From NCBI GenBank assembly GCA_000146465.1, contig CP001946.1: 64,000 nt of DNA; one strand, written 5' to 3'. The position numbers and the translations under genes are program-made. Under the pieces are notes generated by a model that searched no databases, was not told where the DNA came from, and saw only the letters and a program-made list of their open reading frames with translations. Positions 1-64,000 of this stretch are shown piece after piece (positions within the stretch are counted from its first letter, which is position 1; the number at the start of each line of letters is the position of its first letter).

Positions 1-625
1 CCATCCTCGACGCAAGATCAATGACACTTTCTATATCAAGCATTTCCATCCCGTCATTGAGAAACTCGATAGTCTTTTCGGGAAATCCAGCCCCTCTTCT
101 CAGTATTATGCTGCAGTCAAAGGTCCGAGGCATCATCTTAAGGGACTCCGTCAAAATCGGAATGATGTGCTCTGCCATCGAGTCATCAAACAAGGGCATG
201 TATGCATTTGACATAACGCCACATCCTCTTTTCAGCTCGTCTTTTCTTTCTTCGTTAATCTCCTGGCTGTAGTTGCACAGGTAGAGAAAGTTTTCCAGAA
301 TCTTATATCCCATTTCCTTCTTGTGGGAGAGAAGATCAATAATGATCGAGAAAAACTGGGGAAAAGTAGAAGGCCACTCATAAATCCCAAGAAGGGCAAA
401 TACCTGTGCCGCCTTATCAGACTCGTTGCTTTGGACAAGGCCGGCCATAAAGCCCATCTCCTCTTCTAGAGAAATCCCTGCCATCTTCTTGCTTCTAACT
501 CGCTGCTCAATAACCTTCAGAGCATAAAACTTGACCTCTGGAATTGCAGAGGCCATCAGCTCCTTGGCTGGAGCGAGATCTTCCGAGCTCACACATCTCT
601 GTATTTCCCTTTCTATCTCTGGCAT
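1..625 (-). CDS. N-terminal 208 aa of a karyopherin-beta (importin/exportin) family protein; the gene continues beyond the 5' edge of the window
   Basis: A stop-free minus-strand reading frame runs from the ATG (plus-strand 'cat' at 623-625) to position 1, checked codon by codon. Protein: MPEIEREIQRCVSSEDLAPAKELMASAIPEVKFYALKVIEQRVRSKK...ALLGIYEWPSTFPQFFSIIIDLLS. The 'EWP..FPQ..' stretch and the N-terminal helices resemble the importin-beta N-terminal domain and early HEAT repeats. The ATG at 674 is followed by a stop after 8 codons, so it was rejected. Confidence 0.5.
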   Translation of the reverse strand, partial: MPEIEREIQRCVSSEDLAPAKELMASAIPEVKFYALKVIEQRVRSKKMAGISLEEEMGFMAGLVQSNESDKAAQVFALLGIYEWPSTFPQFFSIIIDLLSHKKEMGYKILENFLYLCNYSQEINEERKDELKRGCGVMSNAYMPLFDDSMAEHIIPILTESLKMMPRTFDCSIILRRGAGFPEKTIEFLNDGMEMLDIESVIDLASRM

Positions 626-893
626 TGCCGATGGATCGTCTTTTAGCCTAACAAACAGGTCTTCTAGCCTCATTTCTTGAGGAGGGCGACGGAATAGTAA
701 ATTTTATCAATCACGGACAATCATTCCTCCAAAAGAGTTCTGTGCACCTTTCAGAGCCGTCATCCCTAATTGGAAAGTGCCGGGCGCCAAATGGACCTTC
801 TCCGACAAAAACGTCATAGCTTCCAAATCCAGCTCACAAATCTATTGGACCATCTGAACAGAATGGTTTTAAGTGTTTTAGAGTGCTTCGCAA

Positions 894-1253
894 ATGAACA
901 ACGACGTCCTATACGAGGTCATCAAGTATCTAGACTTTCCTGTGAGAGACAGAAAGGTGCAGGAAGCACAATTCAGCAGGATTAATTCCAGAAGAATGAT
1001 GAGATTTAATAGAAACCTAGTTGAGAAAAAGCTATCAGACCGCCCCCATATTAACGATTTAAAAACATCCAACATATATAAGGAGAGTGGAGTAAACTTC
1101 GCAAAAATACACAGGGTGCTGTCGGATGTCTTCGGCCGAAGAGGATCTCCTCCATTTCAGAACATATCTTCCACCTTGGCAGGACTTGTAAAGGTAATGG
1201 ACTTCAAGTTGAAGAAGATAATGCTGGCATCAAGAATAGGAGGGAAAAGGTAG
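894..1253 (+). CDS. hypothetical protein, 119 aa
   Basis: ATG-initiated ORF in the 270-bp gap between two minus-strand genes. No recognisable domain. A competing 64-aa frame (791..985) overlaps it, so the call is weak. Confidence 0.3.
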   Translation: MNNDVLYEVIKYLDFPVRDRKVQEAQFSRINSRRMMRFNRNLVEKKLSDRPHINDLKTSNIYKESGVNFAKIHRVLSDVFGRRGSPPFQNISSTLAGLVKVMDFKLKKIMLASRIGGKR

Positions 1254-1301
1254 AGTTCCAAAGATTTATTAAAAGCTTTTATGTAAGCTAGCCACTGTCG
1301 G

Positions 1302-1577
1302 TTATTTTGTGAAAATGTTTCCAAAAAGCCCAAACAAGATTAACATTACCACCACGGCTGCAATAAGAAAGTATTTGAAGTTCTTCCAGAACAGCTTCTT
1401 TTTGGCTTCCTCTGCTGCAGCCTTATGCTCCTCGGTAGTCTTTTCCAGTGTGAAGGTTTCCGATCTTAAGTTTGTTTCGAGGTCTCCGAGATCTCTTTGG
1501 GCCTTTAACTGCTCCTTGAGAGCTCCCTGAAGGTCTTCTACTTCCTTTTCTATTTTTTGAGTAACTTCGTCCCCCAT
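1302..1577 (-). CDS. small tail-anchored coiled-coil protein, SNARE-like
   Basis: The ORF-track start is TTG; the first ATG gives MGDEVTQKIEKEVEDLQGALKEQLKAQRDLGDLETNL... A heptad-rich helix is followed by a single C-terminal TM (FLIAAVVVMLILFGLFGNIF). Confidence 0.45.
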   Translation of the reverse strand: MGDEVTQKIEKEVEDLQGALKEQLKAQRDLGDLETNLRSETFTLEKTTEEHKAAAEEAKKKLFWKNFKYFLIAAVVVMLILFGLFGNIFTK

Positions 1578-1702
1578 TCCAAACAATCCTGTTGTTTAGT
1601 ATATTTTTCCTTAAAGCCCCTTTTGCTTCAATATAAATAAACCTGCGGCAAGACAAGAGCCTGGGCCTTCAAAGCACTCAATTAGTTAGTCTCCTTAACT
1701 CC

Positions 1703-2890
1703 TTACAGCTTATCAAAAATGCTTTCGATTGCTTGGTAGTTCAACTTTCCGGAAATCCTTTTGTCCAAACTTCTGAACGCCTCAACAATAGATCCAAACT
1801 CCTCGTTTTTTCTTCTTCTCTTCCCCTTTTTGACACTACTTTTCGTCCTCTTCTCTCGCTCTCTCATGAACTCTCCATACATCTCTTCCCAGACAATCTC
1901 CCTTCTCTTGGTCTCCTCAGGCGAAAGGATGTTCCTCTCGATCTCCTCGGAGTCAGAGAGAATTTCGCTGTCCACACTGCTCTGTGGTGTCGAATAAGGA
2001 ATCACCTCGCTACTTCCCGACTCACACTCCTGCTTCTTTGCCATCTCCATTCTCTTCATCTTAACTGCAGGCGGATCCTCCTCCTTCTCAATCCATGTTG
2101 CATTGAACTCCTCGATACTAAGGTTGGCACTCTCTGTATCTCCTATCTCCTTCAGCCTCTTGTTGATTGTACTCACAGAGACATGGACTATCTTTGCTAT
2201 CTCGTATATACTTCTCTCCTCTCCCACTATCCGAGATGCAATCAGGAGTGCTGCTCCGCACAAGTTGTTTGGCCTTCTTCCAACAACAATCCAGTCCCTC
2301 TTCATCCTGCTTATCAGCCTTAGGGAAAGCCCCAGCACCTCGGTGCTTTCAAACCGCAGCCGAGACACAAACCGTGGCATATACAGAGATGGATCGATCA
2401 ACGGAATGTCAATTCCAAGCATGTTTGTTATCTTCAGAAAACTCTTTCCTATCTTAAACACATCGATATGCAGTGCATTCGAAAAATCCATCAGCATGTG
2501 TGGTGTCCTCTCCTGTCTGCAGACAATGTATATGCAGGCACTCAGAGTGTACAAAATCGATTTCCCCTTGCTTAGATTGTACTGGAGAAGAAGCTTGTAC
2601 CACCTGAACGAGCATTCCACGTGGTCAACCCCAAGCCCCAGAGATGCACATATACCGCTTATTGTGTTTTTGATGTAGTAACTGGAATCAACAAATCCGG
2701 TCCCCACATTTCGGGAATCCATCCCGACAATCTGCCCGTTCAATGTGGCTTTCGGTCCCTCTGTGTTGAAGTTCAGAGATGCAACAATTGCGTTCTCCTC
2801 CTGAACCATACCACACACTGTGCAGTAGACAGCTCCTTGTGCTGTGTCTTCCGCAAAATCCCCAGAGGAACAATTAGAACATATACCCAT
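1703..2890 (-). CDS. BRF1: TFIIIB subunit BRF1 (TFIIB-related factor), shortened to 395 aa
   Basis: N-terminal Zn ribbon CSNC...CTVCG. Cyclin repeats match BRF1: ACIYIVCRQERTPHMLMDFS, IDPSLYMPRF, LRLISRMKRDWIVVGRRPNNLCGAALLIASR. The post-cyclin block LSIEEFNATWIEKEEDPP corresponds to BRF1 homology region I. Confidence 0.85.
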   Translation of the reverse strand: MGICSNCSSGDFAEDTAQGAVYCTVCGMVQEENAIVASLNFNTEGPKATLNGQIVGMDSRNVGTGFVDSSYYIKNTISGICASLGLGVDHVECSFRWYKLLLQYNLSKGKSILYTLSACIYIVCRQERTPHMLMDFSNALHIDVFKIGKSFLKITNMLGIDIPLIDPSLYMPRFVSRLRFESTEVLGLSLRLISRMKRDWIVVGRRPNNLCGAALLIASRIVGEERSIYEIAKIVHVSVSTINKRLKEIGDTESANLSIEEFNATWIEKEEDPPAVKMKRMEMAKKQECESGSSEVIPYSTPQSSVDSEILSDSEEIERNILSPEETKRREIVWEEMYGEFMREREKRTKSSVKKGKRRRKNEEFGSIVEAFRSLDKRISGKLNYQAIESIFDKL

Positions 2891-2973
2891 GGGCTACTCG
2901 AAAGAGAAGAACTAAAAATCTTGTCTTGCCCATATCAATTAAGAAGTACATTTAATACCGAAGATACAGTCTG

Positions 2974-3705
2974 TCACTCGTATTCTTTAAAGACATATAA
3001 GTTGCTCCACACACAGAAGTCCTTTACAAGTGCCCTGGGCTCCTTTAGAAACTCAACCTCTCTATGCTTCTTCTCCAAGATCTCGTTCAACTCCCCATCT
3101 CCAATCCTTATTCCCTTCCGAGCCTCTCCTCCAACAAGATCCACAGATTCAAGCTTATACTCTACCTCTCCCTTCTTGCTTTCCTTCTCCAAGCTCGACT
3201 TAACAAATTCTTTCGTAAACTCATCGAACATCACATCGTCCTCCACCACCTCCTTCTCAACCTCGTTCATATCGCTCAGGTTGCTTCCGTTTCTCATCAC
3301 CATCCTCAGCTGTGCATTCTTCGGAAGGACTCGAAGGATGTGAAGAATAGACTCTTCGCTTCCCATGCTGTATCTATCGTTCAAGTAGTTTTTCATCGTG
3401 ACCTGATACCTCAGAAACGACAAAAGCTCAGGAATTTGATACTCATACTCCTCATAAACCTCCTCCACAAGAATTCTGCACACTAGCTCGGGAACAATCT
3501 CTCTTCCATGTCTCTTTTTTATTCGACATCCCAGTTGCTCAATATAGTATCTCAAGATGTCTGTCAGAACATTTAGTGCTTGGTCTGCCGTCTTATCAAA
3601 TCCACTCTGTGACAGCACCTCCACAACTGCAAGCTTCAGTATCTTAGTACTCATGTTTGATTTCATCTGAAATCCGAAGGAGTAATTTTTTATCCGACAA
3701 ATCAT
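2974..3705 (-). CDS. TAF8/TAF3-like TFIID subunit with a histone-fold BTP domain
   Basis: KILKLAVVEVLSQSGFDKTADQALNVLTDILRYYIEQLG matches the bromodomain-associated (BTP) histone-fold domain of TAF8/TAF3. The start could instead be an internal Met (MKSN.. or MSTK..). Confidence 0.6.
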   Translation of the reverse strand: MICRIKNYSFGFQMKSNMSTKILKLAVVEVLSQSGFDKTADQALNVLTDILRYYIEQLGCRIKKRHGREIVPELVCRILVEEVYEEYEYQIPELLSFLRYQVTMKNYLNDRYSMGSEESILHILRVLPKNAQLRMVMRNGSNLSDMNEVEKEVVEDDVMFDEFTKEFVKSSLEKESKKGEVEYKLESVDLVGGEARKGIRIGDGELNEILEKKHREVEFLKEPRALVKDFCVWSNLYVFKEYE

Positions 3706-3780
3706 GTGTCTATTTACCCATCAATTAACCAAAACCTTGGCCATGGAAATCCAGTCATTTGCCCAACTATTTCTCTCCCC

Positions 3781-4503
3781 TTACTCTTCTCCCAGGCTCT
3801 TCTTCATGGCCTCAAGCTCTTTAAGTAGGACTTCAAGTTGTAACTCAAATCTCTTTTGAAGAATCGGATTCAATGCACTTTCCATCTGCTTTCTCTTCTC
3901 CTCAACACTTTTCTCTAGACGTTCAAGCTCCTGGTTCTTTGGCTTCTCTTCCTTTTCATGCTTGGTCTCGGCAAAGGGGATTTTGGACTCTTCCGAACGT
4001 GCTTCAGAATAATCCACCAGCTTTTTCTCGATCTCTGCAGCCAGCATGTCCAGGTCATCAGACGTCTCTTTCTCCTCCTTTGTGATGACCTCAACCAGCC
4101 GGGCCCTCATGTCCTTTTCTAGAAGCTCCCCAACTTTCTTTTCAATCTCCTCAACATACTCGATCTTGCTATTTTTCTTCCGGAATCTTCTTGCCTTCGC
4201 ATACTTCAGCGGTGGGCACAACCCACTCAGCTCATGAATCTCCCGCTCCCTCTCAAAGTCAAAATCTCCATGCGGGTATACAACCACAAGAGTGGATATG
4301 TCTGCCACCTTGTAGTGTTGTCTATTATCCATTGTCTTTTGTGATTCGACTATACATGGGAGTCTTACAATTATCCCCGGATACTTCTGTCCACCATACG
4401 ACAAGACAACAGACTTTTCATTGCAAACCTCCAGTGTCGAGTTCTTGAGATCAACCTCATTCTTTATCGATTCATGAAGTCGGAGAATAAACTGCTGCTC
4501 CAT
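3781..4503 (-). CDS. TAF7: TFIID subunit TAF7
   Basis: EQQFILRLHESIKNEV, RLPCIVESQKT, KVADISTLVVV and SGLCPPLKYAKARRFRKK match the TAF7 N-terminal domain block for block. Confidence 0.85.
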   Translation of the reverse strand: MEQQFILRLHESIKNEVDLKNSTLEVCNEKSVVLSYGGQKYPGIIVRLPCIVESQKTMDNRQHYKVADISTLVVVYPHGDFDFEREREIHELSGLCPPLKYAKARRFRKKNSKIEYVEEIEKKVGELLEKDMRARLVEVITKEEKETSDDLDMLAAEIEKKLVDYSEARSEESKIPFAETKHEKEEKPKNQELERLEKSVEEKRKQMESALNPILQKRFELQLEVLLKELEAMKKSLGEE

Positions 4504-4561
4504 CTTCCAGGGCCTTTATTTATGCCATTCGAAGAAGTTCCCACATCCATTGGGAGCCCCG

Positions 4562-4936
4562 ATGAGGTCTTATATGAAGGACGGCCTGAGAATAGGATTC
4601 ACCAAGGAGACTTCTACAGATCATATCGAGGCTCTACCTCTGGAGATAGCTAGGAAGTTTGAACTACTATCGGGAATCTGCGACAACAGGTCCATACAAG
4701 AGTTTCCTGCTGCGATAATTAAAGAGATAGTCGAAATGTGCAATGATTTAAGAGACCTCGCTCCTCACTATAACATGCCTGAGGAATATGTTGAGTATGT
4801 TAGAGAGAACAAGGATGTCCTGGGATACTTTGAGGAATCCGAGAACAATCTTAAAGGAGAGGAAATGAGGATAATCAACAAGAGAAGGATATTCGATGTC
4901 TTTAGGAGTATGATGGAGAAAATGGAGGAGATGTAG
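4562..4936 (+). CDS. hypothetical protein, 124 aa
   Basis: The ORF-track start (4550) is TTG. The first ATG at 4562 is preceded by 'gagccccg'. The protein is acidic and helical with no recognised domain. It lies between TAF7 and Tra1. Confidence 0.4.
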   Translation: MRSYMKDGLRIGFTKETSTDHIEALPLEIARKFELLSGICDNRSIQEFPAAIIKEIVEMCNDLRDLAPHYNMPEEYVEYVRENKDVLGYFEESENNLKGEEMRIINKRRIFDVFRSMMEKMEEM

Positions 4937-5062
4937 AGTGTTTGATTCTGATGAAAGGCTTCCCGAGGTTATGGTTACAAATAAATCTTTTTATTACATG
5001 ATAACTGGGAGGAATTCTGTGTTTCCTCTGTAGACAATTTTTTCAGAGAAGAAAGAAAAAAA

Positions 5063-5072
5063 GGAAAAACCC
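5063..5072 (+). promoter_or_regulatory. C-rich (CCC) box immediately 5' of the Tra1 start codon
   Basis: 'aaaaaccc' abuts the ATG. The same CCC placement recurs at more than 15 other start codons in this window. A CCC-like signal near initiation codons is a described feature of Encephalitozoon genes. Confidence 0.45.
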
Positions 5073-8000
5073 ATGATGAAGGACCTTTTTGTAGGTAGTG
5101 AACCAAGCGAGGTGAAGGCCAACCGGCTCAAGAAGTACATGGAAAGCGGAAGATTCCTTGAAACTCTTTTTTTCCCACATGAGTTTTTGGAGTCACTAGT
5201 TTTATTTGCTATTCAGATACTCAACAGTACGGAACCTGAGAAAAAATCGTCATTTGTGTCTGGAGGGAATGAATCTCGCTACATTGTCCTCAGGCTTTTG
5301 AACAAGTTTTCGCTGAAAAGGATTAGGAATACAGGATTAGTGCATGCACTCCATTGTGTGCTTAGAAATGACAATCTCCCAAACGTGATTTTGTCACTGA
5401 AGGCATTAGGTTCTCTGAGCAGATCGGGGGTCATTGCAGGAGATCTGGTGGAGGTGCATGTTGGAGTCCTTCTTGGGATGGTTCACAACCTCTTTACAAA
5501 CCTGGAAAGTGGAGAAGAAGGGCTCATTGAGATATCGCTATTTACTCTTACAGAGATGCTGACCCATGCCAGGGTTTTTTTCCGTGGGTTGGAGTACCAT
5601 GCTGTGAAGATTGATCAATTTTTGGCCTGTGTGTATGGAAACATCAGAAGAGCTTTTGAAAACCGGAGATTCATGGATGGGATGATGCATAAAAGGACGT
5701 CTTCAATAAGCATGTGTTCTGGAATCTGTAGTCTCCTCAAGCTGACATATGAGCAGCTTCCTATTGTGTCGAAGTCAGGGCCTTATCATGTGTTTGCTTG
5801 TGAGGCAGCATTTGTTGGGATGTATTACTGTCCCTCCGATCTCCTGGACCTTAGGAAGGAGATCTACATGCTGTTTAGCAAGATGTGTATAGGAGACAAA
5901 GAGATGGTTCTTCCTATGATGGACAAAGTGTATATGGTTCCATTTCTTTTTTCTCCAGATGCACAGCCAATGAGCGTCAAGGGGATTGGAATGCTCTCTG
6001 AAATGCTCGTGCATGTTAAGGAGAACCTTAGCAAGGCAGCATACATGGAGTTTGGGTCGAAGGTATTCAATGTGCTTTTTTCAACCTGTTCTTCAATAAG
6101 GAGGCTATGCAAGGAAGTTCATGAGGGAGGAGAAGAAAGACAGAAATATCGGAGGAATGCAAGCGATATAATTAGCCAGGATATTGAAAGTCTCATAGTA
6201 TGTCTAGGGGCGGTAGAGAACACATGCAAATGCTTTGGAGGCAGGACAGGAGATTCCGAAGAACTCAGCCACATTTATCTCAAGAGCTTTTACGATATAA
6301 GGAATGGATTTGAAGGAATCCAGGGATTAGTAAGACTGGGATGCGCAGGCAAGGAGGAGGAGTTGAAGAAGGTTGTAAAGAAATTTGTCTCTGGATTTCG
6401 AGAAGTGATTGGAAGAGCGGGAATCCTTGAAAAGTCTGGAAATGGGATTGTCTTTTCTGTACCCGAGATCAATATCCTGTATGAGATATTTGAGAGGTCT
6501 TTTGATGTATTTTTGCATGAGTGCCTGTGCCAAGAGCAGGACATTGAAGAGTTTTTCTCTGTGCTGTCTCTTGTTAGAGAGCACATTGGAAGCGATATAG
6601 TCAAATGCCTTTCAGAAAGAATTGTGGAGTACAGCAAGAAAAACGGGGAGTTCTTTGGGATATGGAGATTGATGAGCAGCTCTGTAATTTTGGGAAACAC
6701 ATTCTGTGGATATGTACTTCCACGAATGATCGAGGAGCTCGATAGAGAGGGATTTGAATTTGTCAAGAGGGCAATGAGATATATTGTTCCGTTTTTTGGA
6801 AACGATATAAAGAAGATAAAGCGAGTCAATACATTCTTCATGCACAGGATAATATCAACTCTGTTGGCAGCCAAGAGGATGGAAAACTTCGAAATTTTGC
6901 TGGAGATCTTCAACATGTTTGGATCGATGCCTGAGAAGAGCAGCTTTTTCCAGAAATACATCTTCGACAACTTCTCAAGGATAGTTTCTCATCTTATGAA
7001 TCTTTATGAAGTTGAGGGAAAGAGCATATTTATAGAAATGATATTTTCCTTGCCAATAAGTATCAACCTACTTGAATCAGATATCCAATTTCTCATGAGA
7101 CCTATTGAAGAGGCCTTAATGCTTCATGGGCCAGTAAGAACCAAGGCGCTGTCTATTCTTGTGTATGTTCTTGACTTTTCAACACCAGATAAGATTTCGG
7201 GTCTTGAGAAGACATGGCAAAACATTTTAAATAACGTAGCAGAGGGCTTGAAGGATAGCACAATGCTGTCGTTGTGTTCGAGAATACTGGGGAAGCTCAA
7301 GAGCTATCACAAGACGTTTGTAGTAGATGGGAAGATGTTTGAAGAGACAAACGAAGATTTAAAACTTATTAGGATAGTGGTGGATGGAAAGCATGCAGTT
7401 CCTGGGCATCTCTTGTTTTTCGATGCAGTGCAGAAGATAAGGGGGGCCTTTGAGCTGTCTGAAAAGAGCTTTGGGCCTTCTGGTGTTCTCACCAGGTTCA
7501 GGAGTCTAGGGCCCCGATGTGGAGATGGAGAAGCCAAAGGCGCAGCATTCAGACTAGTGGAGAAGGTGGTGTGCCATCTGATGGGATGGAACTCCTCTGG
7601 AAAGAACTTGATTCAGAATTATTACGAGTCTCTTCTGGAGGAGATGGAAGAGATAGGAAGCATTCCAGACACATTGGATTACATACACTCGGTTCATGGG
7701 GTTATCTCTTCGTTAGGCGGGAGGAAATGCTCGGACAGTCGGCATTTGGCCCAGTATGTCTACGATGCAATCCTCACGCTCTTCAGTTGCCATGGAACCC
7801 CTTTTGAAAAGAAAGCTCTGGAACTCCTTCATTCTATTTTTGGAGTCGTGATACTCCACAAGATATCTACTCTTCACAGGCCCAAGGGGAAGAGATACAC
7901 GATTCTTCTTGACACAGACACATTCCTTGATGCACTTGTAGAGTCGTTTTGCGATACCGAGAACTCGATGCCTTTCAAGGTACTCTCTGTAATGTTTGTC

Positions 8001-11000
8001 CAGATGTACGAGATGTTTGGAAGGAAATGCGAATACTTCTGTGTTGAGATGTATAGGGCTGTTTTCTCCAAGCTCAAGGCCATGTGCAAGTCTTCGAACA
8101 AGAGATGTAGAGACGCTGGAATCAATGGAATCATATGTCTTGCAGCAACAATGCCTATTCGAGAGCTTGTGATGCTCCGAGTCCCGGAAGATTCGTTTTC
8201 ATGTACATACCTTTATCTTCTTCCTCGGGGATCCGAAGATTTCTCTCTTCCCCTCCGGCTGGTTGTCTTTATCTTGAGATTCAGATACAAGGGAATTAGG
8301 AATTATTTGCTCTCCTCTGGAATGGAGAGGCACTTCATGATGTCGCATTTCAGACCGTTTGTTGCAGGCCTCTTTGATGGGAGAAAGGATGTTATGGACT
8401 TTTCCCAAGCTGTGTTGAGAGAAGTGTTCCAGAGCTATGGGCCTCGCCTACTGGAAAGACACAAGGACATGGTTTTTGGGTTTTTCAAGAAGGAATATGT
8501 AATAGGAAGCAGGGAAACAATGATAATGCACTTGAAAGTGTTTATTTTCTGCGTTCGAGAGGGCAAGTGTCCGTTTGACGATTGCGAGATGAAGTATCTT
8601 ATCGAGAAGTTTCTGGATGGGATTGCAAGCAACGAGGAGTGGAGAGGAACTGGAGGGGTTTATATGGGCTTTGACCACTGTGAAAGAGACGAAAGCACAA
8701 ACAACGAGGACTTTTGCAAGTGCAACAGATGCGGGAAGGGCGAAGAAGACACAGAGATTGTTCTAGGAGGGATCCATAAGAAGTTATCTTCGCTATCTAT
8801 GAGGGATTTGATGGAAATTGCGCTTAAAAACAAAATGGATGTGGTTTGCGGAGATTGCAAGAAAAAGATCTACAGACATAAGGAGGAGTGGTCTCCTAGA
8901 TTCAGTAACGAGGGGGAGGAGTTGATTTACTGGATAAGAGAGTTTTATTTGCTTGTCATTGAGTACAGGAAGTCCTTTGAGGAGATAAGAACAGCGGTTT
9001 TGTATTTATTGAGATATGTTTCGGACGATTCCTCGGATTACCTGCAGAAGGCACACAATATACGGCCGCAAGAGACAGAAGAGGTAATATCAGAGGAAGT
9101 GGAGAAGTGTCTGTCTGAGAAGGTCGACTACAAGATCCTCAACATGTTACTGTGTGCACATTCGATATCGGGGATTCGGGAGAATCCAAGGGTAGGGATG
9201 CTTGTTCTGAAGATTCTGAAAGAATTCAGGATTCCGAAAGAGTTTGCAATAATAGCACAGAATGACAGATACTCGATGCTGGCAAAGGCGTATGAAATAG
9301 GAATTAGACTGAAAAACCAGGAGGGGCTGTGCAACGAGATTCTGGAAACATACTTTGTACTTGACGGATATGCCAAGAGTTACACTTCCAGGATGTATCC
9401 TCGAATGATTAAGTATGTAGAGGATCTTGGATCACAGTTTGTAAGTTGTATGTTCCGAAGAATTCAAGACCCATCGGCTTACGAGTTGTGTTCACAGCTC
9501 TGCAAGGACTCGGCCAAGCTAAGAGAAATGGTGTTTGGAATGAAGGACAGACTTGCGGAGAGAATATCGCAAATATATTGCAGACTGGAAGGAAATGACT
9601 CCATAGAAAAGGATGTGTTTGTGTATTCGTATCGGTTTCTTGATCTTGCAGGGTATGAGATGAAGCCTGTCGACATTCAGGTTATTCTTGGGATTTATGC
9701 TGATGTGAAGACAAAGCCCAGACATGCTGTTGAAATGAGGGGGCTGATAAATAGATGCATCGACAGGTTTTCTCCAGAGAACCTCGAGACACTGTTCAAC
9801 ATAGACCCATGGTTTATGTCTGTGGATGGGATAGACCCGGGATATCTTACAGAGGGGCTTTCACCCTTGACTCTTAGGGGGATTATCCGGAGTATTGATA
9901 AGAGAAACAGACCCATGATTGAGAATTTGAGCCTATCTCTTGGAGAAAACAGACACATGCTGATTGAGATGTTTGTGGAGATGGGGATCAGGTCTGAGAA
10001 GCTTATTGGATACTGCAAGGAGAATCTACACATCACGAACCTTAGAGGGCTCCTGCTCTACTATCTATGCACATTCGAGCCCTTGCATGTCTATTTTGAA
10101 CTCCTGTTCAAGCTCCCTTACGAAGACAGGAAGTACACGCTATACTGTCTAGAAAGGATTGTCGATGTTTTTGATCCTCTTCTCTTTGAAGAGATAATTC
10201 TGATTGTGCTGCGCTCTGAAGTAAGGTTCAAGACAAGTCTCTGTATTCTGTTTCCTCTACTTCTATCGAGGCCCAGTCTTATCAGCAAGAAGATTGTGCT
10301 TGAGCTTACAGGGTCGATCTATAAGCTTCTTGATTCAGAGAACTTCCCCCAGCAGAGAATGGGGTTTAAGCTGTTTGAAGTTCTATACAACAGGTGTCTA
10401 TTAGGAGATGGATCGGGGAATATATGCAGAGAGTATGATTGGATCATAAGGAACATATACACTCTCATGTTTGTGAGGTTTATTCATATGGATCAGGACT
10501 TGGATGGAGATCTTCTTGAAAAGTACAATCTGGAGCTTGTTTTTGAGTTGGTGGAGTACTCTCCCAAGGAGCTAAATCTTAACAACATGTTCAGCTTTCT
10601 CGAAGCGGAGATTCTGAGCAAGAAGAATGAGGAGTACAAGATATGGTTTTTGAAAAGCATTGGAATGGCCATAGCGCCGTATTTCCGATCAAGGGCTTTG
10701 GGAATCAAGGTTATTGAGTATCTGGTGCGCATTGGGATGTGGAATTACAAGCTTCTTCGGGAGGAGCTGGGGGTTGTTGTGTACGACCCGAGCCTACTGT
10801 ACAATCTCCTTTGCATGCTTTGTAGCAAAGCTGGTGAAAGAGCTGGTTTGGGATGCAAGGCTCATAGGGATGATGTAGAAAACATGGAGATATGCTTGAT
10901 AGTGATAAGACATTTATTTGCAGAGTACAATAGAGAGAGAGGAGAAGCCAACCAGAAATATGTGGAGGAAGGACTTGAGAAGCTGTTCTATGTTTTATCT

Positions 11001-14000
11001 CTATACTCTGAAATGAAGAATATTGTGTGCTCGGTAACTAGGCTGTTCGTGGAAGCATTCAAGGACAATTCCTCTCGGATAGATCCATTAGTAAGCAAGA
11101 TAAGTTTCTTGATGTCTGATTTCAGAACGTCGCTTGCAGACAAGATTGAAATGGCTTGTCTCTTGAGCAATCGAGGGCATGACAATGAGTTTCTTAGTGA
11201 GATGCTGCTTCCGGCCTTCAACAATTATCTCTACTCTGGAGTTACCTTTCCGTCAGGCCTGCAGAAGTTCTTTATGAAAGGAGTCAGTTCGAAAAACAGC
11301 ATCTTGAGGAATGGATATCTAGATCTGATGAACCGCATTGTTCCTGTAAGCAAGTGGATGAGACTTAAGTATCTGCTGGAAATGGAATGGAAGCACAACG
11401 CAAAGATAGGATACACAATGACGGCGATGATGATCCTTTCTTGCCACACAGCAGAACTGGAGGCAGAAAAGTACTCGGAAATAAGACCGAGCAAGGATAT
11501 TGAATATCCTTGGTCACGGGAGGGGATGAGATGCAAGGGAAATGTGAGCAGATGCAGTGGACTTGTTGCGAATCTTCTTGAAGATGTTGGCCTATACAGG
11601 TCCAAGGCGTCGAAGCCAGACCTCCTGGAAATTCTGTACCACTTCGACGATTCCCTACTTCCGGTGCTATCTGGAGTCTTAAGAACTACTGTATGTGGAT
11701 TGGATTCCGAGAAATGTAAAAGCATATTCGAAGGCTTTGTGAAGTTCTGCTCGGAGGTTACAGGAGAAGGGAAACTTCTTGGAGCCCTTGTTAGGGGTCT
11801 TGGGCCTATATATAGACATGCAGATCTATATGAGCTTATTAAGGTATTCCGAGGAGGAGAGGGATGGTACACGCTACTGGAGTATGCAGATGATAGGCAG
11901 AAGACAGAGATATACAGGAGATTGATGAACTTGGATGAATACTTTGGAATGTCGCGGTCGGTGTGTATTTTTCCTGAGACGATGCAGGCATATTTCCTTC
12001 AGCAAGTGGGAAAGACCAAGGAAGCACAGGATCTCTATGAGGAGATCCAAGCCAGAGCAGGAAAGCACAAGATATCTTTTGACGAAAGGGAGTACAAGCT
12101 GTGGCAAGATGAGTGGGTGGCATGTGCAAAAGAACTGCAGCAATGGGATGTATGCTACGATGCAGGAGTGGAGATCGGGGATGGCTTGCTAAGTGGAGAA
12201 TCGTTGTGGCATCTTTCGAACTTCACAAGCCAGAAGGCAGTGGAGAAACTCAAAAGCGTGATTGGCAAGGGAGTAGGATTTGAAAGAGAATTCCTCGATG
12301 TATTTGCAGATATATTTATGAAGTATTCGGCAGAGAGGATCAAGGGAATCCTAACAAAGAACATTGCAGAGCTCAGGAGTTACCCCGTAGGAAGTGGAGC
12401 AAACCTAAGAAATCTTATGTATCTGCAGATCATCATAGAAATGGTTGAGGCAGAGCCTATTTTTAACGACAAGATAGACTCGATAGAAGCATTGACATCG
12501 ATATCCTTCCGATGGAAGGACAAGGAGCCGTCCATCTACAGCTCTTTTGCAGAATGGAGCCTCTTCAAGACATGGAGAAAACATGTATATTCGAGATTGG
12601 GAATGGGAGAGAAGATGTGTGGCAGAGAGATGGGATACAAGCAGCCAGAAAGAGGTTACACAGAGGAGATGGGAAATTCCTTGGGTAGAAAGCCTATAGC
12701 ATCGCATTTGTTTTCTCCAAAAGAGATGAATGAGAACTATGCAAAGATAAAAAAGGAACTGGTGGCCCGAGGAACAAACGAATTGGCAAAGACTCTGAAC
12801 ATGTTTTCCAAGGCAGCCATCGACCATGGATACTATGATGTGGCTCTATTCCATCTTAAAGAAGTCTTTGACCTAAGCAGTGTAAAGGTAGGGGATGCCT
12901 TCCAGAAGGTTGTTTATGAGCTACTTTGCTTTCTCGGCAAGAAAGAGTACAAGATAGGAGCCGAGCAGTGCATGTCGGCAAACATACAACATTTCAGTGA
13001 TACACAGAATTCGGTACTATTCAACATCAAGGGGCTGTTCAATGAGAAGCTTGGAAAGGCTTCGGATGCCGAAAAATTCTATTTGCAGTCTGCACAGATA
13101 TGCAACACAGTTGGAGAAAACTGGCTCACATGGGCGAGTTTCTTGTTTGGTAGGATCGATGGAGATGCTCCAGAAGTAAAGGAAGACGTCTTTGTTGCTC
13201 TTCTACAAGCCATTACCTACTGCAACGGCCCAAATGCAAGGAAAGGAATTCTTAAGATGATTCTACTTATGGGAGAGCATTCCTCGCTCTGTGATGTGGA
13301 GTTGTTCCACAAGGTTCTTCAAGAGATTGACATCTCTCGATTTATATACTTTATTCCGCAACTGATTGGGCTACTGGAAAAGGAAGACTCAAGGTTGGTG
13401 CAAGCCATACTTGGCAAGATCTCGGAAGAGTATCCGCAAGCAGTGATAGGGCCCCTTAAGGCAGCTAAGGAAAGAATAAGAAGAAGCTTGGGGCTTGGAA
13501 AGGAAGATATAGAATGCAAGGTGGGGGAACACAAGGTAGAAGGTAGAAGTAGCGAAGATTCAAAGAGTCTTGGGACTGGACTGGTGACTGGAGAGAAGAA
13601 CATGTTTTTGGAGAATGTTATGTGTATATACAACCGGATAAAAAACGCCCAACCAGGGAAAGAGTTCTGGAAGATCCTTCACTATCTTCACAATTCGCTG
13701 AACTCCTTCGCCTTTAAGGAGGAGGAGCTTGTGTATCTGGAGATCGAGAAGATCTTCAACAGTGCTGTGTCGCATGTTGTGCATGGGGCTGTTCCATCGG
13801 GCCTTGGCCATGCTAAGATTCTGAACGAGCTTATTTTCCAGGTTTCTGTTTCTTCCCTAAGCCGGAAACTCAAGGAAGAGCTTACATCTTCCATTCTCAA
13901 GATGAGGTGCATCTGCCCTCTTGAGAACATCGATGAAATGGTACGGTTCAAAAGTAAGGTGCAGAAGATTGTAGAAGAATCCTTCCATAGGATGGACAAG

Positions 14001-15380
14001 TCCGAGGAGTCTGAGGTGAATCTACTGCTATACAGATCCGACTACAAGCATCGAGTATTTGGACAATACTCGGAAATAAGAAGAAGTTACAAGAGCCTTG
14101 CGAGCATAGAGATGTTTGAGCCTCGGCAGCCCTACATGTACAGAAAAAGAATGGGATGCAATAGAATTCACCTGAGAGGAAGCGATGGGAAGATGTACAG
14201 ATACGAGATGAAAGAGTTAAGGAAGATGAGGTTCTCTGAGTTTGTCCTTCCACAGATATCTTTGATGATTAACGAGGCGATGGGCGAGGACACCAACTTG
14301 CGAAGGAGAGGTGCGGAGTTGAGGTTGTTTGTTCCCTTTATTGCTAGTGAAGTTCTTGCATTGAAATGGATCAAGGAGCCTGTCTATTACATGGATAGTA
14401 TATTGGAAGAGGGGCTAAGTAGATACAAGATGAACATTGATCAATGTGTGCTTCTTTATCTTGATCACTTTGCAACTATCTACGATGGGTTAGACTCAAG
14501 TCCAGGGCATTTCGAGAACAGATATCAGCTGGAGAAGGGACTCACTGCAAGCCTAAAGCCGAGGATTCAAGGAGACGAATGCCCCAATATAAGGAAGAAA
14601 AAAGGCTTTCTTGAAAGCAAGGAGTCGCAGGAGAACCTCATAAACAATGTTAGAATGGTTATTGAGAGGCAGAGGGAGAAGTACACAAGTGGTTTGAGAC
14701 AGAACGAAGTCGAGTGTCTTGGATGCAATGAAAGAGGAGAGGGGATTTCTCCATGTACCTATAGATATGAAACCTCAAAGCGGCAAAGATACATGGCTTA
14801 CGAGAAGGTATACAACACCTTCAAGAAAACTAGCTTTGTGGATGATTACTTCAAGCTTATTTATGGAAACCTGGGAGGATACTTCCGATTTAAAAACAAA
14901 CTTCTTTCCAGTTATTCAGCCAACAGTGTCTTTTTGTACACGTTCTCTGTTGTAGACAGGAGGCCAAGAAACCTTGCCATCACCAAGACTACCGGCTGTT
15001 TTATGAATAGAGACGTCTGTTGCGAGGAAGCTGAGATATCGAGCAAAGGAAAGGGAATGGGGGCCATAGGACCAGGATACCAGAAGCTCTTTGGGAAAGA
15101 AGGGATAGAAGGCACAATGGTGTCTATTATGTATCATTATGCCGGGATGGTAAACAAGGGAGATTGGAGTAAGGATCTGGTGAAAGCTCTACTTGAAGGC
15201 AGGTTTATAGACATGACGGGAAAAGGACTCAAGGGAGCTCACAAGGAAATGCTAAGTAGAGTCTCTGAGATGATTGGAAAAGGCGAGGATGGGACCCATA
15301 ATGTGATTCCGATGGTTAGTGAGTGGATGGACATGTTCAAGCTAGCACAGATTGATCCAAGACATATGTGCTGGATGTGA
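5073..15380 (+). CDS. TRA1: Tra1/TRRAP-like PIKK-family scaffold protein (pseudokinase), 3435 aa
   Basis: A single 10.3-kb ORF with an ATG preceded by 'aaaaaccc'. It has long helical-repeat (HEAT/TPR-like) regions. The C-terminal PI3K-like domain has a degenerate catalytic loop (VDRRPRN in place of DRHxxN; no DFG). The FATC-like end is ...AQIDPRHMCWM. The size and pseudokinase character fit Tra1/TRRAP rather than TOR, ATM or ATR. Confidence 0.75.
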   Translation: MMKDLFVGSEPSEVKANRLKKYMESGRFLETLFFPHEFLESLVLFAIQILNSTEPEKKSSFVSGGNESRYIVLRLLNKFSLKRIRNTGLVHALHCVLRNDNLPNVILSLKALGSLSRSGVIAGDLVEVHVGVLLGMVHNLFTNLESGEEGLIEISLFTLTEMLTHARVFFRGLEYHAVKIDQFLACVYGNIRRAFENRRFMDGMMHKRTSSISMCSGICSLLKLTYEQLPIVSKSGPYHVFACEAAFVGMYYCPSDLLDLRKEIYMLFSKMCIGDKEMVLPMMDKVYMVPFLFSPDAQPMSVKGIGMLSEMLVHVKENLSKAAYMEFGSKVFNVLFSTCSSIRRLCKEVHEGGEERQKYRRNASDIISQDIESLIVCLGAVENTCKCFGGRTGDSEELSHIYLKSFYDIRNGFEGIQGLVRLGCAGKEEELKKVVKKFVSGFREVIGRAGILEKSGNGIVFSVPEINILYEIFERSFDVFLHECLCQEQDIEEFFSVLSLVREHIGSDIVKCLSERIVEYSKKNGEFFGIWRLMSSSVILGNTFCGYVLPRMIEELDREGFEFVKRAMRYIVPFFGNDIKKIKRVNTFFMHRIISTLLAAKRMENFEILLEIFNMFGSMPEKSSFFQKYIFDNFSRIVSHLMNLYEVEGKSIFIEMIFSLPISINLLESDIQFLMRPIEEALMLHGPVRTKALSILVYVLDFSTPDKISGLEKTWQNILNNVAEGLKDSTMLSLCSRILGKLKSYHKTFVVDGKMFEETNEDLKLIRIVVDGKHAVPGHLLFFDAVQKIRGAFELSEKSFGPSGVLTRFRSLGPRCGDGEAKGAAFRLVEKVVCHLMGWNSSGKNLIQNYYESLLEEMEEIGSIPDTLDYIHSVHGVISSLGGRKCSDSRHLAQYVYDAILTLFSCHGTPFEKKALELLHSIFGVVILHKISTLHRPKGKRYTILLDTDTFLDALVESFCDTENSMPFKVLSVMFVQMYEMFGRKCEYFCVEMYRAVFSKLKAMCKSSNKRCRDAGINGIICLAATMPIRELVMLRVPEDSFSCTYLYLLPRGSEDFSLPLRLVVFILRFRYKGIRNYLLSSGMERHFMMSHFRPFVAGLFDGRKDVMDFSQAVLREVFQSYGPRLLERHKDMVFGFFKKEYVIGSRETMIMHLKVFIFCVREGKCPFDDCEMKYLIEKFLDGIASNEEWRGTGGVYMGFDHCERDESTNNEDFCKCNRCGKGEEDTEIVLGGIHKKLSSLSMRDLMEIALKNKMDVVCGDCKKKIYRHKEEWSPRFSNEGEELIYWIREFYLLVIEYRKSFEEIRTAVLYLLRYVSDDSSDYLQKAHNIRPQETEEVISEEVEKCLSEKVDYKILNMLLCAHSISGIRENPRVGMLVLKILKEFRIPKEFAIIAQNDRYSMLAKAYEIGIRLKNQEGLCNEILETYFVLDGYAKSYTSRMYPRMIKYVEDLGSQFVSCMFRRIQDPSAYELCSQLCKDSAKLREMVFGMKDRLAERISQIYCRLEGNDSIEKDVFVYSYRFLDLAGYEMKPVDIQVILGIYADVKTKPRHAVEMRGLINRCIDRFSPENLETLFNIDPWFMSVDGIDPGYLTEGLSPLTLRGIIRSIDKRNRPMIENLSLSLGENRHMLIEMFVEMGIRSEKLIGYCKENLHITNLRGLLLYYLCTFEPLHVYFELLFKLPYEDRKYTLYCLERIVDVFDPLLFEEIILIVLRSEVRFKTSLCILFPLLLSRPSLISKKIVLELTGSIYKLLDSENFPQQRMGFKLFEVLYNRCLLGDGSGNICREYDWIIRNIYTLMFVRFIHMDQDLDGDLLEKYNLELVFELVEYSPKELNLNNMFSFLEAEILSKKNEEYKIWFLKSIGMAIAPYFRSRALGIKVIEYLVRIGMWNYKLLREELGVVVYDPSLLYNLLCMLCSKAGERAGLGCKAHRDDVENMEICLIVIRHLFAEYNRERGEANQKYVEEGLEKLFYVLSLYSEMKNIVCSVTRLFVEAFKDNSSRIDPLVSKISFLMSDFRTSLADKIEMACLLSNRGHDNEFLSEMLLPAFNNYLYSGVTFPSGLQKFFMKGVSSKNSILRNGYLDLMNRIVPVSKWMRLKYLLEMEWKHNAKIGYTMTAMMILSCHTAELEAEKYSEIRPSKDIEYPWSREGMRCKGNVSRCSGLVANLLEDVGLYRSKASKPDLLEILYHFDDSLLPVLSGVLRTTVCGLDSEKCKSIFEGFVKFCSEVTGEGKLLGALVRGLGPIYRHADLYELIKVFRGGEGWYTLLEYADDRQKTEIYRRLMNLDEYFGMSRSVCIFPETMQAYFLQQVGKTKEAQDLYEEIQARAGKHKISFDEREYKLWQDEWVACAKELQQWDVCYDAGVEIGDGLLSGESLWHLSNFTSQKAVEKLKSVIGKGVGFEREFLDVFADIFMKYSAERIKGILTKNIAELRSYPVGSGANLRNLMYLQIIIEMVEAEPIFNDKIDSIEALTSISFRWKDKEPSIYSSFAEWSLFKTWRKHVYSRLGMGEKMCGREMGYKQPERGYTEEMGNSLGRKPIASHLFSPKEMNENYAKIKKELVARGTNELAKTLNMFSKAAIDHGYYDVALFHLKEVFDLSSVKVGDAFQKVVYELLCFLGKKEYKIGAEQCMSANIQHFSDTQNSVLFNIKGLFNEKLGKASDAEKFYLQSAQICNTVGENWLTWASFLFGRIDGDAPEVKEDVFVALLQAITYCNGPNARKGILKMILLMGEHSSLCDVELFHKVLQEIDISRFIYFIPQLIGLLEKEDSRLVQAILGKISEEYPQAVIGPLKAAKERIRRSLGLGKEDIECKVGEHKVEGRSSEDSKSLGTGLVTGEKNMFLENVMCIYNRIKNAQPGKEFWKILHYLHNSLNSFAFKEEELVYLEIEKIFNSAVSHVVHGAVPSGLGHAKILNELIFQVSVSSLSRKLKEELTSSILKMRCICPLENIDEMVRFKSKVQKIVEESFHRMDKSEESEVNLLLYRSDYKHRVFGQYSEIRRSYKSLASIEMFEPRQPYMYRKRMGCNRIHLRGSDGKMYRYEMKELRKMRFSEFVLPQISLMINEAMGEDTNLRRRGAELRLFVPFIASEVLALKWIKEPVYYMDSILEEGLSRYKMNIDQCVLLYLDHFATIYDGLDSSPGHFENRYQLEKGLTASLKPRIQGDECPNIRKKKGFLESKESQENLINNVRMVIERQREKYTSGLRQNEVECLGCNERGEGISPCTYRYETSKRQRYMAYEKVYNTFKKTSFVDDYFKLIYGNLGGYFRFKNKLLSSYSANSVFLYTFSVVDRRPRNLAITKTTGCFMNRDVCCEEAEISSKGKGMGAIGPGYQKLFGKEGIEGTMVSIMYHYAGMVNKGDWSKDLVKALLEGRFIDMTGKGLKGAHKEMLSRVSEMIGKGEDGTHNVIPMVSEWMDMFKLAQIDPRHMCWM

Positions 15381-15447
15381 TGACCAATTAAAGTCGATTT
15401 TTGTTTTCTAGGATTCTTCATCCAAAAGAATGGGTGGGTGATGACCC

Positions 15448-16500
15448 ATGGATACTGTTCTGGTGAAGCTTGTGGATAGAAACCATGATGGGGCTGAACA
15501 CAATCCCTTGCATGTGAGTACATCCTTTACCACCGAGGATCTTGAGCGCTATCTAAGATCTGTGCTTGGTGGAGATGGAGGCTATCGATTCTATATAGCA
15601 GGGCGGGGATTTGAAGGAAGTCTCCTGAAGGAAATCAGCTCAAGGGCTCTAGAGGTCGAAGAAGGACTGACTATTGAGTACGAGCTTGATCGGAATTATA
15701 CACCTGATGTTTTAATAGAACTTGAGGATCTGGTGTCGTGTCTAACTGTGGTGAAAAGCAGGCAGCCGGAAGTATGGTGTGGGACCCATGGGGGGAGGCT
15801 GAAGATATATGCTTATCAGGATGGAGTAATCAACCTGATGAAAACAACAGACTACAGTAGAGTTCGGGGTGTTTCCCGTGAAGATGGTCTATATATCTAC
15901 AATTCTGCAGGAGAGGTAGTGGAGTTTGAATCGGGAGATGTTCTGTTCAAGGTGGATGGAGATATAACCTGCATAGCCTCTTCTTCCAATGTGGTTTCTG
16001 TTGGAACACACGAGGGAGAGTGCTATGTGTTCAAAGAAGGACTTATGAAGGTACATAAGTTTAAGGCATACATATCGTCTACGGCTATGAATAAAGATGA
16101 GGCGATGTTTGTGTGTGCAGATGGAAATATAGGGGTCTTTGGAATCTCTACCAACACGTTCAAAACAAAGGACCTTGGGTATGGCGTAACTTCTTCGGAT
16201 ATGGGAGATGGCAAATATGTCTTTGGAACGTCATGCTCCGGTCTGGTTGTGGAAAATAAAGAAGAATCCACGTTTGTGAGTACAGGCATTAGATTTAGTA
16301 ACAGGATAGCAATGTATAACGGTTGCATAGTTGCTCAGGCCTCCCAATATACAATATCTGTGGTAGATATTGGAGACCACCGAGAACTTCGGAGAATCAC
16401 TGTGGATGAGTGTATCTCGGACATTGGATGGATAGAGAATCTTCTGATTGCCGGTGTCGGGTCCAGAATCCATGGATATATTATACACAACTTGGAATAG
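15448..16500 (+). CDS. WD/beta-propeller protein with an N-terminal NLE (Ubl) domain, Ytm1/WDR12- or Notchless-like ribosome-biogenesis factor
   Basis: The N-terminus PLHVSTSFTTEDLERYLRSVLGGDGGYRFYIAGRGFEGSLLKEI matches the NLE domain pattern (...PFDFLI.GELLRTSL..YL). The rest has beta-strand-rich propeller-like composition. Confidence 0.55.
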   Translation: MDTVLVKLVDRNHDGAEHNPLHVSTSFTTEDLERYLRSVLGGDGGYRFYIAGRGFEGSLLKEISSRALEVEEGLTIEYELDRNYTPDVLIELEDLVSCLTVVKSRQPEVWCGTHGGRLKIYAYQDGVINLMKTTDYSRVRGVSREDGLYIYNSAGEVVEFESGDVLFKVDGDITCIASSSNVVSVGTHEGECYVFKEGLMKVHKFKAYISSTAMNKDEAMFVCADGNIGVFGISTNTFKTKDLGYGVTSSDMGDGKYVFGTSCSGLVVENKEESTFVSTGIRFSNRIAMYNGCIVAQASQYTISVVDIGDHRELRRITVDECISDIGWIENLLIAGVGSRIHGYIIHNLE

Positions 16501-16523
16501 AAATTCTAGTTTATTTTGAATTC

Positions 16524-17063
16524 CTAGAGAGCAGCTGGAACAAACCTCTCAATAAAGCATCTTTGGCCTCTATATGTTATCAATGGGACTCCTGGAATTG
16601 TCTTTATTCTCTGCCTCAGAGCCGTATCCGAAGTTGCTACAATATAGCATCGATGTGCAGAAACTCTGTTGAAGATGCAGTCGTCTGCGTAAGTCCCCTT
16701 ATGGTCGCATTCGAGCCTTTGGACATCGTCCCCTCTGATCAGTGCGAGTGCAACACGGAAGGGCCTCCCAAGCTTCTCCAGTTCTCCAACCACACATTCT
16801 GGAACACATATTTTGATGCTTGCATTCACTGTCTTCATTAGCTGTTCCCTGATGTTGTACTTCTTTCTTACACAGTCGTTGATGAAGTTTGTATCGAGAA
16901 TGATATTATAAGGAGGCCTGAGCCTGTGGTTCAGTAGAAATCCTTCTGTGTTTCTTGGATTTTCACCGCCATCGTGAAGATTCTCAACAGGCCTTGTCTT
17001 TGCCTTCTTTCTATCCAAAATGTTAGCAACTCTCTTGCTTTTTATTGCATGCTTCACCCCCAT
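16524..17063 (-). CDS. FCF1: rRNA-processing PIN-domain protein Fcf1/Utp24
   Basis: PPYNIILDTNFIN, CVPECVVGELEKLGRPFRVAL, CDHKGTYADDCIFNRV, CYIVATSD, IPGVPLI. Confidence 0.9.
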   Translation of the reverse strand: MGVKHAIKSKRVANILDRKKAKTRPVENLHDGGENPRNTEGFLLNHRLRPPYNIILDTNFINDCVRKKYNIREQLMKTVNASIKICVPECVVGELEKLGRPFRVALALIRGDDVQRLECDHKGTYADDCIFNRVSAHRCYIVATSDTALRQRIKTIPGVPLITYRGQRCFIERFVPAAL

Positions 17064-17793
17064 CGGTCTCGAGAATACTAAGTTTTTTATCTAAATCGGA
17101 TTCCCCTTCCTCCTCCGCTCTGCATCTGTCCTGATATATAGGCTCAAAATGCCCATGGGTGTAGAAAATGGAGATCTCGTGAGGATGGTCTCCATAAACA
17201 TCCTCATTGTCTTTTGTGATATCTACAACATGAATTCGAACAGGTATACTTCCAGAAAGGGCACATATCTCCACACATCCGGCCTGCTGGTAGAAGGGAT
17301 CTACAAATCTTGTGCAGTACTTACCCACGTCCATCTCCGGGATGTAGGGCTGATACTTGTCCGGATTCGACTTTATTTCTGTTGAAACAATAAGCCTTAG
17401 GTATGCAACACAATCATATAGTGAGTAAAGAGGAACATCTTCGATCTTTTTTGTCCCATTGGCTATGTCCACCAAGATTTCGACAAACGAATCATAAAAC
17501 CCTTTGTATCCCAGCTCGTCTATATTATACAGGCAGAGGGCTTCATTCGTCTTATCAAATGCATCAATCAAAGTTCTTAATAGAACATCCTTTTCAGCAG
17601 CCAGGAGGTCTGCAAGCGCAACTGCATAGGAGATGTACAGGCAATTCCCATCCCGGATACATTCTCGGAACATTGTGTATGACTCCATGATTCTCTGAAT
17701 CCGAGCTGTGTACAAGGGATCGTGGAAGTACTTATGTTCTATAAGGTTCTTCTTGGCGCTGGTGGATGCCTCCGTATTTGTTTTCTCGGCCAT
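17023..17793 (-). CDS. Otubain-type OTU deubiquitinase
   Basis: Cys box RDGNCLYISYAV (DGNCFYRA-like) and C-terminal His box HGHFEPIY (PGHYDILY in OTUB1). The 34-aa acidic tail extends over the Fcf1 start. Confidence 0.8.
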   Translation of the reverse strand: MAEKTNTEASTSAKKNLIEHKYFHDPLYTARIQRIMESYTMFRECIRDGNCLYISYAVALADLLAAEKDVLLRTLIDAFDKTNEALCLYNIDELGYKGFYDSFVEILVDIANGTKKIEDVPLYSLYDCVAYLRLIVSTEIKSNPDKYQPYIPEMDVGKYCTRFVDPFYQQAGCVEICALSGSIPVRIHVVDITKDNEDVYGDHPHEISIFYTHGHFEPIYQDRCRAEEEGESDLDKKLSILETDGGEACNKKQESC

Positions 17794-17922
17794 TGGAAAG
17801 GGGTAGAGGAAAGAAGGAAAATTGTTGATGATCTCGGCATAGGGAGCATCTCCAAGACTCCAACCAGCAGAATACTTCTAGGAGTTTTCGTTTTATCGGA
17901 AATATATGAAAACCCTTGAGGC

Positions 17923-19080
17923 ATGAAAGGAAACAAACTGAAGAAGGAGTGCATTTCCATCTTCATGAATCTGGCAAAGACAACCCTTGGATCTGGGATA
18001 CTAAGATATCCGTTTCTCTTCAAGACATATGGAGTTTGGTACACCATTCTTCTAACGTCTGTGTCTGCTCTGGCATCGCTTTTTGGGCTGTGGCTGTACA
18101 TCGACTTGAACGACTTCTATGGCCTGGACAACTCGATGTCGACAATAGCAAGATACATATATCCTCCATTGCAGCCGATTGTGAATATAACTGTATGTCT
18201 CAAGTGCTTCTTGGTATGCACGGCATACCTTGTTCTACTCAAAAATAATCTTCCAGGAACAGTAAAAAGCATTTTTGGGCTGCAGAGCAGCTACCAGACC
18301 TTGTGCATGCTCGGGGTGGTTCTATGTGTGTTTCCATTTGTGTCCATGCACAAGATCGATAAGCTGAGGTATACTTCTTCGTTTGGGCTCTGTGCTGTCA
18401 TAGGTCTTATGCTGTTGTCGGTATATAGATATGCAACAGCCGAGGATGTTCCTGTCTTTGAAGAGACAAAGGGAGGAAACTATCTGGGAGAGCTGGGGAG
18501 CTTTGTGTTTGGGTTTACTTGCCATCAGAACATATTTTCTGTGCAGAACGAAATGAAGGTGAACAACAAGACTGCGTTGAAGATGACTGTGTTTCTTATG
18601 CTAGTGGCGGCGTCCTCTGTATACATAACTTTTGGACTCACCAATTATCTTGTTCTTGGTAACGGGATGAAGGAGAACTTTTTCGAAAATATACCCGAGG
18701 GCATGAAGAGCATAATCTCTATGTTTTATTTTCTTGTTGTGATGATGTCCATTCCGCTGCAGACACACCCGTGCAGGAAGTACTTCCTCGATCTCTTTGA
18801 CACAAGATACTCTACAGATGGAAAATACTGGCACTTAAGGTTTGTAACCAGCCTATTCATAATACTACTATCGTTTATAATTGCCATGAATGTGTCGAAG
18901 ATGGAAAAACTATGCGAGATTGTGGGAGGAACCTTCTCGGCTCTCATGTGCTTTATATTTGGATCGCTGTACTACTTTATTGCCTTCTGGAACAGAGGAT
19001 TTGAGGTGAAGAAAATACTGGCGTTCTTTGTCCTGGCATATGGTGTTGCGGCATTTGTCTCTCTGTTCCTTGCGCCATGA
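17923..19080 (+). CDS. amino acid transporter (Aa_trans/AVT, SLC36/38-like), multipass membrane protein
   Basis: The N-terminal NLAKTTLGSGILRYPFLFKTYG motif is typical of Aa_trans permeases, with about 10 predicted TM segments. Confidence 0.75.
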   Translation: MKGNKLKKECISIFMNLAKTTLGSGILRYPFLFKTYGVWYTILLTSVSALASLFGLWLYIDLNDFYGLDNSMSTIARYIYPPLQPIVNITVCLKCFLVCTAYLVLLKNNLPGTVKSIFGLQSSYQTLCMLGVVLCVFPFVSMHKIDKLRYTSSFGLCAVIGLMLLSVYRYATAEDVPVFEETKGGNYLGELGSFVFGFTCHQNIFSVQNEMKVNNKTALKMTVFLMLVAASSVYITFGLTNYLVLGNGMKENFFENIPEGMKSIISMFYFLVVMMSIPLQTHPCRKYFLDLFDTRYSTDGKYWHLRFVTSLFIILLSFIIAMNVSKMEKLCEIVGGTFSALMCFIFGSLYYFIAFWNRGFEVKKILAFFVLAYGVAAFVSLFLAP

Positions 19081-19304
19081 TATGTCCAAAGCATTTACCA
19101 GAGGCCGGTTGGTAGGGGAGGCCCTTCCTTTTGATTTGTCTCCAGAGAGGTCCAAAGCCAATTCAACTATCAATAAACTAGTACCAGGTTTTTTCTGATA
19201 ATACAATATGCCAATCCTAAAAGTACTTCTTCCTCGAATTCTAAAACACTCTGTTTCAGAACAAGGCCTGAAAATATAAATTCGCCAAGAACACTACTGC
19301 AGAC

Positions 19305-19988
19305 ATGAATGGCATCTTAAGCTTAGTTCTATTTGAATGGGCCATGTGCTTAGAAAAGGCTTTTAACCCTGTTCTCCCATCGACCGACTTTTATAAACCA
19401 AGCACAACATCTTCTGATAATGGACTTCTTGGGCCGAAGATTGAGGGATCGGCTGGTATTCATGATCCAGTGGCTTTTGGAGAAGGAAACTTCTACAAAC
19501 TTCTGCATCCATCGATGACTCGACTAACCAGCTATCTGAACGACCACAGCTCGGAGTTCAGCGAATGGTATCGCTCTCCTAGCTTGATCATGGGCGAGGA
19601 CCTTAAGGAAAAGATCATCTCTGGTCTGTACAAGGCCCAACCCAAGGATGACAAGGAGCTCAAGGAGTTCTGGGGTCTGATAATGGGAGAGCTTCTTATC
19701 AGAGACCTTCCGGAACTGAAGTCGGACCTTTCGAGCCTGAAGGAAATCCAGAACGAAGAGGATAAGAAGAAGAGCATAGCCGAGTTCAAGGGGATCAATG
19801 AGAAGAGGATCAACGAAGAAAACAACTTCTTTGGAACAGCATTGTTTATTCTAGATTGTCTTTCTCTCGGAGTAACCAACCGAAATGCAGAAATCTATCC
19901 CGATGTTATTGGGCCGTTCGTGGATGCAGCAATTGCCTTCAAGACTCTTGAGCATAGCTTTTCAAACATAATTGGATCTTCTAAATAG
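19305..19988 (+). CDS. hypothetical protein with a hydrophobic N-terminus (possible signal peptide), 227 aa
   Basis: MNGILSLVLFEWAMCLEKA... followed by a polar, Lys/Glu-rich body with no recognisable domain. It may be a lineage-specific secreted protein. Confidence 0.45.
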   Translation: MNGILSLVLFEWAMCLEKAFNPVLPSTDFYKPSTTSSDNGLLGPKIEGSAGIHDPVAFGEGNFYKLLHPSMTRLTSYLNDHSSEFSEWYRSPSLIMGEDLKEKIISGLYKAQPKDDKELKEFWGLIMGELLIRDLPELKSDLSSLKEIQNEEDKKKSIAEFKGINEKRINEENNFFGTALFILDCLSLGVTNRNAEIYPDVIGPFVDAAIAFKTLEHSFSNIIGSSK

Positions 19989-20082
19989 CTTAATTTGTGG
20001 GAAGCAAATAGGCTCTAATGAAGAATAAAATGTATATATGTGGTTTCGTGATATTAGTGGGTCCCTGCGGCCGGCCCGTCGA

Positions 20083-20165
20083 GGTGGCGTGGCCGAGCGG
20101 TCTAAGGCGGCAGACTTAAGATCTGCTATCGGAAGATGTCGTGGGTTCGAACCCCACCGCCACCA
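20083..20165 (+). tRNA. tRNA-Leu (anticodon TAA), type II with long variable arm
   Basis: Acceptor stem GGTGGCG/CGCCACC, anticodon stem gcaga/tctgc with loop cTTAAga, extra arm tatcggaagatgtcg, T-arm gtggg-TTCGAAC-cccac, discriminator A. Confidence 0.9.
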
Positions 20166-20168
20166 TTC

Positions 20169-20180
20169 TTTTGTGTTTTT
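20169..20180 (+). terminator. Pol III T-run terminator downstream of tRNA-Leu
   Basis: tcttttgtgttttt lies directly 3' of the tRNA. Confidence 0.5.
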
Positions 20181-20246
20181 CCTCTCCTCAGAGTCCTGTC
20201 TCTGGACAATCTGCCAAAGACTTCCAAGTCTAAAAAACGAAAAGAT

Positions 20247-20900
20247 TTAATAGAGAGTTATTGGTGATGTTTGATTGGTCTTGATCATCACTCCCTTCAA
20301 GCTTTGCGAGCCCTTCTTCAGGTATGAGATGAGCAGCCCCATCCCTGTCTTGATGTTTTCATATATGTGGTCTGTTTCCATTCCAGTATGGCCCACAGGA
20401 AACGAGGTAACTGCAAAGTCCTTGATACGGAGCTTGTAAGACCTTTTTGCCGTCTCAAATACCGTCTTGATATCGTCGTCGTTCTTAAGAATATAGGGTG
20501 TCTTTCCACACCGAAGAATGTTCTTGAGCTGGAAGACCTTGTTATATCCTGGGCAGAGGATAAAATACTTGTTCCTCTTCAGCACCTCGTCTCTCTTGGC
20601 TTTCTTGTTGTCTCCGCTGATCTCTTCAATAGACACATACGGTACCTCTGCATCAACACATGTCTGAACATGTGCCTCATCGGCAATCACAATTGTCTTG
20701 TCGAGTCTTCGCACCTTGTAGGGAAAGGCCATGTCCTTCGACAGTTTATTATCTTTCCTGGCATCATATCCCTTGAGATTCACTTGGATCTGGATCGTAG
20801 CTGTCTTCTCTGCATCCTCGTTTTCCTTCAGACGGTTGATAACCGAGATAATTCTCTTGGCCTCAAGAAATGCAAGTTGCTCCTCGCCTTGCTTGCTCAT
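20247..20900 (-). CDS. RPL10A: 60S ribosomal protein L10a (uL1)
   Basis: MSK...IQIQVNLKGYDARKDNKLSKDMAFPY, FILCPGYNKV, IKDFAVTSFPVGHTGM and the SPITLY end match the L1/L10a family. Confidence 0.9.
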   Translation of the reverse strand: MSKQGEEQLAFLEAKRIISVINRLKENEDAEKTATIQIQVNLKGYDARKDNKLSKDMAFPYKVRRLDKTIVIADEAHVQTCVDAEVPYVSIEEISGDNKKAKRDEVLKRNKYFILCPGYNKVFQLKNILRCGKTPYILKNDDDIKTVFETAKRSYKLRIKDFAVTSFPVGHTGMETDHIYENIKTGMGLLISYLKKGSQSLKGVMIKTNQTSPITLY

Positions 20901-21040
20901 CTTACCCCTTGTAAAGGCAAAAATTTTTAAATCTTCTTCAGGATCCGAGAAAGATCCTTCTATTTAAACAGCTCTATGGCATTCTATTTTATTATGTCTG
21001 TGTTCTTGGAAATGAACATAGCCCATGGCATAGGCCCTGG

Positions 21041-21871
21041 TCACTTGTAATTACTGTAGCTACAGTGGATCTTGTAGTGTTGTAGCATATTGTCTTTTCT
21101 AGAGAACCTCTTGTTGCAGTCCTTGTTCAAGCACTTGAACGGCCTCAATCTGGTATGAACTATGTAGTGCCTTTTAATTCTACTCAAGGTAGGCAACTCC
21201 ATAGTGCATCCCTCGTACGGGCAGACGTAGGACTTTACCCCATTCTTGGATTTATAAGGGAACATCGATGTTTCAAAGTCTGCAAAGCTTTCTATTCCTG
21301 CTTTCCTTGTATCGGAATCCTCCTGAGATACCGACAGCGACTCAGAATCCCTGGACTTCCTGCCCGCCTCAGGCTCCACTTTATTTACCTCTTCCAGCAC
21401 TTCTCTCTTTCTTCTTTTTATCTCCCTTTTCTTCTCGTTGGCCTCTCTGTTCATCTCCAGGTGTCTGTTGATCCTTCCCCTGACAATCCTCCTCATCTCT
21501 TCCTCGGCCTCAAGAATAAGAAACCTTAAGGACATTAGCTTCTCGTCAAACTCCTCCGAATCTTCACTATGAACTGACCATTGGCTCTCAACCGACATAG
21601 GCGTGTTCAATCCGTCGCTGTTGTCGTTTCCATGGTATTGGGTGCGGCACTTCTTTTTGTCTCTAGGGTCTATGTCTTTATTATAAACACTTCCCCATGG
21701 GTAGCCTAGAGAAGAAAAGTCTCTGTTCCGCTTTCTCTTTTCTCCTCGATATCTGTTCCCTCCTCGTCCCAGCTCATAGAACCCTAGATAATTGCTATCG
21801 TTTTCATCTCTGCTTGATTCCTCGCTGAAGTCGAGCCTTCTTCGATTCATCTCCACTCTGTTCTTCAACAT
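21041..21871 (-). CDS. C2H2 zinc-finger protein
   Basis: C-terminal YVCPYEGC...[35 protein letters not shown] gives two C2H2 fingers. The N-terminus is acidic, charged and low-complexity. Confidence 0.7.
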
Positions 21872-22039
21872 TTCTTCCTTTTCCCTCTATCGATTATATT
21901 TCCGTTCCATGATTAAGGAGTTGTACTCCTTATCTGCTATTGCCAATGGCAGGGCTCGGAACAACCATATTTCCACCCATCCTCCAAAGACTCGTAAAGA
22001 GTGCAGCCGTAAAAATTTGTAGAAACAAAGGCCTCACTC

Positions 22040-23107
22040 ATGATATTTTCAATAGGAGACCAGAAAAAGAAATACGAGACAAGGGAGGATGTCTCAGGGG
22101 TGGTACAAGAAATAAAAAAGTCTCTGGACGAGCTTGTGGAGGTTGATCTGTCTGGAAACCATTTTTCCGAAGAGGCAATGGAAGAAATATGCCATGTCCT
22201 CAGGGATGCCAAGAACCTCCACGTGATCAATCTTTCCAGTGCGTTTCTGGGCCTTGACAAGGAGAAGCTGTACTCTAATCTCGCCATGCTTTCAAAAATG
22301 CTTGCCAATCACAAGATACAGAAGATTGACCTGAGCGACAATGCCATAAGCTCGGAGTTTCCCCCTGAGCTCGGGGAGTTTATTTCCTCGTCCACTGATT
22401 TGGTCCACTTGAAAATGAACAACTGTGGGCTTGGGAAGATCGGAGGGGGTAGGCTGGGAGAGTATCTTCTCAAGATAGCAGACAAGACCAAGCTGGAGGT
22501 GGTGGATATTGCCCAGAACAGGTTTTTCTCTTTTCCAAAGGAGCTTTCCGACGCACTGCTAGGATTCAAGAATATCAAGGAGCTTCGAATCCAGTACAAT
22601 ACAATCGAGGAAGAGACAATGCTTGAGTTCCTAAGGGCATTCCAGAGCCATTCTCTTGAGGTGCTTGACATAAGAGATAACTTCCTGTCTCTAGAAGGGT
22701 CCAGATACCTGGGGAGTCTTTATTGTGAATGGAATCTGAGGGAACTCAGGGTTGGAGACTGTATGATGGGAAACGAAGGAGTGAAGGATTTCCTCGAAAG
22801 AGCAAACAAGAAATTTGTGCCAATGGCCCTTCCTGGGGATTACGACGGCAAGAGGGAAAGAATTGCCCTCGATATATCGTACAATGAGTTTGAGCAAGAT
22901 GCTGTTGAAATTCTCAAGGACTTCTGCAGTCGGAATATCATCAAGGAGCTCGTTGTGTTTGGAAACTACTACGACGACATAAGCGATATCATCGATATTG
23001 TTGAAAAGCAAGGAGGAGTTGTTATAACTGAGGAGCATACAGATCTGTCCAGCGACTCTGGGATGGAGATAGATGAGTCTGTGATTGAAGGGATTGCAGA
23101 GATGTAG
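22040..23107 (+). CDS. leucine-rich-repeat protein, Ran GTPase-activating protein (RanGAP1/Rna1)-like
   Basis: Repeated LxLxxNxL LRRs (DLSGNHFSEEAM, INLSSAFLG, DLSDNAISSEF, LKMNNCGLGKIGG) plus an acidic C-terminal tail, as in RanGAP. Confidence 0.6.
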   Translation: MIFSIGDQKKKYETREDVSGVVQEIKKSLDELVEVDLSGNHFSEEAMEEICHVLRDAKNLHVINLSSAFLGLDKEKLYSNLAMLSKMLANHKIQKIDLSDNAISSEFPPELGEFISSSTDLVHLKMNNCGLGKIGGGRLGEYLLKIADKTKLEVVDIAQNRFFSFPKELSDALLGFKNIKELRIQYNTIEEETMLEFLRAFQSHSLEVLDIRDNFLSLEGSRYLGSLYCEWNLRELRVGDCMMGNEGVKDFLERANKKFVPMALPGDYDGKRERIALDISYNEFEQDAVEILKDFCSRNIIKELVVFGNYYDDISDIIDIVEKQGGVVITEEHTDLSSDSGMEIDESVIEGIAEM

Positions 23108-23283
23108 GCGGCAGGGATTTGGCTGATCCTCTACAGGAATTCCTTAGTCTACGGTGTTGGAATAAATGGTTGTTCTGCCTAAGCGCTTCTTGTGTTGACT
23201 GGGAGTAATATCTGGAAATGTTTGGAAAATTGGACGATGAATAAAATGAAAACCCGTCTTTGGGGTAAGAAGAAGATTTCTGG

Positions 23284-25362
23284 ATGATCAAAAAAGACGC
23301 AGAAGAGATTCTTATGGATCCTCTTGCAGGAAACATCATTGATGCAGAGGAAATAGTTGCAAGGAGCGAGATAAGGGATGAGCAAGCAAGAGTTTTGGAA
23401 GAGGAAAAGGAAGATGGAAGAAAAGGATCCAGATATAAAAGGCTGCAGACTGTCTTGGGAGAAGGGACATTCAAGAAGGTTTACAAAGCAGTTGACCAGG
23501 AGGAGGGGAAGGAGGTTGCATGGAATGAGATCAAAATCAACGAGAAGGGGCAGGACAGCAAAGAGAGGGCATTATTTGCCAATGAAATAGCACTCCTGAA
23601 GTCTATTTCACATCCTAACATCCTTCGGATCCTCGACTATTGGTTTACGGCTGACAGCTTTATATTTATCACGGAGCTGATGAGTGGAGGAACACTCCGG
23701 GAGTACATAGCAGAGATAGGGGATCTGAACGTCAAGCTTATAAAGAAGTGGGGAAGGAACATTCTTGAGGGACTTGTGTATCTTCACAGCCAGGATCCTC
23801 CGATTATCCACCGGGATATTAAGTGCGAAAACATCTTTGTGAATGCAGCTCTTGGAGAGGTGAAGATAGGAGATCTTGGGGTTGCCAAGGAAAGAAGGAT
23901 GAAAAGATATACTGTTGTTGGAACTCCGCAGTTTATGGCAAGAGAAATGTTTGAGGGAGAAGGATATGGGGAGAAGATAGATGTGTATGCATTTGGGATG
24001 TGTTTGATTGAGATGGCAACGGGGGCGTATCCATATAGGGAATGCACTACGGCTGCAGAGGTCTACAAGGCAATTATACAAGGGGTTCCTCCTGTTGTCT
24101 TGAACTCTATCAAGGACGTATGTCTTAGGAATCTGATTATGAACTGCTTAGTCTCTGAAAAAGACAGGCTAAGGAGTGTGGATTGCTTGAAGCACCATTT
24201 CTTTGACAGTAGTAGCACATGCAATGGAGAATGCATTCCTGCTGAGTGCATGTCTGGAGTTCCTCTGACAGCACCTGCAAATGACATGGAAATAAGTTTT
24301 CTGTCATTCAAGGATAATGTAATTACATTTCAATTGTTTTTCATGAGCATGGCAAGGTTCATCAAGTTTGACTACGACCTCCAGTCAGACACTGTTGAGG
24401 ATGTTGCAAATGAGATGCTGGAGGAGGAGGTAGTATCTGAGGATCAGAGAGACACGCTTCTTGGGCTTCTATCACGGGGAATTGAAAAGGCAAAGCAGCG
24501 GATTGAAGAGATGGAGTGTAAGAATACAGAAGAAGAGATGAAGAAGTTGAGCATAGATACAGAGAAGGAAAAGAGCAAGGCAGAAGGGCCGAAGAATGAT
24601 TTCAACAAAATAACGGACAGAAATCTGAGTATAGAGGAGGTTGAATCGATGCTGGAGATAGATGTGAAGTTTTGCCAGGATGAGACCAGCCGTCTGTATA
24701 CCTGGTCCAGAACGGTAAGAAATGGGGATTCGAAAGTGGGGGTGGAAATTGGATCTTCTCCAGACCATTCGCCAGAACTATTACCCAGCGAAGGAATAAT
24801 GGAGGAACAGAAAAAGACTGGGGGAGGAAAGTGCTTCGACGAACTGGAGTGTCCCAATAGAAAATACGATGAAGATGTCTCTATTGAAGAGTTTGCAGCA
24901 GATGTTTCGGTTGCGACAAAGAGATCATCTGAAACAGTTACCAATTGGATAAAGGCATTCAAGTCGAATGATATCGACAGTGTGTTTGAACTAAAGATTC
25001 TTGTGGACGAGGACTGGGACAAGCTTGGGCTCACTGTTTTTTCGAGCCGAGCCATGAAGAACATGCTCTATGGAGTTGGCAAGATTCCTCTGAAGGAGAA
25101 GCAGCTTCCTACCAACACCTCGATCAAGGACTATGGAGGAGGGGTTGAGATCAAAGAGTTTCTCCATGAGATCGGGGCTATAGTTGGTAAGGACAAGTGT
25201 GTGTCTATCTGGGAAAGCAAACTTCTTGCACAGGATATTAGGACTGTCGAGGAGCTCCGATCGCTGCACCAGGACGACTGGGATAGACTGGGTCTATCTG
25301 TGTACTCGTGCAGGGTGATCAAGAATGTTATTTACAAAAAAGGAAGAGTAGTGCTTTGCTGA
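23284..25362 (+). CDS. WNK-like Ser/Thr protein kinase with two tandem C-terminal SAM-like domains
   Basis: Kinase: GEGTFKKVYKAV...KEVAWNEIK (Lys in the Gly loop, none in beta3, the WNK hallmark), IIHRDIKCENIFV, VKIGDLGVA, GTPQFMAREM. C-terminus: two about 50% identical repeats (LKILVDEDWDKLGLTVFSSRAMKNMLYG / LRSLHQDDWDRLGLSVYSCRVIKNVIYK) fitting the SAM consensus. Confidence 0.8.
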   Translation: MIKKDAEEILMDPLAGNIIDAEEIVARSEIRDEQARVLEEEKEDGRKGSRYKRLQTVLGEGTFKKVYKAVDQEEGKEVAWNEIKINEKGQDSKERALFANEIALLKSISHPNILRILDYWFTADSFIFITELMSGGTLREYIAEIGDLNVKLIKKWGRNILEGLVYLHSQDPPIIHRDIKCENIFVNAALGEVKIGDLGVAKERRMKRYTVVGTPQFMAREMFEGEGYGEKIDVYAFGMCLIEMATGAYPYRECTTAAEVYKAIIQGVPPVVLNSIKDVCLRNLIMNCLVSEKDRLRSVDCLKHHFFDSSSTCNGECIPAECMSGVPLTAPANDMEISFLSFKDNVITFQLFFMSMARFIKFDYDLQSDTVEDVANEMLEEEVVSEDQRDTLLGLLSRGIEKAKQRIEEMECKNTEEEMKKLSIDTEKEKSKAEGPKNDFNKITDRNLSIEEVESMLEIDVKFCQDETSRLYTWSRTVRNGDSKVGVEIGSSPDHSPELLPSEGIMEEQKKTGGGKCFDELECPNRKYDEDVSIEEFAADVSVATKRSSETVTNWIKAFKSNDIDSVFELKILVDEDWDKLGLTVFSSRAMKNMLYGVGKIPLKEKQLPTNTSIKDYGGGVEIKEFLHEIGAIVGKDKCVSIWESKLLAQDIRTVEELRSLHQDDWDRLGLSVYSCRVIKNVIYKKGRVVLC

Positions 25363-25497
25363 GCGACTAGCTGGCTCTTTACGATATTAAAGAACGGGTT
25401 TCTCCATAATCTATCTTGGGATTTTCGCAGTCTGTTATGTGGGAGGGATTTTGGAACTTTCTGGAGCAGGGAAGTTAAAAGAAAAGAAGGGTAGCCC

Positions 25498-25722
25498 ATG
25501 AGAAGGATGAGCAAGAGCTATGATGTTATTCAGATTCCAGGAAGTATCAAGCACTCAGACCTTCCCGAGAGAATGGAGATTGGAAAGCCCTTTGAGATTA
25601 ACGGAGACTTGTATATATGTGAGAAGAGGGGCGAAGGAATGATGAAGGTATGCTCTGAGAGCGAGGGAAGGACAAGCACGCCTGTCTTGAGTCGGGGGTT
25701 TTATGTAGTCCGGAGGATGTGA
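25498..25722 (+). CDS. small hypothetical protein, 74 aa
   Basis: ATG-initiated ORF in a 424-bp spacer that is unusually long for this locus. The ATG is directly preceded by 'gggtagccc'. No domain recognised. Confidence 0.3.
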   Translation: MRRMSKSYDVIQIPGSIKHSDLPERMEIGKPFEINGDLYICEKRGEGMMKVCSESEGRTSTPVLSRGFYVVRRM

Positions 25723-25786
25723 ATATGTCAAACATATTTCATAAATGATTGAAGTCTATATAAGAAAGCTAAAAGAATAAACAACA

Positions 25787-27310
25787 ATGAAGACAGAAAT
25801 TAAAGACTTGTTTGAGAAGGACAAGAACAGAGCCAAGAAGCTGGCCAGAAAAGTTGATGTGGGAAAGGAGTTTATATACTATGACTTCTCGAAGACTCAT
25901 ATCACGGAGGAAATCATTGACAGATACTTGGAAAAGATGGATGGATTTGGAGAAAAAATAGAGGGAATGTTTAATGGAGAAAAGATAAACTATACCGAGG
26001 ACCGGAAGGTTCTGCATGTGGCACTGAGGGATAAGGAAGTGCTGAGGGGGATTTCTGGAGAAGATGTGAAGCTGGACTCGGATCGTAAGATGGTTTATGA
26101 CGAGTTGATGAAGATCAAAGGATTTGTAAAGGATTTCGATGAAGGAAAGATATGTGGAGTAACTGGGAAGAGGTTAGAAATGATTGTCAACATAGGAATT
26201 GGAGGAAGTGATCTTGGGCCCAGGATGGTGTGCGATGCACTTGAGTACTATGGAAGGAAGGGGATAAAGACTTACTTTATCTCAAACATCGATGCAACGA
26301 ACACAATCAAGGTTTTTGAGAAGATTGACCCTGAAAGAGCTTTATTTATTGTGGTAAGTAAAACATTCACGACGCTTGAGACCATCAAGAATGCCGAGCT
26401 TTCAATGAGGTTTCTGGAGAAGAGGCTTGGTAAAGACAGAGCTGAGATTGCAAGTAAACATTTTGTTGCAGTGAGCTCGAATGTAGACGAAGTCAGGAAA
26501 CACAACATTTCCCGTGTGTTTTCGATGTGGGACTTTGTTGGAGGAAGATTCTCCCTGTGGTCTGCAGTTGGGCTGTCAATAGTTCTCTACATTGGATTTG
26601 ATAACTTCATATGTCTACTTAGAGGAGCTTCTGTTGTTGACGAATATTTCCGAAAGAGCCGGGGAAGGTCAAATGCTGAGATGATGCATGCGATTGTGGA
26701 GCTGTTCTATTCGGAGAGGGGATACAACAACAAGTGCCTTGTCTCCTATGACGAATACATGAGGAAATTCTATCTGTATCTCCAGCAAGCGGAGATGGAA
26801 AGTAATGGGAAACCATCGCAAAAAACAGACACAGGCTATATTATATGGGGAGGAAAAGGGACGGATGTTCAGCATTCGTTCTTCCAGTTGCTGCACCAAG
26901 GTACCAGGAAGATCTTGACGGAGCTTCTGATGCCTCTCAAACCTTTACATTCGGAGGAGGAGTACCATAGGATGGTTGTTGCAAATTGCTTGGCACAAAG
27001 CAGAGGCCTGATGATTGGAAAGGAAGATCCAAATCCAGAGAAGTCATTTGAAGGAGACAAACCAACCGTTACAGTCTGCTACTCTAAGCTCACGCCGGAG
27101 ACACTTGGCGCCATGATAGCGCATTATGAGCATAAGATATTCATTCTGGGGCTATACTGGGGCATAAACTCCTTTGATCAGCCTGGAGTTACTCTGGGAA
27201 AGAAGATAGCCATTGAAGTGCTTGAGTCCTTTGATGAGAAGAAAGAGTCGGAGAAGTTTGATGAGTCGACAAACGAGATGTTATGCCTGATGAGGAGCTG
27301 CAAGAGGTGA
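25787..27310 (+). CDS. PGI1: glucose-6-phosphate isomerase
   Basis: [14 protein letters not shown], the [13 protein letters not shown] signature, [12 protein letters not shown], and the expected length. Confidence 0.95.
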
Positions 27311-27412
27311 TCTAAGATGGGCTCACGAGGGTACTACCTTAATAAAATCCTCTCTTTGGTTTGTGTTCTTTGAGATTTGGTGAACGTTTTTTGGAGGAGA
27401 GGAAAACCCTTA

Positions 27413-28108
27413 ATGTTTTCATTCAAGGAAAGGATGAAGACATTTGCTTCATGGCCTGAGAACTACGGTGTTGCAACGCCGGAGGGTCTTTCCATTGCAG
27501 GATTTATCTGCCTATCTACGGAAGAGAACAATCTGACGGTGGAGTGTGTGTATTGCAATAAGACACTGGAATGCTGGGAAAGGACAGACATGCCGGCAAA
27601 GGAGCACTACCTCCACATGAACAGCTGTCCACTTTTCAATGTGAACAGATTGGAGAGCAGGGTAAAGATGTTCAATGGATGGAGTCTCAAGGAGGCGAAG
27701 GCACTTGCAAGAATGGGGTTTGTTAAGTACAACCTTGGAGAGTCGGACTTTATCTTTTGCTATAAATGCGGATCGATCAACAGAAGCCATTTGTGTGAAA
27801 GAAAGAGAGGGCATCCATACAGCTTGGAGAAGCGTGGGAGTGTATTTTTTTACGACTTAATCGAAGGCATTTACAACAAAGAGCTGGTGAAGCTTACAGA
27901 GTACAATGTATATATTCCACAGCACACCAAAGAGTTTCTGAAAGAAGTTACCGGTGGTTGTTTGGGGTCGGTTTTTCGAAGTGTCGAGGATGTGATAGAA
28001 GAATACATGGGAAACAAGCTGTTTGAAATAGACAAGGCTATGAGCCATGATATCGAGAGAGCTCTTGATGAGGTGGTGGCGGGAATTGGAAAAAAAAGCC
28101 TGGGATGA
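27413..28108 (+). CDS. BIR-domain protein (survivin/Bir1-like)
   Basis: The ORF-track start (27377) is TTG. The first ATG at 27413 is preceded by 'aaaaccctta'. BIR: RMKTFASWPE...AGFICLS...VECVYCNKTLECWERTDMPAKEHYLHMNSCPLF. A second, degenerate BIR-like Cys/His segment follows. Confidence 0.8.
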   Translation: MFSFKERMKTFASWPENYGVATPEGLSIAGFICLSTEENNLTVECVYCNKTLECWERTDMPAKEHYLHMNSCPLFNVNRLESRVKMFNGWSLKEAKALARMGFVKYNLGESDFIFCYKCGSINRSHLCERKRGHPYSLEKRGSVFFYDLIEGIYNKELVKLTEYNVYIPQHTKEFLKEVTGGCLGSVFRSVEDVIEEYMGNKLFEIDKAMSHDIERALDEVVAGIGKKSLG

Positions 28109-28179
28109 GGATGTAGGCAATGATACGATCTTGGCCTGGGAAATTAGAGGTAAATTTTTTTTCGAGTCTACCCTTGTGA

Positions 28180-28862
28180 ATGAAGGTAAGTGGACTTTGA
28201 AAGACTAATTTCAGTTAAACATAGCATATCCAACGAATGGTACACAGAAGATGTTTGAGATTGAAAGAAAGGTGGAATCAAGGCTTTACGACAAGAAGAT
28301 AGGAGATCAGTTTGATGGGGGAATTCTCGGAGAAGAGTTTGAAGGAACAATTATGGAGATCACAGGAGGAGACGACTATCAGGGCTTTCCCATGGTAGGG
28401 GGGCACTTGACGAAGAAGAGAGTAAGGCCTCTTCTATCGAAGGGGGATACAGGATACCGATGCAGACGCAAGGGAGAGAGGCGGCGCAAAAGCGTCCGTG
28501 GATCGATTGTTTCTGAGCAGACCTGTGTACTGAGCCTGATAATTCTGCGAGCCGGGGAGAAGGAGATAGATGGGCTTACAAATGTTGTCAATGACGTTTC
28601 CCATCTTCCCAGGAAGGAGAAGAAGCTTAGGAAGATGTTTGGGATTCCTGCAGAGGAAGAAAACGTTGTGGGATACATCAGGAACATATTTAAGTCTGAA
28701 TGTGAAGATCCAAAGAAGATACCCAAGATTCGGTGCAATGGAAAGAAAATAAGGAAGGAAAAAGAAAGAAGAGAGGAGGCTAGGAAGATCAGAGGAGAAA
28801 GAAGAAGAATATTGGAGGAGGAAAGGAAAGCATATCTTGAGAAGTACTTCAATAAAGCCTGA
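28180..28862 (+). CDS. RPS6: 40S ribosomal protein S6 (eS6), spliced: join(28180..28185, 28215..28862)
   Basis: The ORF-track ORF (28251..) lacks the conserved N-terminus. Exon 1 is ATG AAG (MK) at 28180-28185 and exon 2 starts TTA AAC ATA GCA..., giving MKLNIAYPTNGTQKMFEIERKV, which matches the RPS6 N-terminus [24 protein letters not shown]. The body has LLSKGDTGYRCRRKGERRRKSVRGSIV. Confidence 0.85.
28186..28214 (+). other. spliceosomal intron (29 nt) in RPS6
   Basis: gtaagtggactttgaaagactaatttcag has a canonical GTAAGT donor, an ACTAAT branch-like motif 5 nt before the TTTCAG acceptor, and an in-frame stop (TAA 28206-28208) inside the intron. Confidence 0.8.
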
Positions 28863-28883
28863 TTTATTTTCTAGCAATTCTGT

Positions 28884-29837
28884 CTATGGTTCCAGGCCCC
28901 AGTCCTTGCACCATTCTGGGAGGTTGGCTACATACTCTATTCCATTATATGTGTATTTCCAAGCATGAAGGCAGATATAGTAGTCCTTAGTGACGAAAGA
29001 CCTATTGTTTCTTCCTTTACAACTCCTTACCACATATTCGTATTTTCTTTTATCCTCAAAGCCACTTATCTCTGCATTGCAGGTGCTATCCCAAAGTGGC
29101 TGTGGCAACTCCCCATCCCCATACATGATGTCGTTTACAATTGGAAATCCTATACTTTGGAGATGAATTCTAATCTGGTGTGTGCGCCCGGTAATAGGCC
29201 TACATTCCACAAGCGAATGCCCATCTTTGTATGCTAGTCTTCTGAACAGTGTCAAGCATGCCTTTCCCTCGTCGCTAACATATCTGTGCTTTCCTTCGGC
29301 ACATGAGATCTTCTTATCTACATCTATGCTGTCAGGAAATAGTCCTTGTACCTTTGCGAGGTAGATCTTTCTGGCTTCTCTGATTGCTTCCAAGCATTTA
29401 GAATGGTTTTTCACTGCAACAATCAAGACCCCGGACACAGGCATGTCCAGTCTGTTGATGCAGGCCACCTTCTTGTCCCCAAAGAGTGCTCTTGTGACCG
29501 AGTATTCTCTATAACCTCCGGTGGGGTGGCATGGCATCCCCGGAGGCTTGTTCACGACAACATAGTCTTGCTCCTCCCTTATTATATCTATTTCCGGATG
29601 TGCCGGCTCATGAATGTGGACTGTATGCCTTATGACATCTCCGATTCGGAGTATTCTTCCGGGTTCCACAATCTCTTCGTTAACTGTTACTGCCCCGCAT
29701 TCCAACGCAGACAGAAAATAGTCCTTGGTTCTTGTTCTAAATTCCGAAGCAAGGACATCTATCACCGGTTTCTCACACCACCGTCCCTTAACGTTGGTTC
29801 TGAATGTGAAGAAGTATTCAGCCTCCCCTTTTGCCAT
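28884..29837 (-). CDS. RluA-family pseudouridine synthase
   Basis: HRLDMPVSGVLIVAVK (catalytic Asp motif), GRTHQIRIHL, and an N-terminal S4-like region. Confidence 0.85.
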   Translation of the reverse strand: MAKGEAEYFFTFRTNVKGRWCEKPVIDVLASEFRTRTKDYFLSALECGAVTVNEEIVEPGRILRIGDVIRHTVHIHEPAHPEIDIIREEQDYVVVNKPPGMPCHPTGGYREYSVTRALFGDKKVACINRLDMPVSGVLIVAVKNHSKCLEAIREARKIYLAKVQGLFPDSIDVDKKISCAEGKHRYVSDEGKACLTLFRRLAYKDGHSLVECRPITGRTHQIRIHLQSIGFPIVNDIMYGDGELPQPLWDSTCNAEISGFEDKRKYEYVVRSCKGRNNRSFVTKDYYICLHAWKYTYNGIEYVANLPEWCKDWGLEP

Positions 29838-29907
29838 CCCAGGGCTGTATTTTCGGCTTCAAGTCCTTGGCCTTGCCCACATGTCTATTTAATTCTTGGA
29901 GAAAAAA

Positions 29908-29916
29908 GCCTTTCCC
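29908..29916 (+). promoter_or_regulatory. C-rich (CCC) box immediately 5' of the GWT1 start codon
   Basis: 'gcctttccc' abuts the first ATG. This supports the ATG at 29917 over the TTG at 29896. Confidence 0.4.
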
Positions 29917-31113
29917 ATGAGGAACACAAACGAACTGGAGCTCTTGCAAATAACAAGTATAACCGCTCTGTCTCTGGTTGTCTATTCGTCTGGATACAGA
30001 AAAAGCATACTCAACGACTTTTTGTTCTACATAGTTCCCCAGTACTGTGCCGTGATGTTCCCAGACAGAATCTGGAGCACGTATCTTTGTTTAGCCATGC
30101 TCTTCAGATACTCACAAATCCAGAAATCTACAAACAGCAGTGAAAAAACTACGGTAATCGGATATTTAAGATTCACAATATCTCTTATAGTTGTGATTGC
30201 AATATACGGAGTGGACTTCTCGATATTTGACAGAAGACTTGGGAAGTCGGATTTTTTTGGAATCCAAATGATGGACATAGGTGTTGGAAGCTTCATTTAT
30301 AATAGCGGGGTTGTGGGCTGGAAAGGAAGGCCTTTAAGAAGGTGCATAAGGTCCTACCTAGTTCTTGTTATCCTTGGGTTTGTAAGGTACTTTGTTGTTA
30401 AGTGGTTTAATATCCACGTAAATCCAAGAGAGTACGGAATCCACTTAAACTTTTACTTTATACTTGCAGCTGTGAGACTCATATGTTCACTGATAGGGTC
30501 CAGATACAACTTTCTTCTGGGACTCTTTTTAATAACAATCTACGAAGTCGTTCTCAAGTTCTCTGGGTTGGTGGGCTTTATCTTTTCTGATCAGAGGAAA
30601 ACATTCCTGGAGATGAACAAGGAAGGACTAGTGGCGGTTATTCCATACACATCGATATTTTTGATGGCATCGGAGATTGGAAGAATATGCTCCTCCAAGG
30701 ACAAGGTAAGAAGCAAGGGATTTCAAGTCCTGAGGATGTCGGGTATATTTGGATGTCTCTATGCAGTGTCGCAGCTCTCCAACGAAGGATCTAGAAGATT
30801 GGGAAATGCGGGGTTTGTGTTCTGGATACTTACCCTTCACACCTTGCATATGGGGATATACATGCTTTTTGAAAGTGTGATTGTCCTACACAATCCATTG
30901 ACATCTATGTTCTGTAGTTCCAACATGATGTTTGTATTTTTGTTTTCAAACCTGATTGTCCTACTTGGAAACTTCTTTTATGATCTTGGGAGCTTTTCAC
31001 CTCTAGTTGCACATCTGAACATTCTTTCCTATCTGGTGCTTGTGTTTTCGATTCCAGCTCTGTTGGCGAGTAGGTTTGACCTGCGCTGTGTGGGGCTGGG
31101 ATACCGGTCCTGA
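29917..31113 (+). CDS. GWT1: GPI-anchor biosynthesis inositol acyltransferase GWT1/PIG-W
   Basis: The ORF-track start (29896) is TTG. The first ATG at 29917 is preceded by 'tttccc'. FDRRLGKSDFFGIQMMDIGVGSFIYNSG matches the GWT1 signature (..PRRFAK.E.WGTSLMDLGVGSFVF), and the protein is multipass membrane. Confidence 0.8.
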   Translation: MRNTNELELLQITSITALSLVVYSSGYRKSILNDFLFYIVPQYCAVMFPDRIWSTYLCLAMLFRYSQIQKSTNSSEKTTVIGYLRFTISLIVVIAIYGVDFSIFDRRLGKSDFFGIQMMDIGVGSFIYNSGVVGWKGRPLRRCIRSYLVLVILGFVRYFVVKWFNIHVNPREYGIHLNFYFILAAVRLICSLIGSRYNFLLGLFLITIYEVVLKFSGLVGFIFSDQRKTFLEMNKEGLVAVIPYTSIFLMASEIGRICSSKDKVRSKGFQVLRMSGIFGCLYAVSQLSNEGSRRLGNAGFVFWILTLHTLHMGIYMLFESVIVLHNPLTSMFCSSNMMFVFLFSNLIVLLGNFFYDLGSFSPLVAHLNILSYLVLVFSIPALLASRFDLRCVGLGYRS

Positions 31114-31148
31114 AAAGAAATAAAAGCTTATTGGACCCTTTTGTTGGT

Positions 31149-32765
31149 ATGAATAAAGAAGGCCATCGAATGGAACTGGAGGATGAAAGACATGCCATAA
31201 TATTGGAGAATGTCTTCTATCTTCTTTGTGGGGTTGACACCACCCACTTAAGGATAGGAGTGAAGGACAAGAGGTATGCATTGATAGGAGACCCGACATA
31301 TCCTCCTCAGCTTATTCTTCCGTTTGAATCGCTAGCAATCAATGTAAGAGTTCTCAACAAGTTTATATTGAAGTCACAGTATTCATCCGATACAATTCGA
31401 GAAATGGTAGGAGACTACTTTGAGGCTAAGATCGGCAAGTACTTGAAGGATCTTATGGGCCTTCGATGCCAAACACGGAGTATTGAGATGCTTATAGTGA
31501 GCCTTGGAAGCCGAGTCGAGGAGTTTGATGAGATGAAGGAAATTGTAGACGACATTAGGGACATGTCGGGAGTTCGGATACTGAACCATCTTAAGAAAAG
31601 AAGGGATAGAACTGTACATTTTCTAGGTCTTTATGATGATCTCATTAATCCTTGCATTCACCGAATAAGAGAAGAGGTGCAAGGTTGGGTTACAGAAGGG
31701 CTGATGCCGAGCAGTGAGTTTATGGTGAAGAAAAACGAGTGCTTGAATGAATTTACGGATTGTGTGTGGACACATTGGTATAGGATTGCCCAGGATAACG
31801 TGCCATACTTTTTGGAAGATCACAAGAACCTTATCTACAATTGTGGAAGGATAGTCAATCTCGGACGGATGATCCATGGGAAAAACATATTCCACAACTT
31901 GGCAGAGGAGTATGGGAATCTTGGGCTTACAGGGTTAAATTCATATCTGAACACACAGTTTTTAGAGTCACTTCGAAGTAGCCTTGAAAGGGAATTGGAT
32001 GTAATGTATAGATATCTTCTGGTGAATGAGTCGTCTCTGTACTTAGACATTTTCGAAGAGTTAGGGGACGAGATGTTCTTCCCAAACGAAAGAACGGTTG
32101 CCAAGATGAATGCCATTCGAGAGTCGAAGAATGCGGAGGGCCTTATCTTTAGAAGATCGGATGTGCCCACCAACAAGTATATCCTGGAGATTTTGAATAC
32201 CAAGATGGAGGCCTGCCAGGAAAGGCATCTTACTATGCTACAGCTCCTGACTGTCGAATACACTCCATCGATCCTCAGGAATTTCTTGTCACCAAGAACG
32301 GTTTCTGAGCTGGAGATAATTTTTAGGTTCCTATTTACACTTACTGGGTTGTCATACTACATGAGCAGATTCAAAGGGTTTTGGTTTGCAAGGATGGCGG
32401 CAATGGTTGTGGACAAATTCAGGTTTTCGATCCATTCAAGAATGAAGCCTGTTAGGGTAGAAAAGGATATGGATTACATAAGAGACTCCATGCTCTCAAG
32501 TACTAAGAAGTGGCTTCGAGACATGTATCTTACAAGCGGGAAGGCGTATCATGCATGGAGCAATTTTTTTGATCTTTGTTTCAACTTCTTGGACGTCGAG
32601 TACAAGTCTGCCCTTAGCAAGGAAGAGATAAAGATGTTTGAGGGTCGATTGGTTGGAAGTATAGTACTTCTTAAGGATGTATTGGAGGTTACCGAGCACA
32701 GTGACTTGTTTGTTCACTTCCTGGGTAGCACCCAATGGATAGACATAGGCGGTGGTTCTGTGTAG
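31149..32765 (+). CDS. possible gamma-tubulin complex component (GCP/Spc97-Spc98 family), 538 aa
   Basis: The ORF-track start (31131) is TTG. The first ATG is at 31149. N-terminal ERHAIILENVFYLLCGVDTTHLRI resembles the GCP motif (E..LVRDLLYVFQGIDGKYI). Otherwise helical with no other strong signature. Confidence 0.4.
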   Translation: MNKEGHRMELEDERHAIILENVFYLLCGVDTTHLRIGVKDKRYALIGDPTYPPQLILPFESLAINVRVLNKFILKSQYSSDTIREMVGDYFEAKIGKYLKDLMGLRCQTRSIEMLIVSLGSRVEEFDEMKEIVDDIRDMSGVRILNHLKKRRDRTVHFLGLYDDLINPCIHRIREEVQGWVTEGLMPSSEFMVKKNECLNEFTDCVWTHWYRIAQDNVPYFLEDHKNLIYNCGRIVNLGRMIHGKNIFHNLAEEYGNLGLTGLNSYLNTQFLESLRSSLERELDVMYRYLLVNESSLYLDIFEELGDEMFFPNERTVAKMNAIRESKNAEGLIFRRSDVPTNKYILEILNTKMEACQERHLTMLQLLTVEYTPSILRNFLSPRTVSELEIIFRFLFTLTGLSYYMSRFKGFWFARMAAMVVDKFRFSIHSRMKPVRVEKDMDYIRDSMLSSTKKWLRDMYLTSGKAYHAWSNFFDLCFNFLDVEYKSALSKEEIKMFEGRLVGSIVLLKDVLEVTEHSDLFVHFLGSTQWIDIGGGSV

Positions 32766-32928
32766 AACTTAAAGTTTTCCGAGTTTGTGAAGTTTCAGCT
32801 ACTAAAACCTATAGAATTAATATTGGAACCTACTCTTCCAATATCAGGCTACTTTTATAAATGAGTGTCAGTGCTGTTTCAGATTGTGGTGATTTACATT
32901 CAGAAATACACTGGAAGATAAATAAACA

Positions 32929-33792
32929 ATGGAGAGAAAGTCTCTAGGCAAGCCTTTTGAAAGAAACCTAAGGACTGTGAATGGCCTTGCAGATGGGGAC
33001 TTTGAGATTTACAAAAAAAGCTTCTTCGAATACTACGACGACCTGATACGGAAGTACTTTGGGACCTTTGAGAGATTTAAACTGAGGCAGGGTAAGTTGG
33101 CAAGGGTATTCTTTTCACACGACACCTTGAAGCTTCATTCCAAATATGAATGGGTTGTTACGAGGCTCAGCTATGGAAAGGAGGGAGAGCTGATGGTTCC
33201 CAGGAACTTCTACATACTGACAGAAACGGTTCTGAGCCTTGACTGCAAGGTTGGAGGGATCTTCCGGGTCCGAAACTCAATTACTACCATTAAGGAATGT
33301 GTAGATGCAATCAACCAGTATGTCAGCAGAAACCTCTCTTACGGGGAGGCTCGAAGACTTCTCATCCGGGATTTCAATGTGATTGATCTCACGACAGCAT
33401 TTAAGGAGATTCTTAGAGAATACTCCACCACCATTATTCCAGAGAGCTTGATAGACACTATGTTTAAAATAGCAAGGATCGAGAATAGAGACGATCAAAT
33501 CATTCTTTGCCAGATGCTATTTATATCAATGCCAAAAACAAATAGACATGTCCTGGAAGCAACAATTTACTTTTTATATGTGATGCATGACATTGCAACA
33601 GACGGAGGAAAGAACCACAAGAATAACATGAACATGGAGGGGATTTCCACCATAATGATGCCAAATCTTGTGATCAAACCCCACAATGAACTGGATCTAG
33701 AACAAGTTGGAGTTCTTGTAAATTTTATGAAGATGTTCTTTAGAGACTTTGCAAAGATTATCCAGCTTGATCCGAACATCATGGAACTTTAG
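32929..33792 (+). CDS. RhoGAP-domain protein
   Basis: VGGIFRVRNS (arginine-finger block), AFKEILREYSTTIIPESL, MPKTNRHVLEATIYFLYVM and NMEGISTIMMPNLV follow the RhoGAP block order. Confidence 0.55.
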   Translation: MERKSLGKPFERNLRTVNGLADGDFEIYKKSFFEYYDDLIRKYFGTFERFKLRQGKLARVFFSHDTLKLHSKYEWVVTRLSYGKEGELMVPRNFYILTETVLSLDCKVGGIFRVRNSITTIKECVDAINQYVSRNLSYGEARRLLIRDFNVIDLTTAFKEILREYSTTIIPESLIDTMFKIARIENRDDQIILCQMLFISMPKTNRHVLEATIYFLYVMHDIATDGGKNHKNNMNMEGISTIMMPNLVIKPHNELDLEQVGVLVNFMKMFFRDFAKIIQLDPNIMEL

Positions 33793-33886
33793 CAGCCTAA
33801 CTATTCGACCAATAAATTCAAAAAAAGTTATTTATCTCTTTGCTGGTTTCCAAAGGTTATAACCGAACAAAGTAGTCCCTGGACGG

Positions 33887-34957
33887 ATGGGATTGCTTCC
33901 GTTGGATAAAAGGGCCAGAAGAATGAATCTCTTTGATGTGGGAAGGTGTATACTTGAAGGAATTGAATACATTGAAGAGATTCTTGAGTCTGGAATCAAC
34001 ATTACAAAGGAACTCGAGAAGGATCTTTATGTGCCATTGCTACTCTCGAGGCTGAAGACAGATGGATTTACAGAAGAGGACCATAGAAACAGCACATCCA
34101 TTGTTTGCTTGACGCCTTTGGGCCCGGGTTCGTTGAACAAGTTTCTACTGCGCTTCTTCAAGGGCTTTGCACTTAGTAGCAGAGATGGCCAAATCGACAT
34201 TGAGTTTTCCTCGAGACAGGATGCTACAAAGTGCTTGTATCTGAGTAGCAGAGATTTTACCTTTCTTCGTCCATCTGGCTATATAGAGTTCCCTGGGGAT
34301 GGAGAAGTAAGAGAGGCAGGAAGCAAGTACTGCAAAGATGTTCCATGCACTGTAGACAAGATTCTGCTGGGCCCGCTGGACATTTCCGCTTCTATCCTTC
34401 GGGATGCTCTTGACGAAATATCTCCCTTGCAAAGCTTTAGAGAATGTGGAAATCCCTCATATTTTGTCTTTACATTCAGGAACCCGGAACTTTGTGATCC
34501 TTTTGTAAAGGCCACAAGCCATATTTTTATCTCGGATGTGGGACGGCCTTTGGCCTCTGTAAGGGCTTACAAGGGTTGTTCAATACTGAATCTCGGCAGG
34601 AGCATTCCTTCTCTTATGCCAAGAAGAATGGCAGGGCCTATTGCGCTCAGCAAGGAAAAGACCAGGATAGTAGTGCTTTTAAATGTTATAGGCCCGTGGG
34701 ACGTAGATGTTTCGGAAATCATCGAGGCAATTAGAGGAATGTGTTCTAGAAACGAAGGAGTAAAAAATGTGATGGTACCTCGGAGCAAACACTTTCCTGG
34801 AAGACAGCCTGGGAGTTCTCGAATATTTATAGAATGCAAGGACTTGGAAACGTCCCAGAGGATTCACAATGAGTTTGGAGGGCTTGTTTATAAGGATCGG
34901 ATTGTTGCAGCAGGATACTATCCCGAGCTGAATTACTTTGCTGGAGAATATGAATGA
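33887..34957 (+). CDS. RNA-binding protein with a C-terminal UHM-like RRM; candidate splicing factor (U2AF65/Mud2/SPF45-like)
   Basis: The C-terminus VVLLNVIGPWDVDVSEIIEAIRGMCSRNEGVKNVMVPR...SSRIFIECKDLETSQRIHNEFGGLVYKDRIVAAGYYPELNY fits the U2AF-homology-motif pattern (..kiFVEF.....A..a...L.GR.F.GR.V.a.yy). Confidence 0.4.
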   Translation: MGLLPLDKRARRMNLFDVGRCILEGIEYIEEILESGINITKELEKDLYVPLLLSRLKTDGFTEEDHRNSTSIVCLTPLGPGSLNKFLLRFFKGFALSSRDGQIDIEFSSRQDATKCLYLSSRDFTFLRPSGYIEFPGDGEVREAGSKYCKDVPCTVDKILLGPLDISASILRDALDEISPLQSFRECGNPSYFVFTFRNPELCDPFVKATSHIFISDVGRPLASVRAYKGCSILNLGRSIPSLMPRRMAGPIALSKEKTRIVVLLNVIGPWDVDVSEIIEAIRGMCSRNEGVKNVMVPRSKHFPGRQPGSSRIFIECKDLETSQRIHNEFGGLVYKDRIVAAGYYPELNYFAGEYE

Positions 34958-35007
34958 CATGACGTTTATTAAACAAAAGACATGCAAAGGAATCCAAACA
35001 AACCAGG

Positions 35008-36435
35008 ATGAGCGAGAACAAGATTCCTTTGCATGTAATGTTGGTTACCTATTTGTTTTATCTTATTGTTGTTTTATTAGGGCATGCCAGAGACACATTT
35101 GGAAAGTGGCTTTTTCCCAAGATACAGAAAAGAAACAAGCTGGACGACAACAGGGTGCCGTTGTACAGCAACTTCGAAAGCTTCTTCAGACGTCGGATTT
35201 TCAAACGATTCCAGGACTGCTGGGAAAACCCCATTTCCGGAGTCCCGGGGAGGTATATCACTGTCCTGGAAAGGATAATAGAAGACTCCAATGAAAGCTT
35301 TCGCCTAACAGGAAAGAAGCTAAAGCTGCTCAATCTCGGGTCTTATAATTATCTCGGCTTCAGTAACAACGAGGGATCTATTGTGGAGAAGGTTGTGGAA
35401 GTGGTACACAAGTACCCTCTTGTACTGACGGCACCTGCAAGGGAGGTGGGAAGCTACGACATAATCAGGGAGTTGGAGGAGGAGATGGCGTCTTTTCTAC
35501 ATCAAGAGGACTGTATGGTGTTTTCGATTGGATATGGTACAAACTCCTCAAACATACCTGTGATATGTGAGGAGGGGACTCTCATCCTGTCGGACGAGCT
35601 TAACCATGCGTCTCTGATAACAGGGGCAAAGATCAGCAAAGGAGTTATAAGAGTATTTGAGCACAATAATATGAAGGACCTAGAGAGTAAGCTTATCTTC
35701 AACATTTCCCAAGGCCAGCCCTTGACACACAGAGCATGGAGGAAGATTGTTGTGATTGTAGAGGGAATTTACTCTATGGAGGGAACTATTGCCAACATAA
35801 AGAAGCTTGTTGAGTTGAAAAAGAAGTATAAGTTCTACATATTTGTTGATGAAGCACACTCGATAGGGGCACTAGGGGCCACGGGAAGAGGAGTATGCGA
35901 ACATGCAAATGTGGATTTCAGGGAGGTTGATATTCTTATGGGAACATTTACAAAGTCTTTTGGGGGGATGGGAGGATACATAGCAGGATCGAAGAAGCTG
36001 GTGACATGGCTAAGGTTCTATGGTGATTTGTCTCTATATGGAGACCAAATGCCACCATTTGTATGTTCGCAGATACTGGAGAGCTTGAGATGCATAAAAT
36101 CTACGGAGCTTGGAAGGTTGAAGATCGAAAAGCTCAGGTCGAACACGGTTCTCATGAGGCAGAACCTTGTGAATGCTGGCTTTTTTATACTTGGAGACGA
36201 ATTCTCTCCAGTCATTCCGATTCTGATAGTGTGCCCTGGGAAGCTGGTTGAGTTTTCAAGGCTCTGCATGATGGAGGGGATTGGGATTATTGTTGTTGGA
36301 TATCCAGCAACTCCTATATTGACAAGCAGGGTTCGGCTATGTATTTCGGCCTCACACACCACAGAGGATGTGATGAAAGCATTTGAGATCATCAATAAAG
36401 TGGGGGACAAGCTTGGAGTGAAGATTTGTAAATAA
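35008..36435 (+). CDS. LCB2: serine palmitoyltransferase, catalytic subunit LCB2
   Basis: LNLGSYNYLGF, DEAHSIGALGATGRG, and GTFTKSFGGMGGYIAG carrying the PLP-binding Lys, within a class-II aminotransferase fold. Confidence 0.9.
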   Translation: MSENKIPLHVMLVTYLFYLIVVLLGHARDTFGKWLFPKIQKRNKLDDNRVPLYSNFESFFRRRIFKRFQDCWENPISGVPGRYITVLERIIEDSNESFRLTGKKLKLLNLGSYNYLGFSNNEGSIVEKVVEVVHKYPLVLTAPAREVGSYDIIRELEEEMASFLHQEDCMVFSIGYGTNSSNIPVICEEGTLILSDELNHASLITGAKISKGVIRVFEHNNMKDLESKLIFNISQGQPLTHRAWRKIVVIVEGIYSMEGTIANIKKLVELKKKYKFYIFVDEAHSIGALGATGRGVCEHANVDFREVDILMGTFTKSFGGMGGYIAGSKKLVTWLRFYGDLSLYGDQMPPFVCSQILESLRCIKSTELGRLKIEKLRSNTVLMRQNLVNAGFFILGDEFSPVIPILIVCPGKLVEFSRLCMMEGIGIIVVGYPATPILTSRVRLCISASHTTEDVMKAFEIINKVGDKLGVKICK

Positions 36436-37434
36436 ATGGGGCTACAAGCAATAAAGATGAGGAGAGGGGATCCCATGGAGACAGAAGTATATGCAGTGGA
36501 CTTCAATCCGAGTAAAAACATACTAATATATGGAGGGGGGGACGAGAGATGCATTGTTATGGATCTCGGGACCGGCGACATTATCAGTATAGTAGAGAAT
36601 TTTAACGACTCGATAATATTTTGTAAGTTTGTAGATGATGAGAGATTCATTGTTGGATCGTTGAATGGAACGATATCTCTAATGACATTAGAAGATGAGA
36701 TTAATAGTGTTGAGGTGGGAGAAGACATCTCAAAAATGAAAATAGATGGAGATAAGCTTCTAGTGGGGACAGCCCAAGGAAATGTGCATCTATTCAGCTT
36801 GGACCTGTGTATTCAGAATGTCTGCATTGGCCAGCACAACGAAATACAAGACATATGCTATGAAAGAGGCAAGGCATACACCCTCAGCGAGGCAAACTTC
36901 ATGGTATTTGATGCCAAGAGCCACCAGAAGCTTATGGACTTGTACGTGAGGGATGGAAGTGCCATGGACAAGATCCCTGGGAGCGATGTAGTATGCCTGG
37001 GGTTGAAGGGATGTGCTCTAATACGAAAGAACGCTCATCTTCTGGGAAGGATCGAGATTGAAGGAAGTCCGGAATGTATCCTGTACATGAACAACTACTT
37101 TATTGTTGGTGGGGATTTTGATCATATCCTTCTCATTAACATGCCTATGGGAATGCGCACATTCAAGATACCGATTGAGGGAATGTCAGGGATATCGAGG
37201 ATAAGAGGAGATGGAGAAAATCGGATTGTGTTTGGAACGTTTGGAGGAGTGGTTGGCTTTGGCGACATAAGGGATGAGAAAAGTTTTAAGCTTGTCGAAG
37301 GTGGAGTGGGATGCATCTTTGATCTGTGCTTCAAGGACGGAATGATATATGTTGGAGGAGAAGAAGGATTTAATGTGGTTGATGTAGGAAAGGATTACAG
37401 TGGAGCAGCAAAGGAATACTTTCCTTCGAGCTAA
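36436..37434 (+). CDS. WD-repeat / beta-propeller protein
   Basis: Repeated beta-strand blocks (IYGGGDERCIVMDL, IVGSLNGTISLM, LVGTAQGNVHLFSL, IVGGDFDHILLINM). The ATG abuts the LCB2 stop codon. Confidence 0.6.
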   Translation: MGLQAIKMRRGDPMETEVYAVDFNPSKNILIYGGGDERCIVMDLGTGDIISIVENFNDSIIFCKFVDDERFIVGSLNGTISLMTLEDEINSVEVGEDISKMKIDGDKLLVGTAQGNVHLFSLDLCIQNVCIGQHNEIQDICYERGKAYTLSEANFMVFDAKSHQKLMDLYVRDGSAMDKIPGSDVVCLGLKGCALIRKNAHLLGRIEIEGSPECILYMNNYFIVGGDFDHILLINMPMGMRTFKIPIEGMSGISRIRGDGENRIVFGTFGGVVGFGDIRDEKSFKLVEGGVGCIFDLCFKDGMIYVGGEEGFNVVDVGKDYSGAAKEYFPSS

Positions 37435-37450
37435 TACTAATAAAGACGAA

Positions 37451-37828
37451 TCATTCAAATGATCTTGAAAACAGCTCTTTGGATATTAGTCCATCGGAGT
37501 TGAACATGTCTATCATTATTGATATATCTTCGTCTGGGATGTTCATGTCAAGCTTGGACGTGGCCTTTTTCAGTGTTTGGAAGGAGATGCAATCCTCTCC
37601 TGAGGAGAGAAAGTCAAACACACCGCTAATCTCTGTATCGCATGACGCAAACTCTACTGCATTATATTCTATTCTGTTTCCCATCTTCTTTTTTCCCAGC
37701 GGTTGTTTGAGTATACTCAGGCAATATCCTCTGTATTCCTCGTAGCTCAGAAACCCTTTCTTACCAATATCAAATGAATGTGGATCATTCGGGAGGCTCT
37801 TCTTTTCCATTAAAGTATGGGCACTCAT
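37451..37828 (-). CDS. small EF-hand calcium-binding protein
   Basis: EF loops DIGKKGFLSYEE and DMFNSDGLISKE in about 125 aa. Confidence 0.6.
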   Translation of the reverse strand: MSAHTLMEKKSLPNDPHSFDIGKKGFLSYEEYRGYCLSILKQPLGKKKMGNRIEYNAVEFASCDTEISGVFDFLSSGEDCISFQTLKKATSKLDMNIPDEDISIMIDMFNSDGLISKELFSRSFE

Positions 37829-38649
37829 ACTATTCTCCCCAAATAGCTATAGACACTTGGATGAACGAAAAGGAGCCAGGAAAAGAAGATCATCGGAGTA
37901 CAGGAAACAGATGTCCAAGCGCTAGTAGAATGATTCCTACAGAACTGGAGCAACTGGATGCCGTTGCAGATGCTTGTCTCCGGGTATCCACGCCCATTAA
38001 GAGAGAAGGATATGAACTGTTCTCCGAAGACTTACAGAGAACAAAAGACGGGTCGATGCTCAACGACAAAATAATCAATGTGTACTTCGAGCTCCTTGCC
38101 AAACACTCGAAGACTCCTATGTATGTCTTTTCCACATTCTTCTACACAACCCTGAGCAAGAAAGGAGTGGAATGGGTGCAGAGATGGACTTCAAGCGCAA
38201 ACATATTTGAGAACAGATTGATATACATTCCAGTGTATGTTCCAGGGCATTGGATGTTTGTGGCTTTCGATGTCAGAGAGATGGTGCTTGAGCACTACGA
38301 CTCTATGGGGAATGTCTACACAGATGTAGTCCTGAGGATACTAGAGTATCTGAGAAGTGAGTGGAACAGGATCTACGGGAGAAAACTCTCTGTGTGTGTT
38401 CGGATTAAAAGAAAAATACCCTTGCAAAGAAACGGGAGGGACTGCGGGGTATTCGTGTGCATGTTTGGAAGATACAGGTTAGACGGAGATGGCTGCTGGT
38501 TCTCTTCGAACGACATCCCAATGTTTAGGAAGATGATGTTGCATGAAATTATAGATGGAAGGATTCTGTACCAGACATTCCATTGGTCTAGCCAGATTCC
38601 CTGTCCAAAAGAAGATACAAGCACTGTAATTGTAGATACGAAGCCTTAG
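37774..38649 (+). CDS. ULP1: Ulp1/SENP-family SUMO protease (C48)
   Basis: LNDKIINVYFELL, the catalytic His in IPVYVPGHWMFVAFD, and Gln-Cys in QRNGRDCGVFVCMF. The N-terminal 90 aa are not conserved, so the true start may lie downstream. Confidence 0.8.
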   Translation: MNVDHSGGSSFPLKYGHSYYSPQIAIDTWMNEKEPGKEDHRSTGNRCPSASRMIPTELEQLDAVADACLRVSTPIKREGYELFSEDLQRTKDGSMLNDKIINVYFELLAKHSKTPMYVFSTFFYTTLSKKGVEWVQRWTSSANIFENRLIYIPVYVPGHWMFVAFDVREMVLEHYDSMGNVYTDVVLRILEYLRSEWNRIYGRKLSVCVRIKRKIPLQRNGRDCGVFVCMFGRYRLDGDGCWFSSNDIPMFRKMMLHEIIDGRILYQTFHWSSQIPCPKEDTSTVIVDTKP

Positions 38650-38661
38650 CCCTTCAAGGTT

Positions 38662-38940
38662 ATGAAGAAGACGCCAAAGAGGAAAGAGACTGAAGATAAG
38701 AAGGAGTCCGTAGAAGAAGAAGGAGAAATCATCGAGCAGGTAGGACATCTCAGAAGGGAGATGTGTGAAAAGAAGCTTGGGTTTATAGATAAAAGTGTTG
38801 CAGATGAAATAAGGGAGTTGGTAAGATATTCTCTATACGAAGATGTAGAGGAGTTTGTAAACCCTTGGGCTGCAAATGAAGTGCATGGGATTTCAAACGA
38901 CATAGCTGCAATCCAAGCAGCTCTAGACGACCAGCAATAA
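38662..38940 (+). CDS. small acidic hypothetical protein, 92 aa
   Basis: The ATG lies 12 bp after the Ulp1 stop. Lys-rich N-terminus and acidic helical C-terminus; no domain recognised. Confidence 0.4.
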   Translation: MKKTPKRKETEDKKESVEEEGEIIEQVGHLRREMCEKKLGFIDKSVADEIRELVRYSLYEDVEEFVNPWAANEVHGISNDIAAIQAALDDQQ

Positions 38941-38995
38941 ACATTCTGTCTATATCTATACAAAGAAGATAAATATTGGAAAGAGGCTCTTTATT

Positions 38996-41143
38996 TCATA
39001 CATCATAACTAGGATGAATGTGGATTTTCCCATCGCTGATAAACAAGACACCTTCCTTACCTATAAGGAAAGACAGGACGTTTTCTGCCTTTTTCTGTTC
39101 CTCGATTAAGGCTTTCTCGCTCTCTATGCATGACTCGCTTTCCGATAGAAATGCCTCGACCAGCTCATGTCTTTCCATCGGATCCCTCGTCTTTATAAGG
39201 TATATGAAAGAGTTTGTTATTCTTATGTAGTCCTTGCTGTTTATCATGAATCCGGGCTCGTCGGCAGTCTTGGGAACTATTTCTATGTCCTCCCCCTTGA
39301 CCTCAACAACACTGCTTTTCACCAGCCTGTACGCCTCCTCCACATACTCCTTTGTTACAAACTCGTTGTCATGGATCTTTGCAAGCGCCTCGCTAAGACG
39401 AATCAGACTCTCCAAATGCCTGACAGTCATCATGTAGTTGTTGCTGTGAACAAGACTATCCTGCCTTATCCCAATGTACTTCTTTATAAGCATCTCCTTT
39501 GCTTCATCCGTCATTTTTGGGGTCTTCCTTCTTGCATAGCGAAGATACAACTTTACTTGCTCCTTTGTAAAGTAACTTGCTAGCATCCCTTTGTCTGTAA
39601 TAGATGCATGGCTGTTGAGTATGTGTGTTGCAACATTCCTGTCATTCTCCATATTTGCATCGTCGATCAGTACAAAGTACAGATCAAACCTGGACATCAC
39701 TGGTGCACTGAGATTTATGTTCTGTCTTAGAGTCTTTTTCTTATCGTATCTACCCTTGATTGGATTTGCAGCTGCCAAGATGCTGGTTCGGGCATTCAGG
39801 GTTGCATTTATTCCTGCTTTCGAAATGGTTATTGTCTGCTGCTCCATTGCTTCATGGATGCTCACCTGATCCCGAACATTCATCTTATCAAATTCATCGA
39901 TACAGCATATCCCAGTGTCGCTCAACATCAGTGCCCCTGCCTCAATTGTAAACTCTCCTGTTTCTCCATCCTTTATCACACTTGCAGTAAGCCCTGCAGC
40001 ACTACTGCTCTTCCCAGAAGTATAGACGCTTCTAGGAAGGAAGGAACTCGCCTGCTTCAGAAACTGGGATTTTGCAGTTCCTGGATCTCCTACAAGCAGA
40101 ACATTGATGTCTCCTCGGAGGCTGGTTCCTCCCTCAGCCTTCTTTCCAACCCCTCCAACAAGAAGAAGTAGGATTGCGTTTTTGATTGAGTAGTGCCCAT
40201 GAATCGACGGAAACATACTCTGGCTCAATTTGTAATAGAGGTCAGATGCAGATCTCATTTCGTTTATCACAGCTAGTTCTTCGTTAGTAAACTCTCCATC
40301 TTCCACAAGACTGCAATCAGCATGTATGCACATAAAGCTTAACTTGTAGTTCAGATCCTTGATGTTTATGTTCCTTTTCTTTTTGATCTCGTCCAGCTCT
40401 CCGCTCTGTACAGGAACAGTCTTACTCTGAGGCATCATCAACTGTATCACATCGGGAACAACTATCAGATATCCTGTCATCACAACCTTGTCTCCAGCCC
40501 TTATCTTTTCAACCAAGTCGTTTCTGACTATCACATCCATGCTCCTTGGAAGTGATCCAGGAGGAATCTCTTCTGTATTTTCTTGCACATGTATCTTTTG
40601 CCAATTCAAAAACTTACTTTTGTCAATCTCGAGCTTCCATAGCCTCCTATTTGTGCAGAGGTGGTTTGGACATACCAAAGGCTCGGTGTACTTGAACTCC
40701 TGGAAAACATCACTGACAACTGAATTACAGACCTTACACACAAAAGTCCCCTGCGAAAGTTCCGGCCTTACTTGCGTCGTTCTGGTAACCGTCCCACTAA
40801 AGCTCAGAAGCTGCCCCAGCTTGTCGCTCTTCAGCTCTCGGATCTTGTAGACCACCTGACTGTTGTGGAACGACACCTGTTCAAGTGCAGTAGAAAACTC
40901 TCGCATCGTATATACAGCTATGCTTCTGTTAATCCTATCCACGTCCCTTGAAAAGTTTCTCACCAGGTCCGTGTACAGATCCACTGAATAGGAATGGACA
41001 TCCTGAAGATCAACCAATAGTACTGTTTCATTCCTGTATATGGCCTGTTCAGCCTCTGTCCTGATCTTCGATGTGTTGTCGAGGAATTCCAGGAACTTGC
41101 TGTGAACCTCCTCTGTCATTTGAGGATAAAATTTTTTCCTCAT
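38996..41143 (-). CDS. MCM2-7 family replicative helicase subunit (best guess MCM7)
   Basis: Zn motif CKVCNSVV...CPNHLC, Walker A GDPGTAKSQFLK, Walker B CCIDEFDKM, SIHEAMEQQTITISKAGI, and the arginine finger SRFD. N-terminal LLVDLQDVHSY and IHGHYSIKNAILLLLVGGV resemble MCM7. Confidence 0.9.
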   Translation of the reverse strand: MRKKFYPQMTEEVHSKFLEFLDNTSKIRTEAEQAIYRNETVLLVDLQDVHSYSVDLYTDLVRNFSRDVDRINRSIAVYTMREFSTALEQVSFHNSQVVYKIRELKSDKLGQLLSFSGTVTRTTQVRPELSQGTFVCKVCNSVVSDVFQEFKYTEPLVCPNHLCTNRRLWKLEIDKSKFLNWQKIHVQENTEEIPPGSLPRSMDVIVRNDLVEKIRAGDKVVMTGYLIVVPDVIQLMMPQSKTVPVQSGELDEIKKKRNINIKDLNYKLSFMCIHADCSLVEDGEFTNEELAVINEMRSASDLYYKLSQSMFPSIHGHYSIKNAILLLLVGGVGKKAEGGTSLRGDINVLLVGDPGTAKSQFLKQASSFLPRSVYTSGKSSSAAGLTASVIKDGETGEFTIEAGALMLSDTGICCIDEFDKMNVRDQVSIHEAMEQQTITISKAGINATLNARTSILAAANPIKGRYDKKKTLRQNINLSAPVMSRFDLYFVLIDDANMENDRNVATHILNSHASITDKGMLASYFTKEQVKLYLRYARRKTPKMTDEAKEMLIKKYIGIRQDSLVHSNNYMMTVRHLESLIRLSEALAKIHDNEFVTKEYVEEAYRLVKSSVVEVKGEDIEIVPKTADEPGFMINSKDYIRITNSFIYLIKTRDPMERHELVEAFLSESESCIESEKALIEEQKKAENVLSFLIGKEGVLFISDGKIHIHPSYDV

Positions 41144-41174
41144 CTAAGTATCTCCCCAGACGTCCCGGCCCTCC

Positions 41175-41417
41175 TCACTTTACAGGTATGACCTTTCTGG
41201 TCAGTCTGCCTGGCGCCACTCTTCTGATGTTCGCCCCAAGGAGAACAAATGCATAAACAAAGGTGTATACAAACAGAGATGCAAATCGGAGACATACCTT
41301 TGGAGAGACGTAAGGTATGGAGATAACCACTGGAGCATGAAAGAGAACAAAAATACATATTGCAAAGTTTATCAATGCTATTCCCAAAAACCTTCTGTTC
41401 CTCTTTATATTTTCCAT
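41175..41417 (-). CDS. possible small two-TM membrane protein, 80 aa
   Basis: ATG preceded by 'gaccctgg'. Two hydrophobic helices (FLGIALINFAICIFVLF, FASLFVYTFVYAFVLLG). It sits in a 298-bp spacer upstream of MCM. Confidence 0.3.
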   Translation of the reverse strand: MENIKRNRRFLGIALINFAICIFVLFHAPVVISIPYVSPKVCLRFASLFVYTFVYAFVLLGANIRRVAPGRLTRKVIPVK

Positions 41418-41441
41418 CCAGGGTCTAATGGCACCCCAATA

Positions 41442-42230
41442 TCATGTGTTCTTCTCATTGTAATCCCCACAATAATGCTTGTAGAATTCGGGGGAGAATC
41501 CAACTCTATGGCTTCCCACACATAGAAAGCCCCCCTGTCTGTCGAGACTTTCTGGTGGAATCCCAATGGTGCCCTTCGACGTGTCAGATTCAATCAATCC
41601 CGGGCATTCTACCTTCAAAACACCGCTCCTTGGCCTTGCAACGAAGTACACCATACTTGAAGTGCTCCAGAACTTGAAGTAAAATGGACACGCAAAAACA
41701 CATCCAGGCCTAAGCCGGTATATGAAACCCTTTCCAAAGATCACATATTCCTGATCGTATCTCTTGTCTGGATATACCCTATACACAGACCCTTTCTTTT
41801 CCATGCGTTCGTTTCTCTCACTGTACAGTTCATACTCATCTATCTTACCCTCCCCAAATAGCTCTTCTAGCTTGAGAAACAGGAATGTCCCATCGAAGTA
41901 CTCTTGGATTCTAAAAGGAGGGAGAACTTCATATATCTCCGACTTTAGTATCTTCTGCTTTGTAACCTCAATGCCCTCGAACTCTCTGTATGACAGGATC
42001 CCCCTCTTTTCCTCGAATGAATAGGACTGTATATAGTTTACAGTCATGAGGCTTGGCTTGCCTGTATGTACACAGAGGTTGTCGAATATTGAATGGCGAC
42101 TGAGACGCACAGGAATGTGGTACTCTTCACGAGGGGGAATTCTAATTGTGCTGTGGTGTACTATCTGGACAAAGGTACAATCTGGAGGACAGTCTGGAAG
42201 GAAGATCATCCCCTCATACAACCTAAGCAT
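41442..42230 (-). CDS. hypothetical protein, 262 aa
   Basis: ATG-initiated ORF with protein-like composition and no recognised domain. It is divergent from Nog1 with a 118-bp spacer. Confidence 0.5.
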   Translation of the reverse strand: MLRLYEGMIFLPDCPPDCTFVQIVHHSTIRIPPREEYHIPVRLSRHSIFDNLCVHTGKPSLMTVNYIQSYSFEEKRGILSYREFEGIEVTKQKILKSEIYEVLPPFRIQEYFDGTFLFLKLEELFGEGKIDEYELYSERNERMEKKGSVYRVYPDKRYDQEYVIFGKGFIYRLRPGCVFACPFYFKFWSTSSMVYFVARPRSGVLKVECPGLIESDTSKGTIGIPPESLDRQGGFLCVGSHRVGFSPEFYKHYCGDYNEKNT

Positions 42231-42348
42231 CCGCCTATGGGTTAAAGAATCTCTGGATCTATGGCTGTTTGCTCTTAGAGGAGAAGAGGTATGGAATGTC
42301 TAGGCCCAAGGACTCTTGCAATTTTTTCATTCTCTGAAAGTACCCCAA

Positions 42349-43935
42349 ATGAAGATAAACTTTGGATACATAACTCCTGTGCCGTTGAACACGGAGCTGA
42401 TAGACACGTCCCTTAGTAAAACCCAGAGGAGAACACCAACAGTCATCCACCCCCAATACAACATTATCAAGATAAGGATGTTCTATATGAGGAAGGTAAA
42501 GCATGCAGGAAGTGAGTTTGGATCGAGGCTTGGAACCATTCTTACAGACTTTCCAAGGATCGAGGACATCCATCCATTCTACAGGGATTTGATCAATGTT
42601 TTGTACGACAGAGACCATTACAAGCTTGCCCTTGGGCATGTAAACTCGGCAAGGAATGCCATCGACAAGATTTCAAAGGAGTTTGTAAAGCTCCTGAAGT
42701 TTGCGGACAGCTTGTACAGATGCAAGCAGCTGAAAAGAGCAGCTCTTGGGAGAATGGCATCTGCAATCAAAAGGCTTGGAAAGACTTTGGAGTATCTGGA
42801 GGAGGTTAGGATGCACATGAGCAGGCTGCCGTCGATAGACTTATCTGGAAGAACTCTCCTTGTGTGTGGATTTCCAAATGTTGGGAAGAGTTCGTTTGTT
42901 AGGAAGGTGTCAAGGGCGGATGTGGAGGTCCAGTCTTATCCGTTTACAACAAAGAGTCTTTATGTTGGTCACTTTGACTACAAGTATCTTCAGTGGCAGG
43001 TGATTGACACGCCGGGAATCCTAGACCAGCCTCTTGAAAACAGAAACACTATTGAGATGCTCAGCATCACTGCACTTGCACACATCAAGGCTGTTGTTCT
43101 TTACTTTATCGATCTGAGTGAGACATGCGGATATTCGATCAGCGAGCAGATAGACCTATTCAACACTCTGAATCCACTCCTGAATTCGAGCATGGTGATT
43201 GTTTTGAGTAAGAGCGATGTGGTGAAATTGTGTGATCTGGAGGATAAAGAAATGATCATGGAGTTTCTGTCTGGGAAGAAGTACATGGAGATGAGCTGTG
43301 AAAAGGAAGAAAACATAGATGTGGTCAAGGGGATGGCATGTGACCTCTTGCTCGACGAGCGATTTGAGAAGAAGATCAACAGCGACAAGCTCTGCGAATA
43401 CATCAACCGAATCACGATTCTCAGGCCGAAGGAGGTCCGAGAAAAGGCAGAATCGTTTGTTTGCTCCCGGGAGATAACAGAGATTGAAAATGAGCAGGAA
43501 AGGTATCTTGTCCCTTCCGAGTACAAGTACGACATCATACCCGAGATTATAGACGGAAAGAATGTAGCAGACTTCTTTGACCCAGATATTGAAAGAAAAC
43601 TTGTGGAGATTGAGAAGGAGGAAGAGGACATGCTTCCGATGTACTGCAAGACTTACGATGTGTTGTCTCCTGAAGAAAGAGCTCTGAAGGAAGAGATTAC
43701 AGTAGGGATAGAAAGAAGGAGGATTATCAACAGGCTTCGGGAAAAGAAAAGACTTCCGGATTCATGGAAGCTGAGGACGAAGAACAGTGGAGAGGAAGTG
43801 GAAGTGAGTGTGAAGAAAGACAACAAGACACAGATAGTGCAGCCACCTCGGCAGCCAAGCAAGAAGAAGGCTAGGTTTGATGACAAGCACTATTATGACA
43901 GAAAGCCAAAGCATCTTTATAGAGGGCGAAGGTGA
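42349..43935 (+). CDS. NOG1: nucleolar GTPase Nog1
   Basis: The ORF-track start (42316) is TTG. The ATG at 42349 gives MKINFGYITPVPLNTELIDTSLSKTQRRTPTVIH, the Nog1 N-terminal signature. G1 LVCGFPNVGKSSFV and DTPGILD follow, with a NOGCT-like basic C-terminus. Confidence 0.9.
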   Translation: MKINFGYITPVPLNTELIDTSLSKTQRRTPTVIHPQYNIIKIRMFYMRKVKHAGSEFGSRLGTILTDFPRIEDIHPFYRDLINVLYDRDHYKLALGHVNSARNAIDKISKEFVKLLKFADSLYRCKQLKRAALGRMASAIKRLGKTLEYLEEVRMHMSRLPSIDLSGRTLLVCGFPNVGKSSFVRKVSRADVEVQSYPFTTKSLYVGHFDYKYLQWQVIDTPGILDQPLENRNTIEMLSITALAHIKAVVLYFIDLSETCGYSISEQIDLFNTLNPLLNSSMVIVLSKSDVVKLCDLEDKEMIMEFLSGKKYMEMSCEKEENIDVVKGMACDLLLDERFEKKINSDKLCEYINRITILRPKEVREKAESFVCSREITEIENEQERYLVPSEYKYDIIPEIIDGKNVADFFDPDIERKLVEIEKEEEDMLPMYCKTYDVLSPEERALKEEITVGIERRRIINRLREKKRLPDSWKLRTKNSGEEVEVSVKKDNKTQIVQPPRQPSKKKARFDDKHYYDRKPKHLYRGRR

Positions 43936-44006
43936 GCTATATTATTAAAAGATACTAGCAATTTGTTGGGAGCCTGGCGGCAATTTTTTAATAAAAAATC
44001 CTTGAT

Positions 44007-45110
44007 ATGGGTAATAACAAGATTCCAATGTGGGAGCAGTGCAAAGCCTTTACTCTTGAGTTTAATTCCTTGGAGAATAAGGAAAGGACAACCTCTATGC
44101 AGTATGGGGAGCGCCTATACATAGGGTGTGGAGACGGACGTGTGGAATGCTATGGAGACAAGAAGCTGTACTCCTTCCAGGGATTTGAGTTAGAGTTCGA
44201 CTATCTTGAGAGCTGTGATGTAGCCGAGAAAGTGCTGGCGATTGAAAAGCTAGATTGCGGAGGGCCTGAGGAGCTTCTTGCCGTTGGAAACGAGCGAAGC
44301 CTGAAGATATGGAGGATCAGGAACAAGGGTCCTACCAAGGAAGTTGTGGAAGGAAGATTTTCGGAAGAGTATGATTACACATGTGTAAAAGAGTGTAAGA
44401 ATGTGCATCCGTGTATTTTGAATAGCTTGAGTCTTAATAATGACAAGCAGTATCTTCTGTCCTCCGACTATCTAAAGATAAATCTGTGGAAGCCCGAAAA
44501 GATCGAAGGATGCTTCACGATTGTGGATGTGAAGCCACACAAATACAGTGATCTGATGTTTGTAATCAACTCAACGAAGTTCAGTAGCGAAATGAACATG
44601 GTGTTTGGGTATTCAACAAGCTCTGGAGTAATCCACATAAACGATCTAAGACTCTCCTCGAAGTCGTTGGAAGTCCTAAAAATAGACGGGGTGGATGTGG
44701 ATGGAATTGAAGGGGCAGTGAAGTCCATTTCCGACTTCCAGTTTGTTGATTCAAACCTGATTCTTGCCAGATGTCTCAACTCTGTCACACTCTATGACAT
44801 GAGAAATCCCAAGGATAGTGTTTTTACTACTGTACTGTGCGACGATACAGACGAAATCAGTTCTGTTTATGAGTCTGATGCAGTGTATACAAGGTTCAGG
44901 ATTTCCTGTTCAAACGGCTATGGGTTCACAGGAGGATTTCAGGATGCAGTCCATATCGTCAATCTCTCGGACGGATCGAAGGAGGATTTGGAAATACCTT
45001 GTGAGCCAAAGAATACAGAGAAGAAAGACAAGCTCAAGCTAGTGTGCTCGAATGGAGAGAGGTTTGTTGTTGCTTGTGAGGACAAACTGTTTGAATACAA
45101 GCATGTTTAG
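44007..45110 (+). CDS. CDC55: PP2A regulatory subunit B55 (PR55/Cdc55)
   Basis: EFDYLES...LAVGNERSLKIWRI and LSSDYLKINLWKPEKIEGCFTIVDVKP match B55 (EFDYLKS..., [26 protein letters not shown]). Confidence 0.85.
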   Translation: MGNNKIPMWEQCKAFTLEFNSLENKERTTSMQYGERLYIGCGDGRVECYGDKKLYSFQGFELEFDYLESCDVAEKVLAIEKLDCGGPEELLAVGNERSLKIWRIRNKGPTKEVVEGRFSEEYDYTCVKECKNVHPCILNSLSLNNDKQYLLSSDYLKINLWKPEKIEGCFTIVDVKPHKYSDLMFVINSTKFSSEMNMVFGYSTSSGVIHINDLRLSSKSLEVLKIDGVDVDGIEGAVKSISDFQFVDSNLILARCLNSVTLYDMRNPKDSVFTTVLCDDTDEISSVYESDAVYTRFRISCSNGYGFTGGFQDAVHIVNLSDGSKEDLEIPCEPKNTEKKDKLKLVCSNGERFVVACEDKLFEYKHV

Positions 45111-45261
45111 TCAAGCTCTTGATGTGCCGAGAGTCCAGCTTCTTCCCAAAGCAACACAGTAGCAAACCAGATGTTTTGTTTATATAAAAAGTTGTTTAGA
45201 AAGAGGCAAGAAATGCCAACCACCAAAAACAGAACCTTATCCTTTAATTAATTATGCAAAG

Positions 45262-45984
45262 TCATCTTCTTAACATCCAAAAAACCAGTGCGAGCACCAT
45301 CCAGAACACCATGAACTTGATTATTGCAGGGCGAGTGCCAGATACATTCTTCCAAGTCTTCCTCATAAGGTCCAGGCCTCCGAAGATAAGACCTTCCGAG
45401 GTCTCCATGAGGTCGTCGATTCTTCTGAAGCTTTCCTCCTGAAGAGATATGTGCATGCTTATCTCTTCCATGATCTGACCTATCTCGCTGATCTGCATTG
45501 ATATCTTCTGCCTCTCTTTGATCCTCTCAGTTACCACTTCGCTTTCCATTAGCACAGCATTCTGTTGCTCTTGCGAGCACTCTGAATCAAACTCTTTTCT
45601 CCTCTCAGACACAGCCTGGGCCCGAGCATTCTTTTTTCTGGTAAGCTCCTTTAATCTTATATGGTGTCGTGTCGCCTTGTTTTTGATTATTCCATCGAGA
45701 TTTGCATATGAAGAAGCCTCCTGGTCATTTTGGAATCTTATCTCCAGCCCAGAAATCTCTTGCATCTCTCTTATCAGCTCCCGGGCCCTATCTATCTTTG
45801 ACTGCAGAGCAAACGACTCGTATACTCTCCCATTCTCCAGCATTCTACTCACCTCGGAAAGTATTTTCTCCACCGTGGCCTCTATCTCGAATGCCTTTGT
45901 GTATGGGGACGAAGAAGAAGGCCTTCCCTGTTGAGGAATGAGTGTGGCCTGGATAACCTTCATAAACTCGCCGGTTCTGTCCAT
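45262..45984 (-). CDS. SED5: Qa-SNARE syntaxin 5 (Sed5-like)
   Basis: N-terminal MDRTGEF matches the Sly1-binding DRTxEF peptide. The SNARE motif is ISEIGQIMEEISMHISLQEESFRRIDD, followed by a C-terminal TM IIKFMVFWMVLALVFWML. Confidence 0.7.
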   Translation of the reverse strand: MDRTGEFMKVIQATLIPQQGRPSSSSPYTKAFEIEATVEKILSEVSRMLENGRVYESFALQSKIDRARELIREMQEISGLEIRFQNDQEASSYANLDGIIKNKATRHHIRLKELTRKKNARAQAVSERRKEFDSECSQEQQNAVLMESEVVTERIKERQKISMQISEIGQIMEEISMHISLQEESFRRIDDLMETSEGLIFGGLDLMRKTWKNVSGTRPAIIKFMVFWMVLALVFWMLRR

Positions 45985-46051
45985 GCAGGGCCTTGCCTAT
46001 GAAATTTAATGTATTTGTTTATGTCTTCTGGGCCTTGAAAGTCCCTCGGAG

Positions 46052-46621
46052 ATGTTTGAATACTATGAGGAACCGGTTCTCACCAACGATCTTCTGTCGC
46101 TGGCGTACATTTTGGATGGGAATGTCGGGAAGATTGTCTTTACATCGGAGATGGATCCAAAAGTTTTTCCTAGAGATCCCATTGTTCCCTCGAAATATGC
46201 AGAAGCCCTGTCCTCGTTTGAAAGCTTTCTGGACTTCTACAGAAATCTGAAGGAAGAAGGGGACTATTCAGAAATAATAACCTACTATAAACTCAAGCAT
46301 AGGAAGCTGTCATTCATTGCCTTGCATTTGAAGTATGTCCACCTCAAGAAAGGGGCAGAAAAGATAGATCAAGGAGAAGATGCCGGCTACTACAACGAGG
46401 ATCTTTATAAAACTTTACTAGAGTGCAACCAGTATGTCTCCAGGAGAGAATCCAAAGATATGTTCTTGGCTCCCCTTTACATGAGCCGATTCTATAAAGA
46501 GAATGGGGAGCTTGTGAAGTCTAGAAGACTGAAAAAAGAAGCACAAAAGATGGCTGGGGCCTCAAGGAAGTTGGACGTTGTCTGGGAGGCAGATGACAAA
46601 ACATACAGGTCTTTTCCGTGA
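46052..46621 (+). CDS. hypothetical protein, 189 aa
   Basis: ATG-initiated ORF with no recognised domain. Confidence 0.45.
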   Translation: MFEYYEEPVLTNDLLSLAYILDGNVGKIVFTSEMDPKVFPRDPIVPSKYAEALSSFESFLDFYRNLKEEGDYSEIITYYKLKHRKLSFIALHLKYVHLKKGAEKIDQGEDAGYYNEDLYKTLLECNQYVSRRESKDMFLAPLYMSRFYKENGELVKSRRLKKEAQKMAGASRKLDVVWEADDKTYRSFP

Positions 46622-46653
46622 AAACGCCTTCTCGAAGCCTTTCTAAATAAACA

Positions 46654-47028
46654 CTAACCATCAAGCTCGGGATCTTTACCTTGTATGAAGTCTACAATGT
46701 CTGCCTCTATCTTTCCAGAGGCTTCTCTATCCGACAGAATCTGGTCGCACACAAACTTCATGTAGATTGGAAGCATTCTCATTCTTTCCTCCACAACATC
46801 CCCACTCATTTTGTTCCACCTCTTTCTTGGAAACTCCGGAAGTACTTTCACAAGGCATCTGAGCCTGGAGTGAAGTTTGTAGAAATCTCTGTATCGCTTA
46901 AAAACCTTTGTGTAACGCTTCTTGAAGCTTTTGTTATTAGTGACACATACAACCTCATACTCGGTATATTTGCCCTCGACATTTCTTGTTCCGGGAATCG
47001 TTATTTCTAGAACACTCTCTTCTTCCAT
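46654..47028 (-). CDS. PX-domain protein (small sorting-nexin-like)
   Basis: RYTKVFKRYRDFYKLHSRL...LPEFPRKRW follows the PX consensus (R.Y.DF..L...L....LP.LP.K). Confidence 0.65.
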   Translation of the reverse strand: MEEESVLEITIPGTRNVEGKYTEYEVVCVTNNKSFKKRYTKVFKRYRDFYKLHSRLRCLVKVLPEFPRKRWNKMSGDVVEERMRMLPIYMKFVCDQILSDREASGKIEADIVDFIQGKDPELDG

Positions 47029-47118
47029 CGGGTTTGTTTCCTCATCTAGGCTTTATAACCTCTGTTTCAATTGTTTTAGATCTGAATCTTGTCCTTCAGT
47101 TTCTCCTGGGCACGTGTC

Positions 47119-48012
47119 CTAGACCTCAATAACTTCGTTCTGAGCACTGTAATTTTGTTTTGAGGAAAGGTAATGTCTTACAGATACAAGCATCAGAACT
47201 CCGGCATAGAAGTCCCCGTCCTCGCTTTCCTTTGCCTCTCCAGAAATACTTTTTTCACTGCTTTTCAGCTCTACAAACAGACGCTTCTTCAAAGATTCAA
47301 GCTCTTCTATGCCACAGCTCTCAAAGTATTCCTTGAGGACAGAGAACGAAAAACATTCGAAAAGCCCCGAGGAAGCCAAAGGTCTTTCCTCTTTGAATTC
47401 TTTAAGTCTCTTCCTCAGCCTCTCAGACTCCCATGGAAATAGTTTCAGGAAGATGCATAGCTCCTGCCGAACCATCGATCTGAACAGAAATTCCCTGTTG
47501 TTCTTTATGTACACAGACTTCCGGAGACATTCCACCTTTCTCGACTGCAAAATCTTCACCTGTGTTCTGTAAACAAGATCTTCTTCCAGTAGCCGGACAA
47601 ACTCTCCAAAGCTTGGATCCACCATCAGCGACTCTACAGACCTGTAGATGATCTCGTTCAATCTAAGAAATCCAATCCTCCTTATTTTCTTTTGCAGGCC
47701 TTTGCATCTTTCCAGATACTCTGCCGAGCCGTCCTTCTGGAACTGGCGGCTGGCAGACATAACATCCTTCATTGTGGAAACAACCATGTCAAGCCCCATT
47801 GAATTCATGTCCACAGCCTCATCACTCAGAAAGTCCACAAGATCATATCCCACCATCAATGTGTTTATAGTCTGTATCCGACTATTCAAAGCTTCCAGCC
47901 TCTCCATGTATTCTCTTATCCGGGTGCTTAGAATCTTAAAACCTTCCGACTTCCTACGAAGTTGCTCGGCTCCTGAAAGTTTTTCTTCCAGACTCTTGAT
48001 CTTTTCCTCCAT
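47119..48012 (-). CDS. coiled-coil hypothetical protein, 297 aa
   Basis: The ORF-track start (48024) is TTG. The first ATG at 48012 gives MEEKIKSLEEKLSGAEQLRRKSE... Helical and coiled-coil rich. Confidence 0.5.
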   Translation of the reverse strand: MEEKIKSLEEKLSGAEQLRRKSEGFKILSTRIREYMERLEALNSRIQTINTLMVGYDLVDFLSDEAVDMNSMGLDMVVSTMKDVMSASRQFQKDGSAEYLERCKGLQKKIRRIGFLRLNEIIYRSVESLMVDPSFGEFVRLLEEDLVYRTQVKILQSRKVECLRKSVYIKNNREFLFRSMVRQELCIFLKLFPWESERLRKRLKEFKEERPLASSGLFECFSFSVLKEYFESCGIEELESLKKRLFVELKSSEKSISGEAKESEDGDFYAGVLMLVSVRHYLSSKQNYSAQNEVIEV

Positions 48013-48084
48013 GGAAACTAACAATTAGGGCTGTTCTTATGTCTTGGAAGACAAAGTACAAATTCAGGTCCTTGCACCCCATTG

Positions 48085-49443
48085 ATGGAGATCGGGTTAA
48101 TTGGCCTGGGAGTTATGGGGCGAAACCTTGCACTAAACATTGCCGCAAAAGGATACAAGCTCCATGTTTTCAACAGAACATCCTCAAAGACAGATAGCCT
48201 TATCCAGGAAAGACCGGATATCTGCCCTCATTATTCTGTAGAGGATCTGGTTAAAGGGATGAAAAGCTCACCAAAGATCATTCTTTTGATGTTGACCTCT
48301 GGGAAAGTAGTAGACATTTTTCTGGAGGAGCTTGGAAAACACCTGAGCAAAGATGATATTGTAATTGATGGAGGAAACTCCTCGTTCAAGGACACTATCC
48401 GAAGAAACAGCTATGGGTTTGAGTTTGTTGGGTGTGGGATCTCTGGAGGGGAAAAAGGAGCAAGGAATGGAGCGTCCATAATGGTAGGATGTGGCAGAGA
48501 AACCTGGGAGAAGGTTAGGGGGTTTCTCACAGACATTTCGGCAACCAACAGCTCCACGGGAGAGAACTGCTGTGTATGGCTTGGAGAAGATGGGGCTGGG
48601 CACTTTGTTAAAATGATCCACAATGGAATTGAGTATGGAGATATGGCAATAATCTCTGAGACCTACCTTATTCTAAGGTCACTGGGGCTTGATAACAGAG
48701 AGATCTCCTCACTGTTTGACAATTGGGACAAGAAGGAGTCGGAGAGCTATCTCCTCCGGATTTCATGCAGCATCTTAAGAATGAGAAACGAGAAGGGGAG
48801 TGTGATTGATCAGATAATGGATGTCTCTGAGCAGAAGGGGACAGGGAAGGAGACAGTGGTGACTTCTATGGAGATGGGGGTGGCTGTTCCTGCAATAATG
48901 GAGGCTGTTGCATCTCGGATTGTGTCGCATATGAAGGATAAAAGATGTAAACTCTCCTCAAAGCTGGAGAGTATTAAGGGGGAGAAAAGAATATCAAGCG
49001 ATGCTGTGAGAAAAGGATTTTATCTTGCAAGGATAGTTTCATACATCCAAGGGCTTAATCTGCTGATGGAAGGGAAGGAGAAATATGGATGGAAATATAC
49101 AATTAGGGACATTTCCAGGGTTTGGAGCGACGGATGTATTCTCCGGGGAAAGCTTATAAATGCAATTGAAGAGATGGGAAGGGGGCAGGAGGGAGATTTT
49201 GAACTTAGCCCGGGATTTGTGTCCTTGTGCAACAAGAACTTTCCGTATCTGAAGGAGATGGTGTTATACTCGGTCGAGAACGAGGTGGCGGTTCCAACGA
49301 TTGCGTCTTGCTTGATGTACTTGAGCGGAATCAAGGAGAAAGAGGGGGGAGGAAGTATGATCCAGGCGATGAGGGATTATTTTGGGTCGCACATGGTAAC
49401 GATGGAGGGGGAGGCTAAGGCCGAGCACATTGAATGGGCTTAG
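48085..49443 (+). CDS. GND1: 6-phosphogluconate dehydrogenase (decarboxylating)
   Basis: The ORF-track start (48082) is TTG; the ATG is at 48085. MEIGLIGLGVMGRNLALNIA (NADP-binding) and GDGAGHFVKMIHNGIEYGDMA (6PGDH signature). Confidence 0.95.
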   Translation: MEIGLIGLGVMGRNLALNIAAKGYKLHVFNRTSSKTDSLIQERPDICPHYSVEDLVKGMKSSPKIILLMLTSGKVVDIFLEELGKHLSKDDIVIDGGNSSFKDTIRRNSYGFEFVGCGISGGEKGARNGASIMVGCGRETWEKVRGFLTDISATNSSTGENCCVWLGEDGAGHFVKMIHNGIEYGDMAIISETYLILRSLGLDNREISSLFDNWDKKESESYLLRISCSILRMRNEKGSVIDQIMDVSEQKGTGKETVVTSMEMGVAVPAIMEAVASRIVSHMKDKRCKLSSKLESIKGEKRISSDAVRKGFYLARIVSYIQGLNLLMEGKEKYGWKYTIRDISRVWSDGCILRGKLINAIEEMGRGQEGDFELSPGFVSLCNKNFPYLKEMVLYSVENEVAVPTIASCLMYLSGIKEKEGGGSMIQAMRDYFGSHMVTMEGEAKAEHIEWA

Positions 49444-49523
49444 GCGGGGTTATGTTTGATTAAACCTTTGTAAATAGAATTAACAAGAGTTTATAAAGAA
49501 TTGTTAGATCGGTACCCGTGGAA

Positions 49524-50198
49524 ATGGAATGTCCGAAGATTGAATTAGAAACGAATTCAGATGCGTGCAATTGGACTAAAGAGGTTAAAGGAGGACCTCG
49601 GGATGCAGAAAAAGATAGATCAGAACTGCCTCAGATACTGTTTATAACGTCGAGTCTCTATAAGTACAATGCATTTCGGGGGTTTTTAGGAGTTCCTGTG
49701 AAACTGGTCAGCTTAGAGATGGAGGAGATACAGGGGAGCAAGGACGAGATAATCATGGACAAGCTTCAAAAGGTAAGGCATCTTGTCACCAAATCGAACT
49801 TTGTGTTTGTAGATGACACCAGCATCCACATGGATGGACTAGGAGGATTTCCAGGGCAGTATGCAAAGGACTTTCTAAAGATTGGAATTCCAAAAGTATT
49901 GGAGATTGCCTCAAAGGTTGGGGGAGGATGTGTGTACTCTACTATTATTGGAGTGATGCATATGGAGGAAGAGAAGATTGTTAGCAAATTGTTTTCTGGG
50001 GAGGTTACAGGAAGCATCATACAGAGGGAGGGATTTGAGTCCAATGAGTTTAAGGATTTCTTCCTTCCTAAGAAGGAAGAGTGTGAGGGAATTCCAAGCT
50101 CGATAGGAAGGGTTAACATAGGAAGATACAAGGCTGTTGAAAAGGCCAAGAAATATTTAATTGGAATTGGAGTGTATGGGCTGTTGGGTGGAAATTAA
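49524..50198 (+). CDS. HAM1: inosine triphosphate pyrophosphatase (Ham1/ITPase)
   Basis: The ORF-track start (49518) is GTG; the ATG is at 49524. ILFITSS..K, and VFVDDTSIHMDGLGGFPGQYAKDF matching [22 protein letters not shown]. Confidence 0.85.
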   Translation: MECPKIELETNSDACNWTKEVKGGPRDAEKDRSELPQILFITSSLYKYNAFRGFLGVPVKLVSLEMEEIQGSKDEIIMDKLQKVRHLVTKSNFVFVDDTSIHMDGLGGFPGQYAKDFLKIGIPKVLEIASKVGGGCVYSTIIGVMHMEEEKIVSKLFSGEVTGSIIQREGFESNEFKDFFLPKKEECEGIPSSIGRVNIGRYKAVEKAKKYLIGIGVYGLLGGN

Positions 50199-50292
50199 AG
50201 GTATTTTGTTAAGTGTGTCTATTTAGCTGTATAGGCTCTAGTGTGAAGGGAAATGGATTTGGAAAAAGAAGCCCTTAAAGTATTTTTGCAGG

Positions 50293-51111
50293 ATGCTTGA
50301 GGATTTGGATGGGTTTATTTTCAGGCGAAATGGCAGGCAGGGAACTAAGGGACGAAGGCTCTTCTCTGAAGGAAAGGGGGAGTTGGAAGTGGCTCGGGGA
50401 AACACCGATGGGATCTTCAGTTTTAAATTTGTCCGGGAAAAGAAGAGAAAGGTAGACTTGGAGGTAGAGAGCTTAGGGAAGAAGTCCAAGGGAAAAGATG
50501 TGGTATGGACAGAAGAAAAGGGCAAAGAAGGGATGGAGGTATGCGAGGAAGGAGATATATGCAGCAGCATAGTAATTAGGGAAGTGCCAAAGAAGAGAAT
50601 GAGTGTTTCCTCTTTGCATGAAAAACTTGAAGAAGGAGGGACACTAGGGGGCTTAGTTAGATTATGTGTTGAATATGTGCTTGAGAAGAAGAAAACAGGG
50701 TATGGAATGGATTTGGGGAGGAAGCTCCATCAGAACGAAGACTTGATTAAGAAGAGGGATGTTGAAAAGGAAGTCGAAGAGGCAGAGAAAAAGATTGAAT
50801 GGGCTTCCTGCGAAGAGGAGAAATGGAACAGCTTGAGAAATGAGGTGGAGAACTCTAATTTAATCGAGATTCGGGAGCCCAAAAAAAGAGTTCGGGATTT
50901 TGGATATGAAGAGAAGATGGAAGGGGTGCGGCGAGAGTTTTCAGCAAAGATAGAAAGGCTTGAGTTTCTAAAGGAGTCTGCTTTGGCCTGTGTTTCCCGG
51001 ATAAGAGAGCAAAGCGAGGATCTTCTTGGACGGATCTTAAGAATCATGTGTAAAGAAAAAGAAGTGGATACGCTTTTCCTGCTCAAGACCTTATCTAGAA
51101 CAAGCAAGTAA
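50293..51111 (+). CDS. hypothetical Lys/Glu-rich protein, 272 aa
   Basis: Highly charged, low-complexity composition, likely nucleolar or nuclear. No domain recognised. Confidence 0.45.
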   Translation: MLEDLDGFIFRRNGRQGTKGRRLFSEGKGELEVARGNTDGIFSFKFVREKKRKVDLEVESLGKKSKGKDVVWTEEKGKEGMEVCEEGDICSSIVIREVPKKRMSVSSLHEKLEEGGTLGGLVRLCVEYVLEKKKTGYGMDLGRKLHQNEDLIKKRDVEKEVEEAEKKIEWASCEEEKWNSLRNEVENSNLIEIREPKKRVRDFGYEEKMEGVRREFSAKIERLEFLKESALACVSRIREQSEDLLGRILRIMCKEKEVDTLFLLKTLSRTSK

Positions 51112-51227
51112 GAGGTTCTGAGGGAGTGTTTTATAGAATAAAAGTCTTCTGTAGTCTTTTGAGTTTGTCCTTGGAAAAGGCAAAGGAGGGGAGTTTGGCC
51201 GTATGAGATTGGAAGGGGCTGAGGCCA

Positions 51228-51300
51228 GCCGCCATAGCTAAGTGGTTATAGCGCCAGTTTAGTAAACTGGAGGCCCCGAGTTCGAATCTCGGTGGTGGCT
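51228..51300 (+). tRNA. tRNA-Thr (anticodon AGT)
   Basis: Acceptor GCCGCCA/TGGTGGC (one G-U pair), D-arm gcta-agtggtta-tagc, anticodon stem ccagt/actgg with loop ttAGTaa, variable loop aggcc, T-arm ccgag-TTCGAAT-ctcgg. Confidence 0.85.
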
Positions 51301-51309
51301 TTGTTTTTG
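51301..51309 (+). terminator. Pol III T-run terminator downstream of tRNA-Thr
   Basis: ttgtttttg lies immediately 3' of the tRNA. Confidence 0.5.
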
Positions 51310-51368
51310 TATCCCAGGTTCTTCCATTTGGTTTGGCCAACAAAATAATCTGGAAGCCATAGCCCTAA

Positions 51369-51590
51369 ATGTCACAGAAGTCTCAGAGAGCAAGCCTTCT
51401 ATCAGAGTACTGGAGATCCGTCCAGACCTTCTTAAAAAAGTGCATCCGACCTTCAAGAAAGGAATTCTCGGCATCGATGAAGCACCATGCCATTGGAATA
51501 GGCTTTCTCGGGATTTTGGGATATGGAGTAAAGCTAATACACATTCCAATTAATAACATTATTGTGAGTAGTAACCCAAACAAGGAATAA
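51369..51590 (+). CDS. SSS1: Sec61 translocon gamma subunit (Sss1/SecE family), 73 aa
   Basis: FLKKCIRPSRKEFSASMKHHAIGIGFLGILGYGVKLIHIPINNIIV matches Sss1 (FLAKCKKPDLKEYTKIVKAVGIGFIAVGIIGYAIKLIHIPIRYVIV). The ATG is preceded by 'atagccctaa'. Confidence 0.85.
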   Translation: MSQKSQRASLLSEYWRSVQTFLKKCIRPSRKEFSASMKHHAIGIGFLGILGYGVKLIHIPINNIIVSSNPNKE

Positions 51591-51640
51591 AAGATGTGTT
51601 TCAAAGTATTTACTTTCGATTCTAAAGTTACAGCTTTTGG

Positions 51641-52270
51641 CTAGGACTTTGCCGCTCTTCTGAACATAAGAAAAAGAATGAAGAAAAATCCTATTGTCAG
51701 AGAGCTCCTTACAGAAAACTTTCTGACAAATCCGTCTATGACGTCTCCAAAAACCTCAGCTATGATTCGGGTGTACCCCACCGATCCGTATCCATTCTTG
51801 ATCACACATTCCCATTTGTTGCACAACTCTTCTATTGCTGGCACTCTTGTGGCTGGGTCGCATCTATTAATTCGGTAGGCCTCTCTTGCCTCCTCTATCT
51901 GATGCTTTATCTGTGTCCTTCTGTTGGTTATCTTATACCTTATGTCTCTTTGTAATCCTATCAACATGTATAGAACAATGTAGCACACAAATCCTATCAT
52001 AACCAAATTCAATGCCAGATGGAGGTATCCTATTGCCACCATAGGCAGCTGCCCAATACTCGAAGTAGAAGGCCATCTTATCCTCTTCAGAACCGCCTTT
52101 CTTCCAATACTTGAGAGCTTGACAATCTGAGTATGGTCTTCTCCAGCAATAGAGACGTCGATCTTACGTTTCTTCAGTGGCGACAAATGCGAGCACTTTG
52201 GAGTCCTCTGTTTGCTTGAACACTTCCAGTTAAACTCATGCTCCACATCCATAGGCGTCTCTCCTCCCAT
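51641..52270 (-). CDS. hypothetical membrane protein (weak Brr6/Brl1-like features)
   Basis: One strong TM (LALNLVMIGFVCYIVLYMLIGL) followed by a Cys-containing segment (INRCDP...ELCNKWECVIKNG). The functional assignment is speculative. Confidence 0.45.
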   Translation of the reverse strand: MGGETPMDVEHEFNWKCSSKQRTPKCSHLSPLKKRKIDVSIAGEDHTQIVKLSSIGRKAVLKRIRWPSTSSIGQLPMVAIGYLHLALNLVMIGFVCYIVLYMLIGLQRDIRYKITNRRTQIKHQIEEAREAYRINRCDPATRVPAIEELCNKWECVIKNGYGSVGYTRIIAEVFGDVIDGFVRKFSVRSSLTIGFFFILFLMFRRAAKS

Positions 52271-52367
52271 TCGAAGGATTCCAAATTCTGCTTTTTAAAA
52301 CATCGGAAATGGAAGGGACCATCTCATCATCAAGCTCTCAAAGACACTGTTCAATAAACTGGTTTTA

Positions 52368-52850
52368 TTAGAAGATCACTATATGAGGTTCGTAGCCAAC
52401 CTCAATAGGCTGATTGTTTTCAAGAGATATCACCATTTCCTTTCTTGGGCCCTCGATCTTCCTTTTGATTGGTGGAAGCACCATTCCCTTGGATTCGGCC
52501 TCCTTGGTCATCTCGGATATCTCACGGATCCTCTTCTGGCTCTCCTCGCAGCATCTGCTCTTTCTCACATGCTCAACACGTGCAATCACCTTCTTGATCA
52601 CATACTTCCCTCGAACTCTCTTGTAAAGGGCAATACCAACAGATCTGGGCTTTACGTCATAGACACGCCCTGTTCGCCCGTGGTAGTACTTGTGAGGCAT
52701 TCCTTTCATCATGGATGGATTCACCAAAATATCCACCATGTCTCCTATCTCATACTTCTCAAGATACCTTGATACATGTGCAACCCCATGTTTCCTGTGG
52801 TCTTGAGAAAACAGCGACCTGGTTCCTCTTCTGTATCCCTTGCTCCTCAT
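52368..52850 (-). CDS. RPL21: 60S ribosomal protein L21e
   Basis: The ORF-track start (52955) is TTG with a non-homologous 35-aa lead-in. The conserved start is MRSKGYRRGTRSLFSQDHRKHG ([23 protein letters not shown] in human); also GMPHKYYHGRTGRVYDV. Confidence 0.9.
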   Translation of the reverse strand: MRSKGYRRGTRSLFSQDHRKHGVAHVSRYLEKYEIGDMVDILVNPSMMKGMPHKYYHGRTGRVYDVKPRSVGIALYKRVRGKYVIKKVIARVEHVRKSRCCEESQKRIREISEMTKEAESKGMVLPPIKRKIEGPRKEMVISLENNQPIEVGYEPHIVIF

Positions 52851-52951
52851 TTCTAGGGCTGTTTTTGGAGTTTGAAAAATTTGCATCCCATGGGCATGCC
52901 AACCCAGGATTCCAAAGTTTATGACCCCACCAGTTCCAACCATTCTACACT

Positions 52952-53170
52952 TCAAGATGTTTCCTCCACCAGCACTATATCCTCTATAAACTCTCCCCGC
53001 ACAACAGCAGAGCTTTCGACATCATCGGGCTCGGTAATTTCAGACAGTACAATATTCATAAACGCATCGTATCCCGCCAATCGCCCCTTGATTACTTGCC
53101 CTCCTCCAATCCTCACTACAACTCTTTTATGCAGTAGTCCCGTTAGGTTTGGAACAGCTCTCTTTCCCAT
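52952..53170 (-). CDS. Sm-fold protein (SmG/LSm7-type)
   Basis: LLHKRVVVRIGGGQVIKGRLAGYDAFMNIVLSE matches the SmG motif ([28 protein letters not shown]). The ATG is preceded by 'tatccccg'. Confidence 0.8.
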   Translation of the reverse strand: MGKRAVPNLTGLLHKRVVVRIGGGQVIKGRLAGYDAFMNIVLSEITEPDDVESSAVVRGEFIEDIVLVEETS

Positions 53171-53321
53171 CGGGGATAGGAAGACATTTCATTTAACAAT
53201 TGATATGGGCTTCTTGGTTCCAGAATGGCACTCCCGGCCCAGATACACATTCATAATATATTCCAAAGGCACATGCAGGATGTCCGGGCCGATAGAATAG
53301 AACAAAAAATTTTCACCCTGA

Positions 53322-53876
53322 ATGGCAGGCAAGAAGGGCAGCAAGAGAGCAAACACCCCGAGAGACCCGTTTGAAAAGGAAAGACTGATAAGAGAAATCC
53401 AGTTGGTTGGTGTGTATGGCCTGAAGAATAAGCACGAGCTCTGGACGATGGAGAAAATATTTTCAAAGGACAAGGAACGTGCACGTACACTCCTTACATC
53501 GACAAATCCAGAGGACATCCCTATCAATGGAAGGTGTCTTCTCAAGAAGCTGATGAAGTACGGAATACTCAATGGAATCGATCTTTGTGACAAGGAAAGA
53601 GTTATTGATGGTCTGAACAAGGTTCTTGACCTCACAATCAACCATTATCTGGAAAGACGTCTCCAGTTCCGAGTGTTTGCAGCAGGCCTAGCAAGGTCTG
53701 TGCACCACGCAAGAGTTCTTATCAGAGGAAGATGCATCTCAATCAAGGACCAGATTGTCGATGTCCCAGGCTTCATGGTAAGGGCAGATAAAGAGCCGCT
53801 CATCGAATACAACCCATACTCACGCTTTGGAGACAAAGGTAAAAAGAAAGCAGAGGCTACTGTGGAAAGGGGATGA
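53322..53876 (+). CDS. RPS9: 40S ribosomal protein S9 (uS4)
   Basis: [70 protein letters not shown]. The ATG is preceded by 'tttcaccctga'. Confidence 0.95.
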
Positions 53877-54629
53877 TTATTTAATAAAACTTTTATCCTT
53901 TTGACTTTCTTCCCGGATGCTATCAATGCTTTTCCCATACCACTTGTCCATTGTACAGAATACCCTTTGCTGGACAGATGTTATAACGCTTCTCATGGCC
54001 TTTTCTATCTCTGCAGAAACCCACCCCATCATGTAATTGTTGATCTCCACTGTTAAATGCTTATAGGACACCATCATCGGCATTCCTCTATTCTTGTATG
54101 TTTCTATCCAATTTTCATCCAGCCTTCCACGGCCACTCTCCTCATGGTAATAAACAGAAGGATCAAAGATGGGATTGATTGGAGGGGAGTTTAGATCCAA
54201 TCTGATGCTTTCGACCCCACTGATGCGTGCAGGATCGTACTCAAACGGATTCTCAAGAATCTCTGCTCCATCCTTGTTAACTGTGTTGAAAACCATGTTG
54301 AATGTGTCATTGGAGAAGTATCTATTTCTGTAGAATGTATGGCATTTAGTGTAGGCATTGTATGAGATTTCCTCGACTATGCATGCATCCTCTGGAATAA
54401 GGCTGTGAAGCATACGCGGGAACCGGGATTTTAAGTACATGACTTTATGTGTTTTGCTGACCTTTCCAAGTGTCTCGTGCACAACACTTTCTGCTTTCAG
54501 GATCTCTACCTTCAAGCCCCCGGCATTTTCTGATTCGGTCATTGCTGTGACTGTATAGAAGTGGCCCACTGCATACTCGTCGGTGGTCATCGGAAGAACT
54601 GTTACATATATCTTCTCCACCTTGGCCAT
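53877..54629 (-). CDS. phosphatidylinositol transfer protein (PITP)
   Basis: The start was re-set to the ATG giving MAKVEKIYVTVLPMTTDEYAVGHFYTVTAMTESENAGG (PITP: [26 protein letters not shown]...). C-terminus MMVSYKHLTVEINNYMMGW...QQRVFCTMDKWYG (MCAYKLVTVKFKWWGLQ...HRQLFCWLDKW). Confidence 0.8.
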   Translation of the reverse strand: MAKVEKIYVTVLPMTTDEYAVGHFYTVTAMTESENAGGLKVEILKAESVVHETLGKVSKTHKVMYLKSRFPRMLHSLIPEDACIVEEISYNAYTKCHTFYRNRYFSNDTFNMVFNTVNKDGAEILENPFEYDPARISGVESIRLDLNSPPINPIFDPSVYYHEESGRGRLDENWIETYKNRGMPMMVSYKHLTVEINNYMMGWVSAEIEKAMRSVITSVQQRVFCTMDKWYGKSIDSIREESQKDKSFIK

Positions 54630-54744
54630 TGTGTTCCGGAGTCTCCCTTTATTTATCATAGAAGCATCCAGCAGCATTATGAACTTGACAATTAAAATAA
54701 GCAAAAGGAGGTAGTCAGGATGACGTGAAATAGAAAGTTTTAAT

Positions 54745-57700
54745 CTAGGCGAACATGGCCTTGAACTTGGGCTCGAACATAGAATGGAAGCGCACAATCT
54801 TTGATCTGTCCTCGTCACATAGACCATAGGTGTCGTACAGCTTTATAAGAGACAGAATAACATTGTTAACTACATTCAGCGACTTGAAAAGCTCTCCTGT
54901 TCCAATGCAGTTCTCTTCTGCAATTCGGTTCCAATTTCCGTGGCGGAAGAAGTCTACTAGATATGAGTTCTTTACCTTGTCGAGATTCTTCACACTTAAA
55001 AAGGAGTCGATAATATGAAGGGGTGTATCCGACATCTCCTGCAAAGACTTCAGAATTGGAGAGTATAGCCGGGTGACGCAAGCCTTGGAGATACTGTTGA
55101 TTTTCTTGCAAAACTCGTAAACAGCCGGGTCCAAAGGAGGGAGCGTGCATCCCATATCAAATAGAAGAGGCTTTGTTTCAAAGAAATGTGCCAGTGCATT
55201 CATAAGGGTGGTAGGGTCCAGAGGAAGGACTCTGCTCTCCAGAAGAAGTGCAAACGACAGGATCTCTGGATCAGAGTCCCTGTTTCCTATAACAAGGTCG
55301 CAAAGATAAGACCTTGGGAGGAAGTATGGATTGAGGAGTCTGAGTTGGTAGTCTACAAGCTCGGCTCTCTTTTCCTCGGATTCATATATGTTACTTAGGT
55401 CGTAAGAAGATGAGCTGTTCTCAGATATGGAAAGCTTTCCAATAGACCTTCCAAGCTCGTCTTGATTGCTATAGAGAGTACTCTCGAGCAAAGGATTCTT
55501 TACAAGGGAATCCTTCATATTAAACCCGACAAAGCTTGTGTTTGTGTAGGTGTAAACACCTTTTATGTTCGGCAGGAGAGACACCATGAGGTTCTGCACC
55601 CGTTGCTTTGGTATTCCCATGAACACTACATTTCCTAGAGTGTCAAAACCCCTTCTTCCAGCTCTCCCCGCCATTTGCTTGTAATTCATTGGGTCCAGCT
55701 GCAAGGAGTCCCCGGCAAAAACAACGGTTCTGCAGGGCATGTTAATTCCAAGAGCTAGAGTCTCCGTTGCAAACAGAACTTGCAGGTGCTTCTGCCTGAA
55801 CAGGATTTCAACAAGAGATCTATACTTCCTATTCAGATGTGCATGGTGAACCCCTATTCCGCGATAAAGCATGTCAATAAACTCAAAGTCTGTGTTCTTT
55901 ATGAACTTCGTCTCTTCCGAGATCTCGTAATCAGTCAGCTTTGTAAGAGGATCAAGAAAGGTATATTTGATGTTCTTCTTATCACTCCTCATCTGGAAGC
56001 TCTTCTCTGCTGCAATCGACTCTTCAATCCAGCTTTCCTTTGTCTTCTCCACATCTCTGGTCCTCTTTGCTTCCTTCTTCATCTTTTCTATTAGCTTGTT
56101 CTTCTTCTTTTCCATATCCTGAGACTCTAGCTGCCTGTATACTTTCAGGGCAAGCTTACTAGCAAAGTCCCTGTCTGTGTTAAAGACAATGCATGGAAAC
56201 ATACCCCGCTCCTTAAGCTCCATAAGAAGATCCAGAATGTTTTCAAGAAGATAATCGGTGCTATAGTCCACAACAGTCTCAAAAGCCTTTCTTGCTTCCT
56301 TTGTCTGTAACTTATAAACATACTTCACCTGCTTTTCATTTAGTAGGTCTCCTTCAATCATCTCCTGAAAAGTTTCAAGAAGATACTTTCCATACTCGCG
56401 AACCTCTTTCTTCGTCACTATGTTACTTTTGAAAAAGTTTTCGGGCGTTATTCTGTCTATAAGATGCTCTTGATCCTTACTAAGCACAGCACATATCGAA
56501 TCATATAGATGGAGAAGCTCTTCGGGAAGGAAGCTCATGTCATTTCCAAACCCAAACTTCTTGATATGTGAATACGAATATGCAAACAGATTGTTTATCG
56601 CCACCATCTTGGGCTCAAATCCATGGGAGTAGACATAAGGCTTCAGCTCGCAGTATCTCTCATCATAGGAAACAAGCTCGCATTCCCTTCCCTTTTCTTT
56701 CTCAATCTTCTTCATCCATCCATAAAATCCCTCGATGTTTCCAAGCGTTGCACTAAGAACCAGCATAGGACATGGCGACAGATGAATTATCCTCTCAATC
56801 GGAATCCCCATCTCCTCGCTGCTAATCTTATGCACTTCATCAATAATTATATACCTGACTCTTTCGATAAAGCCCTTCGGGGGTGTGTTCAGCACAGACT
56901 CCAGAAGAGAAGGAATCACTATTAGCACCTGGCAGTTCCAAGGTGCTATTGAAAACTCCTTCATAAGGCTCCCTTGTAAGAAGGTCTTGGAATTCACTTT
57001 CGGAGTAAACCGGGCATAGATGTCTGCAGACACCTGATTGACAAGGGCCTTGGTAGGAAGGCAGAAGATTACCACGTCTGTGTCACTCTCCTTCAGAACC
57101 TTCTCAATTGCGTAGAAGCAGATAAACGTCTTTCCAGCACTTGTCGGTGCAGATATTACTGCACTCTTGTTCTGGTCGACAACATCAAGAAGTCGCACCT
57201 GCCACTCGTCTGGATTGAACAGAACACGTGGATCCTTCTTTGAATTCACACTTCTTTGAAGCTTGTCTCCAGTATGCTTCAGTTGGAAGCAAATGTCAAA
57301 CTCACTAGGCGCACTTGTGTCGTCAGTAAAGAATTCAAGATTCAGGCCTTCCAGGCCATTCTTCTCAACTAGCTCTCTAACAGTGGCCTCAAATCCACAT
57401 CCAATAAGATTCTGGAACACAAACTCCAACTCTGCATCGGGTGCCTGATCCTCCTTCCCGAGCCTTCCAAATTCACGGATGTACTCCATGCAGCTTAGGT
57501 AGCAGGGCACAATGATACCTTCATCACAATCTTCCGATCTCTTCTTAAGATTCCACATGTCTGCATAGAACTCTATCTTCAGGAGAAGAACCCTCCTGTA
57601 GATCCCAGACCCGTCCCGTTTGACGCTTTCCAACAGACTTCTCTTTCCTTGGTAGTCAAGAACCTTGTACTTTCCAAAAAAGTTCCGGAGCCAAGATGCC

Positions 57701-58752
57701 TCCTTTACTTTTCTTTCTTCCTTCATTCTTTTCTCATTTTCTTCTATAATTTGCTTTTGCTTCTGTGATATTTTAGGAGGCTTCCCTCCCTTGGTCCTGA
57801 CAATCGGAGTGTATAATAGCTTCCCGTCAAACAGAGACTGTGCTGACTTTCTTACATTCTTCATATGTGCTGCTGCCGATGCTGGGCTCACCTCCTTTCC
57901 ACTTATAAGCAAGTCTAATTCCATCTCGAGATTTTTACTTTCAATATCCCTGTGGTTGTTTCCAATCAAGTCTTGATATTCCATACACTTTGGATCTTCT
58001 CCCATCTCCATTTCCCCAAGAAGAAGCCTCCCATCAAAGTCCATGGTCCTCTCAGGACTTTCATTCCTGAACATCCAGACAAGCTTTCTGCATAATTCCA
58101 TAGGCACCGAAAGCTTGCAAGGCCCAAAACTCTTGGTTCTTGTCTTGAACAATCTGTCAATTGTCTCAATGCTCATTTCTGCATTAATCTTCTTAATTTC
58201 CGTGTCCACATCCCCGTCGCTTCCTTCATCGCTTTCCTCGTCTAAAGGTTTCGTGGCCTTCCTCCCGGTCTTACGGTCAAGAGGAGAATAGACAAATGCA
58301 TAGACACTCGGGATCCTAAATTCCATCTGATCTAGAACCCCACAGTACAGGCTAATTCCAAGACATTCGTACAGGAACTCAAGCTCGCCCTTCTCAGTCC
58401 CTCCAAGAACAAGAGCAACTCTTTCATTCTCAATGTACTCATAAACCTTTGAAATGTCCATGCAATCAAATCTTCTCATCAAACATTCCTTGATAACCCT
58501 TCTGTGCCCAGACTCTGCCCGGAAAAACATCATGATGTTATCAAACCCAACCTTCTGTAGGTTCGACATCATAAATCGGATCCCATGGATGTATGTATGT
58601 AGAGGAAGACTCTCATAGCTAACCCCATATCTCTTGCTGATACTGCTTATAAGAGCCCCTCCATCCACTATGAGATGCCCTATCCCTGTGAACTGTGCAG
58701 AGATGTTCGTATACACCGGATGCTTTGTCCTGAAGTATTCTTCATAGTCCAT
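54745..58752 (-). CDS. Ski2-like DExH-box RNA helicase with a long N-terminal extension (DDX60-like layout)
   Basis: The ORF-track start (58800) is TTG; the first ATG is at 58752 (MDYEEYFRTK...). Walker A SAPTSAGKTFICF, the DEVH box IIIDEVHK, ATETLALGINMPCRTVVF, and motif VI QMAGRAGRRGFD. The helicase core starts about 530 aa into the protein. Confidence 0.8.
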   Translation of the reverse strand: MDYEEYFRTKHPVYTNISAQFTGIGHLIVDGGALISSISKRYGVSYESLPLHTYIHGIRFMMSNLQKVGFDNIMMFFRAESGHRRVIKECLMRRFDCMDISKVYEYIENERVALVLGGTEKGELEFLYECLGISLYCGVLDQMEFRIPSVYAFVYSPLDRKTGRKATKPLDEESDEGSDGDVDTEIKKINAEMSIETIDRLFKTRTKSFGPCKLSVPMELCRKLVWMFRNESPERTMDFDGRLLLGEMEMGEDPKCMEYQDLIGNNHRDIESKNLEMELDLLISGKEVSPASAAAHMKNVRKSAQSLFDGKLLYTPIVRTKGGKPPKISQKQKQIIEENEKRMKEERKVKEASWLRNFFGKYKVLDYQGKRSLLESVKRDGSGIYRRVLLLKIEFYADMWNLKKRSEDCDEGIIVPCYLSCMEYIREFGRLGKEDQAPDAELEFVFQNLIGCGFEATVRELVEKNGLEGLNLEFFTDDTSAPSEFDICFQLKHTGDKLQRSVNSKKDPRVLFNPDEWQVRLLDVVDQNKSAVISAPTSAGKTFICFYAIEKVLKESDTDVVIFCLPTKALVNQVSADIYARFTPKVNSKTFLQGSLMKEFSIAPWNCQVLIVIPSLLESVLNTPPKGFIERVRYIIIDEVHKISSEEMGIPIERIIHLSPCPMLVLSATLGNIEGFYGWMKKIEKEKGRECELVSYDERYCELKPYVYSHGFEPKMVAINNLFAYSYSHIKKFGFGNDMSFLPEELLHLYDSICAVLSKDQEHLIDRITPENFFKSNIVTKKEVREYGKYLLETFQEMIEGDLLNEKQVKYVYKLQTKEARKAFETVVDYSTDYLLENILDLLMELKERGMFPCIVFNTDRDFASKLALKVYRQLESQDMEKKKNKLIEKMKKEAKRTRDVEKTKESWIEESIAAEKSFQMRSDKKNIKYTFLDPLTKLTDYEISEETKFIKNTDFEFIDMLYRGIGVHHAHLNRKYRSLVEILFRQKHLQVLFATETLALGINMPCRTVVFAGDSLQLDPMNYKQMAGRAGRRGFDTLGNVVFMGIPKQRVQNLMVSLLPNIKGVYTYTNTSFVGFNMKDSLVKNPLLESTLYSNQDELGRSIGKLSISENSSSSYDLSNIYESEEKRAELVDYQLRLLNPYFLPRSYLCDLVIGNRDSDPEILSFALLLESRVLPLDPTTLMNALAHFFETKPLLFDMGCTLPPLDPAVYEFCKKINSISKACVTRLYSPILKSLQEMSDTPLHIIDSFLSVKNLDKVKNSYLVDFFRHGNWNRIAEENCIGTGELFKSLNVVNNVILSLIKLYDTYGLCDEDRSKIVRFHSMFEPKFKAMFA

Positions 58753-58824
58753 TTTCAGGGCAAAAATTTCTCCTGTGTTTTGCCGCCTTGGAAAAGACAA
58801 AAAGACATCTAAAACCGTATTTAA

Positions 58825-59586
58825 TCATCTTCTCGATCTTTTCTTACCTGTATACCTCGTGTTCCGTGGAACTTCGACGCCTTTAAGCTTTAGTTTCTCT
58901 TTTCTTCTTAGAATTGCATCTATTCTTCCAATCCCCTTCTTCTTCCTCTCCTTTCTGCATCTTGCTTCCCTGTTAGATGTAAGAACCAAAAAGCTCTTGA
59001 CATTTCGTGTTCCTTCGTTGTCTATTTGTATCCCTCCACTAAATCCTGCACGAATAGCCTCACTCTTCAACATCTCGATCTGATTTTGGCTCTTCAGATA
59101 AAATTGAAGGACACATTTAGCATCGGGCTTACAGACAGAATAGAGGGTTGTGAAGAATGTTCTGATTCTGCGCACAGGATGATCTTCCGATGAGTACGAG
59201 TGGAATAGCCATTGGATTGCACTGACACTCACCACTCCGTCAAATGTCCCGGGTTGAAAGTCCAGTCCCTTTCCCATATCCATTCTTATGTATCCAACCC
59301 CTTCTTCTCTTTCCATTCCGAGCTTCAACATTTCCATGCTTATGTCAATCCCAACCCATGGATATCCGTTTTCTGTGAGAACAGACCCACTAAGTCCAGA
59401 CCCACAGCCAACATCTAGGAGTAGTCCTCCATCCTTTGCCTCAAGGAGCTCAAGACATCTAAGAGCAAGTAGTCTTTGGATATAGACTATTCTGCTGTTT
59501 TGCGTATACTTCAAAGATTCTTCTTCGTCGTAGTACAGTTCTGCCGGCCCAGAATGCTCGGGAATCCCCATGAGGGCTAAATTCAT
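58825..59586 (-). CDS. BUD23: 18S rRNA (guanine-N7)-methyltransferase Bud23/WBSCR22
   Basis: AELYYDEEESLKYTQNSRIVYIQ, the SAM-binding LLDVGCGSGLSG, WVGIDISMEMLK, GTFDGVVSVSAIQWL, and a basic C-terminal tail. Confidence 0.9.
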   Translation of the reverse strand: MNLALMGIPEHSGPAELYYDEEESLKYTQNSRIVYIQRLLALRCLELLEAKDGGLLLDVGCGSGLSGSVLTENGYPWVGIDISMEMLKLGMEREEGVGYIRMDMGKGLDFQPGTFDGVVSVSAIQWLFHSYSSEDHPVRRIRTFFTTLYSVCKPDAKCVLQFYLKSQNQIEMLKSEAIRAGFSGGIQIDNEGTRNVKSFLVLTSNREARCRKERKKKGIGRIDAILRRKEKLKLKGVEVPRNTRYTGKKRSRR

Positions 59587-59679
59587 GCTTCAGATAATGG
59601 GAAGGAGTAAGACATACCTCCCAAGCATACTCCAAGGAACCAAGCATTTAAAAATAAATCAAACCGAATACTCCCACCC

Positions 59680-60432
59680 ATGAGTATAGCATACGAGGTT
59701 CTTGGCGTGAAAAGATGCGCCCGCTCCGGTGCCGAATTCGAAAGAGATTTGAAGAAGTTTTCCATAGCAGAGAAGATAATGATATTGATATTTTACTTAC
59801 TTCCAATTCTTATTCCCTCCACCGCCAAGTCGATAGACACACTCACTAATCTTGTCTTTCCCCTCTCTATGGGGTTGTCCACCTTTTCGTTCATGCCGAT
59901 AGCTACCAGAGCAGCCCGCAGATTCTTTGACTCAGATGTTGTTAGGATCGTCACTCTGCACAGCTTGATAGTTACAATCTACATACTCATGGTGTTTGCC
60001 TCTTCTCTTCGTGTGTCTAATATCTTCTACAGCGACAACTTCCTCGAGTCAAGCGGGTCTAGCGGAGAAATGGCATACAGAATGGTTATCCTTATTTCAT
60101 ATCTATTCTATGAATCAGGAAGACTCATTAATCGATCCAAAGGGCTTTGCAAACGATTTGTAGTGGTGTCTCAGCTTGCCGGAGCTCTTCTAACGGGAGT
60201 ATCTGCAGTTGTATGCAGGATGGGGCTTATCCCTGATTCCTTACTTCACCAACTGTTCTTCTGCTGTGGTGTTGTTTCGATCATAATGTCCTTAGCATTG
60301 GATAGTTTCCCAAGCATGATAACTCTGAAGAAGGATTTGGACATACTTCCACTCATTGGAGCAGGCGGATGTCTTTTTAATGCATTTCTTGGAACTTATA
60401 TGATACTTCCCAGCCTCCCCCTCAACCAATAA
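59680..60432 (+). CDS. hypothetical multipass membrane protein, 250 aa
   Basis: The ATG is preceded by 'ctcccaccc'. Six or more hydrophobic helices. No family recognised. Confidence 0.5.
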   Translation: MSIAYEVLGVKRCARSGAEFERDLKKFSIAEKIMILIFYLLPILIPSTAKSIDTLTNLVFPLSMGLSTFSFMPIATRAARRFFDSDVVRIVTLHSLIVTIYILMVFASSLRVSNIFYSDNFLESSGSSGEMAYRMVILISYLFYESGRLINRSKGLCKRFVVVSQLAGALLTGVSAVVCRMGLIPDSLLHQLFFCCGVVSIIMSLALDSFPSMITLKKDLDILPLIGAGGCLFNAFLGTYMILPSLPLNQ

Positions 60433-60459
60433 ATCTCTCATTAATAATATCTTGGCTTC

Positions 60460-61533
60460 TTACCAGTCAACCTTGAAATCTATTCTTTTTACACTTACCG
60501 GTCTAAACGTCCTTTTTTCTTCCAACCCCGGGTCCGAGTAATAGATCTCAGGCTGTTCCTTTCCATAGATGTTATATTCTGCAGAATCTACCTCGACACT
60601 ATTGATTCTTTCTTGCCCAGGCCCTCCAATGCAGCTGTTCTTGCATAGAAATACCTCTGCCATTTTGTATTTTGGGCCTTTCGTCTTACTGATCTTGAAA
60701 TAGTTAATGGAGTTCTCCAGGCCTGTTATTTGAGATACTATTCCACCATCATCTACCATGTACTCCCTGATTCCGTTTCTATCCTTTATTTTCTTTACAG
60801 AACGATGTTTGGAAAGTATGAACTCCGCATATCCCCCCGAGCTTGTTCCAATGTTCCATTGTGTTACCTCCATATCTTCTATCTCATGGTGATTCCAGGA
60901 ATTGGCTTTGAGAAACAGTTCAAACTCAAGCTCGTCAAGAACCCTCCGGAATTCTCTTGTGGTAAGGACATGATCAAACTTAACTCCATCTCTTCCACTT
61001 TCCAGTTTCTTGTCTTGGCAAGGCATCACACTTACTGTTCTGTCTCCTTTCACAAGGGAGAAGGCCATCTGTTGGGGAGACTTAACTCTCGACAGATAGT
61101 CTATGAGGTGGGGAGCAGTTCTCTCAACATAGGCAACAACACCCGGACATGCGCTGATCACCAGATGGTCTGTTGCCAGATACTCCTTGTAGATCTCTTT
61201 GTAGATTTTTCTTCTCATGCTAGAAGTGTCAACTATCCTGCGTACATTGAGCTTAGCTCTGAGGAACGAGGAGAGAGCACCTTCAAATTCTCTGTAGCTC
61301 ATATTTCCCTTTCCGTAGATGTTAAAGATGTTTACTTTCGATTGAGGAGAAAGAACAAAAGATGTTTGCGGGGCAGAATCTCGGACAAAGGAAATATCAG
61401 CAGAGAGTGCGCCAGCCTCATCTGTGGTCACACATCCACTACATGCAAGGCAATCGCTTAAAGATAAGTTGAATGGTGTATCTGTCTTAATGCATTTCTG
61501 ATTGTTCTTCGAAAGACCTGCAAAGAAGGACAT
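60460..61533 (-). CDS. NAR1: cytosolic Fe-S assembly factor Nar1/NARFL (hydrogenase-like), short form
   Basis: N-terminal cluster motif LSLSDCLACSGCVTTDE, internal ISACPGVVAYVE, and C-terminal CKNSCIGGPGQ match [FeFe]-hydrogenase-like Nar1. Confidence 0.85.
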   Translation of the reverse strand: MSFFAGLSKNNQKCIKTDTPFNLSLSDCLACSGCVTTDEAGALSADISFVRDSAPQTSFVLSPQSKVNIFNIYGKGNMSYREFEGALSSFLRAKLNVRRIVDTSSMRRKIYKEIYKEYLATDHLVISACPGVVAYVERTAPHLIDYLSRVKSPQQMAFSLVKGDRTVSVMPCQDKKLESGRDGVKFDHVLTTREFRRVLDELEFELFLKANSWNHHEIEDMEVTQWNIGTSSGGYAEFILSKHRSVKKIKDRNGIREYMVDDGGIVSQITGLENSINYFKISKTKGPKYKMAEVFLCKNSCIGGPGQERINSVEVDSAEYNIYGKEQPEIYYSDPGLEEKRTFRPVSVKRIDFKVDW

Positions 61534-61587
61534 TGTGGTTTTGCAGGGGATTTCGCTTCTGAAGAATTGTTGCCATGGATCCCTTGA

Positions 61588-61998
61588 ATGGAGATTAGAC
61601 TAAGCTCTTTCAAAAGAGAGCATTCTCTTCGAGAACTGTTGTCAAAGGATATGTCCGAGTATTGGGCAACAGACGATGTGTTGCCACACTCCATCCAGAT
61701 ATCTTTTGACAAGGTCCGATATGTCCAGTCCGTACAGCTGTTTCTGAGCTTCACACAGGACGACAGCTATACTCCCGAAAAGATAGAAGTCAGGTCGGGG
61801 TTGACCAGAGAGAGAATCAGACCAATAAGCTCTGTTGAACTTGTGGAGCCGGAGGGGCTGTTGACCCTGAATGTTGCGAGAAATTGTCTTTATGTCCAGA
61901 TTGTAATCAACTCGAACCATCAGGAGGGGAAGGATAGCCATGTCCGCCATTTGAAAGTTTTGGAGTCGTCGACAAAGGAGATTTACTACAAGATATAA
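61588..61998 (+). CDS. DOC1: anaphase-promoting complex subunit 10 (Doc1/APC10)
   Basis: YWATDDVLPHSIQISFDKVRYVQSVQLFLSFTQDDSYTPEKIEVRSG...NHQEGKDSHVRHLKVL matches the DOC domain (W.SDG.QPH.I.I.F.....I.....DESYTP.KI.V..G....NHQNGKDTHIR.IKI). Confidence 0.85.
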   Translation: MEIRLSSFKREHSLRELLSKDMSEYWATDDVLPHSIQISFDKVRYVQSVQLFLSFTQDDSYTPEKIEVRSGLTRERIRPISSVELVEPEGLLTLNVARNCLYVQIVINSNHQEGKDSHVRHLKVLESSTKEIYYKI

Positions 61999-62056
61999 AC
62001 TACTCTTGTACAAAAACCAAATAAACCTTTGTTCATAGGATTTGGCCATACAGCCA

Positions 62057-64000
62057 ATGAAAAGCGATATGCTTGGATATCCCATGTATTTCTATATACT
62101 AAACATTGAGCAGGTAAATGAAACAACGGTCATGCTTTATGGAAAGCAACTGGACGGTCTTCCTAAGGAGCCGCCTGTAGATGCATCTTTATGTAGTTCG
62201 ATATCTGGAAAGATCCGTGTGGAAAATATACATTCGCCAGTCTTCCTGAAGGCAGTCAAGGGTAAGGACGAGGAGTTGAAGAGAGATGTCGAGTTGTTCA
62301 TGAGATCCAAGGGAGTTGAGTGTGTGTTTGAGTCTACATCAAAAGAAAATGTGTTCTATAGTAATATGGATCGAAAGGTCGATTTAATCAAGGTCCTCCC
62401 CAAAAGAAACATTTCCTTTGACAACTTCTTTTCAGATTACTCAGAAGCGATCATAACAGAGTTTGGCAATCCAACAGAAAACATTGTTATATCAAGAAGG
62501 CTTAGAGGGCCTTGCATAGTTCGAATTGATGGACACTCCATGTCTTCTGCAAGGGAAACTGTTGTGAGGTCTCCCTCAATGATCCACTTTGTTTGCAATT
62601 CAAGTCTCCCTAAACTGGTCTTTGGCTCACTAGCAGTGAGATTTGACAAGACGGGAATTACCAAGTATTGCCTGTATGCACAAGGGACTTATCATTGCGG
62701 AGGAGTGAAACTTCCGGATTGCAAGGAGAATTTTGAAGGAAAGGGAGTTGAGTATACACACCATCAATCCTCGGATGCATTAGTGAAGGATCTCAATAAT
62801 TTGATGTCTAGCAAAGGCATTGATTGTATAGTCTATCACAATCTCCCTTCTCTGGTTCTCAAGAAGCTGGATATATCTGGAATGGTGAGATGTGATTTAT
62901 TTGTCTTTGCGAGCGGAAGCATAAAAGGATGTGATTTTTCCATTGGGGAACTACTTGGAACACTGAATCTGGAGGTTCCTGGGGAGCTGAAGGAAATCCA
63001 AGAACACACAGATGGCCAGCCCAAAAACTTATTCAAGACACTTGCTTTAGAATCCAAAGCAATACTGGAGATATTTGAGGCCACCGAAGCATTGCATCTA
63101 TCAAAGGAAATGTGTGAGATTTCAGGATATATTCTAAACAGAACTCTGCAGAACCTACGTGCTGAGAGAATTGAATATACTCTCCTTCATGAGTTATACA
63201 ACCGAGGATATCTATTTCCCTCATCTGTAAGTCGTCGAGAGGTGAAGTATACAGGAGGGCTGGTTTTATCTCCTCAAGCAGGGTTCTATGAGGATCTCGT
63301 CCTTCTCCTGGATTTCAACTCCTTGTATCCGTCGATTATCCAGGAGTTCAATGTATGCTTCTCGACGATAGGGATGTTTGATAAAAGCGTCTCGGGGGAT
63401 ATGAGTCCTGAGAAACTGGCAGTTCTGACCGAGAAGAGCAGAATGTCGGAAAGAGGGTTTCTCCCAAAGATTCTTGAAGGATTTGTTGGAAGAAGGAAGG
63501 CAATCAAGGACCTGATGAAGCAGAGCAGGACGCCAGAGGAAGCAAAGGCTCTAGACATAAGACAGAAGGCATTGAAGTTGACGGCCAACAGTATATATGG
63601 ATGTCTTGGGTTTACAGGATCAAGGTTTTGTAACTACACGATGGCAGCATATATAACCAACAAGGGGCGGGACCTTCTTCTGGAGGCGAAAAGAATTGCT
63701 GAGGAAGAGTGTGGGATGAGGATTATTTATGGAGATACCGACTCTGTGATGGTTTACACTGGTCTTTGTGGAGAGAAGTCCAACTACAAAAGAGCACTGG
63801 AAATGTCAAGAAAGCTGAGAGACACAATCAATTCAAAGCATCAGAAGATAGAGATTGAGGTGGACAAGGTTTTCAAAAAGCTTTTGCTATACAAGAAGAA
63901 GAAGTATGGAGGGCTCTACATGGATGAAGATGGGAAGACCTATGTGGAGTACAAGGGATTGGATCTTGTCAGAAAAGACTTTTGTGAGGTCAGTAGGAAG
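62057..64000 (+). CDS. POL1: DNA polymerase alpha catalytic subunit, 5' part; the gene continues past the 3' edge of the window
   Basis: The frame is open from the ATG at 62057 to the window end and is absent from the ORF track because it has no stop in the window. An N-terminal-domain block YPMYFYILNIEQVNETTVMLYGK is followed by polymerase motif A LLLDFNSLYPSIIQEFNVCFST and motif C YGDTDSVMV (Pol alpha-type). Confidence 0.9.
   Translation, partial: MKSDMLGYPMYFYILNIEQVNETTVMLYGKQLDGLPKEPPVDASLCSSISGKIRVENIHSPVFLKAVKGKDEELKRDVELFMRSKGVECVFESTSKENVFYSNMDRKVDLIKVLPKRNISFDNFFSDYSEAIITEFGNPTENIVISRRLRGPCIVRIDGHSMSSARETVVRSPSMIHFVCNSSLPKLVFGSLAVRFDKTGITKYCLYAQGTYHCGGVKLPDCKENFEGKGVEYTHHQSSDALVKDLNNLMSSKGIDCIVYHNLPSLVLKKLDISGMVRCDLFVFASGSIKGCDFSIGELLGTLNLEVPGELKEIQEHTDGQPKNLFKTLALESKAILEIFEATEALHLSKEMCEISGYILNRTLQNLRAERIEYTLLHELYNRGYLFPSSVSRREVKYTGGLVLSPQAGFYEDLVLLLDFNSLYPSIIQEFNVCFSTIGMFDKSVSGDMSPEKLAVLTEKSRMSERGFLPKILEGFVGRRKAIKDLMKQSRTPEEAKALDIRQKALKLTANSIYGCLGFTGSRFCNYTMAAYITNKGRDLLLEAKRIAEEECGMRIIYGDTDSVMVYTGLCGEKSNYKRALEMSRKLRDTINSKHQKIEIEVDKVFKKLLLYKKKKYGGLYMDEDGKTYVEYKGLDLVRKDFCEVSRK

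Follow-up and report, generated by a model that had tools for sequence, protein, structure and literature searches.

Does the short run of C residues that stands just before the ATG of Tra1, and before the ATG of many of its neighbours, constitute a genuine signal, and at which level of gene expression would it act? The DNA analysed (hereafter, the window) is a stretch of 64,000 nucleotides of contig CP001946.1 (GCA_000146465.1), belonging to a compact, near-intronless microsporidian genome; the intergenic gaps in it have a median of about 80 nt. It is E. intestinalis DNA: the 6-phosphogluconate dehydrogenase protein encoded at 48085-49443 is 100% identical to that of Encephalitozoon intestinalis ATCC 50506, and the region shows perfect synteny with E. 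hellem, E. romaleae, E. cuniculi, and Ordospora colligata.

A sequence-only reading of this DNA had described CCC or CCCC directly or a few nucleotides before the chosen ATG of many genes, and all 15 strings that it quoted were found adjoining an ATG. Positions 5060-5075 hold the Tra1 example alone; the pattern spans the whole window. The tracts, together with one GGGG variant, are listed below by window coordinates and strand, with offsets from the ATG in brackets.

5070-5072, + strand: CCC abutting the Tra1 ATG at 5073 (aaaaaccc); the ORF at 5073-15380 contains Pfam FAT and Tra1_ring
2891-2893, - strand: CCC (-3..-1), BRF1/TFIIB-like gene, ATG 2890
4510-4512, - strand: CCC (-9..-7), TAF7-like gene, ATG 4503, head-to-head with orf124
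4557-4560, + strand: CCCC (-5..-2), 124-aa ORF, ATG 4562
15445-15447, + strand: CCC (-3..-1), 350-aa ORF, ATG 15448
17800-17803, - strand: CCCC (-10..-7), otubain-like gene, ATG 17793
17913-17915, + strand: CCC (-10..-8), amino-acid transporter, ATG 17923
20905-20908, - strand: GGGG variant (-8..-5, sense strand), RPL10A, ATG 20900, with a AAAAATTTTT box upstream
25495-25497, + strand: CCC (-3..-1), 74-aa ORF, ATG 25498
27407-27409, + strand: CCC (-6..-4), BIR-domain gene, ATG 27413
28153-28173, + strand: AAATTTTTTTT box followed by CCC (28171-28173, -9..-7), RPS6, ATG 28180, quoted string (ctacccttgtga and ATG) at 28168-28182
29842-29844, - strand: CCC (-7..-5), pseudouridine synthase gene, ATG 29837
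29914-29916, + strand: CCC (-3..-1), GWT1, ATG 29917
31136-31138, + strand: CCC (-13..-11), gamma-tubulin complex component gene, ATG 31149
33877-33879, + strand: CCC (-10..-8), 356-aa ORF, ATG 33887
36472-36474, + strand: CCC abutting in-frame Met14 (36475) of a WD40-like gene, first ATG 36436
38650-38652, + strand: CCC (-12..-10), 92-aa ORF, ATG 38662, kept in all four Encephalitozoon species
41421-41423, - strand: CCC (-6..-4), 80-aa ORF, ATG 41417
42239-42241, - strand: CCC (-11..-9), 262-aa ORF, ATG 42230, with ttctttaaCCCata kept in four species
42343-42346, + strand: CCCC (-6..-3), NOG1, ATG 42349, with a AATTTTTT box upstream, kept in five species
45988-45990, - strand: CCC (-6..-4), 240-aa ORF, ATG 45984
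46043-46045, + strand: CCC (-9..-7), 189-aa ORF, ATG 46052
47030-47032, - strand: CCC (-4..-2), PX-domain gene, ATG 47028
48077-48080, + strand: CCCC (-8..-5), 6-phosphogluconate dehydrogenase, ATG 48085
49515-49517, + strand: CCC (-9..-7), Ham1/ITPase, ATG 49524, found in E. intestinalis only among five species
51363-51365, + strand: CCC (-6..-4), SecE/Sec61-gamma, ATG 51369
52856-52858, - strand: CCC (-8..-6), ortholog-supported RPL21e start at 52850, with a AAATTTTT box upstream
53172-53175, - strand: CCCC (-5..-2), LSM/Sm gene, ATG 53170
53306-53318, + strand: AAAAAATTTT box, CA, and CCC (53316-53318, -6..-4), RPS9, ATG 53322, near-identical in five species
58758-58760, - strand: CCC (-8..-6) after AAATTTTTG, 1335-aa DEAD-box helicase gene, ATG 58752
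59599-59601, - strand: CCC (-15..-13), methyltransferase gene, ATG 59586
59673-59679, + strand: CCCACCC (tracts at -7..-5 and -3..-1), 250-aa ORF, ATG 59680
61546-61548, - strand: CCC (-15..-13, within a CCCC run), 357-aa ORF, ATG 61533
61581-61583, + strand: CCC (-7..-5), APC10, ATG 61588, quoted string at 61577-61590

CCC tracts are enriched just upstream of start codons

For the statistics, the start set was defined blind to CCC, as the first ATG after a stop in each of 54 non-overlapping ORFs of at least 70 aa. A CCC wholly inside -12..-1 was found at 26 of the 54 starts versus 196 of 2481 (7.9%) other ATGs on both strands (odds ratio 10.8, Fisher p=1.6e-14), and a sense-strand CCC inside -15..-1 at 29 starts versus 10.1% of other ATGs (p=5.5e-15). 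Upstream of starts, CCC ranked top of all 64 trinucleotides, with a 5.3-fold excess. When the upstream sequence was divided into 15-nt bins, the genes with CCC numbered 29 in -15..-1, 4 in -30..-16, 3 in -45..-31, and 6 in -60..-46 (n=54), and the control bins gave 1/54 in the coding sequence (+4..+18) and 4/54 after the stop codon. Same-strand GGG was flat, with 5-11 genes in every bin.

Shuffling each gene's own -40..-1 segment yielded on average 4.2 genes with CCC and at most 13 in 5000 shuffles. Shuffling of -15..-1 alone, which keeps the local C content, yielded a mean of 8.2, and none of the 5000 rounds exceeded 16, whereas 29 genes were observed. Because this second shuffle stays far below the observed value, the excess consists of C residues clustered into runs, beyond mere C-richness. 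Thus, the proposal that CCC occurs within 12 nt of the ATG beyond what base composition predicts was borne out in the 64-kb window, with 26/54 versus 7.9%; the excess is limited to -15..-1 and to the sense strand, and there it lies above every shuffle.

An artefact might still be suspected, either of base composition or of a reader picking ATGs that happen to follow CCC, since the starts had originally been picked by eye and the C content is slightly raised in -15..-1 (23.6% versus 17.1% further upstream). We find this hardly conceivable: the comparison with other ATGs, the positional bins, the GGG strand control, and both types of shuffle, including the composition-keeping one, rule out chance and composition, and reader selection is ruled out by the mechanical choice of the first ATG per ORF, which yields the same result, and by ortholog-anchored starts, which repeat the pattern in four other species. 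After correction of the starts by orthologs, Pfam, or intron, never by CCC, the tract was present at 32/54 genes in -15..-1 and at 29/54 in -12..-1. A perfect CCC within 15 nt precedes about 55-60% of the genes in the window, and about 40% are without it. The CCC tract upstream of starts is a genuine feature, far more frequent than chance would give and conserved across species.

Form, conservation, and identity of the tract

In its usual form the tract reads purine-CCC(C)-T/A, with 0-12 nt between its end and the ATG. The base 5' of the C-run is A in 15 cases, G in 10, T in 7, and C in none, and the base 3' of it is T in 18, A in 10 (six of them the A of an abutting ATG), and G in 4. Tracts begin mostly at -10..-3, and 9 of the 32 C-runs reach to within 0-1 nt of the ATG. 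Over the 54 starts, position -3 is occupied by A 12, C 20, G 10, and T 12 times, without a Kozak purine preference, and there is a purine bias at +4 (A 20 and G 23 of 54), as in E. cuniculi (PMC2803860, Table 2).

AAATTT-like boxes lie upstream of the tract at RPS6 (aaatttttttt..CCC), RPS9 (aaaaaattttcaCCC), and RPL21e (aaatttttc..CCC), and an A/T box also precedes it at NOG1 and the DEAD-box helicase gene. In RPL10A, the A/T box is combined with the GGG variant (aaaaattttt..GGGG), the ATG at 20900 being preceded by aaGGGGtaag, without CCC. With the WD40 start taken as 36436, three genes have GGG without CCC in -15..-1, and CCC or GGG is present at 35 genes versus 32 for CCC. Rfam and a tRNA scan, used as a check that does not depend on ATGs, revealed only two tRNA genes in the window, an anecdotal sample (n=2): tRNA-Leu has CCC at -8..-6 and tRNA-Thr has GGGG at -12..-9. 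This is consistent with the report that CCC/GGG precedes all ncRNA transcription starts of E. cuniculi (PMC5499648).

The comparison between species was made on a 20-gene syntenic block, which covers about 38-59 kb of the window. CCC in -15..-1 is kept at 13-14 of 19-20 orthologous genes in each of the five species, with a background CCC rate of 10-11% in Encephalitozoon and 3% in Ordospora. Identity to E. intestinalis reaches 0.89 for the CCC bases, versus 0.67 for the other bases of -15..-1 (p=5.6e-5) and 0.64 for -40..-16 (p=4.4e-6). Brr6, MCM, and orf367 (all three with ATCCT instead), as well as IP_trans (which has an upstream GGG), lack CCC in every species compared; these are well-supported genes, suggesting that the motif is not obligatory or that it tolerates degeneracy.

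The tracts of the window are the microsporidian "CCC-like motif", which was described in 2009 (Cornman et al., 2009, PMC2685015; Peyretaillade et al., 2009, PMC2803860), was further reported in T. hominis (PMC3486916) and Nematocida (PMC3514677), and is thus already known and already used in genome annotation. Phylum and genus are the same, and so are the sense-strand C triplet at no more than 15 nt from the ATG, peaking at about -10..-3, the purine 5' and the pyrimidine 3' of the triplet (PMC2685015), the A/T-rich or AAATTT box at ribosomal-protein and further highly expressed genes, the GGG substitute at RPL10A (a GGG-like form is reported for a minority of genes, namely L10A, L24, and L4, and for L10A in E. 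cuniculi; PMC2803860), and the use in start-codon choice. We found no difference of substance. The share of about 55-60% here refers to perfect CCC, whereas the "most" or nearly all genes reported for E. cuniculi include one-base-degenerate motifs, GGG, and corrected starts.

What the motif may do

The published reading is that of a promoter signal near the transcription start, which leaves 5'UTRs of less than 7 nt (PMC2803860). According to 5'RACE, the 5'UTRs of E. cuniculi measure 1-7 nt, and the CCC-like signal either coincides with the transcript start or lies upstream of it (PMC2803860); the transcript 5' end has been placed just downstream of the motif (PMC2803860; PMC4589312; PMC5499648). 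The mapping covers a small sample in that species, with RACE on six protein-coding genes, together with 18 ncRNAs and a number of small CDSs. A literature search for genome-wide transcription-start maps returned nothing beyond the RACE-based papers, and in the literature searched we found neither mutagenesis or another functional test of the motif nor a binding factor. The sequence-only reading, that of a promoter or initiation-context signal with almost no 5'UTR, matches the published one and is supported by it.

We consider it probable (about 0.8) that the tracts, as the microsporidian CCC-like motif, are a DNA-level, initiator-like core-promoter element. The C triplet would set the transcription start a few nucleotides downstream, so that only 1-7 nt of mRNA would precede the AUG, and translation would start at the first AUG of each transcript with no need of a Kozak-type context. 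An A/T-rich or AAATTT-like (TATA-like) box, often present upstream of the triplet, would set the expression level, most strongly at ribosomal-protein genes. The presumed promoter role and the near-absent 5'UTR come from RACE in the sister species E. cuniculi and rest on the cited work; that the motif itself directs initiation is what we infer.

The Inr and TCT initiators of metazoans and yeast, which position initiation, are likewise short pyrimidine-rich elements that lie at or next to the transcription start and have a TATA-like box upstream of them. Their consensus sequences are YYANWYY or BBCABW for Inr and YC+1TTTYY for TCT, and that of the microsporidian motif is different. The CCCT(T) tracts of RPS6, RPL21e, and RPS9 resemble a TCT/5'TOP-like pyrimidine start. 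Unlike Inr and TCT, the microsporidian motif has been reported at Pol III and ncRNA genes too (PMC5499648).

The tract could instead be a translation-initiation context within the mRNA, Kozak- or Shine-Dalgarno-like or a 5'-terminal pyrimidine stretch, read by the reduced microsporidian ribosome or its factors. It always adjoins the start codon on the sense strand and, like a Kozak context, helps to identify the true start; the 9 of 32 C-runs that end 0-1 nt from the ATG could lie in or at the transcript 5' end, and the CCCTT of RPS6 and the CCCT of RPL21e, RPS9, and the DEAD-box helicase gene look superficially like a 5'-terminal pyrimidine start. However, a Kozak context has a fixed register and a purine at -3, whereas here the distance between tract and ATG varies from 0 to 12 nt and C is the most frequent base at -3 (20/54), and these two observations rule out a Kozak-like fixed context. 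Moreover, 5' ends lying 1-7 nt before the AUG (PMC2803860) leave most tracts partly or wholly outside the mRNA, and CCC/GGG also stands before non-coding RNA genes (PMC5499648) and, in this window, before both tRNA genes. A translational signal is thus quite improbable. With such 5' ends, the tracts ending 0-1 nt from the ATG would be partly inside the mRNA, and for these an RNA-level role may exist.

The arrangement of the genes bears on the remaining readings. Sorted by upstream neighbour, the genes with CCC amount to 17 of 20 in head-to-head arrangement, with the tract on the gene's own sense strand, versus 15 of 32 lying tail-to-head after a same-strand gene (Fisher p=0.008). A terminator or other 3'-end signal of the upstream gene, whether intrinsic or poly(A)-type, would be missing from divergent spacers; it is ruled out by these 17 head-to-head genes together with the 15 nt after the stop, which contain CCC in only 4/54 genes. 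The same distribution argues against a 5' processing site at which monocistronic mRNAs would be cut from long overlapping multigene transcripts. Such transcripts are known from both E. cuniculi and A. locustae, the motif is classed under "5' transcript processing" by Peyretaillade et al. (PMC2803860), and spacers of about 80 nt are tiny, all of which would suit cleavage. Yet the tract is commonest in head-to-head spacers, where no same-strand upstream gene could be the source of a precursor, and rarer in tail-to-head ones; it is coupled to upstream TATA-like A/T boxes, a promoter-type architecture, and it is present before tRNA and ncRNA genes. We therefore regard a cleavage site as highly improbable and retain the core-promoter element.

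MCM, orf367, Brr6, and IP_trans, without CCC in five species, are all tail-to-head. It is conceivable, but doubtful, that tail-to-head genes without CCC lack promoters altogether and depend on read-through, in operon-like multigene transcripts; if this were true, the genome would be divided into transcription units according to which genes carry CCC and which do not. The difference between orientations could, alternatively, be caused by wrongly placed starts, by small ORFs that are spurious, or by degenerate (ATCCT) motifs.

Use of the motif in start-codon choice

It had also been proposed that CCC helps to choose true starts, and in the testable cases, i.e., RPL21e, RPS6, and the WD40 gene, the tract agrees with independent evidence. 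The ortholog-supported internal start of RPL21e at 52850 has gCCCtagaa upstream, and the first ATG at 52943 is without CCC. The intron-containing RPS6 start at 28180 is preceded by CCC, and the product obtained after splicing of a 29-nt intron (28186-28214) matches Pfam Ribosomal_S6e over residues 1-125 of 125. In the WD40-like gene, ggggatCCC stands before Met14 at 36475, a position that fits the beginning of the Pfam domain, so the true start is probably 36475 and not the first ATG at 36436. Of the 15 genes that lack CCC at their first ATG, the WD40 gene alone has a downstream in-frame ATG preceded by CCC; a wrongly set start is therefore not the simple explanation for most CCC-less genes. 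Since about 40% of the genes have no perfect CCC, the signal helps start choice and does not decide the start.

In E. cuniculi, 364 start codons have been re-annotated by means of this signal (PMC2803860), and the MicroAnnot annotation pipeline, benchmarked on E. intestinalis, includes it (PMC10815200). The value of the finding is therefore practical only: the motif is a reliable start-codon aid and small-gene finder in microsporidian genomes, already so used, and in this window it backs three start or structure calls, i.e., the RPL21e start at 52850, the RPS6 start at 28180 together with the 29-nt intron, and the start of the WD40 gene at 36475.

The CCC tract before start codons of the window

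The sequence-only reading had pointed to a CCC or CCCC tract within about 12 nt upstream of the start codon at many genes, and all 15 strings that it quoted were found in the window, each directly before an ATG. Positions 5060-5075 read aaaaaggaaaaaCCC followed by ATGATG, where an ORF of 3435 aa (5073-15380) with FAT and Tra1-ring domains begins. The gene labels that were checked were also correct (amino-acid transporter, BIR, GWT1, NOG1, 6PGD, Ham1/ITPase, RPS6 and APC10), as were SecE, LSM and S4/RPS9 according to the gene tables. Four neighbouring genes in 1703-15380 encode general transcription machinery, with a 124-aa ORF of unknown function between TAF7 and Tra1:

1703-2890, -, BRF1/TFIIB-like
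2974-3705, -, histone-fold Bromo_TP_like TAF
3781-4503, -, TAF7/TAFII55
5073-15380, +, Tra1

Since starts picked by eye could be biased, each non-overlapping ORF 70 aa or longer (54 ORFs) was assigned the ATG that comes first after a stop codon. A sense-strand CCC lying wholly inside -12..-1 was present in 26/54 ORFs; all other ATGs of both strands, 2481 in number, had one in 7.9% of cases (Fisher p=1.6e-14), and thus the claimed excess holds within the window. For -15..-1, the values were 29/54 and 10.1% (p=5.5e-15); the odds ratio is about 10.5 for both intervals, and CCC ranked first in enrichment among the 64 trinucleotides. The excess is limited to the last 15 nt before the ATG: successive 15-nt bins going upstream contained 29, 4, 3 and 6 CCC-positive genes, compared with 1-5 in CDS interiors and 4 after stop codons. 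In the same bins GGG was flat (5-11), so the signal is strand-specific. Shuffling -40..-1 gene by gene gave 4.2 ± 1.9 CCC genes (maximum 13 in 5000 shuffles). Shuffles confined to -15..-1 gave a mean of 8.2 and a maximum of 16, which the observed count exceeds; therefore, the clustering of C into runs is greater than local C content explains.

Some starts were then corrected without using CCC, namely RPL21e, MCM and IP_trans (orthologs), RPS6 (intron and Pfam match) and APC10 (Pfam), and one ORF was removed because it overlaps tRNA-Leu; this 70-aa ORF (20038-20250) is probably spurious. With the corrected starts, CCC was found in 32/54 genes in -15..-1 and in 29/54 in -12..-1. The C-run has three cytosines in 26 genes, four in 6, and is preceded by A (15), G (10) or T (7), never by C, and followed by T (18), A (10) or G (4). 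It ends 0-12 nt from the ATG with no fixed register, and in 9/32 genes within 0-1 nt. T is scarce at -1 and -2 (5/54 each), and at +4 purines predominate (43/54 genes; A 20, G 23), a bias that agrees with the one reported for E. cuniculi. An AAATTT-type box lies just 5' of the tract in ribosomal-protein genes and some others, and in RPL10A (aaaaattttt…aaGGGGtaag) a G-run replaces the C-run.

AAATTT-type boxes and tracts
RPS6: aaattttttttcgagtctaCCC
RPS9: aaaaaattttcaCCC
RPL21e: aaatttttc…gCCC
DEAD-box helicase: aaatttttgCCC
NOG1: box upstream

Identity and conservation of the motif

The tract is the microsporidian "CCC-like motif", a feature already known and in routine use. In E. cuniculi, six mRNAs have 5' ends 1-7 nt before the AUG, a CCC-like signal lies upstream, an AAATTT-like box precedes ribosomal-protein genes, L24, L10A and L4 carry a GGG-like signal instead, and 364 start codons were corrected via these signals (Peyretaillade et al., 2009; PMC2803860). 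The motif also appears in Cornman et al. (PMC2685015), and later work describes it in T. hominis (PMC3486916) and Nematocida (PMC3514677). Small-CDS discovery in four Encephalitozoon genomes, including E. intestinalis, relied on it (PMC4589312), it precedes the transcription starts of 18/18 E. cuniculi ncRNAs regardless of polymerase (PMC5499648), and the MicroAnnot pipeline, benchmarked on E. intestinalis, incorporates it (PMC10815200). All its defining features testable in sequence are present in the window, including the G-run variant that RPL10A shares with E. cuniculi L10A (PMC2803860). CCC or GGGG is also found upstream of both tRNA genes, which recalls the signal reported before microsporidian ncRNA genes:

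20083-20165, +, tRNA-Leu-TAA, CCC at -8..-6 and also at -20
51227-51301, +, tRNA-Thr-AGT, GGGG at -12..-9

The 6PGD protein (48085-49443) and its Encephalitozoon intestinalis ATCC 50506 counterpart share 100% identity, and the order of 20 genes around 6PGD is identical in the syntenic loci (±10 kb) of E. hellem, E. romaleae, E. cuniculi and Ordospora colligata. At ortholog-aligned starts, CCC occurs in -15..-1 in 14/20, 13/20, 14/19, 14/19 and 13/20 genes of the five species, over a background at other ATGs of 10-11% for the three Encephalitozoon relatives and 3% for Ordospora (p between 2e-8 and 9e-15 in the relatives' loci). When the four Encephalitozoon upstream regions were aligned with MAFFT, identity at the CCC bases of E. 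intestinalis was 89%, versus 67% for the other -15..-1 bases (p=5.6e-5) and 64% for -40..-16 (p=4.4e-6). Ordospora retains the tract, often displaced by a few nt, as expected of a functional element without strict register.

Start-codon choice

The proposal that the tract helps to choose true starts stood in the independently checkable cases. The first ATG of RPL21e gives 191 aa and has no CCC; starting from the Met at 52850, which orthologs support, the product has 160 aa and gCCCtagaa lies upstream. RPS6 (28180-28862, +), whose ATG at 28180 is preceded by aCCCttgtga, contains a 29-nt spliceosomal intron (28186-28214; GTAAGT…ACTAAT…CAG) directly after codon 2, with junctions ATGAAG/GTAAGTGGACTTTGAAAGACTAATTTCAG/TTAAAC; the spliced product matches Pfam Ribosomal_S6e over 1-125/125 with 163.8 bits, versus 16-125 and 140.2 bits without intron removal. 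In the WD40-like gene (36436-37434, +), the first ATG immediately follows the stop codon (36435) of the aminotransferase gene upstream, and Met14 (36475) is directly preceded by ggggatCCC and is consistent with a Pfam domain that begins at residue 16 of the longer ORF, so 36475 is probably the true start. The tract is not decisive everywhere: MCM, orf367 (an unnamed ORF) and Brr6 have ATCCT only, across all or nearly all species compared, and among 15 CCC-less first ATGs scanned for a nearby in-frame ATG with CCC, only the WD40 gene gained one.

The gene at 47119-48012 (-), which corresponds to about 9932 (-) in locus L004 and 2035-2823 in locus L001, is annotated with 262 aa in E. cuniculi EcunIII-L and in one assembly of E. 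intestinalis, and with 298 aa in E. hellem and E. romaleae. E. intestinalis and E. cuniculi also conserve the longer N-terminus (MEEKIKSLEEKL…), with acagCCCtgattgtt upstream of it in E. cuniculi; hence, the starts behind the 262-aa calls appear to be mis-set. The E. intestinalis CCC of this gene lies at -18, beyond the 15-nt interval. CCC lies farther out in the unnamed ORFs orf272 (50293, +; gCCCttaaag at -21, kept in all four Encephalitozoon species and Ordospora) and orf297 (48012, -; -18) and in the C48 peptidase gene (37774, +; -20), which suggests longer 5'UTRs or a true start farther downstream. In the Fcf1/PIN gene (-), the first ATG (17063) has no CCC and falls within the upstream otubain-like gene (17023-17793), 41 nt in from its 3' end; 17023-17063 is either a genuine overlap or a sign of a different start.

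Orientation bias and mode of action

Among the 52 genes whose upstream neighbour is defined, CCC was found in 17/20 (85%) head-to-head genes versus 15/32 (47%) tail-to-head genes (Fisher p=0.008), and MCM, orf367, Brr6 and IP_trans, which lack CCC in all five species, are every one tail-to-head. This bias is a mildly new observation. It could come from dependence on read-through transcripts, and could equally come from dubious or mis-called small ORFs together with degenerate ATCCT motifs.

A transcriptional role is favoured over a translational one because the distance from tract to ATG floats, because -3 lacks the Kozak purine and because in divergent pairs 17/20 genes carry the tract on their own strand, so that the tract does not serve as the neighbouring gene's 3' signal. 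CCC or GGGG upstream of the two tRNA genes (n=2) points the same way. As the 9/32 runs ending 0-1 nt from the ATG may be partly transcribed, a role at the RNA level is retained as an improbable, minor alternative, and one in 5' processing as a marginally less probable one. No mutational proof, nor a factor reading the motif, was found in the literature searched. We adopt the published reading, with which the sequence-only interpretation agrees, that the tract is most likely an initiator-like core-promoter element acting at the DNA level. The CCC tract and an upstream A/T-rich, TATA-like box would position transcription initiation a few nt downstream, and the resulting mRNAs would be nearly leaderless, with the first AUG serving as the start codon.

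Follow-up and report, generated by a model that had tools for sequence, protein, structure and literature searches.

A 3435-codon open reading frame of Encephalitozoon intestinalis probably encodes a catalytically inactive Tra1/TRRAP ortholog

One open reading frame takes up 16.1% of the 64-kb stretch of E. intestinalis DNA that we analyzed (the window), and its GenBank name, "PI3/PI4 protein kinase," says nothing more specific. The initial annotation had described a single 10.3-kb ORF occupying 16% of the window, and the ORF list and translation agree: the frame is uninterrupted over 10,308 nt, with no stop in 3435 codons (Table 1). The product (3435 aa) is 100% identical to protein P0001 of E. 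intestinalis ATCC 50506 (ADM11504.1), which in GenBank begins at the second ATG, at 5076, and therefore has 3434 aa. It is ~8% shorter than Tra1 of S. cerevisiae (3744 aa) and ~11% shorter than human TRRAP (3859 aa).

Table 1. Coordinates of the gene and its features within the window
Feature	Position	Strand	Basis
Tra1/TRRAP ortholog (supported assignment), complete gene	5073..15380	+	3435 codons plus stop
N-terminal HEAT solenoid (~aa 50-1148), colinear with Finger, N-clasp, and start of Ring of Tra1	5220..8516	+	hhalign
Divergent middle HEAT region (~aa 1149-2023)	8517..11141	+	Only terminal blocks align in hhalign
Cys4 cluster 1 (C1215, C1217 ... C1259, C1262; CxC-x41-CxxC)	8715..8858	+	Alignment of 10 orthologs
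FAT domain (~aa 2279-2800; Pfam core aa 2376-2730)	11907..13472	+	PF02259, E 9.9e-25
PI3K-like pseudokinase domain (~aa 2994-3400): N-lobe strands, C-lobe, remnant catalytic loop	14052..15272	+	Profiles, AF2, Foldseek
K3047, position of ATP-contacting Lys in active PIKKs (mTOR LLK-GHEDLR)	14211..14213	+	Alignment
Cys4 cluster 2 (C3170 ECPN; C3215, C3218 CLGC; C3228 PCxYxY)	14580..14756	+	Alignment of 10 orthologs
Catalytic-loop remnant VDRRPRN (aa 3294-3300)	14952..14972	+	Aligned to GDRHxxN
NRDVC at HIDFG position	15006..15020	+	DFG-Asp position = D (D3314) in E. intestinalis
FATC-like C-terminal tail KGEDGTHNVIPMVSEWMDMFKLAQIDPRHMCWM	15279..15377	+	Aligns with Tra1 tail (...LAQM......PWF)

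The initial annotation read the gene as Tra1/TRRAP-like, and this reading is favored by the Pfam, PDB, profile, tree, and Foldseek results alike. All 10 PDB sequence matches at E < 0.01 were Tra1 or TRRAP chains, colinear with the protein over the HEAT, FAT, and kinase regions. When the PDB was searched with a profile of the kinase domain only, the Tra1/TRRAP chains again came first (8e-14 to 2.5e-4), while TOR2 was matched at 3.7e-4 over the N-lobe only. We built profiles for six PIKK families (Tra1, ATR, ATM, mTOR, DNA-PKcs, and SMG1) from database sequences. With hhalign, the kinase domain aligned to Tra1 with a probability of 98.7 (E 2.3e-16, 357 columns) and to the five active families with probabilities of 2-15 over at most 83 columns; the corresponding HMM scores were 50-55 bits for Tra1 and 2-13 bits for the active families. 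A FAT-plus-kinase profile searched against 1.84 billion representatives found microsporidian orthologs as its best nonself matches, and the named matches below these were Tra1, for example, a transcription-associated protein of S. japonicus. The nonmicrosporidian sequence matches of the full protein all carry both Tra1_ring and Tra1_central, and none of the 10 orthologs contains FRB (PF08771) or another family-specific Pfam domain of the active PIKKs.

The phylogeny suggested as a check by the initial annotation gave a consistent outcome, as the neighbor-joining tree kept the protein apart from every active PIKK family (grouping with each in 0/300 bootstraps). The split of microsporidia and Tra1 from the active PIKKs was found in 300/300 bootstraps, but the distances are saturated and the grouping with Tra1 could thus partly reflect shared divergence, so that the tree backs only a placement outside every active family. 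The fold points in the same direction. An AF2 model of the C-terminal 1166 aa, covering the FAT-kinase-FATC head (pLDDT 71, pTM 0.77), consists of a helical FAT, a kinase fold of two lobes (beta strands in the N-lobe, helices in the C-lobe), and, behind it, C-terminal helices; as the input alignment held fungal Tra1 sequences, the model may be biased toward a Tra1-like shape. In a Foldseek search with this head, the 16 best matches were Tra1/TRRAP from SAGA, NuA4, and TIP60 structures (TMq 0.68-0.72), with mTOR next at ~0.5.

The closest known systems are S. cerevisiae Tra1 (PDB 5ojs, 6ig9, 8esc) and other fungal Tra1 proteins, which have the same domain order and give the best sequence and fold matches, although sequence identity is only ~16-23% and (G/S)PGYQ stands where fungal Tra1 has PFRLTPN. 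Human TRRAP (PDB 7ktr, 8h7g, 9cad; SAGA and TIP60) is matched in sequence over FAT and the kinase N-lobe, at ~16% identity, and supplies the top Foldseek match (9cad_D, E 2.9e-29, TMq 0.71). The active PIKKs mTOR, ATM, ATR, DNA-PKcs, and SMG1 share the fold of the head (TMq 0.5-0.6), the terminal W-x, and the G-x-(D/N)-G strand of the N-lobe, whereas the profile similarity is negligible. One could still imagine a highly diverged, misaligned active PIKK, either substituting for the missing TOR or of the ATM/ATR/DNA-PKcs type: the GenBank name would fit, as would the common fold, the appearance of mTOR, DNA-PKcs, and ATM lower in the Foldseek list, and the weak TOR2 match. Given the scores and bootstraps above, the lack of FRB and of the catalytic motifs, and an N-terminal 1100 aa that align with Tra1, we regard this as extremely improbable. 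Together, the sequence comparisons and the structural model support the assignment of the E. intestinalis ORF as a Tra1/TRRAP ortholog.

The architecture follows the same pattern: Pfam, PDB alignments, AF2, and hhalign give the order HEAT solenoid, FAT, PI3K-like domain, and FATC, which is that of Tra1/TRRAP. In the full-length profile-profile alignment, two blocks, 50-1148 and 2024-3454 of the microsporidian profile, were colinear with Tra1, the first matching Tra1 45-1233 with a probability of 97.5 (E 6e-12) and the second with E 3.5e-64. Pfam Tra1_ring (PF20206) was recognized at aa 737-1027 (nt 7281-8153) with 28.9 bits (cut-off 27), covering 284 of the 1682 model positions, and was detected in 6 of the 10 orthologs; Tra1_central (PF20175) was detected neither in the E. 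intestinalis protein nor in the 10 orthologs. Over the middle ~870 aa, hhalign gave no significant match to the profile of fungal Tra1, and it is in this HEAT region, ~1020 aa long in the Tra1 profile, that most of the length reduction in comparison with fungi is found.

The profile HMM search proposed in the initial annotation (FAT, PI3_PI4_kinase, FATC) succeeded for the first of its three domains. FAT (PF02259) was found in all 10 orthologs, phmmer against the Tra1/TRRAP chains aligned aa 2279-2509 and 2564-2800, and the region is all-helical in the AF2 model. PI3_PI4_kinase scored 12.1 bits where 27.1 are required; with the generic model below its threshold, the domain is recognized via Tra1-specific profiles and fold instead. 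The Pfam FATC model did not match the tail, and it is also absent from the precomputed domains of the bona fide fungal Tra1 proteins among the sequence matches. The protein ends in KLAQIDPRHMCWM, followed by the stop, and the closing residues (...LAQIDPRHMCWM) bear out the FATC-like ending ...DPRHMCWM noted earlier, as its last two residues, W-M, align with the W-[FLMVYW] that closes all PIKK FATC tails. With an identity of 0.68, this tail is the most conserved segment of the protein.

The catalytic positions within the kinase-like domain are degenerate to a different extent in different species. The loop VDRRPRN, reported in place of DRHxxN within 14900-15380, is indeed found there (nt 14952-14972) and aligns without gaps on G-D-R-H-x-x-N in a MAFFT alignment with database fragments of ATR, ATM, mTOR, DNA-PKcs, and SMG1. 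Calling this loop degenerate was correct for the His, which none of the 10 orthologs retains and which E. intestinalis has exchanged for Arg, but was overstated otherwise, as in E. intestinalis the positions of Asp (D3295) and Asn (N3300) are both filled and the His is the sole loss there. The reported absence of a DFG motif holds: a regular-expression search of the kinase-like region gave no match to D[FLY][GN], DRH, or PFR. All 18 sampled fragments of active PIKKs, in contrast, contain GDRHxxN and D(F/L/Y)(G/N), where the E. intestinalis protein has DRRPRN and NRDVC. Fungal Tra1 has likewise lost DFG and the His of DRH and shares the tail ...LAQ(M/I)......W(F/M), whereas the catalytic loop of yeast Tra1 reads N-R-T-P-H-K and the E. 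intestinalis remnant still has Asp and Asn.

In the gap-free alignment, the four catalytic and metal-binding positions read K, D, N, and D in E. intestinalis, E. romaleae, and E. hellem, and the intact Asp/Asn/DFG conserved in active kinases is not what the close orthologs show. Their loop variants include DRRPxN, DRKPEN, NRQPSN, ERDVKK, and DRDVKK; Ordospora has K instead of the Asn, and two species have N or E in place of the Asp. Only 3 of the 10 orthologs have the DFG-Asp; E. cuniculi has V at this position, and the others have T, R, or M. At the position of K3047, Encephalitozoon has K, the other members of the clade have R, and fungal Tra1 has Q or E. Such variation indicates that the four residues are not under selection as a set, and the catalytic Asp and Asn of E. 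intestinalis, variable among close orthologs, look like relics. That K3047, D3295, N3300, and D3314 nominally occupy all four positions could be taken to mean that E. intestinalis and its closest relatives retain nucleotide binding or a weak kinase activity. We find this very improbable: besides the variation just described, which includes a Val at the DFG-Asp of E. cuniculi at 68% identity, the catalytic His is replaced, the sequence has neither the F-G of DFG nor a PFR(L)T beyond the activation loop, the generic kinase model scores only 12 bits, and an FRB-like element occludes the cleft in the solved Tra1 (PMC5576489). Three arginines of this cleft in yeast Tra1 (R3389, R3390, and R3456) are reportedly conserved and functionally important (PMC5982823). 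When mapped to yeast numbering by hand from the PDB alignment and the mutant names, and thus approximately, one of the three is retained, R3390 corresponding to the invariant Arg in nRiHlRGsDG; the R3389 equivalent is N or S, as in the Tra1 of Smittium, and that of R3456 is L or V.

The gene is conserved among the relatives of E. intestinalis. The orthologs are 3434-3462 aa long in 9 of the 10 species, the exception being P0008 with 3213 aa, and their identity of 42-70% is spread evenly along the full length. The E. cuniculi ortholog, ECU05_0540, is syntenic and 68% identical. The initial annotation had proposed strong selection on the gene; dN/dS against E. cuniculi is ~0.10, with dS saturated, which shows purifying selection of an ordinary kind, within the range of the neighboring syntenic genes. 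A decaying relic whose long ORF survived by chance and without function would have the degenerate kinase motifs in its favor and nothing else, and retains next to no probability in view of the 3435 codons without a stop, this dN/dS, the synteny with E. cuniculi, the orthologs, 42-70% identical and nearly equal in length, that at least 10 species have, and those found across microsporidia. Conservation already refutes such a relic.

Beyond the closest species, the orthologs form a graded chain toward canonical Tra1, from Encephalitozoon and Ordospora through P0139, Vairimorpha bombi, and Spraguea to Nematocida. The V. bombi ortholog (KAK6089847.1) belongs to the same gene family, that of Conglomerata obtusa is named "transcription-associated protein 1," that of Spraguea lophii "PIK-related kinase," and that of Nematocida ausubeli (EHY66067.1) is already labeled "atypical/PIKK/TRRAP protein kinase." Nematocida keeps the Tra1 motifs RREER and PFRMTPN, which are lost in the Encephalitozoon clade. 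With orthologs across microsporidia and the Nematocida copy labeled TRRAP, the gene belongs to an already known family. A Tra1 ortholog in microsporidia refutes the published statements, made in 2007 and repeated in 2024, that Tra1 is absent there. Tra1 appears in none of the annotations of the Encephalitozoon clade, one of which reads "focal adhesion kinase."

We consider it probable (approximately 0.87) that the gene encodes an inactive Tra1/TRRAP ortholog acting as a docking surface for histone-acetyltransferase complexes. To our knowledge, Tra1/TRRAP is the only pseudokinase of the PIKK family. The identity and architecture of the protein, its nonconserved catalytic residues, the purifying selection, and its presence across microsporidia come from the comparisons above; the function is carried over from what is established for Tra1 and TRRAP of yeast and human. 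By this analogy, the E. intestinalis protein would phosphorylate nothing; DNA-bound activators would instead dock on its large surface and in this way recruit histone-acetyltransferase complexes. The recruited complex could be NuA4-like, formed around Esa1 with Tra1 supporting its integrity, and/or SAGA-like, formed around Gcn5 with Tra1 at the periphery, and the kinase-like domain and FATC tail would provide the structural core that the protein requires to fold and to enter the complex. Structural work qualifies the phrase "SAGA/NuA4 scaffold" in the initial annotation: the integrity of NuA4 is supported by Tra1, but in SAGA its contacts are limited and it is not the scaffold (PMC5576489, PMC6868236).

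As for the partners, GCN5 has been reported in 36/36 microsporidia analyzed and ESA1 in every one except V. bombi (PMC10989860). The other ORFs of the 64-kb window included no recognizable SAGA- or NuA4-specific subunit. Tra1 is anchored by Spt20 and Taf12 in SAGA and by Eaf1 in NuA4; these three and the TTT chaperone may be missing from the reduced E. intestinalis genome. The protein could be Tra1 by descent but no longer part of canonical SAGA or NuA4, working only with a minimal Esa1 or Gcn5 module or in a different assembly. Microsporidian genome papers report many subunit losses, for example, that of the Taf5 LisH domain contacting Spt20, and the nonconservation of two of the three cleft arginines and the unalignable middle HEAT region would agree with such an assembly. 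We nevertheless think it unlikely, as the regions that in yeast dock activators and contact partners (N-terminal Finger, FAT, and head) stay alignable and conserved, both Gcn5 and Esa1 are kept in nearly all microsporidia, and there is no positive pointer to another partner.

The same noncanonical assembly could draw on two Cys4 insertions that are unique to the Encephalitozoon/Ordospora/P0139 clade and would then represent new contacts replacing lost partner subunits. Cluster 1 sits in an ~80-aa insertion between HEAT helices and cluster 2 in an ~70-aa insertion between the N-lobe and the catalytic-loop remnant; all four Cys of each are invariant in the 10 orthologs. P0139 has cluster 1, which Vairimorpha-like, Nematocida, Spraguea, and fungal Tra1 lack, and the CxxC of cluster 2 is likewise present in P0139 and absent from the more distant microsporidian and fungal Tra1 proteins. 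AF2 predicts cluster 1 as a small beta/alpha element with low confidence and cluster 2 with a pLDDT below 50. Cluster 1 is a putative zinc-binding element specific to this clade. The two invariant Cys4 insertions are the sole unusual feature of the gene.

The window carries one giant uninterrupted ORF that, close to the share given in the initial annotation (16%), makes up 16.1% of its length and whose translation matches ADM11504.1 of Encephalitozoon intestinalis ATCC 50506 at 100% identity, which identifies the stretch as chromosomal DNA of a microsporidian. The gene order around it is identical to that around ECU05_0540 on E. cuniculi chromosome 5. The protein represents a Tra1 orthologue of full length, conserved from end to end, whose kinase-like core is inactive; its gene is a mis-annotated member of the known Tra1/TRRAP family, otherwise an ordinary conserved eukaryotic gene. 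The Tra1/TRRAP identity, proposed earlier from the sequence, is supported by Pfam matches to FAT and Tra1_ring, PDB matches, kinase-domain and full-length profiles, and an AlphaFold2 (AF2) model searched with Foldseek. Among the domains expected, FAT was found in ADM11504.1 with E 1e-24, whereas the generic PI3_PI4_kinase model stayed below threshold (12 bits) and the Pfam FATC model had no match; the Tra1-specific Tra1_ring model scored barely over its cut-off. Across ten orthologues from the Encephalitozoon/Ordospora clade, the matches numbered 10/10 for FAT, 6/10 for Tra1_ring and 2/10 for PI3_PI4_kinase. The sub-threshold kinase and FATC models are not counter-evidence, since fungal Tra1 proteins likewise have no recorded FATC match and the domains are detected by Tra1-specific profiles and by the fold.

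All PDB chains matched at E<0.01 are Tra1 or TRRAP, with alignments colinear through the HEAT, FAT and kinase regions; measured against the chain lengths of yeast Tra1 (3744 aa) and human TRRAP (3859 aa), ADM11504.1 falls short by ~8% and 11%, respectively. With a profile built from just the final 446 aa, Tra1/TRRAP still came out on top (8e-14 to 2.5e-4), followed by TOR2 alone (3.7e-4, N-lobe only). Full-length profile–profile alignment with fungal and oomycete Tra1 gave two colinear blocks, 2024-3454 matching Tra1 2255-3691 (probability 100, E 3.5e-64) and 50-1148 matching Tra1 45-1233 (probability 97.5, E 6e-12), with no alignment for the middle ~870 aa.

For comparison with the active PIKKs, fragments of ATR, ATM, mTOR, DNA-PKcs and SMG1 were retrieved with a chimeric bait query (bait match 87-100%). 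Within this set, which consists of retrieved database proteins only, all metazoan fragments, and does not include fungal and microsporidian Tel1/Mec1, the microsporidian kinase-domain profile matched each active family with a probability of 2-15% over <=83 columns, against 98.7% (E 2e-16, 357 columns) for Tra1. The kinase-domain HMM scores were 50-55 bits for Tra1 and 2-13 bits for the five active families. We rejected the alternatives in which the protein replaces TOR or is DNA-PKcs-like, as the mTOR- and DNA-PKcs-family profile matches are each <=15% vs 98.7% for Tra1. In a neighbour-joining tree of the kinase domains, microsporidia plus Tra1 were split from the active PIKKs in 300/300 bootstraps and ADM11504.1 joined no single active family (0/300 each); as the pairwise distances are saturated (3.6-4.0), we relied on the tree solely to rule out that the protein belongs to an active family.

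The predicted structure of the head agrees with the Tra1 assignment. The AF2 model of aa 2270-3435 (pLDDT 71, pTM 0.77) has a helical FAT domain, a two-lobed kinase fold and C-terminal helices, and the first 16 Foldseek matches in the PDB were Tra1/TRRAP chains from SAGA, NuA4 and TIP60 structures (E 3e-29 to 6e-19, TMq 0.68-0.72), a resemblance to be read with the fungal Tra1 sequences in the AF2 input alignment in mind. The first mTOR chain followed at TMq ~0.5, then DNA-PKcs and ATM.

The catalytic residues tell a more nuanced story than the "degenerate catalytic loop" first described. Both VDRRPRN and the absence of DFG are real: a motif search of the kinase-like region found no D[FLY][GN], DRH or PFR, whereas GDRHxxN and D(F/L/Y)(G/N) were both present in 18/18 active PIKKs sampled. 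The counterparts in canonical Tra1 are degenerate in their own ways (SNRTPSR, SSRHPSR, GDRAPHR and GARRPQN). The E. intestinalis alignment is gap-free (V-D-R-R-P-R-N ... N-R-D-V-C), so the catalytic Asp, Asn and DFG-Asp positions are occupied, as is the N-lobe Lys position (K3047). By the same alignment the catalytic His, the F-G of DFG and the PFRLT motif are absent; the loop is thus degenerate in its His, but not at Asp and Asn. All four of the Lys/Asp/Asn/Asp positions are nominally filled in E. intestinalis, E. romaleae and E. hellem. The DFG-Asp position holds Val in E. cuniculi and T, R or M in other species, the catalytic Asn is Lys in Ordospora, and the catalytic Asp is N or E in two species. 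Judged from these alignments, the relic catalytic residues of the Encephalitozoon/Ordospora Tra1 are free of selection.

Mean identity among the orthologues is 0.54 in the pseudokinase domain vs 0.55 in the remaining protein. The FATC-like end noted earlier is real (...KLAQIDPRHMCWM, followed by the stop codon), and this tail is the best-conserved part of the protein, at 0.68 identity. In yeast Tra1, FATC plugs a hydrophobic cavity of the inactive kinase domain (PMC5576489), and the conservation pattern of FATC and pseudokinase is in line with that structural role. Of the three cleft arginines highlighted in Tra1 by Berg et al. (PMC5982823), only one is kept by alignment.

Of the ten orthologues, which come from Encephalitozoon, Ordospora and relatives, all but P0008 (3213 aa) have lengths of 3434-3462 aa; their mutual identity is 42-70%. 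ADM11504.1 and its E. cuniculi orthologue are 68% identical with dN/dS ~0.10, a rough indicator only as dS is saturated at ~2; among the nine syntenic neighbours the ratios lie between 0.02 and 0.15, with one gene lacking an estimate. The "strong selection" claimed earlier holds insofar as purifying selection is present, but its strength is not exceptional: the gene is under ordinary purifying selection over its entire length. We rejected a pseudogene in view of the full-length orthologues and this dN/dS.

The main value of the assignment is that it corrects a published claim. The E. cuniculi kinome paper listed only two PIKKs, said of a Tra1p homologue that it "was also not evident" and asked how the parasite can dispense with Tra1 (PMC2078597); ECU05_0540 (CAD26573.1) had been annotated in 2001, before that claim. 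The V. bombi genome paper of 2024 restated the absence and argued from it that Gcn5 may act alone, outside SAGA (PMC10989860). We searched 1.84 billion representatives with a FAT-plus-kinase HMM and found 575 proteins at E <=0.001. Directly below the Encephalitozoon/Ordospora group ranked a JGI "transformation/transcription domain-associated protein", a Vairimorpha bombi protein (KAK6089847.1, P0291 in cluster P0140; 3538 aa, named hypothetical protein), a Nematocida ausubeli "atypical/PIKK/TRRAP protein kinase", a Spraguea lophii "PIK-related kinase" and a Conglomerata obtusa "transcription-associated protein 1". The Nematocida orthologue keeps the canonical Tra1 motifs and forms a bridge between the fungal and Encephalitozoon sequences. 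With these matches the Tra1 family is present across microsporidia, and together with the E. intestinalis gene and ECU05_0540 they show that the premise of its absence is wrong. V. bombi itself has a full-length orthologue in the genome whose paper cites Tra1 as absent from microsporidia. Our literature search, which did not cover a 2019 review of Tra1/TRRAP evolution, found no paper reporting Tra1 in microsporidia and none listing microsporidian SAGA/NuA4 subunits.

Some database records already label microsporidian members TRRAP, while neither Tra1 nor TRRAP occurs in the names of the Encephalitozoon/Ordospora orthologue records. Those of E. intestinalis (P0001) and E. romaleae read "PI3/PI4 protein kinase", and that of E. 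hellem (P0004, WEL38607.1) reads "focal adhesion kinase", apparently a wrong expansion of the FAT acronym. The Tra1 assignment corrects these misleading names, which matters for screens of microsporidian kinases as drug targets because the protein is almost certainly no enzyme.

Two four-cysteine (Cys4) clusters set these proteins apart, the second lying in a ~70-aa insertion inside the pseudokinase domain. Both are invariant in 10/10 orthologues of the clade and also conserved in the next more distant relative, P0139, and were not found by alignment in Vairimorpha-like, Nematocida, Spraguea or fungal Tra1. Each lies within an insertion restricted to the Encephalitozoon/Ordospora/P0139 clade. 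ADM11504.1 has 12 C-x(1-4)-C pairs, and the only invariant ones are the three within the clusters. The clusters are plausible as putative zinc-binding mini-domains; with low AF2 confidence for both insertions, it is the invariant cysteine spacing that points to zinc. We know of no report of such mini-domains in Tra1/TRRAP. A broader reading has the Encephalitozoon/Ordospora Tra1 remodelled into a pseudokinase binding a nucleotide or metal, with two zinc-stabilised Cys4 modules, in the HEAT ring and the pseudokinase, contacting a reduced set of partners. We consider it improbable as a whole, at somewhat under one chance in ten; if true, the protein would be a functionally distinct Tra1 variant and not a passive relic.

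Tra1/TRRAP is the activator-docking subunit common to the two main histone-acetyltransferase (HAT) coactivators. By extension from yeast and human work, ADM11504.1 would serve activators as the docking module in acetyltransferase complexes that contain Esa1 and/or Gcn5. Microsporidia are reported to conserve both HATs (PMC10989860). In the yeast and human systems, Tra1 supports the integrity of NuA4 and is anchored peripherally in SAGA (PMC6868236; PMC5576489). No Tra1-anchoring subunits were recognisable among the ORFs of the window. Given a full-length Tra1 under purifying selection, models of minimal transcription in microsporidia should include Tra1-containing HAT complexes.

Features of the Tra1 gene and of other genes in the window
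Feature	Residues	Window position	Strand	Remark
Tra1 orthologue (ADM11504.1)		5073..15380	+	3435 aa
Cys4 cluster 1	C1215, C1217 ... C1259, C1262	8715-8858	+	CxC-x41-CxxC, HEAT region
Cys4 cluster 2	C3170, C3215, C3218, C3228	14580-14756	+	ECPN...CLGC...PC
VDRRPRN	3294-3300	14952-14972	+	catalytic-loop position
Brf1		within 1703-4503	-	TFIIB repeats and BRF1 domain
Bromo_TP_like histone-fold protein, TAF3/TAF8/Spt7 type		2974-3705	-	domain match
TAF7		within 1703-4503	-	TAFII55_N
Small ORF		4550-4936	+	~124-128 aa
Fcf1		16524-17063	-	longest ORF
Otubain		17023-17793	-	longest ORF, 256 aa
Protein kinase		23284-25362	+	692 aa
DEAD/Helicase_C protein		54745-58800	-	1351 aa

Directly upstream of the Tra1 gene, the opposite strand carries three genes that all encode basal transcription factors (Brf1, the histone-fold protein and TAF7), an arrangement kept at the syntenic E. 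cuniculi locus (L001). The best PDB match of the histone-fold protein was TAF8, a weak one (E 0.16) that leaves TAF3, TAF8 and Spt7 indistinguishable; an Spt7-like identity would make it a partner in SAGA. Between TAF7 and Tra1 lies the small ORF, whose end is separated from the Tra1 start by 136 nt; a 124-aa gene without a Pfam match is called in the equivalent place in E. cuniculi (L001 9483-9857). The protein kinase shows weak OSR1_C and WNK CCTL2-like matches at its C-terminus and may be of WNK/OSR1 type, in a genome said to be without most stress-signalling kinases. The DEAD/Helicase_C protein, the second-largest ORF of the window, has no Pfam match in its N-terminal ~530 aa. The Fcf1 and otubain ORFs overlap by 41 nt, and as otubain is called at only 220 aa in E. 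cuniculi, the overlap is probably due to an upstream in-frame ATG.

Follow-up and report, generated by a model that had tools for sequence, protein, structure and literature searches.

The 64,000-nucleotide stretch of DNA analyzed here (the window) carries, at positions 23284..25362 of the plus strand, an uninterrupted, intron-less ORF of 692 amino acids plus stop, and the ORF list of the window places it exactly where the original prediction had put it. The product is identical to P0001, a Ser/Thr protein kinase of Encephalitozoon intestinalis ATCC 50506 (100% identity, 100% coverage), so the window is a piece of a microsporidian chromosome. Its tightly packed intron-less genes and ~44% G+C content are consistent with such a chromosome. 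Ordinary housekeeping genes surround the ORF, among them genes for a Tra1/TRRAP-like giant protein, a C2H2 zinc-finger protein, and an LRR protein; phosphoglucose isomerase, a BIR-domain protein, and a DEAD/DEAH helicase are also encoded nearby. The ORF is complete and is the single WNK-family Ser/Thr kinase gene of E. intestinalis. We are highly confident of the identity and architecture of this Encephalitozoon WNK.

WNK kinases are found throughout the eukaryotes, and in animals and plants they sense chloride, osmotic conditions, and crowding. To our knowledge, they are absent from model yeasts, and the biology of fungal WNKs is almost unexplored. The original prediction had measured the protein against the standard yeast kinome; its statement that WNKs are missing there holds, but the host is a microsporidian, for which the yeast reference is irrelevant.

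After a short N-terminal helix in the AF2 model (residues ∼21–44, plus strand), the protein continues with the WNK kinase domain (residues ∼50–308; 23431..24207, plus strand), which was delimited using Pfam, PDB sequences, AF2, and Foldseek. Pfam places a Pkinase domain at residues 55–307 (E = 6e-51). The best 15 PDB sequence matches to the kinase are all WNK1 or WNK3, with E values of 2e-70 to 2e-67. Behind them, other families (EGFR, MAP3K2, and PAK) begin at about 1e-33. Identity to the kinase domains of human WNK1 and WNK3 (PDB ID codes 5o2c and 6cn9) is ∼42%. In the full-length AF2 model, the pLDDT of the kinase domain is mostly >85, and the best 30 Foldseek matches of that model in the PDB are again all WNK1 or WNK3; the top match is the WNK3 kinase+CCT1 didomain (5o2c), aligned over 365 columns. 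An NCBIfam scan of the whole protein matched generic bacterial kinase models only. We excluded a STE-group kinase whose lysine happens to be shifted, since WNKs match at 1e-70 and the PAK and MAP3K chains reach ∼1e-31 to 1e-33. Placement in the WNK family is based on these score margins together with a published tree in which the Encephalitozoon cuniculi orthologue groups with animal WNKs (PMC4280135).

The motifs quoted in the original prediction were all located (GEGTFKK at residues 59–65, VAWNEIK at 78–84, HRDIKCENIF at 176–185, and the cores of the two C-terminal repeats), and its assignment of the kinase to the WNK family is upheld by the residues that define the family. Lys64 in GEGTFKK (codon 23473..23475, plus strand) aligns with the glycine-loop lysine of WNK1 (GRGSFKTVYKG) and is the displaced catalytic lysine in strand beta2. 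The canonical beta3 (VAIK) lysine position is taken by Asn81 in VAWNEI (codon 23524..23526, plus strand), which aligns with the cysteine of WNK1 VAWCEL, so strand beta3 has no lysine. Both Lys64 and Asn81 are invariant in an alignment of microsporidian and early-fungal relatives (62/62), as is the pair Tyr209-Thr210 (62/62); the HRD motif (176–178) and, within D197-L-G199, the residues D197 and G199 are likewise invariant in these 62 sequences. Thr210 (codon 23911..23913, plus strand) aligns in PDB sequences with the WNK1/WNK3 serine that directly precedes VIGTPEFMAPE, which we take to be the main autophosphorylation site (S382 in WNK1); Thr210 is, by this alignment, the putative phospho-acceptor of the activation loop. 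The E. intestinalis kinase therefore shares with WNK1 and WNK3 the glycine-loop lysine, the lack of a beta3 lysine, the DLG motif, and the phospho-acceptor position. In contrast, the APE motif of WNK1/WNK3 is replaced by ARE in Microsporidia.

As in WNK1 and WNK3, a CCT/PF2-like domain directly follows the kinase (residues ∼335–412; 24286..24519, plus strand). Pfam detects OSR1_C there at 24.6 bits against a curated cut-off of 22.4, together with a weak match to CCTL2_WNK. Full-length AF2 predicts a beta-beta-beta-alpha-alpha fold with a pLDDT of ∼90, and the domain is also supported by Foldseek as the counterpart of CCTL1. In WNKs, CCTL1 lies C-terminal to the kinase, is autoinhibitory, and binds RFx[V/I] motifs. 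RFx[VI] motifs are missing from the E. intestinalis protein and from nearly all of the microsporidian orthologues sampled, and binding of the CCT-like domain to a motif of its own protein was therefore rejected.

Beyond this domain, the E. intestinalis protein departs from animal WNKs. Those have a long C-terminal region, which contains coiled coils; the microsporidian protein lacks it, ends after only 692 residues, and carries two SAM-like domains at its C-terminus instead. A charged linker (residues 418–520; 24535..24843, plus strand) that is poorly conserved (almost all “x” in the consensus) and predicted to be disordered (pLDDT <50) leads to SAM-like domain 1 (residues 526–600; 24859..25083, plus strand), a conserved inter-domain linker of ∼14 residues (601–614; 25084..25125, plus strand), and SAM-like domain 2 (residues 615–688; 25126..25347, plus strand). 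Both domain boundaries follow HMM envelopes, and each domain is modeled as five helices (pLDDT ∼95 and ∼96, respectively). The original prediction had correctly seen a C-terminal repeat, but the units occupy the last ∼167 residues rather than the last 150. Its figure of about 50% identity applies to the quoted 22-residue core (12/22 identical, or 55%, as read from the sequence) and drops to 34% over the whole unit. The repeat itself is unambiguous: residues 525–607 and 614–691 align locally with a BLOSUM62 score of 130, compared with 24.3 ± 4.2 (maximum 42) in 500 shuffles.

We iterated an HMM of the unit on the 120 best homologues of the WNK protein. Two units separated by a constant spacer of ∼14 residues are present in 58 of 58 microsporidian-type proteins, and exactly one unit, near the C-terminus, is present in 62 of 62 WNKs from early-diverging fungi and an aphelid. 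Among the named two-copy species are Encephalitozoon, Ordospora, Nosema, Pancytospora, Enteropsectra, Glugoides, Enterospora, Enterocytozoon, Ecytonucleospora, Conglomerata, Gurleya, Vavraia, Dictyocoela, and several Nematocida; single-unit WNKs come from chytrids, Mucoromycota, Glomeromycota, Zoopagomycota, and an aphelid. We rejected faulty annotation or a frameshift as the source of the repeat, because a two-unit tail with identical spacing occurs in 58 independent sequences. The spacer has the consensus P-L-K-E-K-Q-L-P-x-N, in which P, K, and L are near-invariant. The early-diverging fungal WNKs (Phycomyces “pkpA”, the Spizellomyces punctatus WNK, and those of Batrachochytrium, Rhizophagus, and Amoeboaphelidium) are 36–39% identical to the E. 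intestinalis protein over ∼80% of its length and share with it the CCT-like domain and a C-terminal unit; they differ in having one such unit, where Microsporidia have two and a fixed linker.

A neighbour-joining tree of 178 units resolves into three pure clades of first units, second units, and fungal single units, in which the first-unit clade is the sister of the fungal clade (the tree is distance-based and carries no support values). First units are on average 38.5% identical to the fungal C-terminal unit. By these comparisons, domain 1 is the apparent orthologue of the single C-terminal unit of fungal WNKs, and domain 2, whose homologues form a pure clade of their own, is the apparent Microsporidia-specific duplicate. 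The simplest reading is that one tandem duplication predated the radiation of the canonical Microsporidia. The term lineage-specific, which had been applied to the protein as a whole, thus fits the SAM-like tail but not the WNK itself, which occurs across the eukaryotes and had been reported from Microsporidia before (PMC4280135).

Whether the two units are SAM domains, as originally predicted, depends on the level of comparison. In sequence, the prediction found little to stand on, and the Pfam check that it had proposed failed. The C-terminus of the E. intestinalis protein has no Pfam match at E ≤ 10, whether the whole protein or the C-terminal 193 residues are searched; an NCBIfam scan of the same two inputs left the tail without a match, and precomputed Pfam annotations of 120 homologues place no domain on it. 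Among 25 diverse units, Pfam reports SAM_EPH in 5 (best E = 0.047) and SAM_TNK in 1 (E = 0.017), all sub-threshold, so that no curated Pfam SAM model matches significantly. An HMM of the 25 units searched against PDB sequences gave a best E of ∼0.4, which is not significant (a Myb-like domain; the ANKS3 SAM at E = 0.38), although the ANKS3 match is in register (L-t-e-s-D-L-k-e-I-G-I...R against L-h-e-e-D-W-d-k-L-g-L...R). Comparing the unit profile with a small profile of canonical SAM domains by hhalign gave a probability of 18% (P = 0.0013) over 35 in-register columns. That SAM profile was validated against the PDB, where it recovers the SAM chains of Eph, TEL, SHIP2, Ste11, and p73 with E values of 1e-17 to 1e-60. 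A metagenomic protein with eight units (P0144) reaches a summed SAM_EPH score of 56.9 bits (E = 1.7e-15), but no single stretch of it passes.

Structure prediction gave a different picture. A tandem model of residues 516–692, built by AF2 from 33 aligned orthologues, has a pLDDT of 90.9 and a pTM of 0.85 and shows five helices per unit; the full-length AF2 run reproduces the five-helix units with a pLDDT of 95–98. Two independent predictions thus yield the compact five-helix bundle of ∼65–75 residues expected of a SAM domain. Foldseek matches of the tandem model in the PDB are almost exclusively SAM domains, with the tandem SAMs of Odin/ANKS1A and Caskin1 in the lead (E ∼1e-2; single-domain TM 0.6–0.68 at 2–3 Å). 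Each modeled unit superposes on solved SAM domains, and the predicted two-domain arrangement superposes on solved SAM–SAM pairs.

Might the units instead be unrelated to SAM, members of a small fungal family whose five-helix bundle evolved independently and converged on a SAM-like topology? Such a history would fit the lack of a significant Pfam match, the hhalign probability of 18%, and the Foldseek E values of only ∼1e-2. It would also fit the restricted distribution of the unit: a profile search of 1.84 billion representatives returned 178 proteins, a small, isolated family, and the handful examined included no annotated canonical SAM protein. Against convergence, SAM families account for every one of the weak sequence matches, and these are correctly in register, also at the L-x-x-[ED]-D-[LW]-x-x-L-G-[IL]...R motif; the single-domain and two-domain geometries both match SAM structures. 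We regard convergence as improbable. In the AF2 models, each unit clearly adopts a SAM-like fold, and each is most probably a very divergent SAM; the assignment is supported at the level of the predicted fold and not at that of sequence. The units would then define a small subfamily of SAM-like domains that escapes current Pfam models.

A related reading accepts the fold but assigns it a different function. The SAM-like/helix-hairpin-helix superfold has nucleic acid-binding members, such as the Smaug/Vts1 SAM, the RNA polymerase alpha CTD, and the RAD51 N-terminal domain; the units could be of this kind and anchor the kinase on RNA or DNA. We give this nucleic acid-binding role only a very slim chance.

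The closest structural counterparts of the tail, the tandem SAMs of AIDA-1/ANKS1B (2kiv), Odin/ANKS1A (5zry), and Caskin1 (3sen/3sei), are only 11–16% identical to the units, which Pfam SAM models do not detect. Those tandems sit on ankyrin-repeat scaffolds, and the microsporidian tandem sits on a kinase; its duplication arose within Microsporidia, independently of theirs. Because kinases are often fused to SAM domains, a WNK with a SAM-like fusion is not surprising in kind. The known examples (ASK1-3, with a C-terminal SAM, Ste11/Byr2, ZAK/MAP3K20, Eph receptors, and TNK1/ACK1) have a single SAM each and belong to the STE, TKL, and TK groups rather than to WNK, and there is no hint that the fusions go back to a common origin.

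Two features of the tandem model, its high pTM and the way it superposes on SAM–SAM pairs, suggest a head-to-tail contact between the two units of one molecule. The mid-loop surface of one unit would pack against the end-helix surface of the other, the arrangement known from the tandems of AIDA-1, Odin, and Caskin. Conservation in the unit is highest at an acidic E/D-D-W-D motif ahead of helix 4, which contains D577/W578, and at an invariant Arg that starts helix 5, Arg589. In-register profile alignments place both in regions that presumably form the mid-loop and end-helix surfaces of canonical SAMs (EphA2–SHIP2, TEL).

By analogy with ASK1-3 and other kinase–SAM fusions, we propose that the tail serves in oligomerisation or scaffolding. 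The outer surfaces of the tandem would remain free for WNK self-association or for binding a partner, and the tandem could concentrate kinase domains and so promote trans-autophosphorylation of Thr210. Such a role would be analogous to that of the coiled coil/condensate-forming C-terminal region of animal WNKs and to that of the C-terminal SAMs of ASK1-3, which drive signalosome oligomerisation (bioRxiv 10.1101/693663). We consider this mechanism possible, at slightly short of an even chance, and the full explanation, in which it joins the architecture and identity given above, about evenly balanced.

The main rival takes the same head-to-tail contact to a different end. If the units occupy each other’s surfaces, the tandem may be a closed, non-polymerising adaptor like that of AIDA-1, which docks a heterologous partner or substrate; it would then replace a missing SPAK/OSR1 relay and not drive WNK self-association. 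We think this unlikely, although it deserves serious weight. Alternatively, the tandem could fold back on the kinase or CCT-like domain and autoinhibit it until an osmotic or ionic signal brings release. Autoinhibition of WNKs by elements C-terminal to the kinase (CCTL1) is established, and the long flexible linker at residues 418–520 would permit docking. Nevertheless, the full-length AF2 model (pTM 0.54) shows no fixed docking of domains that lie ∼100 residues apart across a stretch of pLDDT <50, which is weak evidence against a fold-back, and the SAM-like unit also occurs on non-kinase proteins. The latter comprise chytrid LIM-domain proteins (Synchytrium, Polychytrium), a PUB-domain protein, and a multi-repeat metagenomic protein. 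Autoinhibition by the tail is in our judgment very improbable.

Returning to oligomerisation, a bolder version holds that the tail is a polymerising module that clusters fungal and microsporidian WNKs upon crowding or osmotic change. We regard this as speculative and doubtful. If the tail does polymerise, it would correspond, in a structured and SAM-based form, to the C-terminus with which animal WNKs form condensates, and the microsporidian WNK could be a central osmotic or ionic sensor controlling spore germination and polar-tube firing. The microsporidian WNK most likely keeps the ancestral role of a kinase that responds to ionic or osmotic stress. The SAM-like tail offers a testable handle on its assembly or targeting.

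Parts of this picture were already on record. The E. cuniculi orthologue, CAD26582.1 (694 amino acids; P0004, 81% identical to the E. intestinalis protein), appeared as the sole “TKL” kinase in a 2007 kinome paper, which noted its family as the only kinase family absent from both yeasts (PMC2078597). A 2014 survey of four species reclassified the kinase as a WNK and noted its missing subdomain II lysine and its clustering with animal WNKs (PMC4280135). Neither published kinome lists a SPAK/OSR1-type kinase (PMC4280135, PMC2078597); the 2014 survey includes one STE20 kinase (PMC4280135), and the 2007 paper includes none (PMC2078597). Given this and the absence of RFx[VI] motifs, the downstream wiring probably differs from that of the animal pathway. 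Microsporidia have kept a single WNK in a kinome that is among the smallest of any eukaryote and from which the SPAK/OSR1 relay is apparently missing; the kinase is therefore probably important and differently wired. In Encephalitozoon, a human pathogen, it is a conceivable drug target.

The annotation of the gene and the WNK identity of the microsporidian kinase are therefore known. What is apparently new is the SAM-like tail, single in early-diverging fungal WNKs and tandem in Microsporidia. The original prediction knew of no WNK with tandem SAMs, and the searchable literature, which covers only part of the journals and whose silence is not proof, likewise contains no description of a WNK–SAM architecture in fungi or Microsporidia, of the single unit in early-diverging fungal WNKs, or of its microsporidian duplication. 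The results bear on WNK evolution and microsporidian signalling, and the advance is incremental, because the gene was annotated, its WNK identity was published, and kinase–SAM fusions are common in other kinase families. Several orthologues already carry the names “WNK lysine deficient protein kinase” or “pkpA” in databases. The microsporidian kinome as a whole is reduced to about 30 kinases and has no MAPK cascades.

The E. cuniculi orthologue of the Encephalitozoon intestinalis WNK kinase, CAD26582.1 (694 aa), was listed as the sole "TKL" kinase in the 2007 kinome (PMC2078597) and was placed in WNK in the 2014 kinome (PMC4280135); the 2007 label was evidently a misclassification of a WNK. 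In the sequence of the E. intestinalis gene (23284–25362), the kinase "APE" motif reads "ARE" at residue 220. Across an alignment of 62 microsporidian and early-fungal relatives, 39 of them microsporidian-type, Arg is the commonest residue here (38 sequences), followed by Pro (23) and Lys (1), with counts pooled over taxa. Just after the kinase domain, the CCT-like domain (residues 335–412) is well conserved, yet RFx[VI] motifs, the ligands of CCT domains, were not found in the sampled microsporidian WNKs, with the exception of the homolog P0056 (RFTV), and a SPAK/OSR1-type kinase is listed in neither published microsporidian kinome (PMC2078597, PMC4280135).

The SAM-like unit, the divergent five-helix domain in the tail of the kinase, is also present in non-WNK proteins. 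Eight tandem copies make up an array in a metagenomic protein (P0144, 624 aa), and a unit lies at the C terminus of chytrid LIM-domain proteins from Synchytrium endobioticum (P0235, 941 aa) and Polychytrium aggregatum (P0253, 894 aa). Three stretches of the unit were found in a PUB-domain protein (P0256, 786 aa). Three weak stretches of this fungal/microsporidian unit also occur in a protein annotated from the bee Hylaeus volcanicus (P0261/P0263, 589/614 aa), which is without any Pfam domain; it could be a true insect protein, derive from a contaminating microsporidian or fungal symbiont, or have been acquired by horizontal transfer.

Upstream of the kinase gene lie a C2H2 zinc-finger protein of 276 aa with C-terminal fingers (21041–21871, minus strand) and a 355-aa protein (22040–23107, plus strand) with leucine-rich repeats as its only Pfam matches and a RanGAP-like appearance. 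We saw no sign of a functional link between the kinase and these two genes (21041–23107). Farther along, phosphoglucose isomerase (25787–27310; PGI, E = 2e-140) directly precedes a gene for a protein with a BIR (inhibitor-of-apoptosis/survivin-type) domain (27377–28108, plus strand). The latter is a mechanical ORF listed with a TTG start, and its true start is probably an ATG downstream.

The giant ORF at 5073–15380 (plus strand, 3435 aa) matches the Pfam FAT and Tra1-ring families and is therefore Tra1/TRRAP-like. A PI3K/PI4K catalytic domain was not matched in it (Pfam, E ≤ 1e-4), as expected of Tra1, a pseudokinase. The minus-strand ORF 54745–58800 (1351 aa) encodes a member of the DEAD/DEAH-box helicase family, with matches to DEAD, ResIII, and Helicase_C. 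As listed, it begins at a TTG and overlaps the adjoining ORF 53877–54827; its real start probably lies further downstream.

Throughout the window, both GC skew and AT skew follow the coding strand, being positive over plus-strand genes (e.g., 6–16 and 22–28 kb) and negative over minus-strand genes (e.g., 54–60 kb). Because the signs of both skews track the coding strand, they indicate a purine-rich sense strand all along the 64-kb segment.

Follow-up and report, generated by a model that had tools for sequence, protein, structure and literature searches.

A 29-nt spliceosomal intron predicted after the second codon of the ribosomal protein eS6 gene of Encephalitozoon intestinalis

The 29 nucleotides at 28186..28214 of the 64,000-nt stretch of DNA analysed here (the window) are, with a probability that we put at about 0.95, a genuine U2-type (GT-AG) spliceosomal intron of the gene for ribosomal protein eS6 (RPS6) of E. 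intestinalis, predicted from its sequence to be excised from the RNA. The stretch has the features of a U2-type intron, namely GT and AG ends, the 5' consensus AG/GTAAGT (the slash marks the boundary), which is complementary to the 5' end of U1, and a yeast-like CTAAC/CTAAT branch motif; its removal restores the reading frame and its retention disrupts it, and it evolves as non-coding sequence at a conserved site for which intronless orthologues are available. It also has those of an Encephalitozoon-type intron, being 29 nt long and lying after the first codons of a ribosomal-protein gene in a host that uses AAATTT/CCC signals. The finding is correct but is already known, as the intron is annotated in GenBank for the same genome and published for the E. 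cuniculi orthologue (PMC2803860). The parts of the region are as follows.

28152..28162, plus strand: AAATTT-like signal, AAATTTTTTTT, typical of microsporidian ribosomal-protein genes
28171..28173, plus strand: CCC-like motif that precedes the start codon by 6 nt, read from the sequence
28180..28185, plus strand: coding part of exon 1, ATG (28180-28182) and AAG (28183-28185), encoding Met-Lys
28186..28214, plus strand: predicted intron, 29 nt, GT-AG, phase 0 after codon 2, from the sequence and the comparison with relatives
28186..28191, plus strand: 5' splice site GTAAGT (AAG/GTAAGT), with GT at 28186-28187
28204..28209, plus strand: branch-point-like motif ACTAAT, with 28208 as the presumed branch A
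28213..28214, plus strand: 3' splice site AG (TTCAG/), with TTTCAG at 28209-28214
28215..28862, plus strand: exon 2 of eS6, codons 3-217 and the TGA stop codon at 28860-28862

On the plus strand, AAATTTTTTTTCGAGTCTACCCTTGTGA is followed by ATG AAG, then by GTAAGTGGACTTTGAAAGACTAATTTCAG, and then by TTA AAC ATA GCA TAT CCA ACG AAT GGT ACA CAG AAG ATG TTT GAG; the first 36 nt of exon 2, with their peptide, are denoted LNIAYPTNGTQK. In the open-reading-frame list the uninterrupted eS6 frame has 203 aa and its first ATG at 28251, which leaves off the conserved eS6 N-terminus, as a first-pass annotation made from the letters of the window had pointed out. Extended upstream in frame, this ORF reads D, stop, FQLNIAYPTNGTQKMFEIERK (also read as D, stop, FQLNIAYPTNGTQK); the stop is the TAA at 28206-28208, and between it and 28251 there are zero ATG codons, again as had been claimed. 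The annotation also read 28186..28214 accurately, as ATG AAG followed by a 29-nt stretch that begins with GTAAGT and ends with TTTCAG. Two of its distances do not hold. An ATG AAG does lie upstream of the TAA, but not by fifteen codons, ATG 28180 being 26 nt upstream and in a different frame (the distance from this ATG to the Leu codon of exon 2 is 35 nt); and ACTAAT does lie near the AG, but the motif ends 3 nt rather than 5 nt before it, while the presumed branch A at 28208 is 5 nt before the A of the terminal AG. With 28185 joined to 28215, the CDS is 654 nt long and its 217-aa product starts MKLNIAYPTNGTQKMFEIERKV... (also given as MKLNIAYPTNGTQKMFEIERK), whereas unspliced translation from ATG 28180 gives MKVSGL and ends after six codons.

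The spliced product is residue for residue NCBI ADM11517.2, the 40S ribosomal protein S6 of E. intestinalis ATCC 50506, and three more NCBI accessions have a sequence identical to it; this agrees with the microsporidian host proposed in the first-pass annotation, and the source of the window is E. intestinalis or a genome nearly identical to it. Compared with the annotated ATCC 50506 gene, ours is the same gene with a 100% identical protein, and nothing of substance differs. In a phmmer search, residues 1-217 of the spliced protein aligned with residues 1-217 of E. cuniculi eS6 (7QEP_S6, E = 1.4e-122), the first 20 residues being identical between the two, and the alignments with eS6 of the ribosomes of Vairimorpha necatrix (6RM3), Paranosema locustae (6ZU5), yeast and mammals also begin at residue 1. 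The prediction that removal of 28186..28214 would restore the eS6 N-terminus is thus borne out by both ADM11517.2 and 7QEP, and the alignment to orthologues is collinear from residue 1 and supports no start at MFEIERK. The Pfam profile Ribosomal_S6e (PF01092, gathering score 26 bits) matches the ORF alone with 140.2 bits over profile positions 16-125, and the spliced protein with 163.8 bits over positions 1-125 of 125, so that splicing restores positions 1-15; together with the alignment to ribosome eS6 chains, this match upholds the identification of the gene as eS6.

The public annotation of E. intestinalis therefore already contains this intron, the deposited protein being the product of splicing 28186..28214. 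The version suffix ".2" suggests that the record has been revised, and such a revision would fit a re-annotation that added 19 newly predicted introns to E. intestinalis (PMC10815200). Public protein collections nevertheless carry eS6 of the window genome and of close relatives as 202-203-aa products that begin at Met15 (P0002, P0004, P0006-P0008), and one further entry (P0005, from JGI) is a 216-aa product that begins at the Leu codon, 'LNIAYPT...'. The N-terminal truncation arises because prokaryote-style gene calling cannot see an intron of 28-31 nt; it is a systematic artefact, and users of such collections see microsporidian eS6 without its N-terminus.

Ribosomal-protein genes of microsporidia have an AAATTT-like signal and then, immediately before the start codon, a CCC-like motif, and their 5'UTRs have fewer than 7 nt (Peyretaillade et al. 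2009, PMC2803860). Both elements precede ATG 28180. The AAATTT-like signal is kept in the orthologues without the intron as well as in the seven that have it, and two C's of the CCC-like motif are invariant columns in a nine-species alignment. Given that the CCC-like motif adjoins ATG 28180 and that 5'UTRs are below 7 nt, the initiation codon is ATG 28180 and not 28251, and the first exon would probably be about ten nucleotides long. The supplementary table of the same study lists E. cuniculi 40S S6 with the signal AAATTTTTTTCCAGGGCCACCCTTGCAA, starred for a mispredicted start and flagged '(intron)' (PMC2803860), and on its sequence this signal would plainly be the orthologue of the window's AAATTTTTTTTCGAGTCTACCCTTGTGA. 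E. cuniculi eS6 (7QEP) is thus like ours in protein length, in its AAATTT...CCC signal and in the intron reported for it (PMC2803860). An intron has also been published for S6 of Antonospora (Paranosema) locustae.

The signals found at the splice junctions would not make this case by themselves. The string GTAAGT-N8-30-CTAAY-N1-8-AG has 1 match in the window against 0.39 expected, and at least one match occurred in 30 of 100 shuffles; on its own the string is not significant and is compatible with chance, and the case therefore rests on context and comparison. As to context, a single one of the 28 GTA[AG]GT sites on both strands, that of eS6, has an ATG 6 nt upstream and a 20-35-nt solution with branch motif and AG, and its splicing brings the gain in Pfam score and coverage given above.

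The comparison is based on a homology search and the encoding contigs, which gave ten loci. In six of these, from E. hellem (L001) and five other assemblies (L002-L006), the gene order is that of the window: glucose-6-phosphate isomerase (PGI), a BIR protein, eS6, a pseudouridine synthase and GWT1. In all six relatives eS6 is interrupted at exactly the same site, and ATGAAG is identical in the seven intron-bearing loci. The interruptions are 29, 30, 29, 28, 31 and 30 nt long in L001-L006, and with the window included their lengths modulo 3 are 2, 2, 0, 2, 1, 1 and 0, which shows a mode of evolution unlike that of coding sequence. The GT...AG ends are kept in 6/6 of the relatives' introns, with GTAAGT or GTAGGT as the 5' splice site, CTAAT, CTAAC, GTAAT or ATAAT as the branch-like motif 3-4 nt before the terminal AG, and TTTAG or TTGTAG at the 3' end (terminal TAG in all six). 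Retention of the intron would lead to a stop or a frameshift in every one of the seven species. Mean pairwise identity is 92% over the first six intron bases and 80% over the last ten, compared to 43% in the interior, and it is 84% over the adjoining 36 nt of exon 2. In each of the species the poorly conserved intron interior (28192-28203 and its counterparts in L001-L006) is rich in purines, as in GAAGGAGAAAATG and GAGAGGAGGAATGA, and both the composition of the intron and its spacing from branch to AG seem to be constrained even where the sequence varies.

The 36 nt that follow the acceptor lie between the in-frame stop and the first ATG of the ORF. Among the seven species, third codon positions make up 11 of the 13 variable columns in this segment, and its peptide is invariant except for one K/R. 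A segment in this position that is under coding constraint must be joined to an upstream start, and we regard the coding constraint upstream of ATG 28251 as the strongest internal evidence for splicing of eS6. The exon junction is also defined directly by orthologues that have no intron, in which ATGAAR runs unbroken into codon 3 and Asn: in Vairimorpha necatrix, Nosema bombycis, Anncaliia algerae and Vittaforma corneae, ATGAAG or ATGAAA is followed directly by CTC, TTA or ATA and then AAC. These four share with the Encephalitozoon-like genomes the N-terminus MK(L/I)N(I/V)A... and the AAATTT/CCC signals before the ATG, but their CDS is continuous where the Encephalitozoon-like genomes carry the intron, which has thus been lost there or was never gained.

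Several differences in arrangement were observed at these intronless loci. The gene is inverted with respect to its BIR neighbour, relative to the Encephalitozoon order, in Vairimorpha (L007) and Nosema (L008); in Vairimorpha the same holds with respect to GWT1 and the pseudouridine synthase. In N. bombycis eS6 is present twice in tandem, at 255-911 and 1501-2157 of its locus. Vittaforma (L010) keeps the Encephalitozoon orientation, with BIR and then S6 on the same strand, yet is intronless, so absence of the intron is not tied to the inversion.

The alternatives to a spliced eS6 gene can be weighed against this comparison. It might be argued that there is no splicing at all, that eS6 is a 203-aa protein begun at ATG 28251 without the usual N-terminus and that the upstream match is a decaying remnant; this is the product that prokaryote-style callers yield for the window genome and its relatives, as noted above, and Met15 is conserved among the Encephalitozoon-like orthologues. 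We consider it very improbable, as a remnant would not show variation concentrated at third positions with a near-invariant peptide, the promoter signals stand before ATG 28180, 71 nt upstream of 28251 where 5'UTRs are below 7 nt (PMC2803860), and the splice signals are conserved while the interior of the intron varies. Still less credible, to the point of being almost negligible, is the idea that the 29 nt arose through an error of sequencing or assembly or through a pseudogenising insertion, or that translation begins immediately downstream of the TAA at a non-AUG codon. The JGI product P0005 does begin at a TTG Leu codon, but the Leu codon that follows the acceptor is TTA in the window and CTG or TTG in the relatives, so that a near-cognate start is not conserved, and a protein begun there would lack the conserved Met-Lys of eS6; an artefact or chance insertion is contradicted by an interruption at the same site in seven independent assemblies of different species. 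On these sequences, conservation across species effectively refutes both forms of the idea. The spliced and the Met15 starts also differ in their products, the peptide (M)KLNIAYPTNGTQK being the N-terminal peptide expected only from the spliced eS6 start.

A further possibility is that the intron is real but mostly retained, so that most transcripts would encode MKVSGL, or a truncated eS6 through re-initiation at Met15, and the intron, regulated or not, would put a brake on the output of eS6. In E. cuniculi, all introns annotated earlier were found to be spliced but at low levels (Grisdale et al. 2013, PMC3629993): fewer than 50% of transcripts were spliced for 30 of 37 introns (81% of junctions) and fewer than 20% for 22 of 37 (PMC3629993), with a mean of less than 20% for short introns (PMC6349667). 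These figures, and the stop or frameshift that retention would bring in 7/7 species, lend such a brake some plausibility. On the other side, eS6 is essential and abundant, its full-length sequence is under purifying selection in the species compared, and the low spliced levels of E. cuniculi have been ascribed to an inefficient spliceosome and not to regulation (PMC3629993). On balance we think predominant retention possible but rather unlikely; it is in any case compatible with the spliceosomal intron proposed here and does not replace it.

If 28186..28214 is such an intron, the most likely start of transcription would be a few bases past the CCC-like motif, and the first exon would consist of the cap-proximal bases and ATG AAG. 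The reduced microsporidian spliceosome would recognise AAG/GTAAGT together with ACTAAT a few bases from the terminal AG, with A 28208 as the probable branch nucleotide, and would join 28185 to 28215, giving an mRNA that encodes the full 217-aa eS6. Were the intron kept, translation from ATG 28180 would be expected to stop after the six codons of MKVSGL, and, by analogy with E. cuniculi, a substantial share of eS6 transcripts may retain the intron and encode only this peptide.

This agrees with what is established for the genus. Introns of E. cuniculi are 22-76 nt long, of GT-AG type with strict motifs (PMC3629993, PMC6349667), and occur mostly in ribosomal-protein genes, where they usually start right after the initiator ATG (PMC6349667, PMC3629993); such miniature, 5'-biased introns have been described by Katinka 2001, Lee 2010 and Grisdale 2013, as summarised in PMC3629993 and PMC6349667. 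The first-pass annotation had likewise invoked a microsporidian pattern of very short introns after the first codons of ribosomal-protein genes, which accords with these two sources. The eS6 intron falls in the same 22-76 nt range and in a ribosomal-protein gene, starts after codon 2 and would produce a stop if retained, and we found no difference between it and the Encephalitozoon type; it does not belong to the atypical class of long (76 nt), efficiently spliced introns of the poly(A)-binding protein and S23 genes (PMC6349667).

A second intron was sought in the window, both at the 28 GTA[AG]GT sites and in a relaxed scan that looked for 20-80-nt stretches of the form GT..TAAY..AG and required that, once such a stretch is taken out, an ATG close by leads into an ORF of 80 codons or more, and no other credible one was found, which sustains the earlier description of the window as otherwise intron-poor. 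Four candidates arose and all were rejected as due to chance. Those at 37384-37445 (plus strand), 44369-44447 (plus strand) and 40963-40923 (minus strand) involve ATGs that are out of frame inside, or at the tail of, long ORFs. The remaining one, the 23-nt GTATGTGTCACTAATAACAAAAG at 46950..46928 on the minus strand (GTATGT...CACTAAT...AG, its 5' splice site being of yeast type), is part of a 124-aa ORF without interruption, 47028-46654, and was judged a chance look-alike; by visual inspection the ORF (minus strand) has a PX-like domain that continues across these 23 nt, and upstream of the ORF's ATG at 47028 there is a CCC motif.

A search of the window for AAATTT/CCC(GGG) signals led to three further ribosomal-protein genes, all of them uninterrupted.

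20247-20900, minus strand: uL1/L10A (Ribosomal_L1 family), uninterrupted ORF with upstream signals
52368-52850, minus strand: eL21 (Ribosomal_L21e), uninterrupted ORF with upstream signals
53322-53876, plus strand: uS4/S9 (S4-domain protein), uninterrupted ORF with upstream signals

L10A, L21 and S9 of E. cuniculi have no intron flag in the table of Peyretaillade et al. (PMC2803860). In the window the motif of L10A is of the less common GGG-like kind (AAAAATTTTTGCCTTTACAAGGGGTAAGATG), which agrees with published data on E. cuniculi L10A. Between the divergent genes L21e and S9 lie 471 nt (52851-53321), a long distance for so compact a genome, and the gap holds a Ser/Thr-rich ORF of 136 aa (ATG 52890, plus strand) with its own AAAAATTTGCATCCC signal before the ATG, which may be a small real gene.

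Other features of the window were recorded in passing. An Rfam scan gave only two tRNAs above the gathering score, and no snRNA; the tRNA genes are at 20083-20165 and 51228-51300 (both plus strand), and the length of the former, 83 nt, points either to a long variable arm or to an intron. One sixth of the window is taken up by a single ORF of 3435 aa that runs without interruption at 5073-15380 (plus strand). At the 3' end of eS6, an AATAAA at 28851-28856 (plus strand) overlaps the final codons and is a possible polyadenylation signal; AAUAAA-like signals can start within the CDS (PMC2803860). The stop of eS6 (28862) and that of the convergent pseudouridine synthase (ORF 28884-29837, minus strand) are just 21 nt apart, so the 3' ends of the two transcripts must either overlap or be extremely short.

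The recovery of a real 29-nt intron, and with it the true start codon of an essential gene, from raw sequence alone serves mainly as a quality check, and for the biology of Encephalitozoon it adds nothing beyond the established miniature, 5'-proximal introns of its ribosomal-protein genes. In Saccharomyces cerevisiae the first exon of both RPS6A and RPS6B is the 6 nt ATGAAG, and their introns are hundreds of nucleotides long. The E. intestinalis eS6 intron would lie at the same position and in the same phase, after Met-Lys, as those of the two yeast genes, and such a shared site would suggest an old, positionally conserved intron. One could go further and combine this with retention, such that the retained intron is a conserved throttle on eS6, in which MKVSGL resembles a minimal upstream ORF with possible re-initiation at Met15, at a site shared with RPS6A and RPS6B; taken jointly, we hold this to be improbable. 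If the site does match that of RPS6A/B, one ancestral intron would have survived in two lineages, each of which lost nearly all of its introns independently of the other, and its persistence would hint at a function tied to its position.
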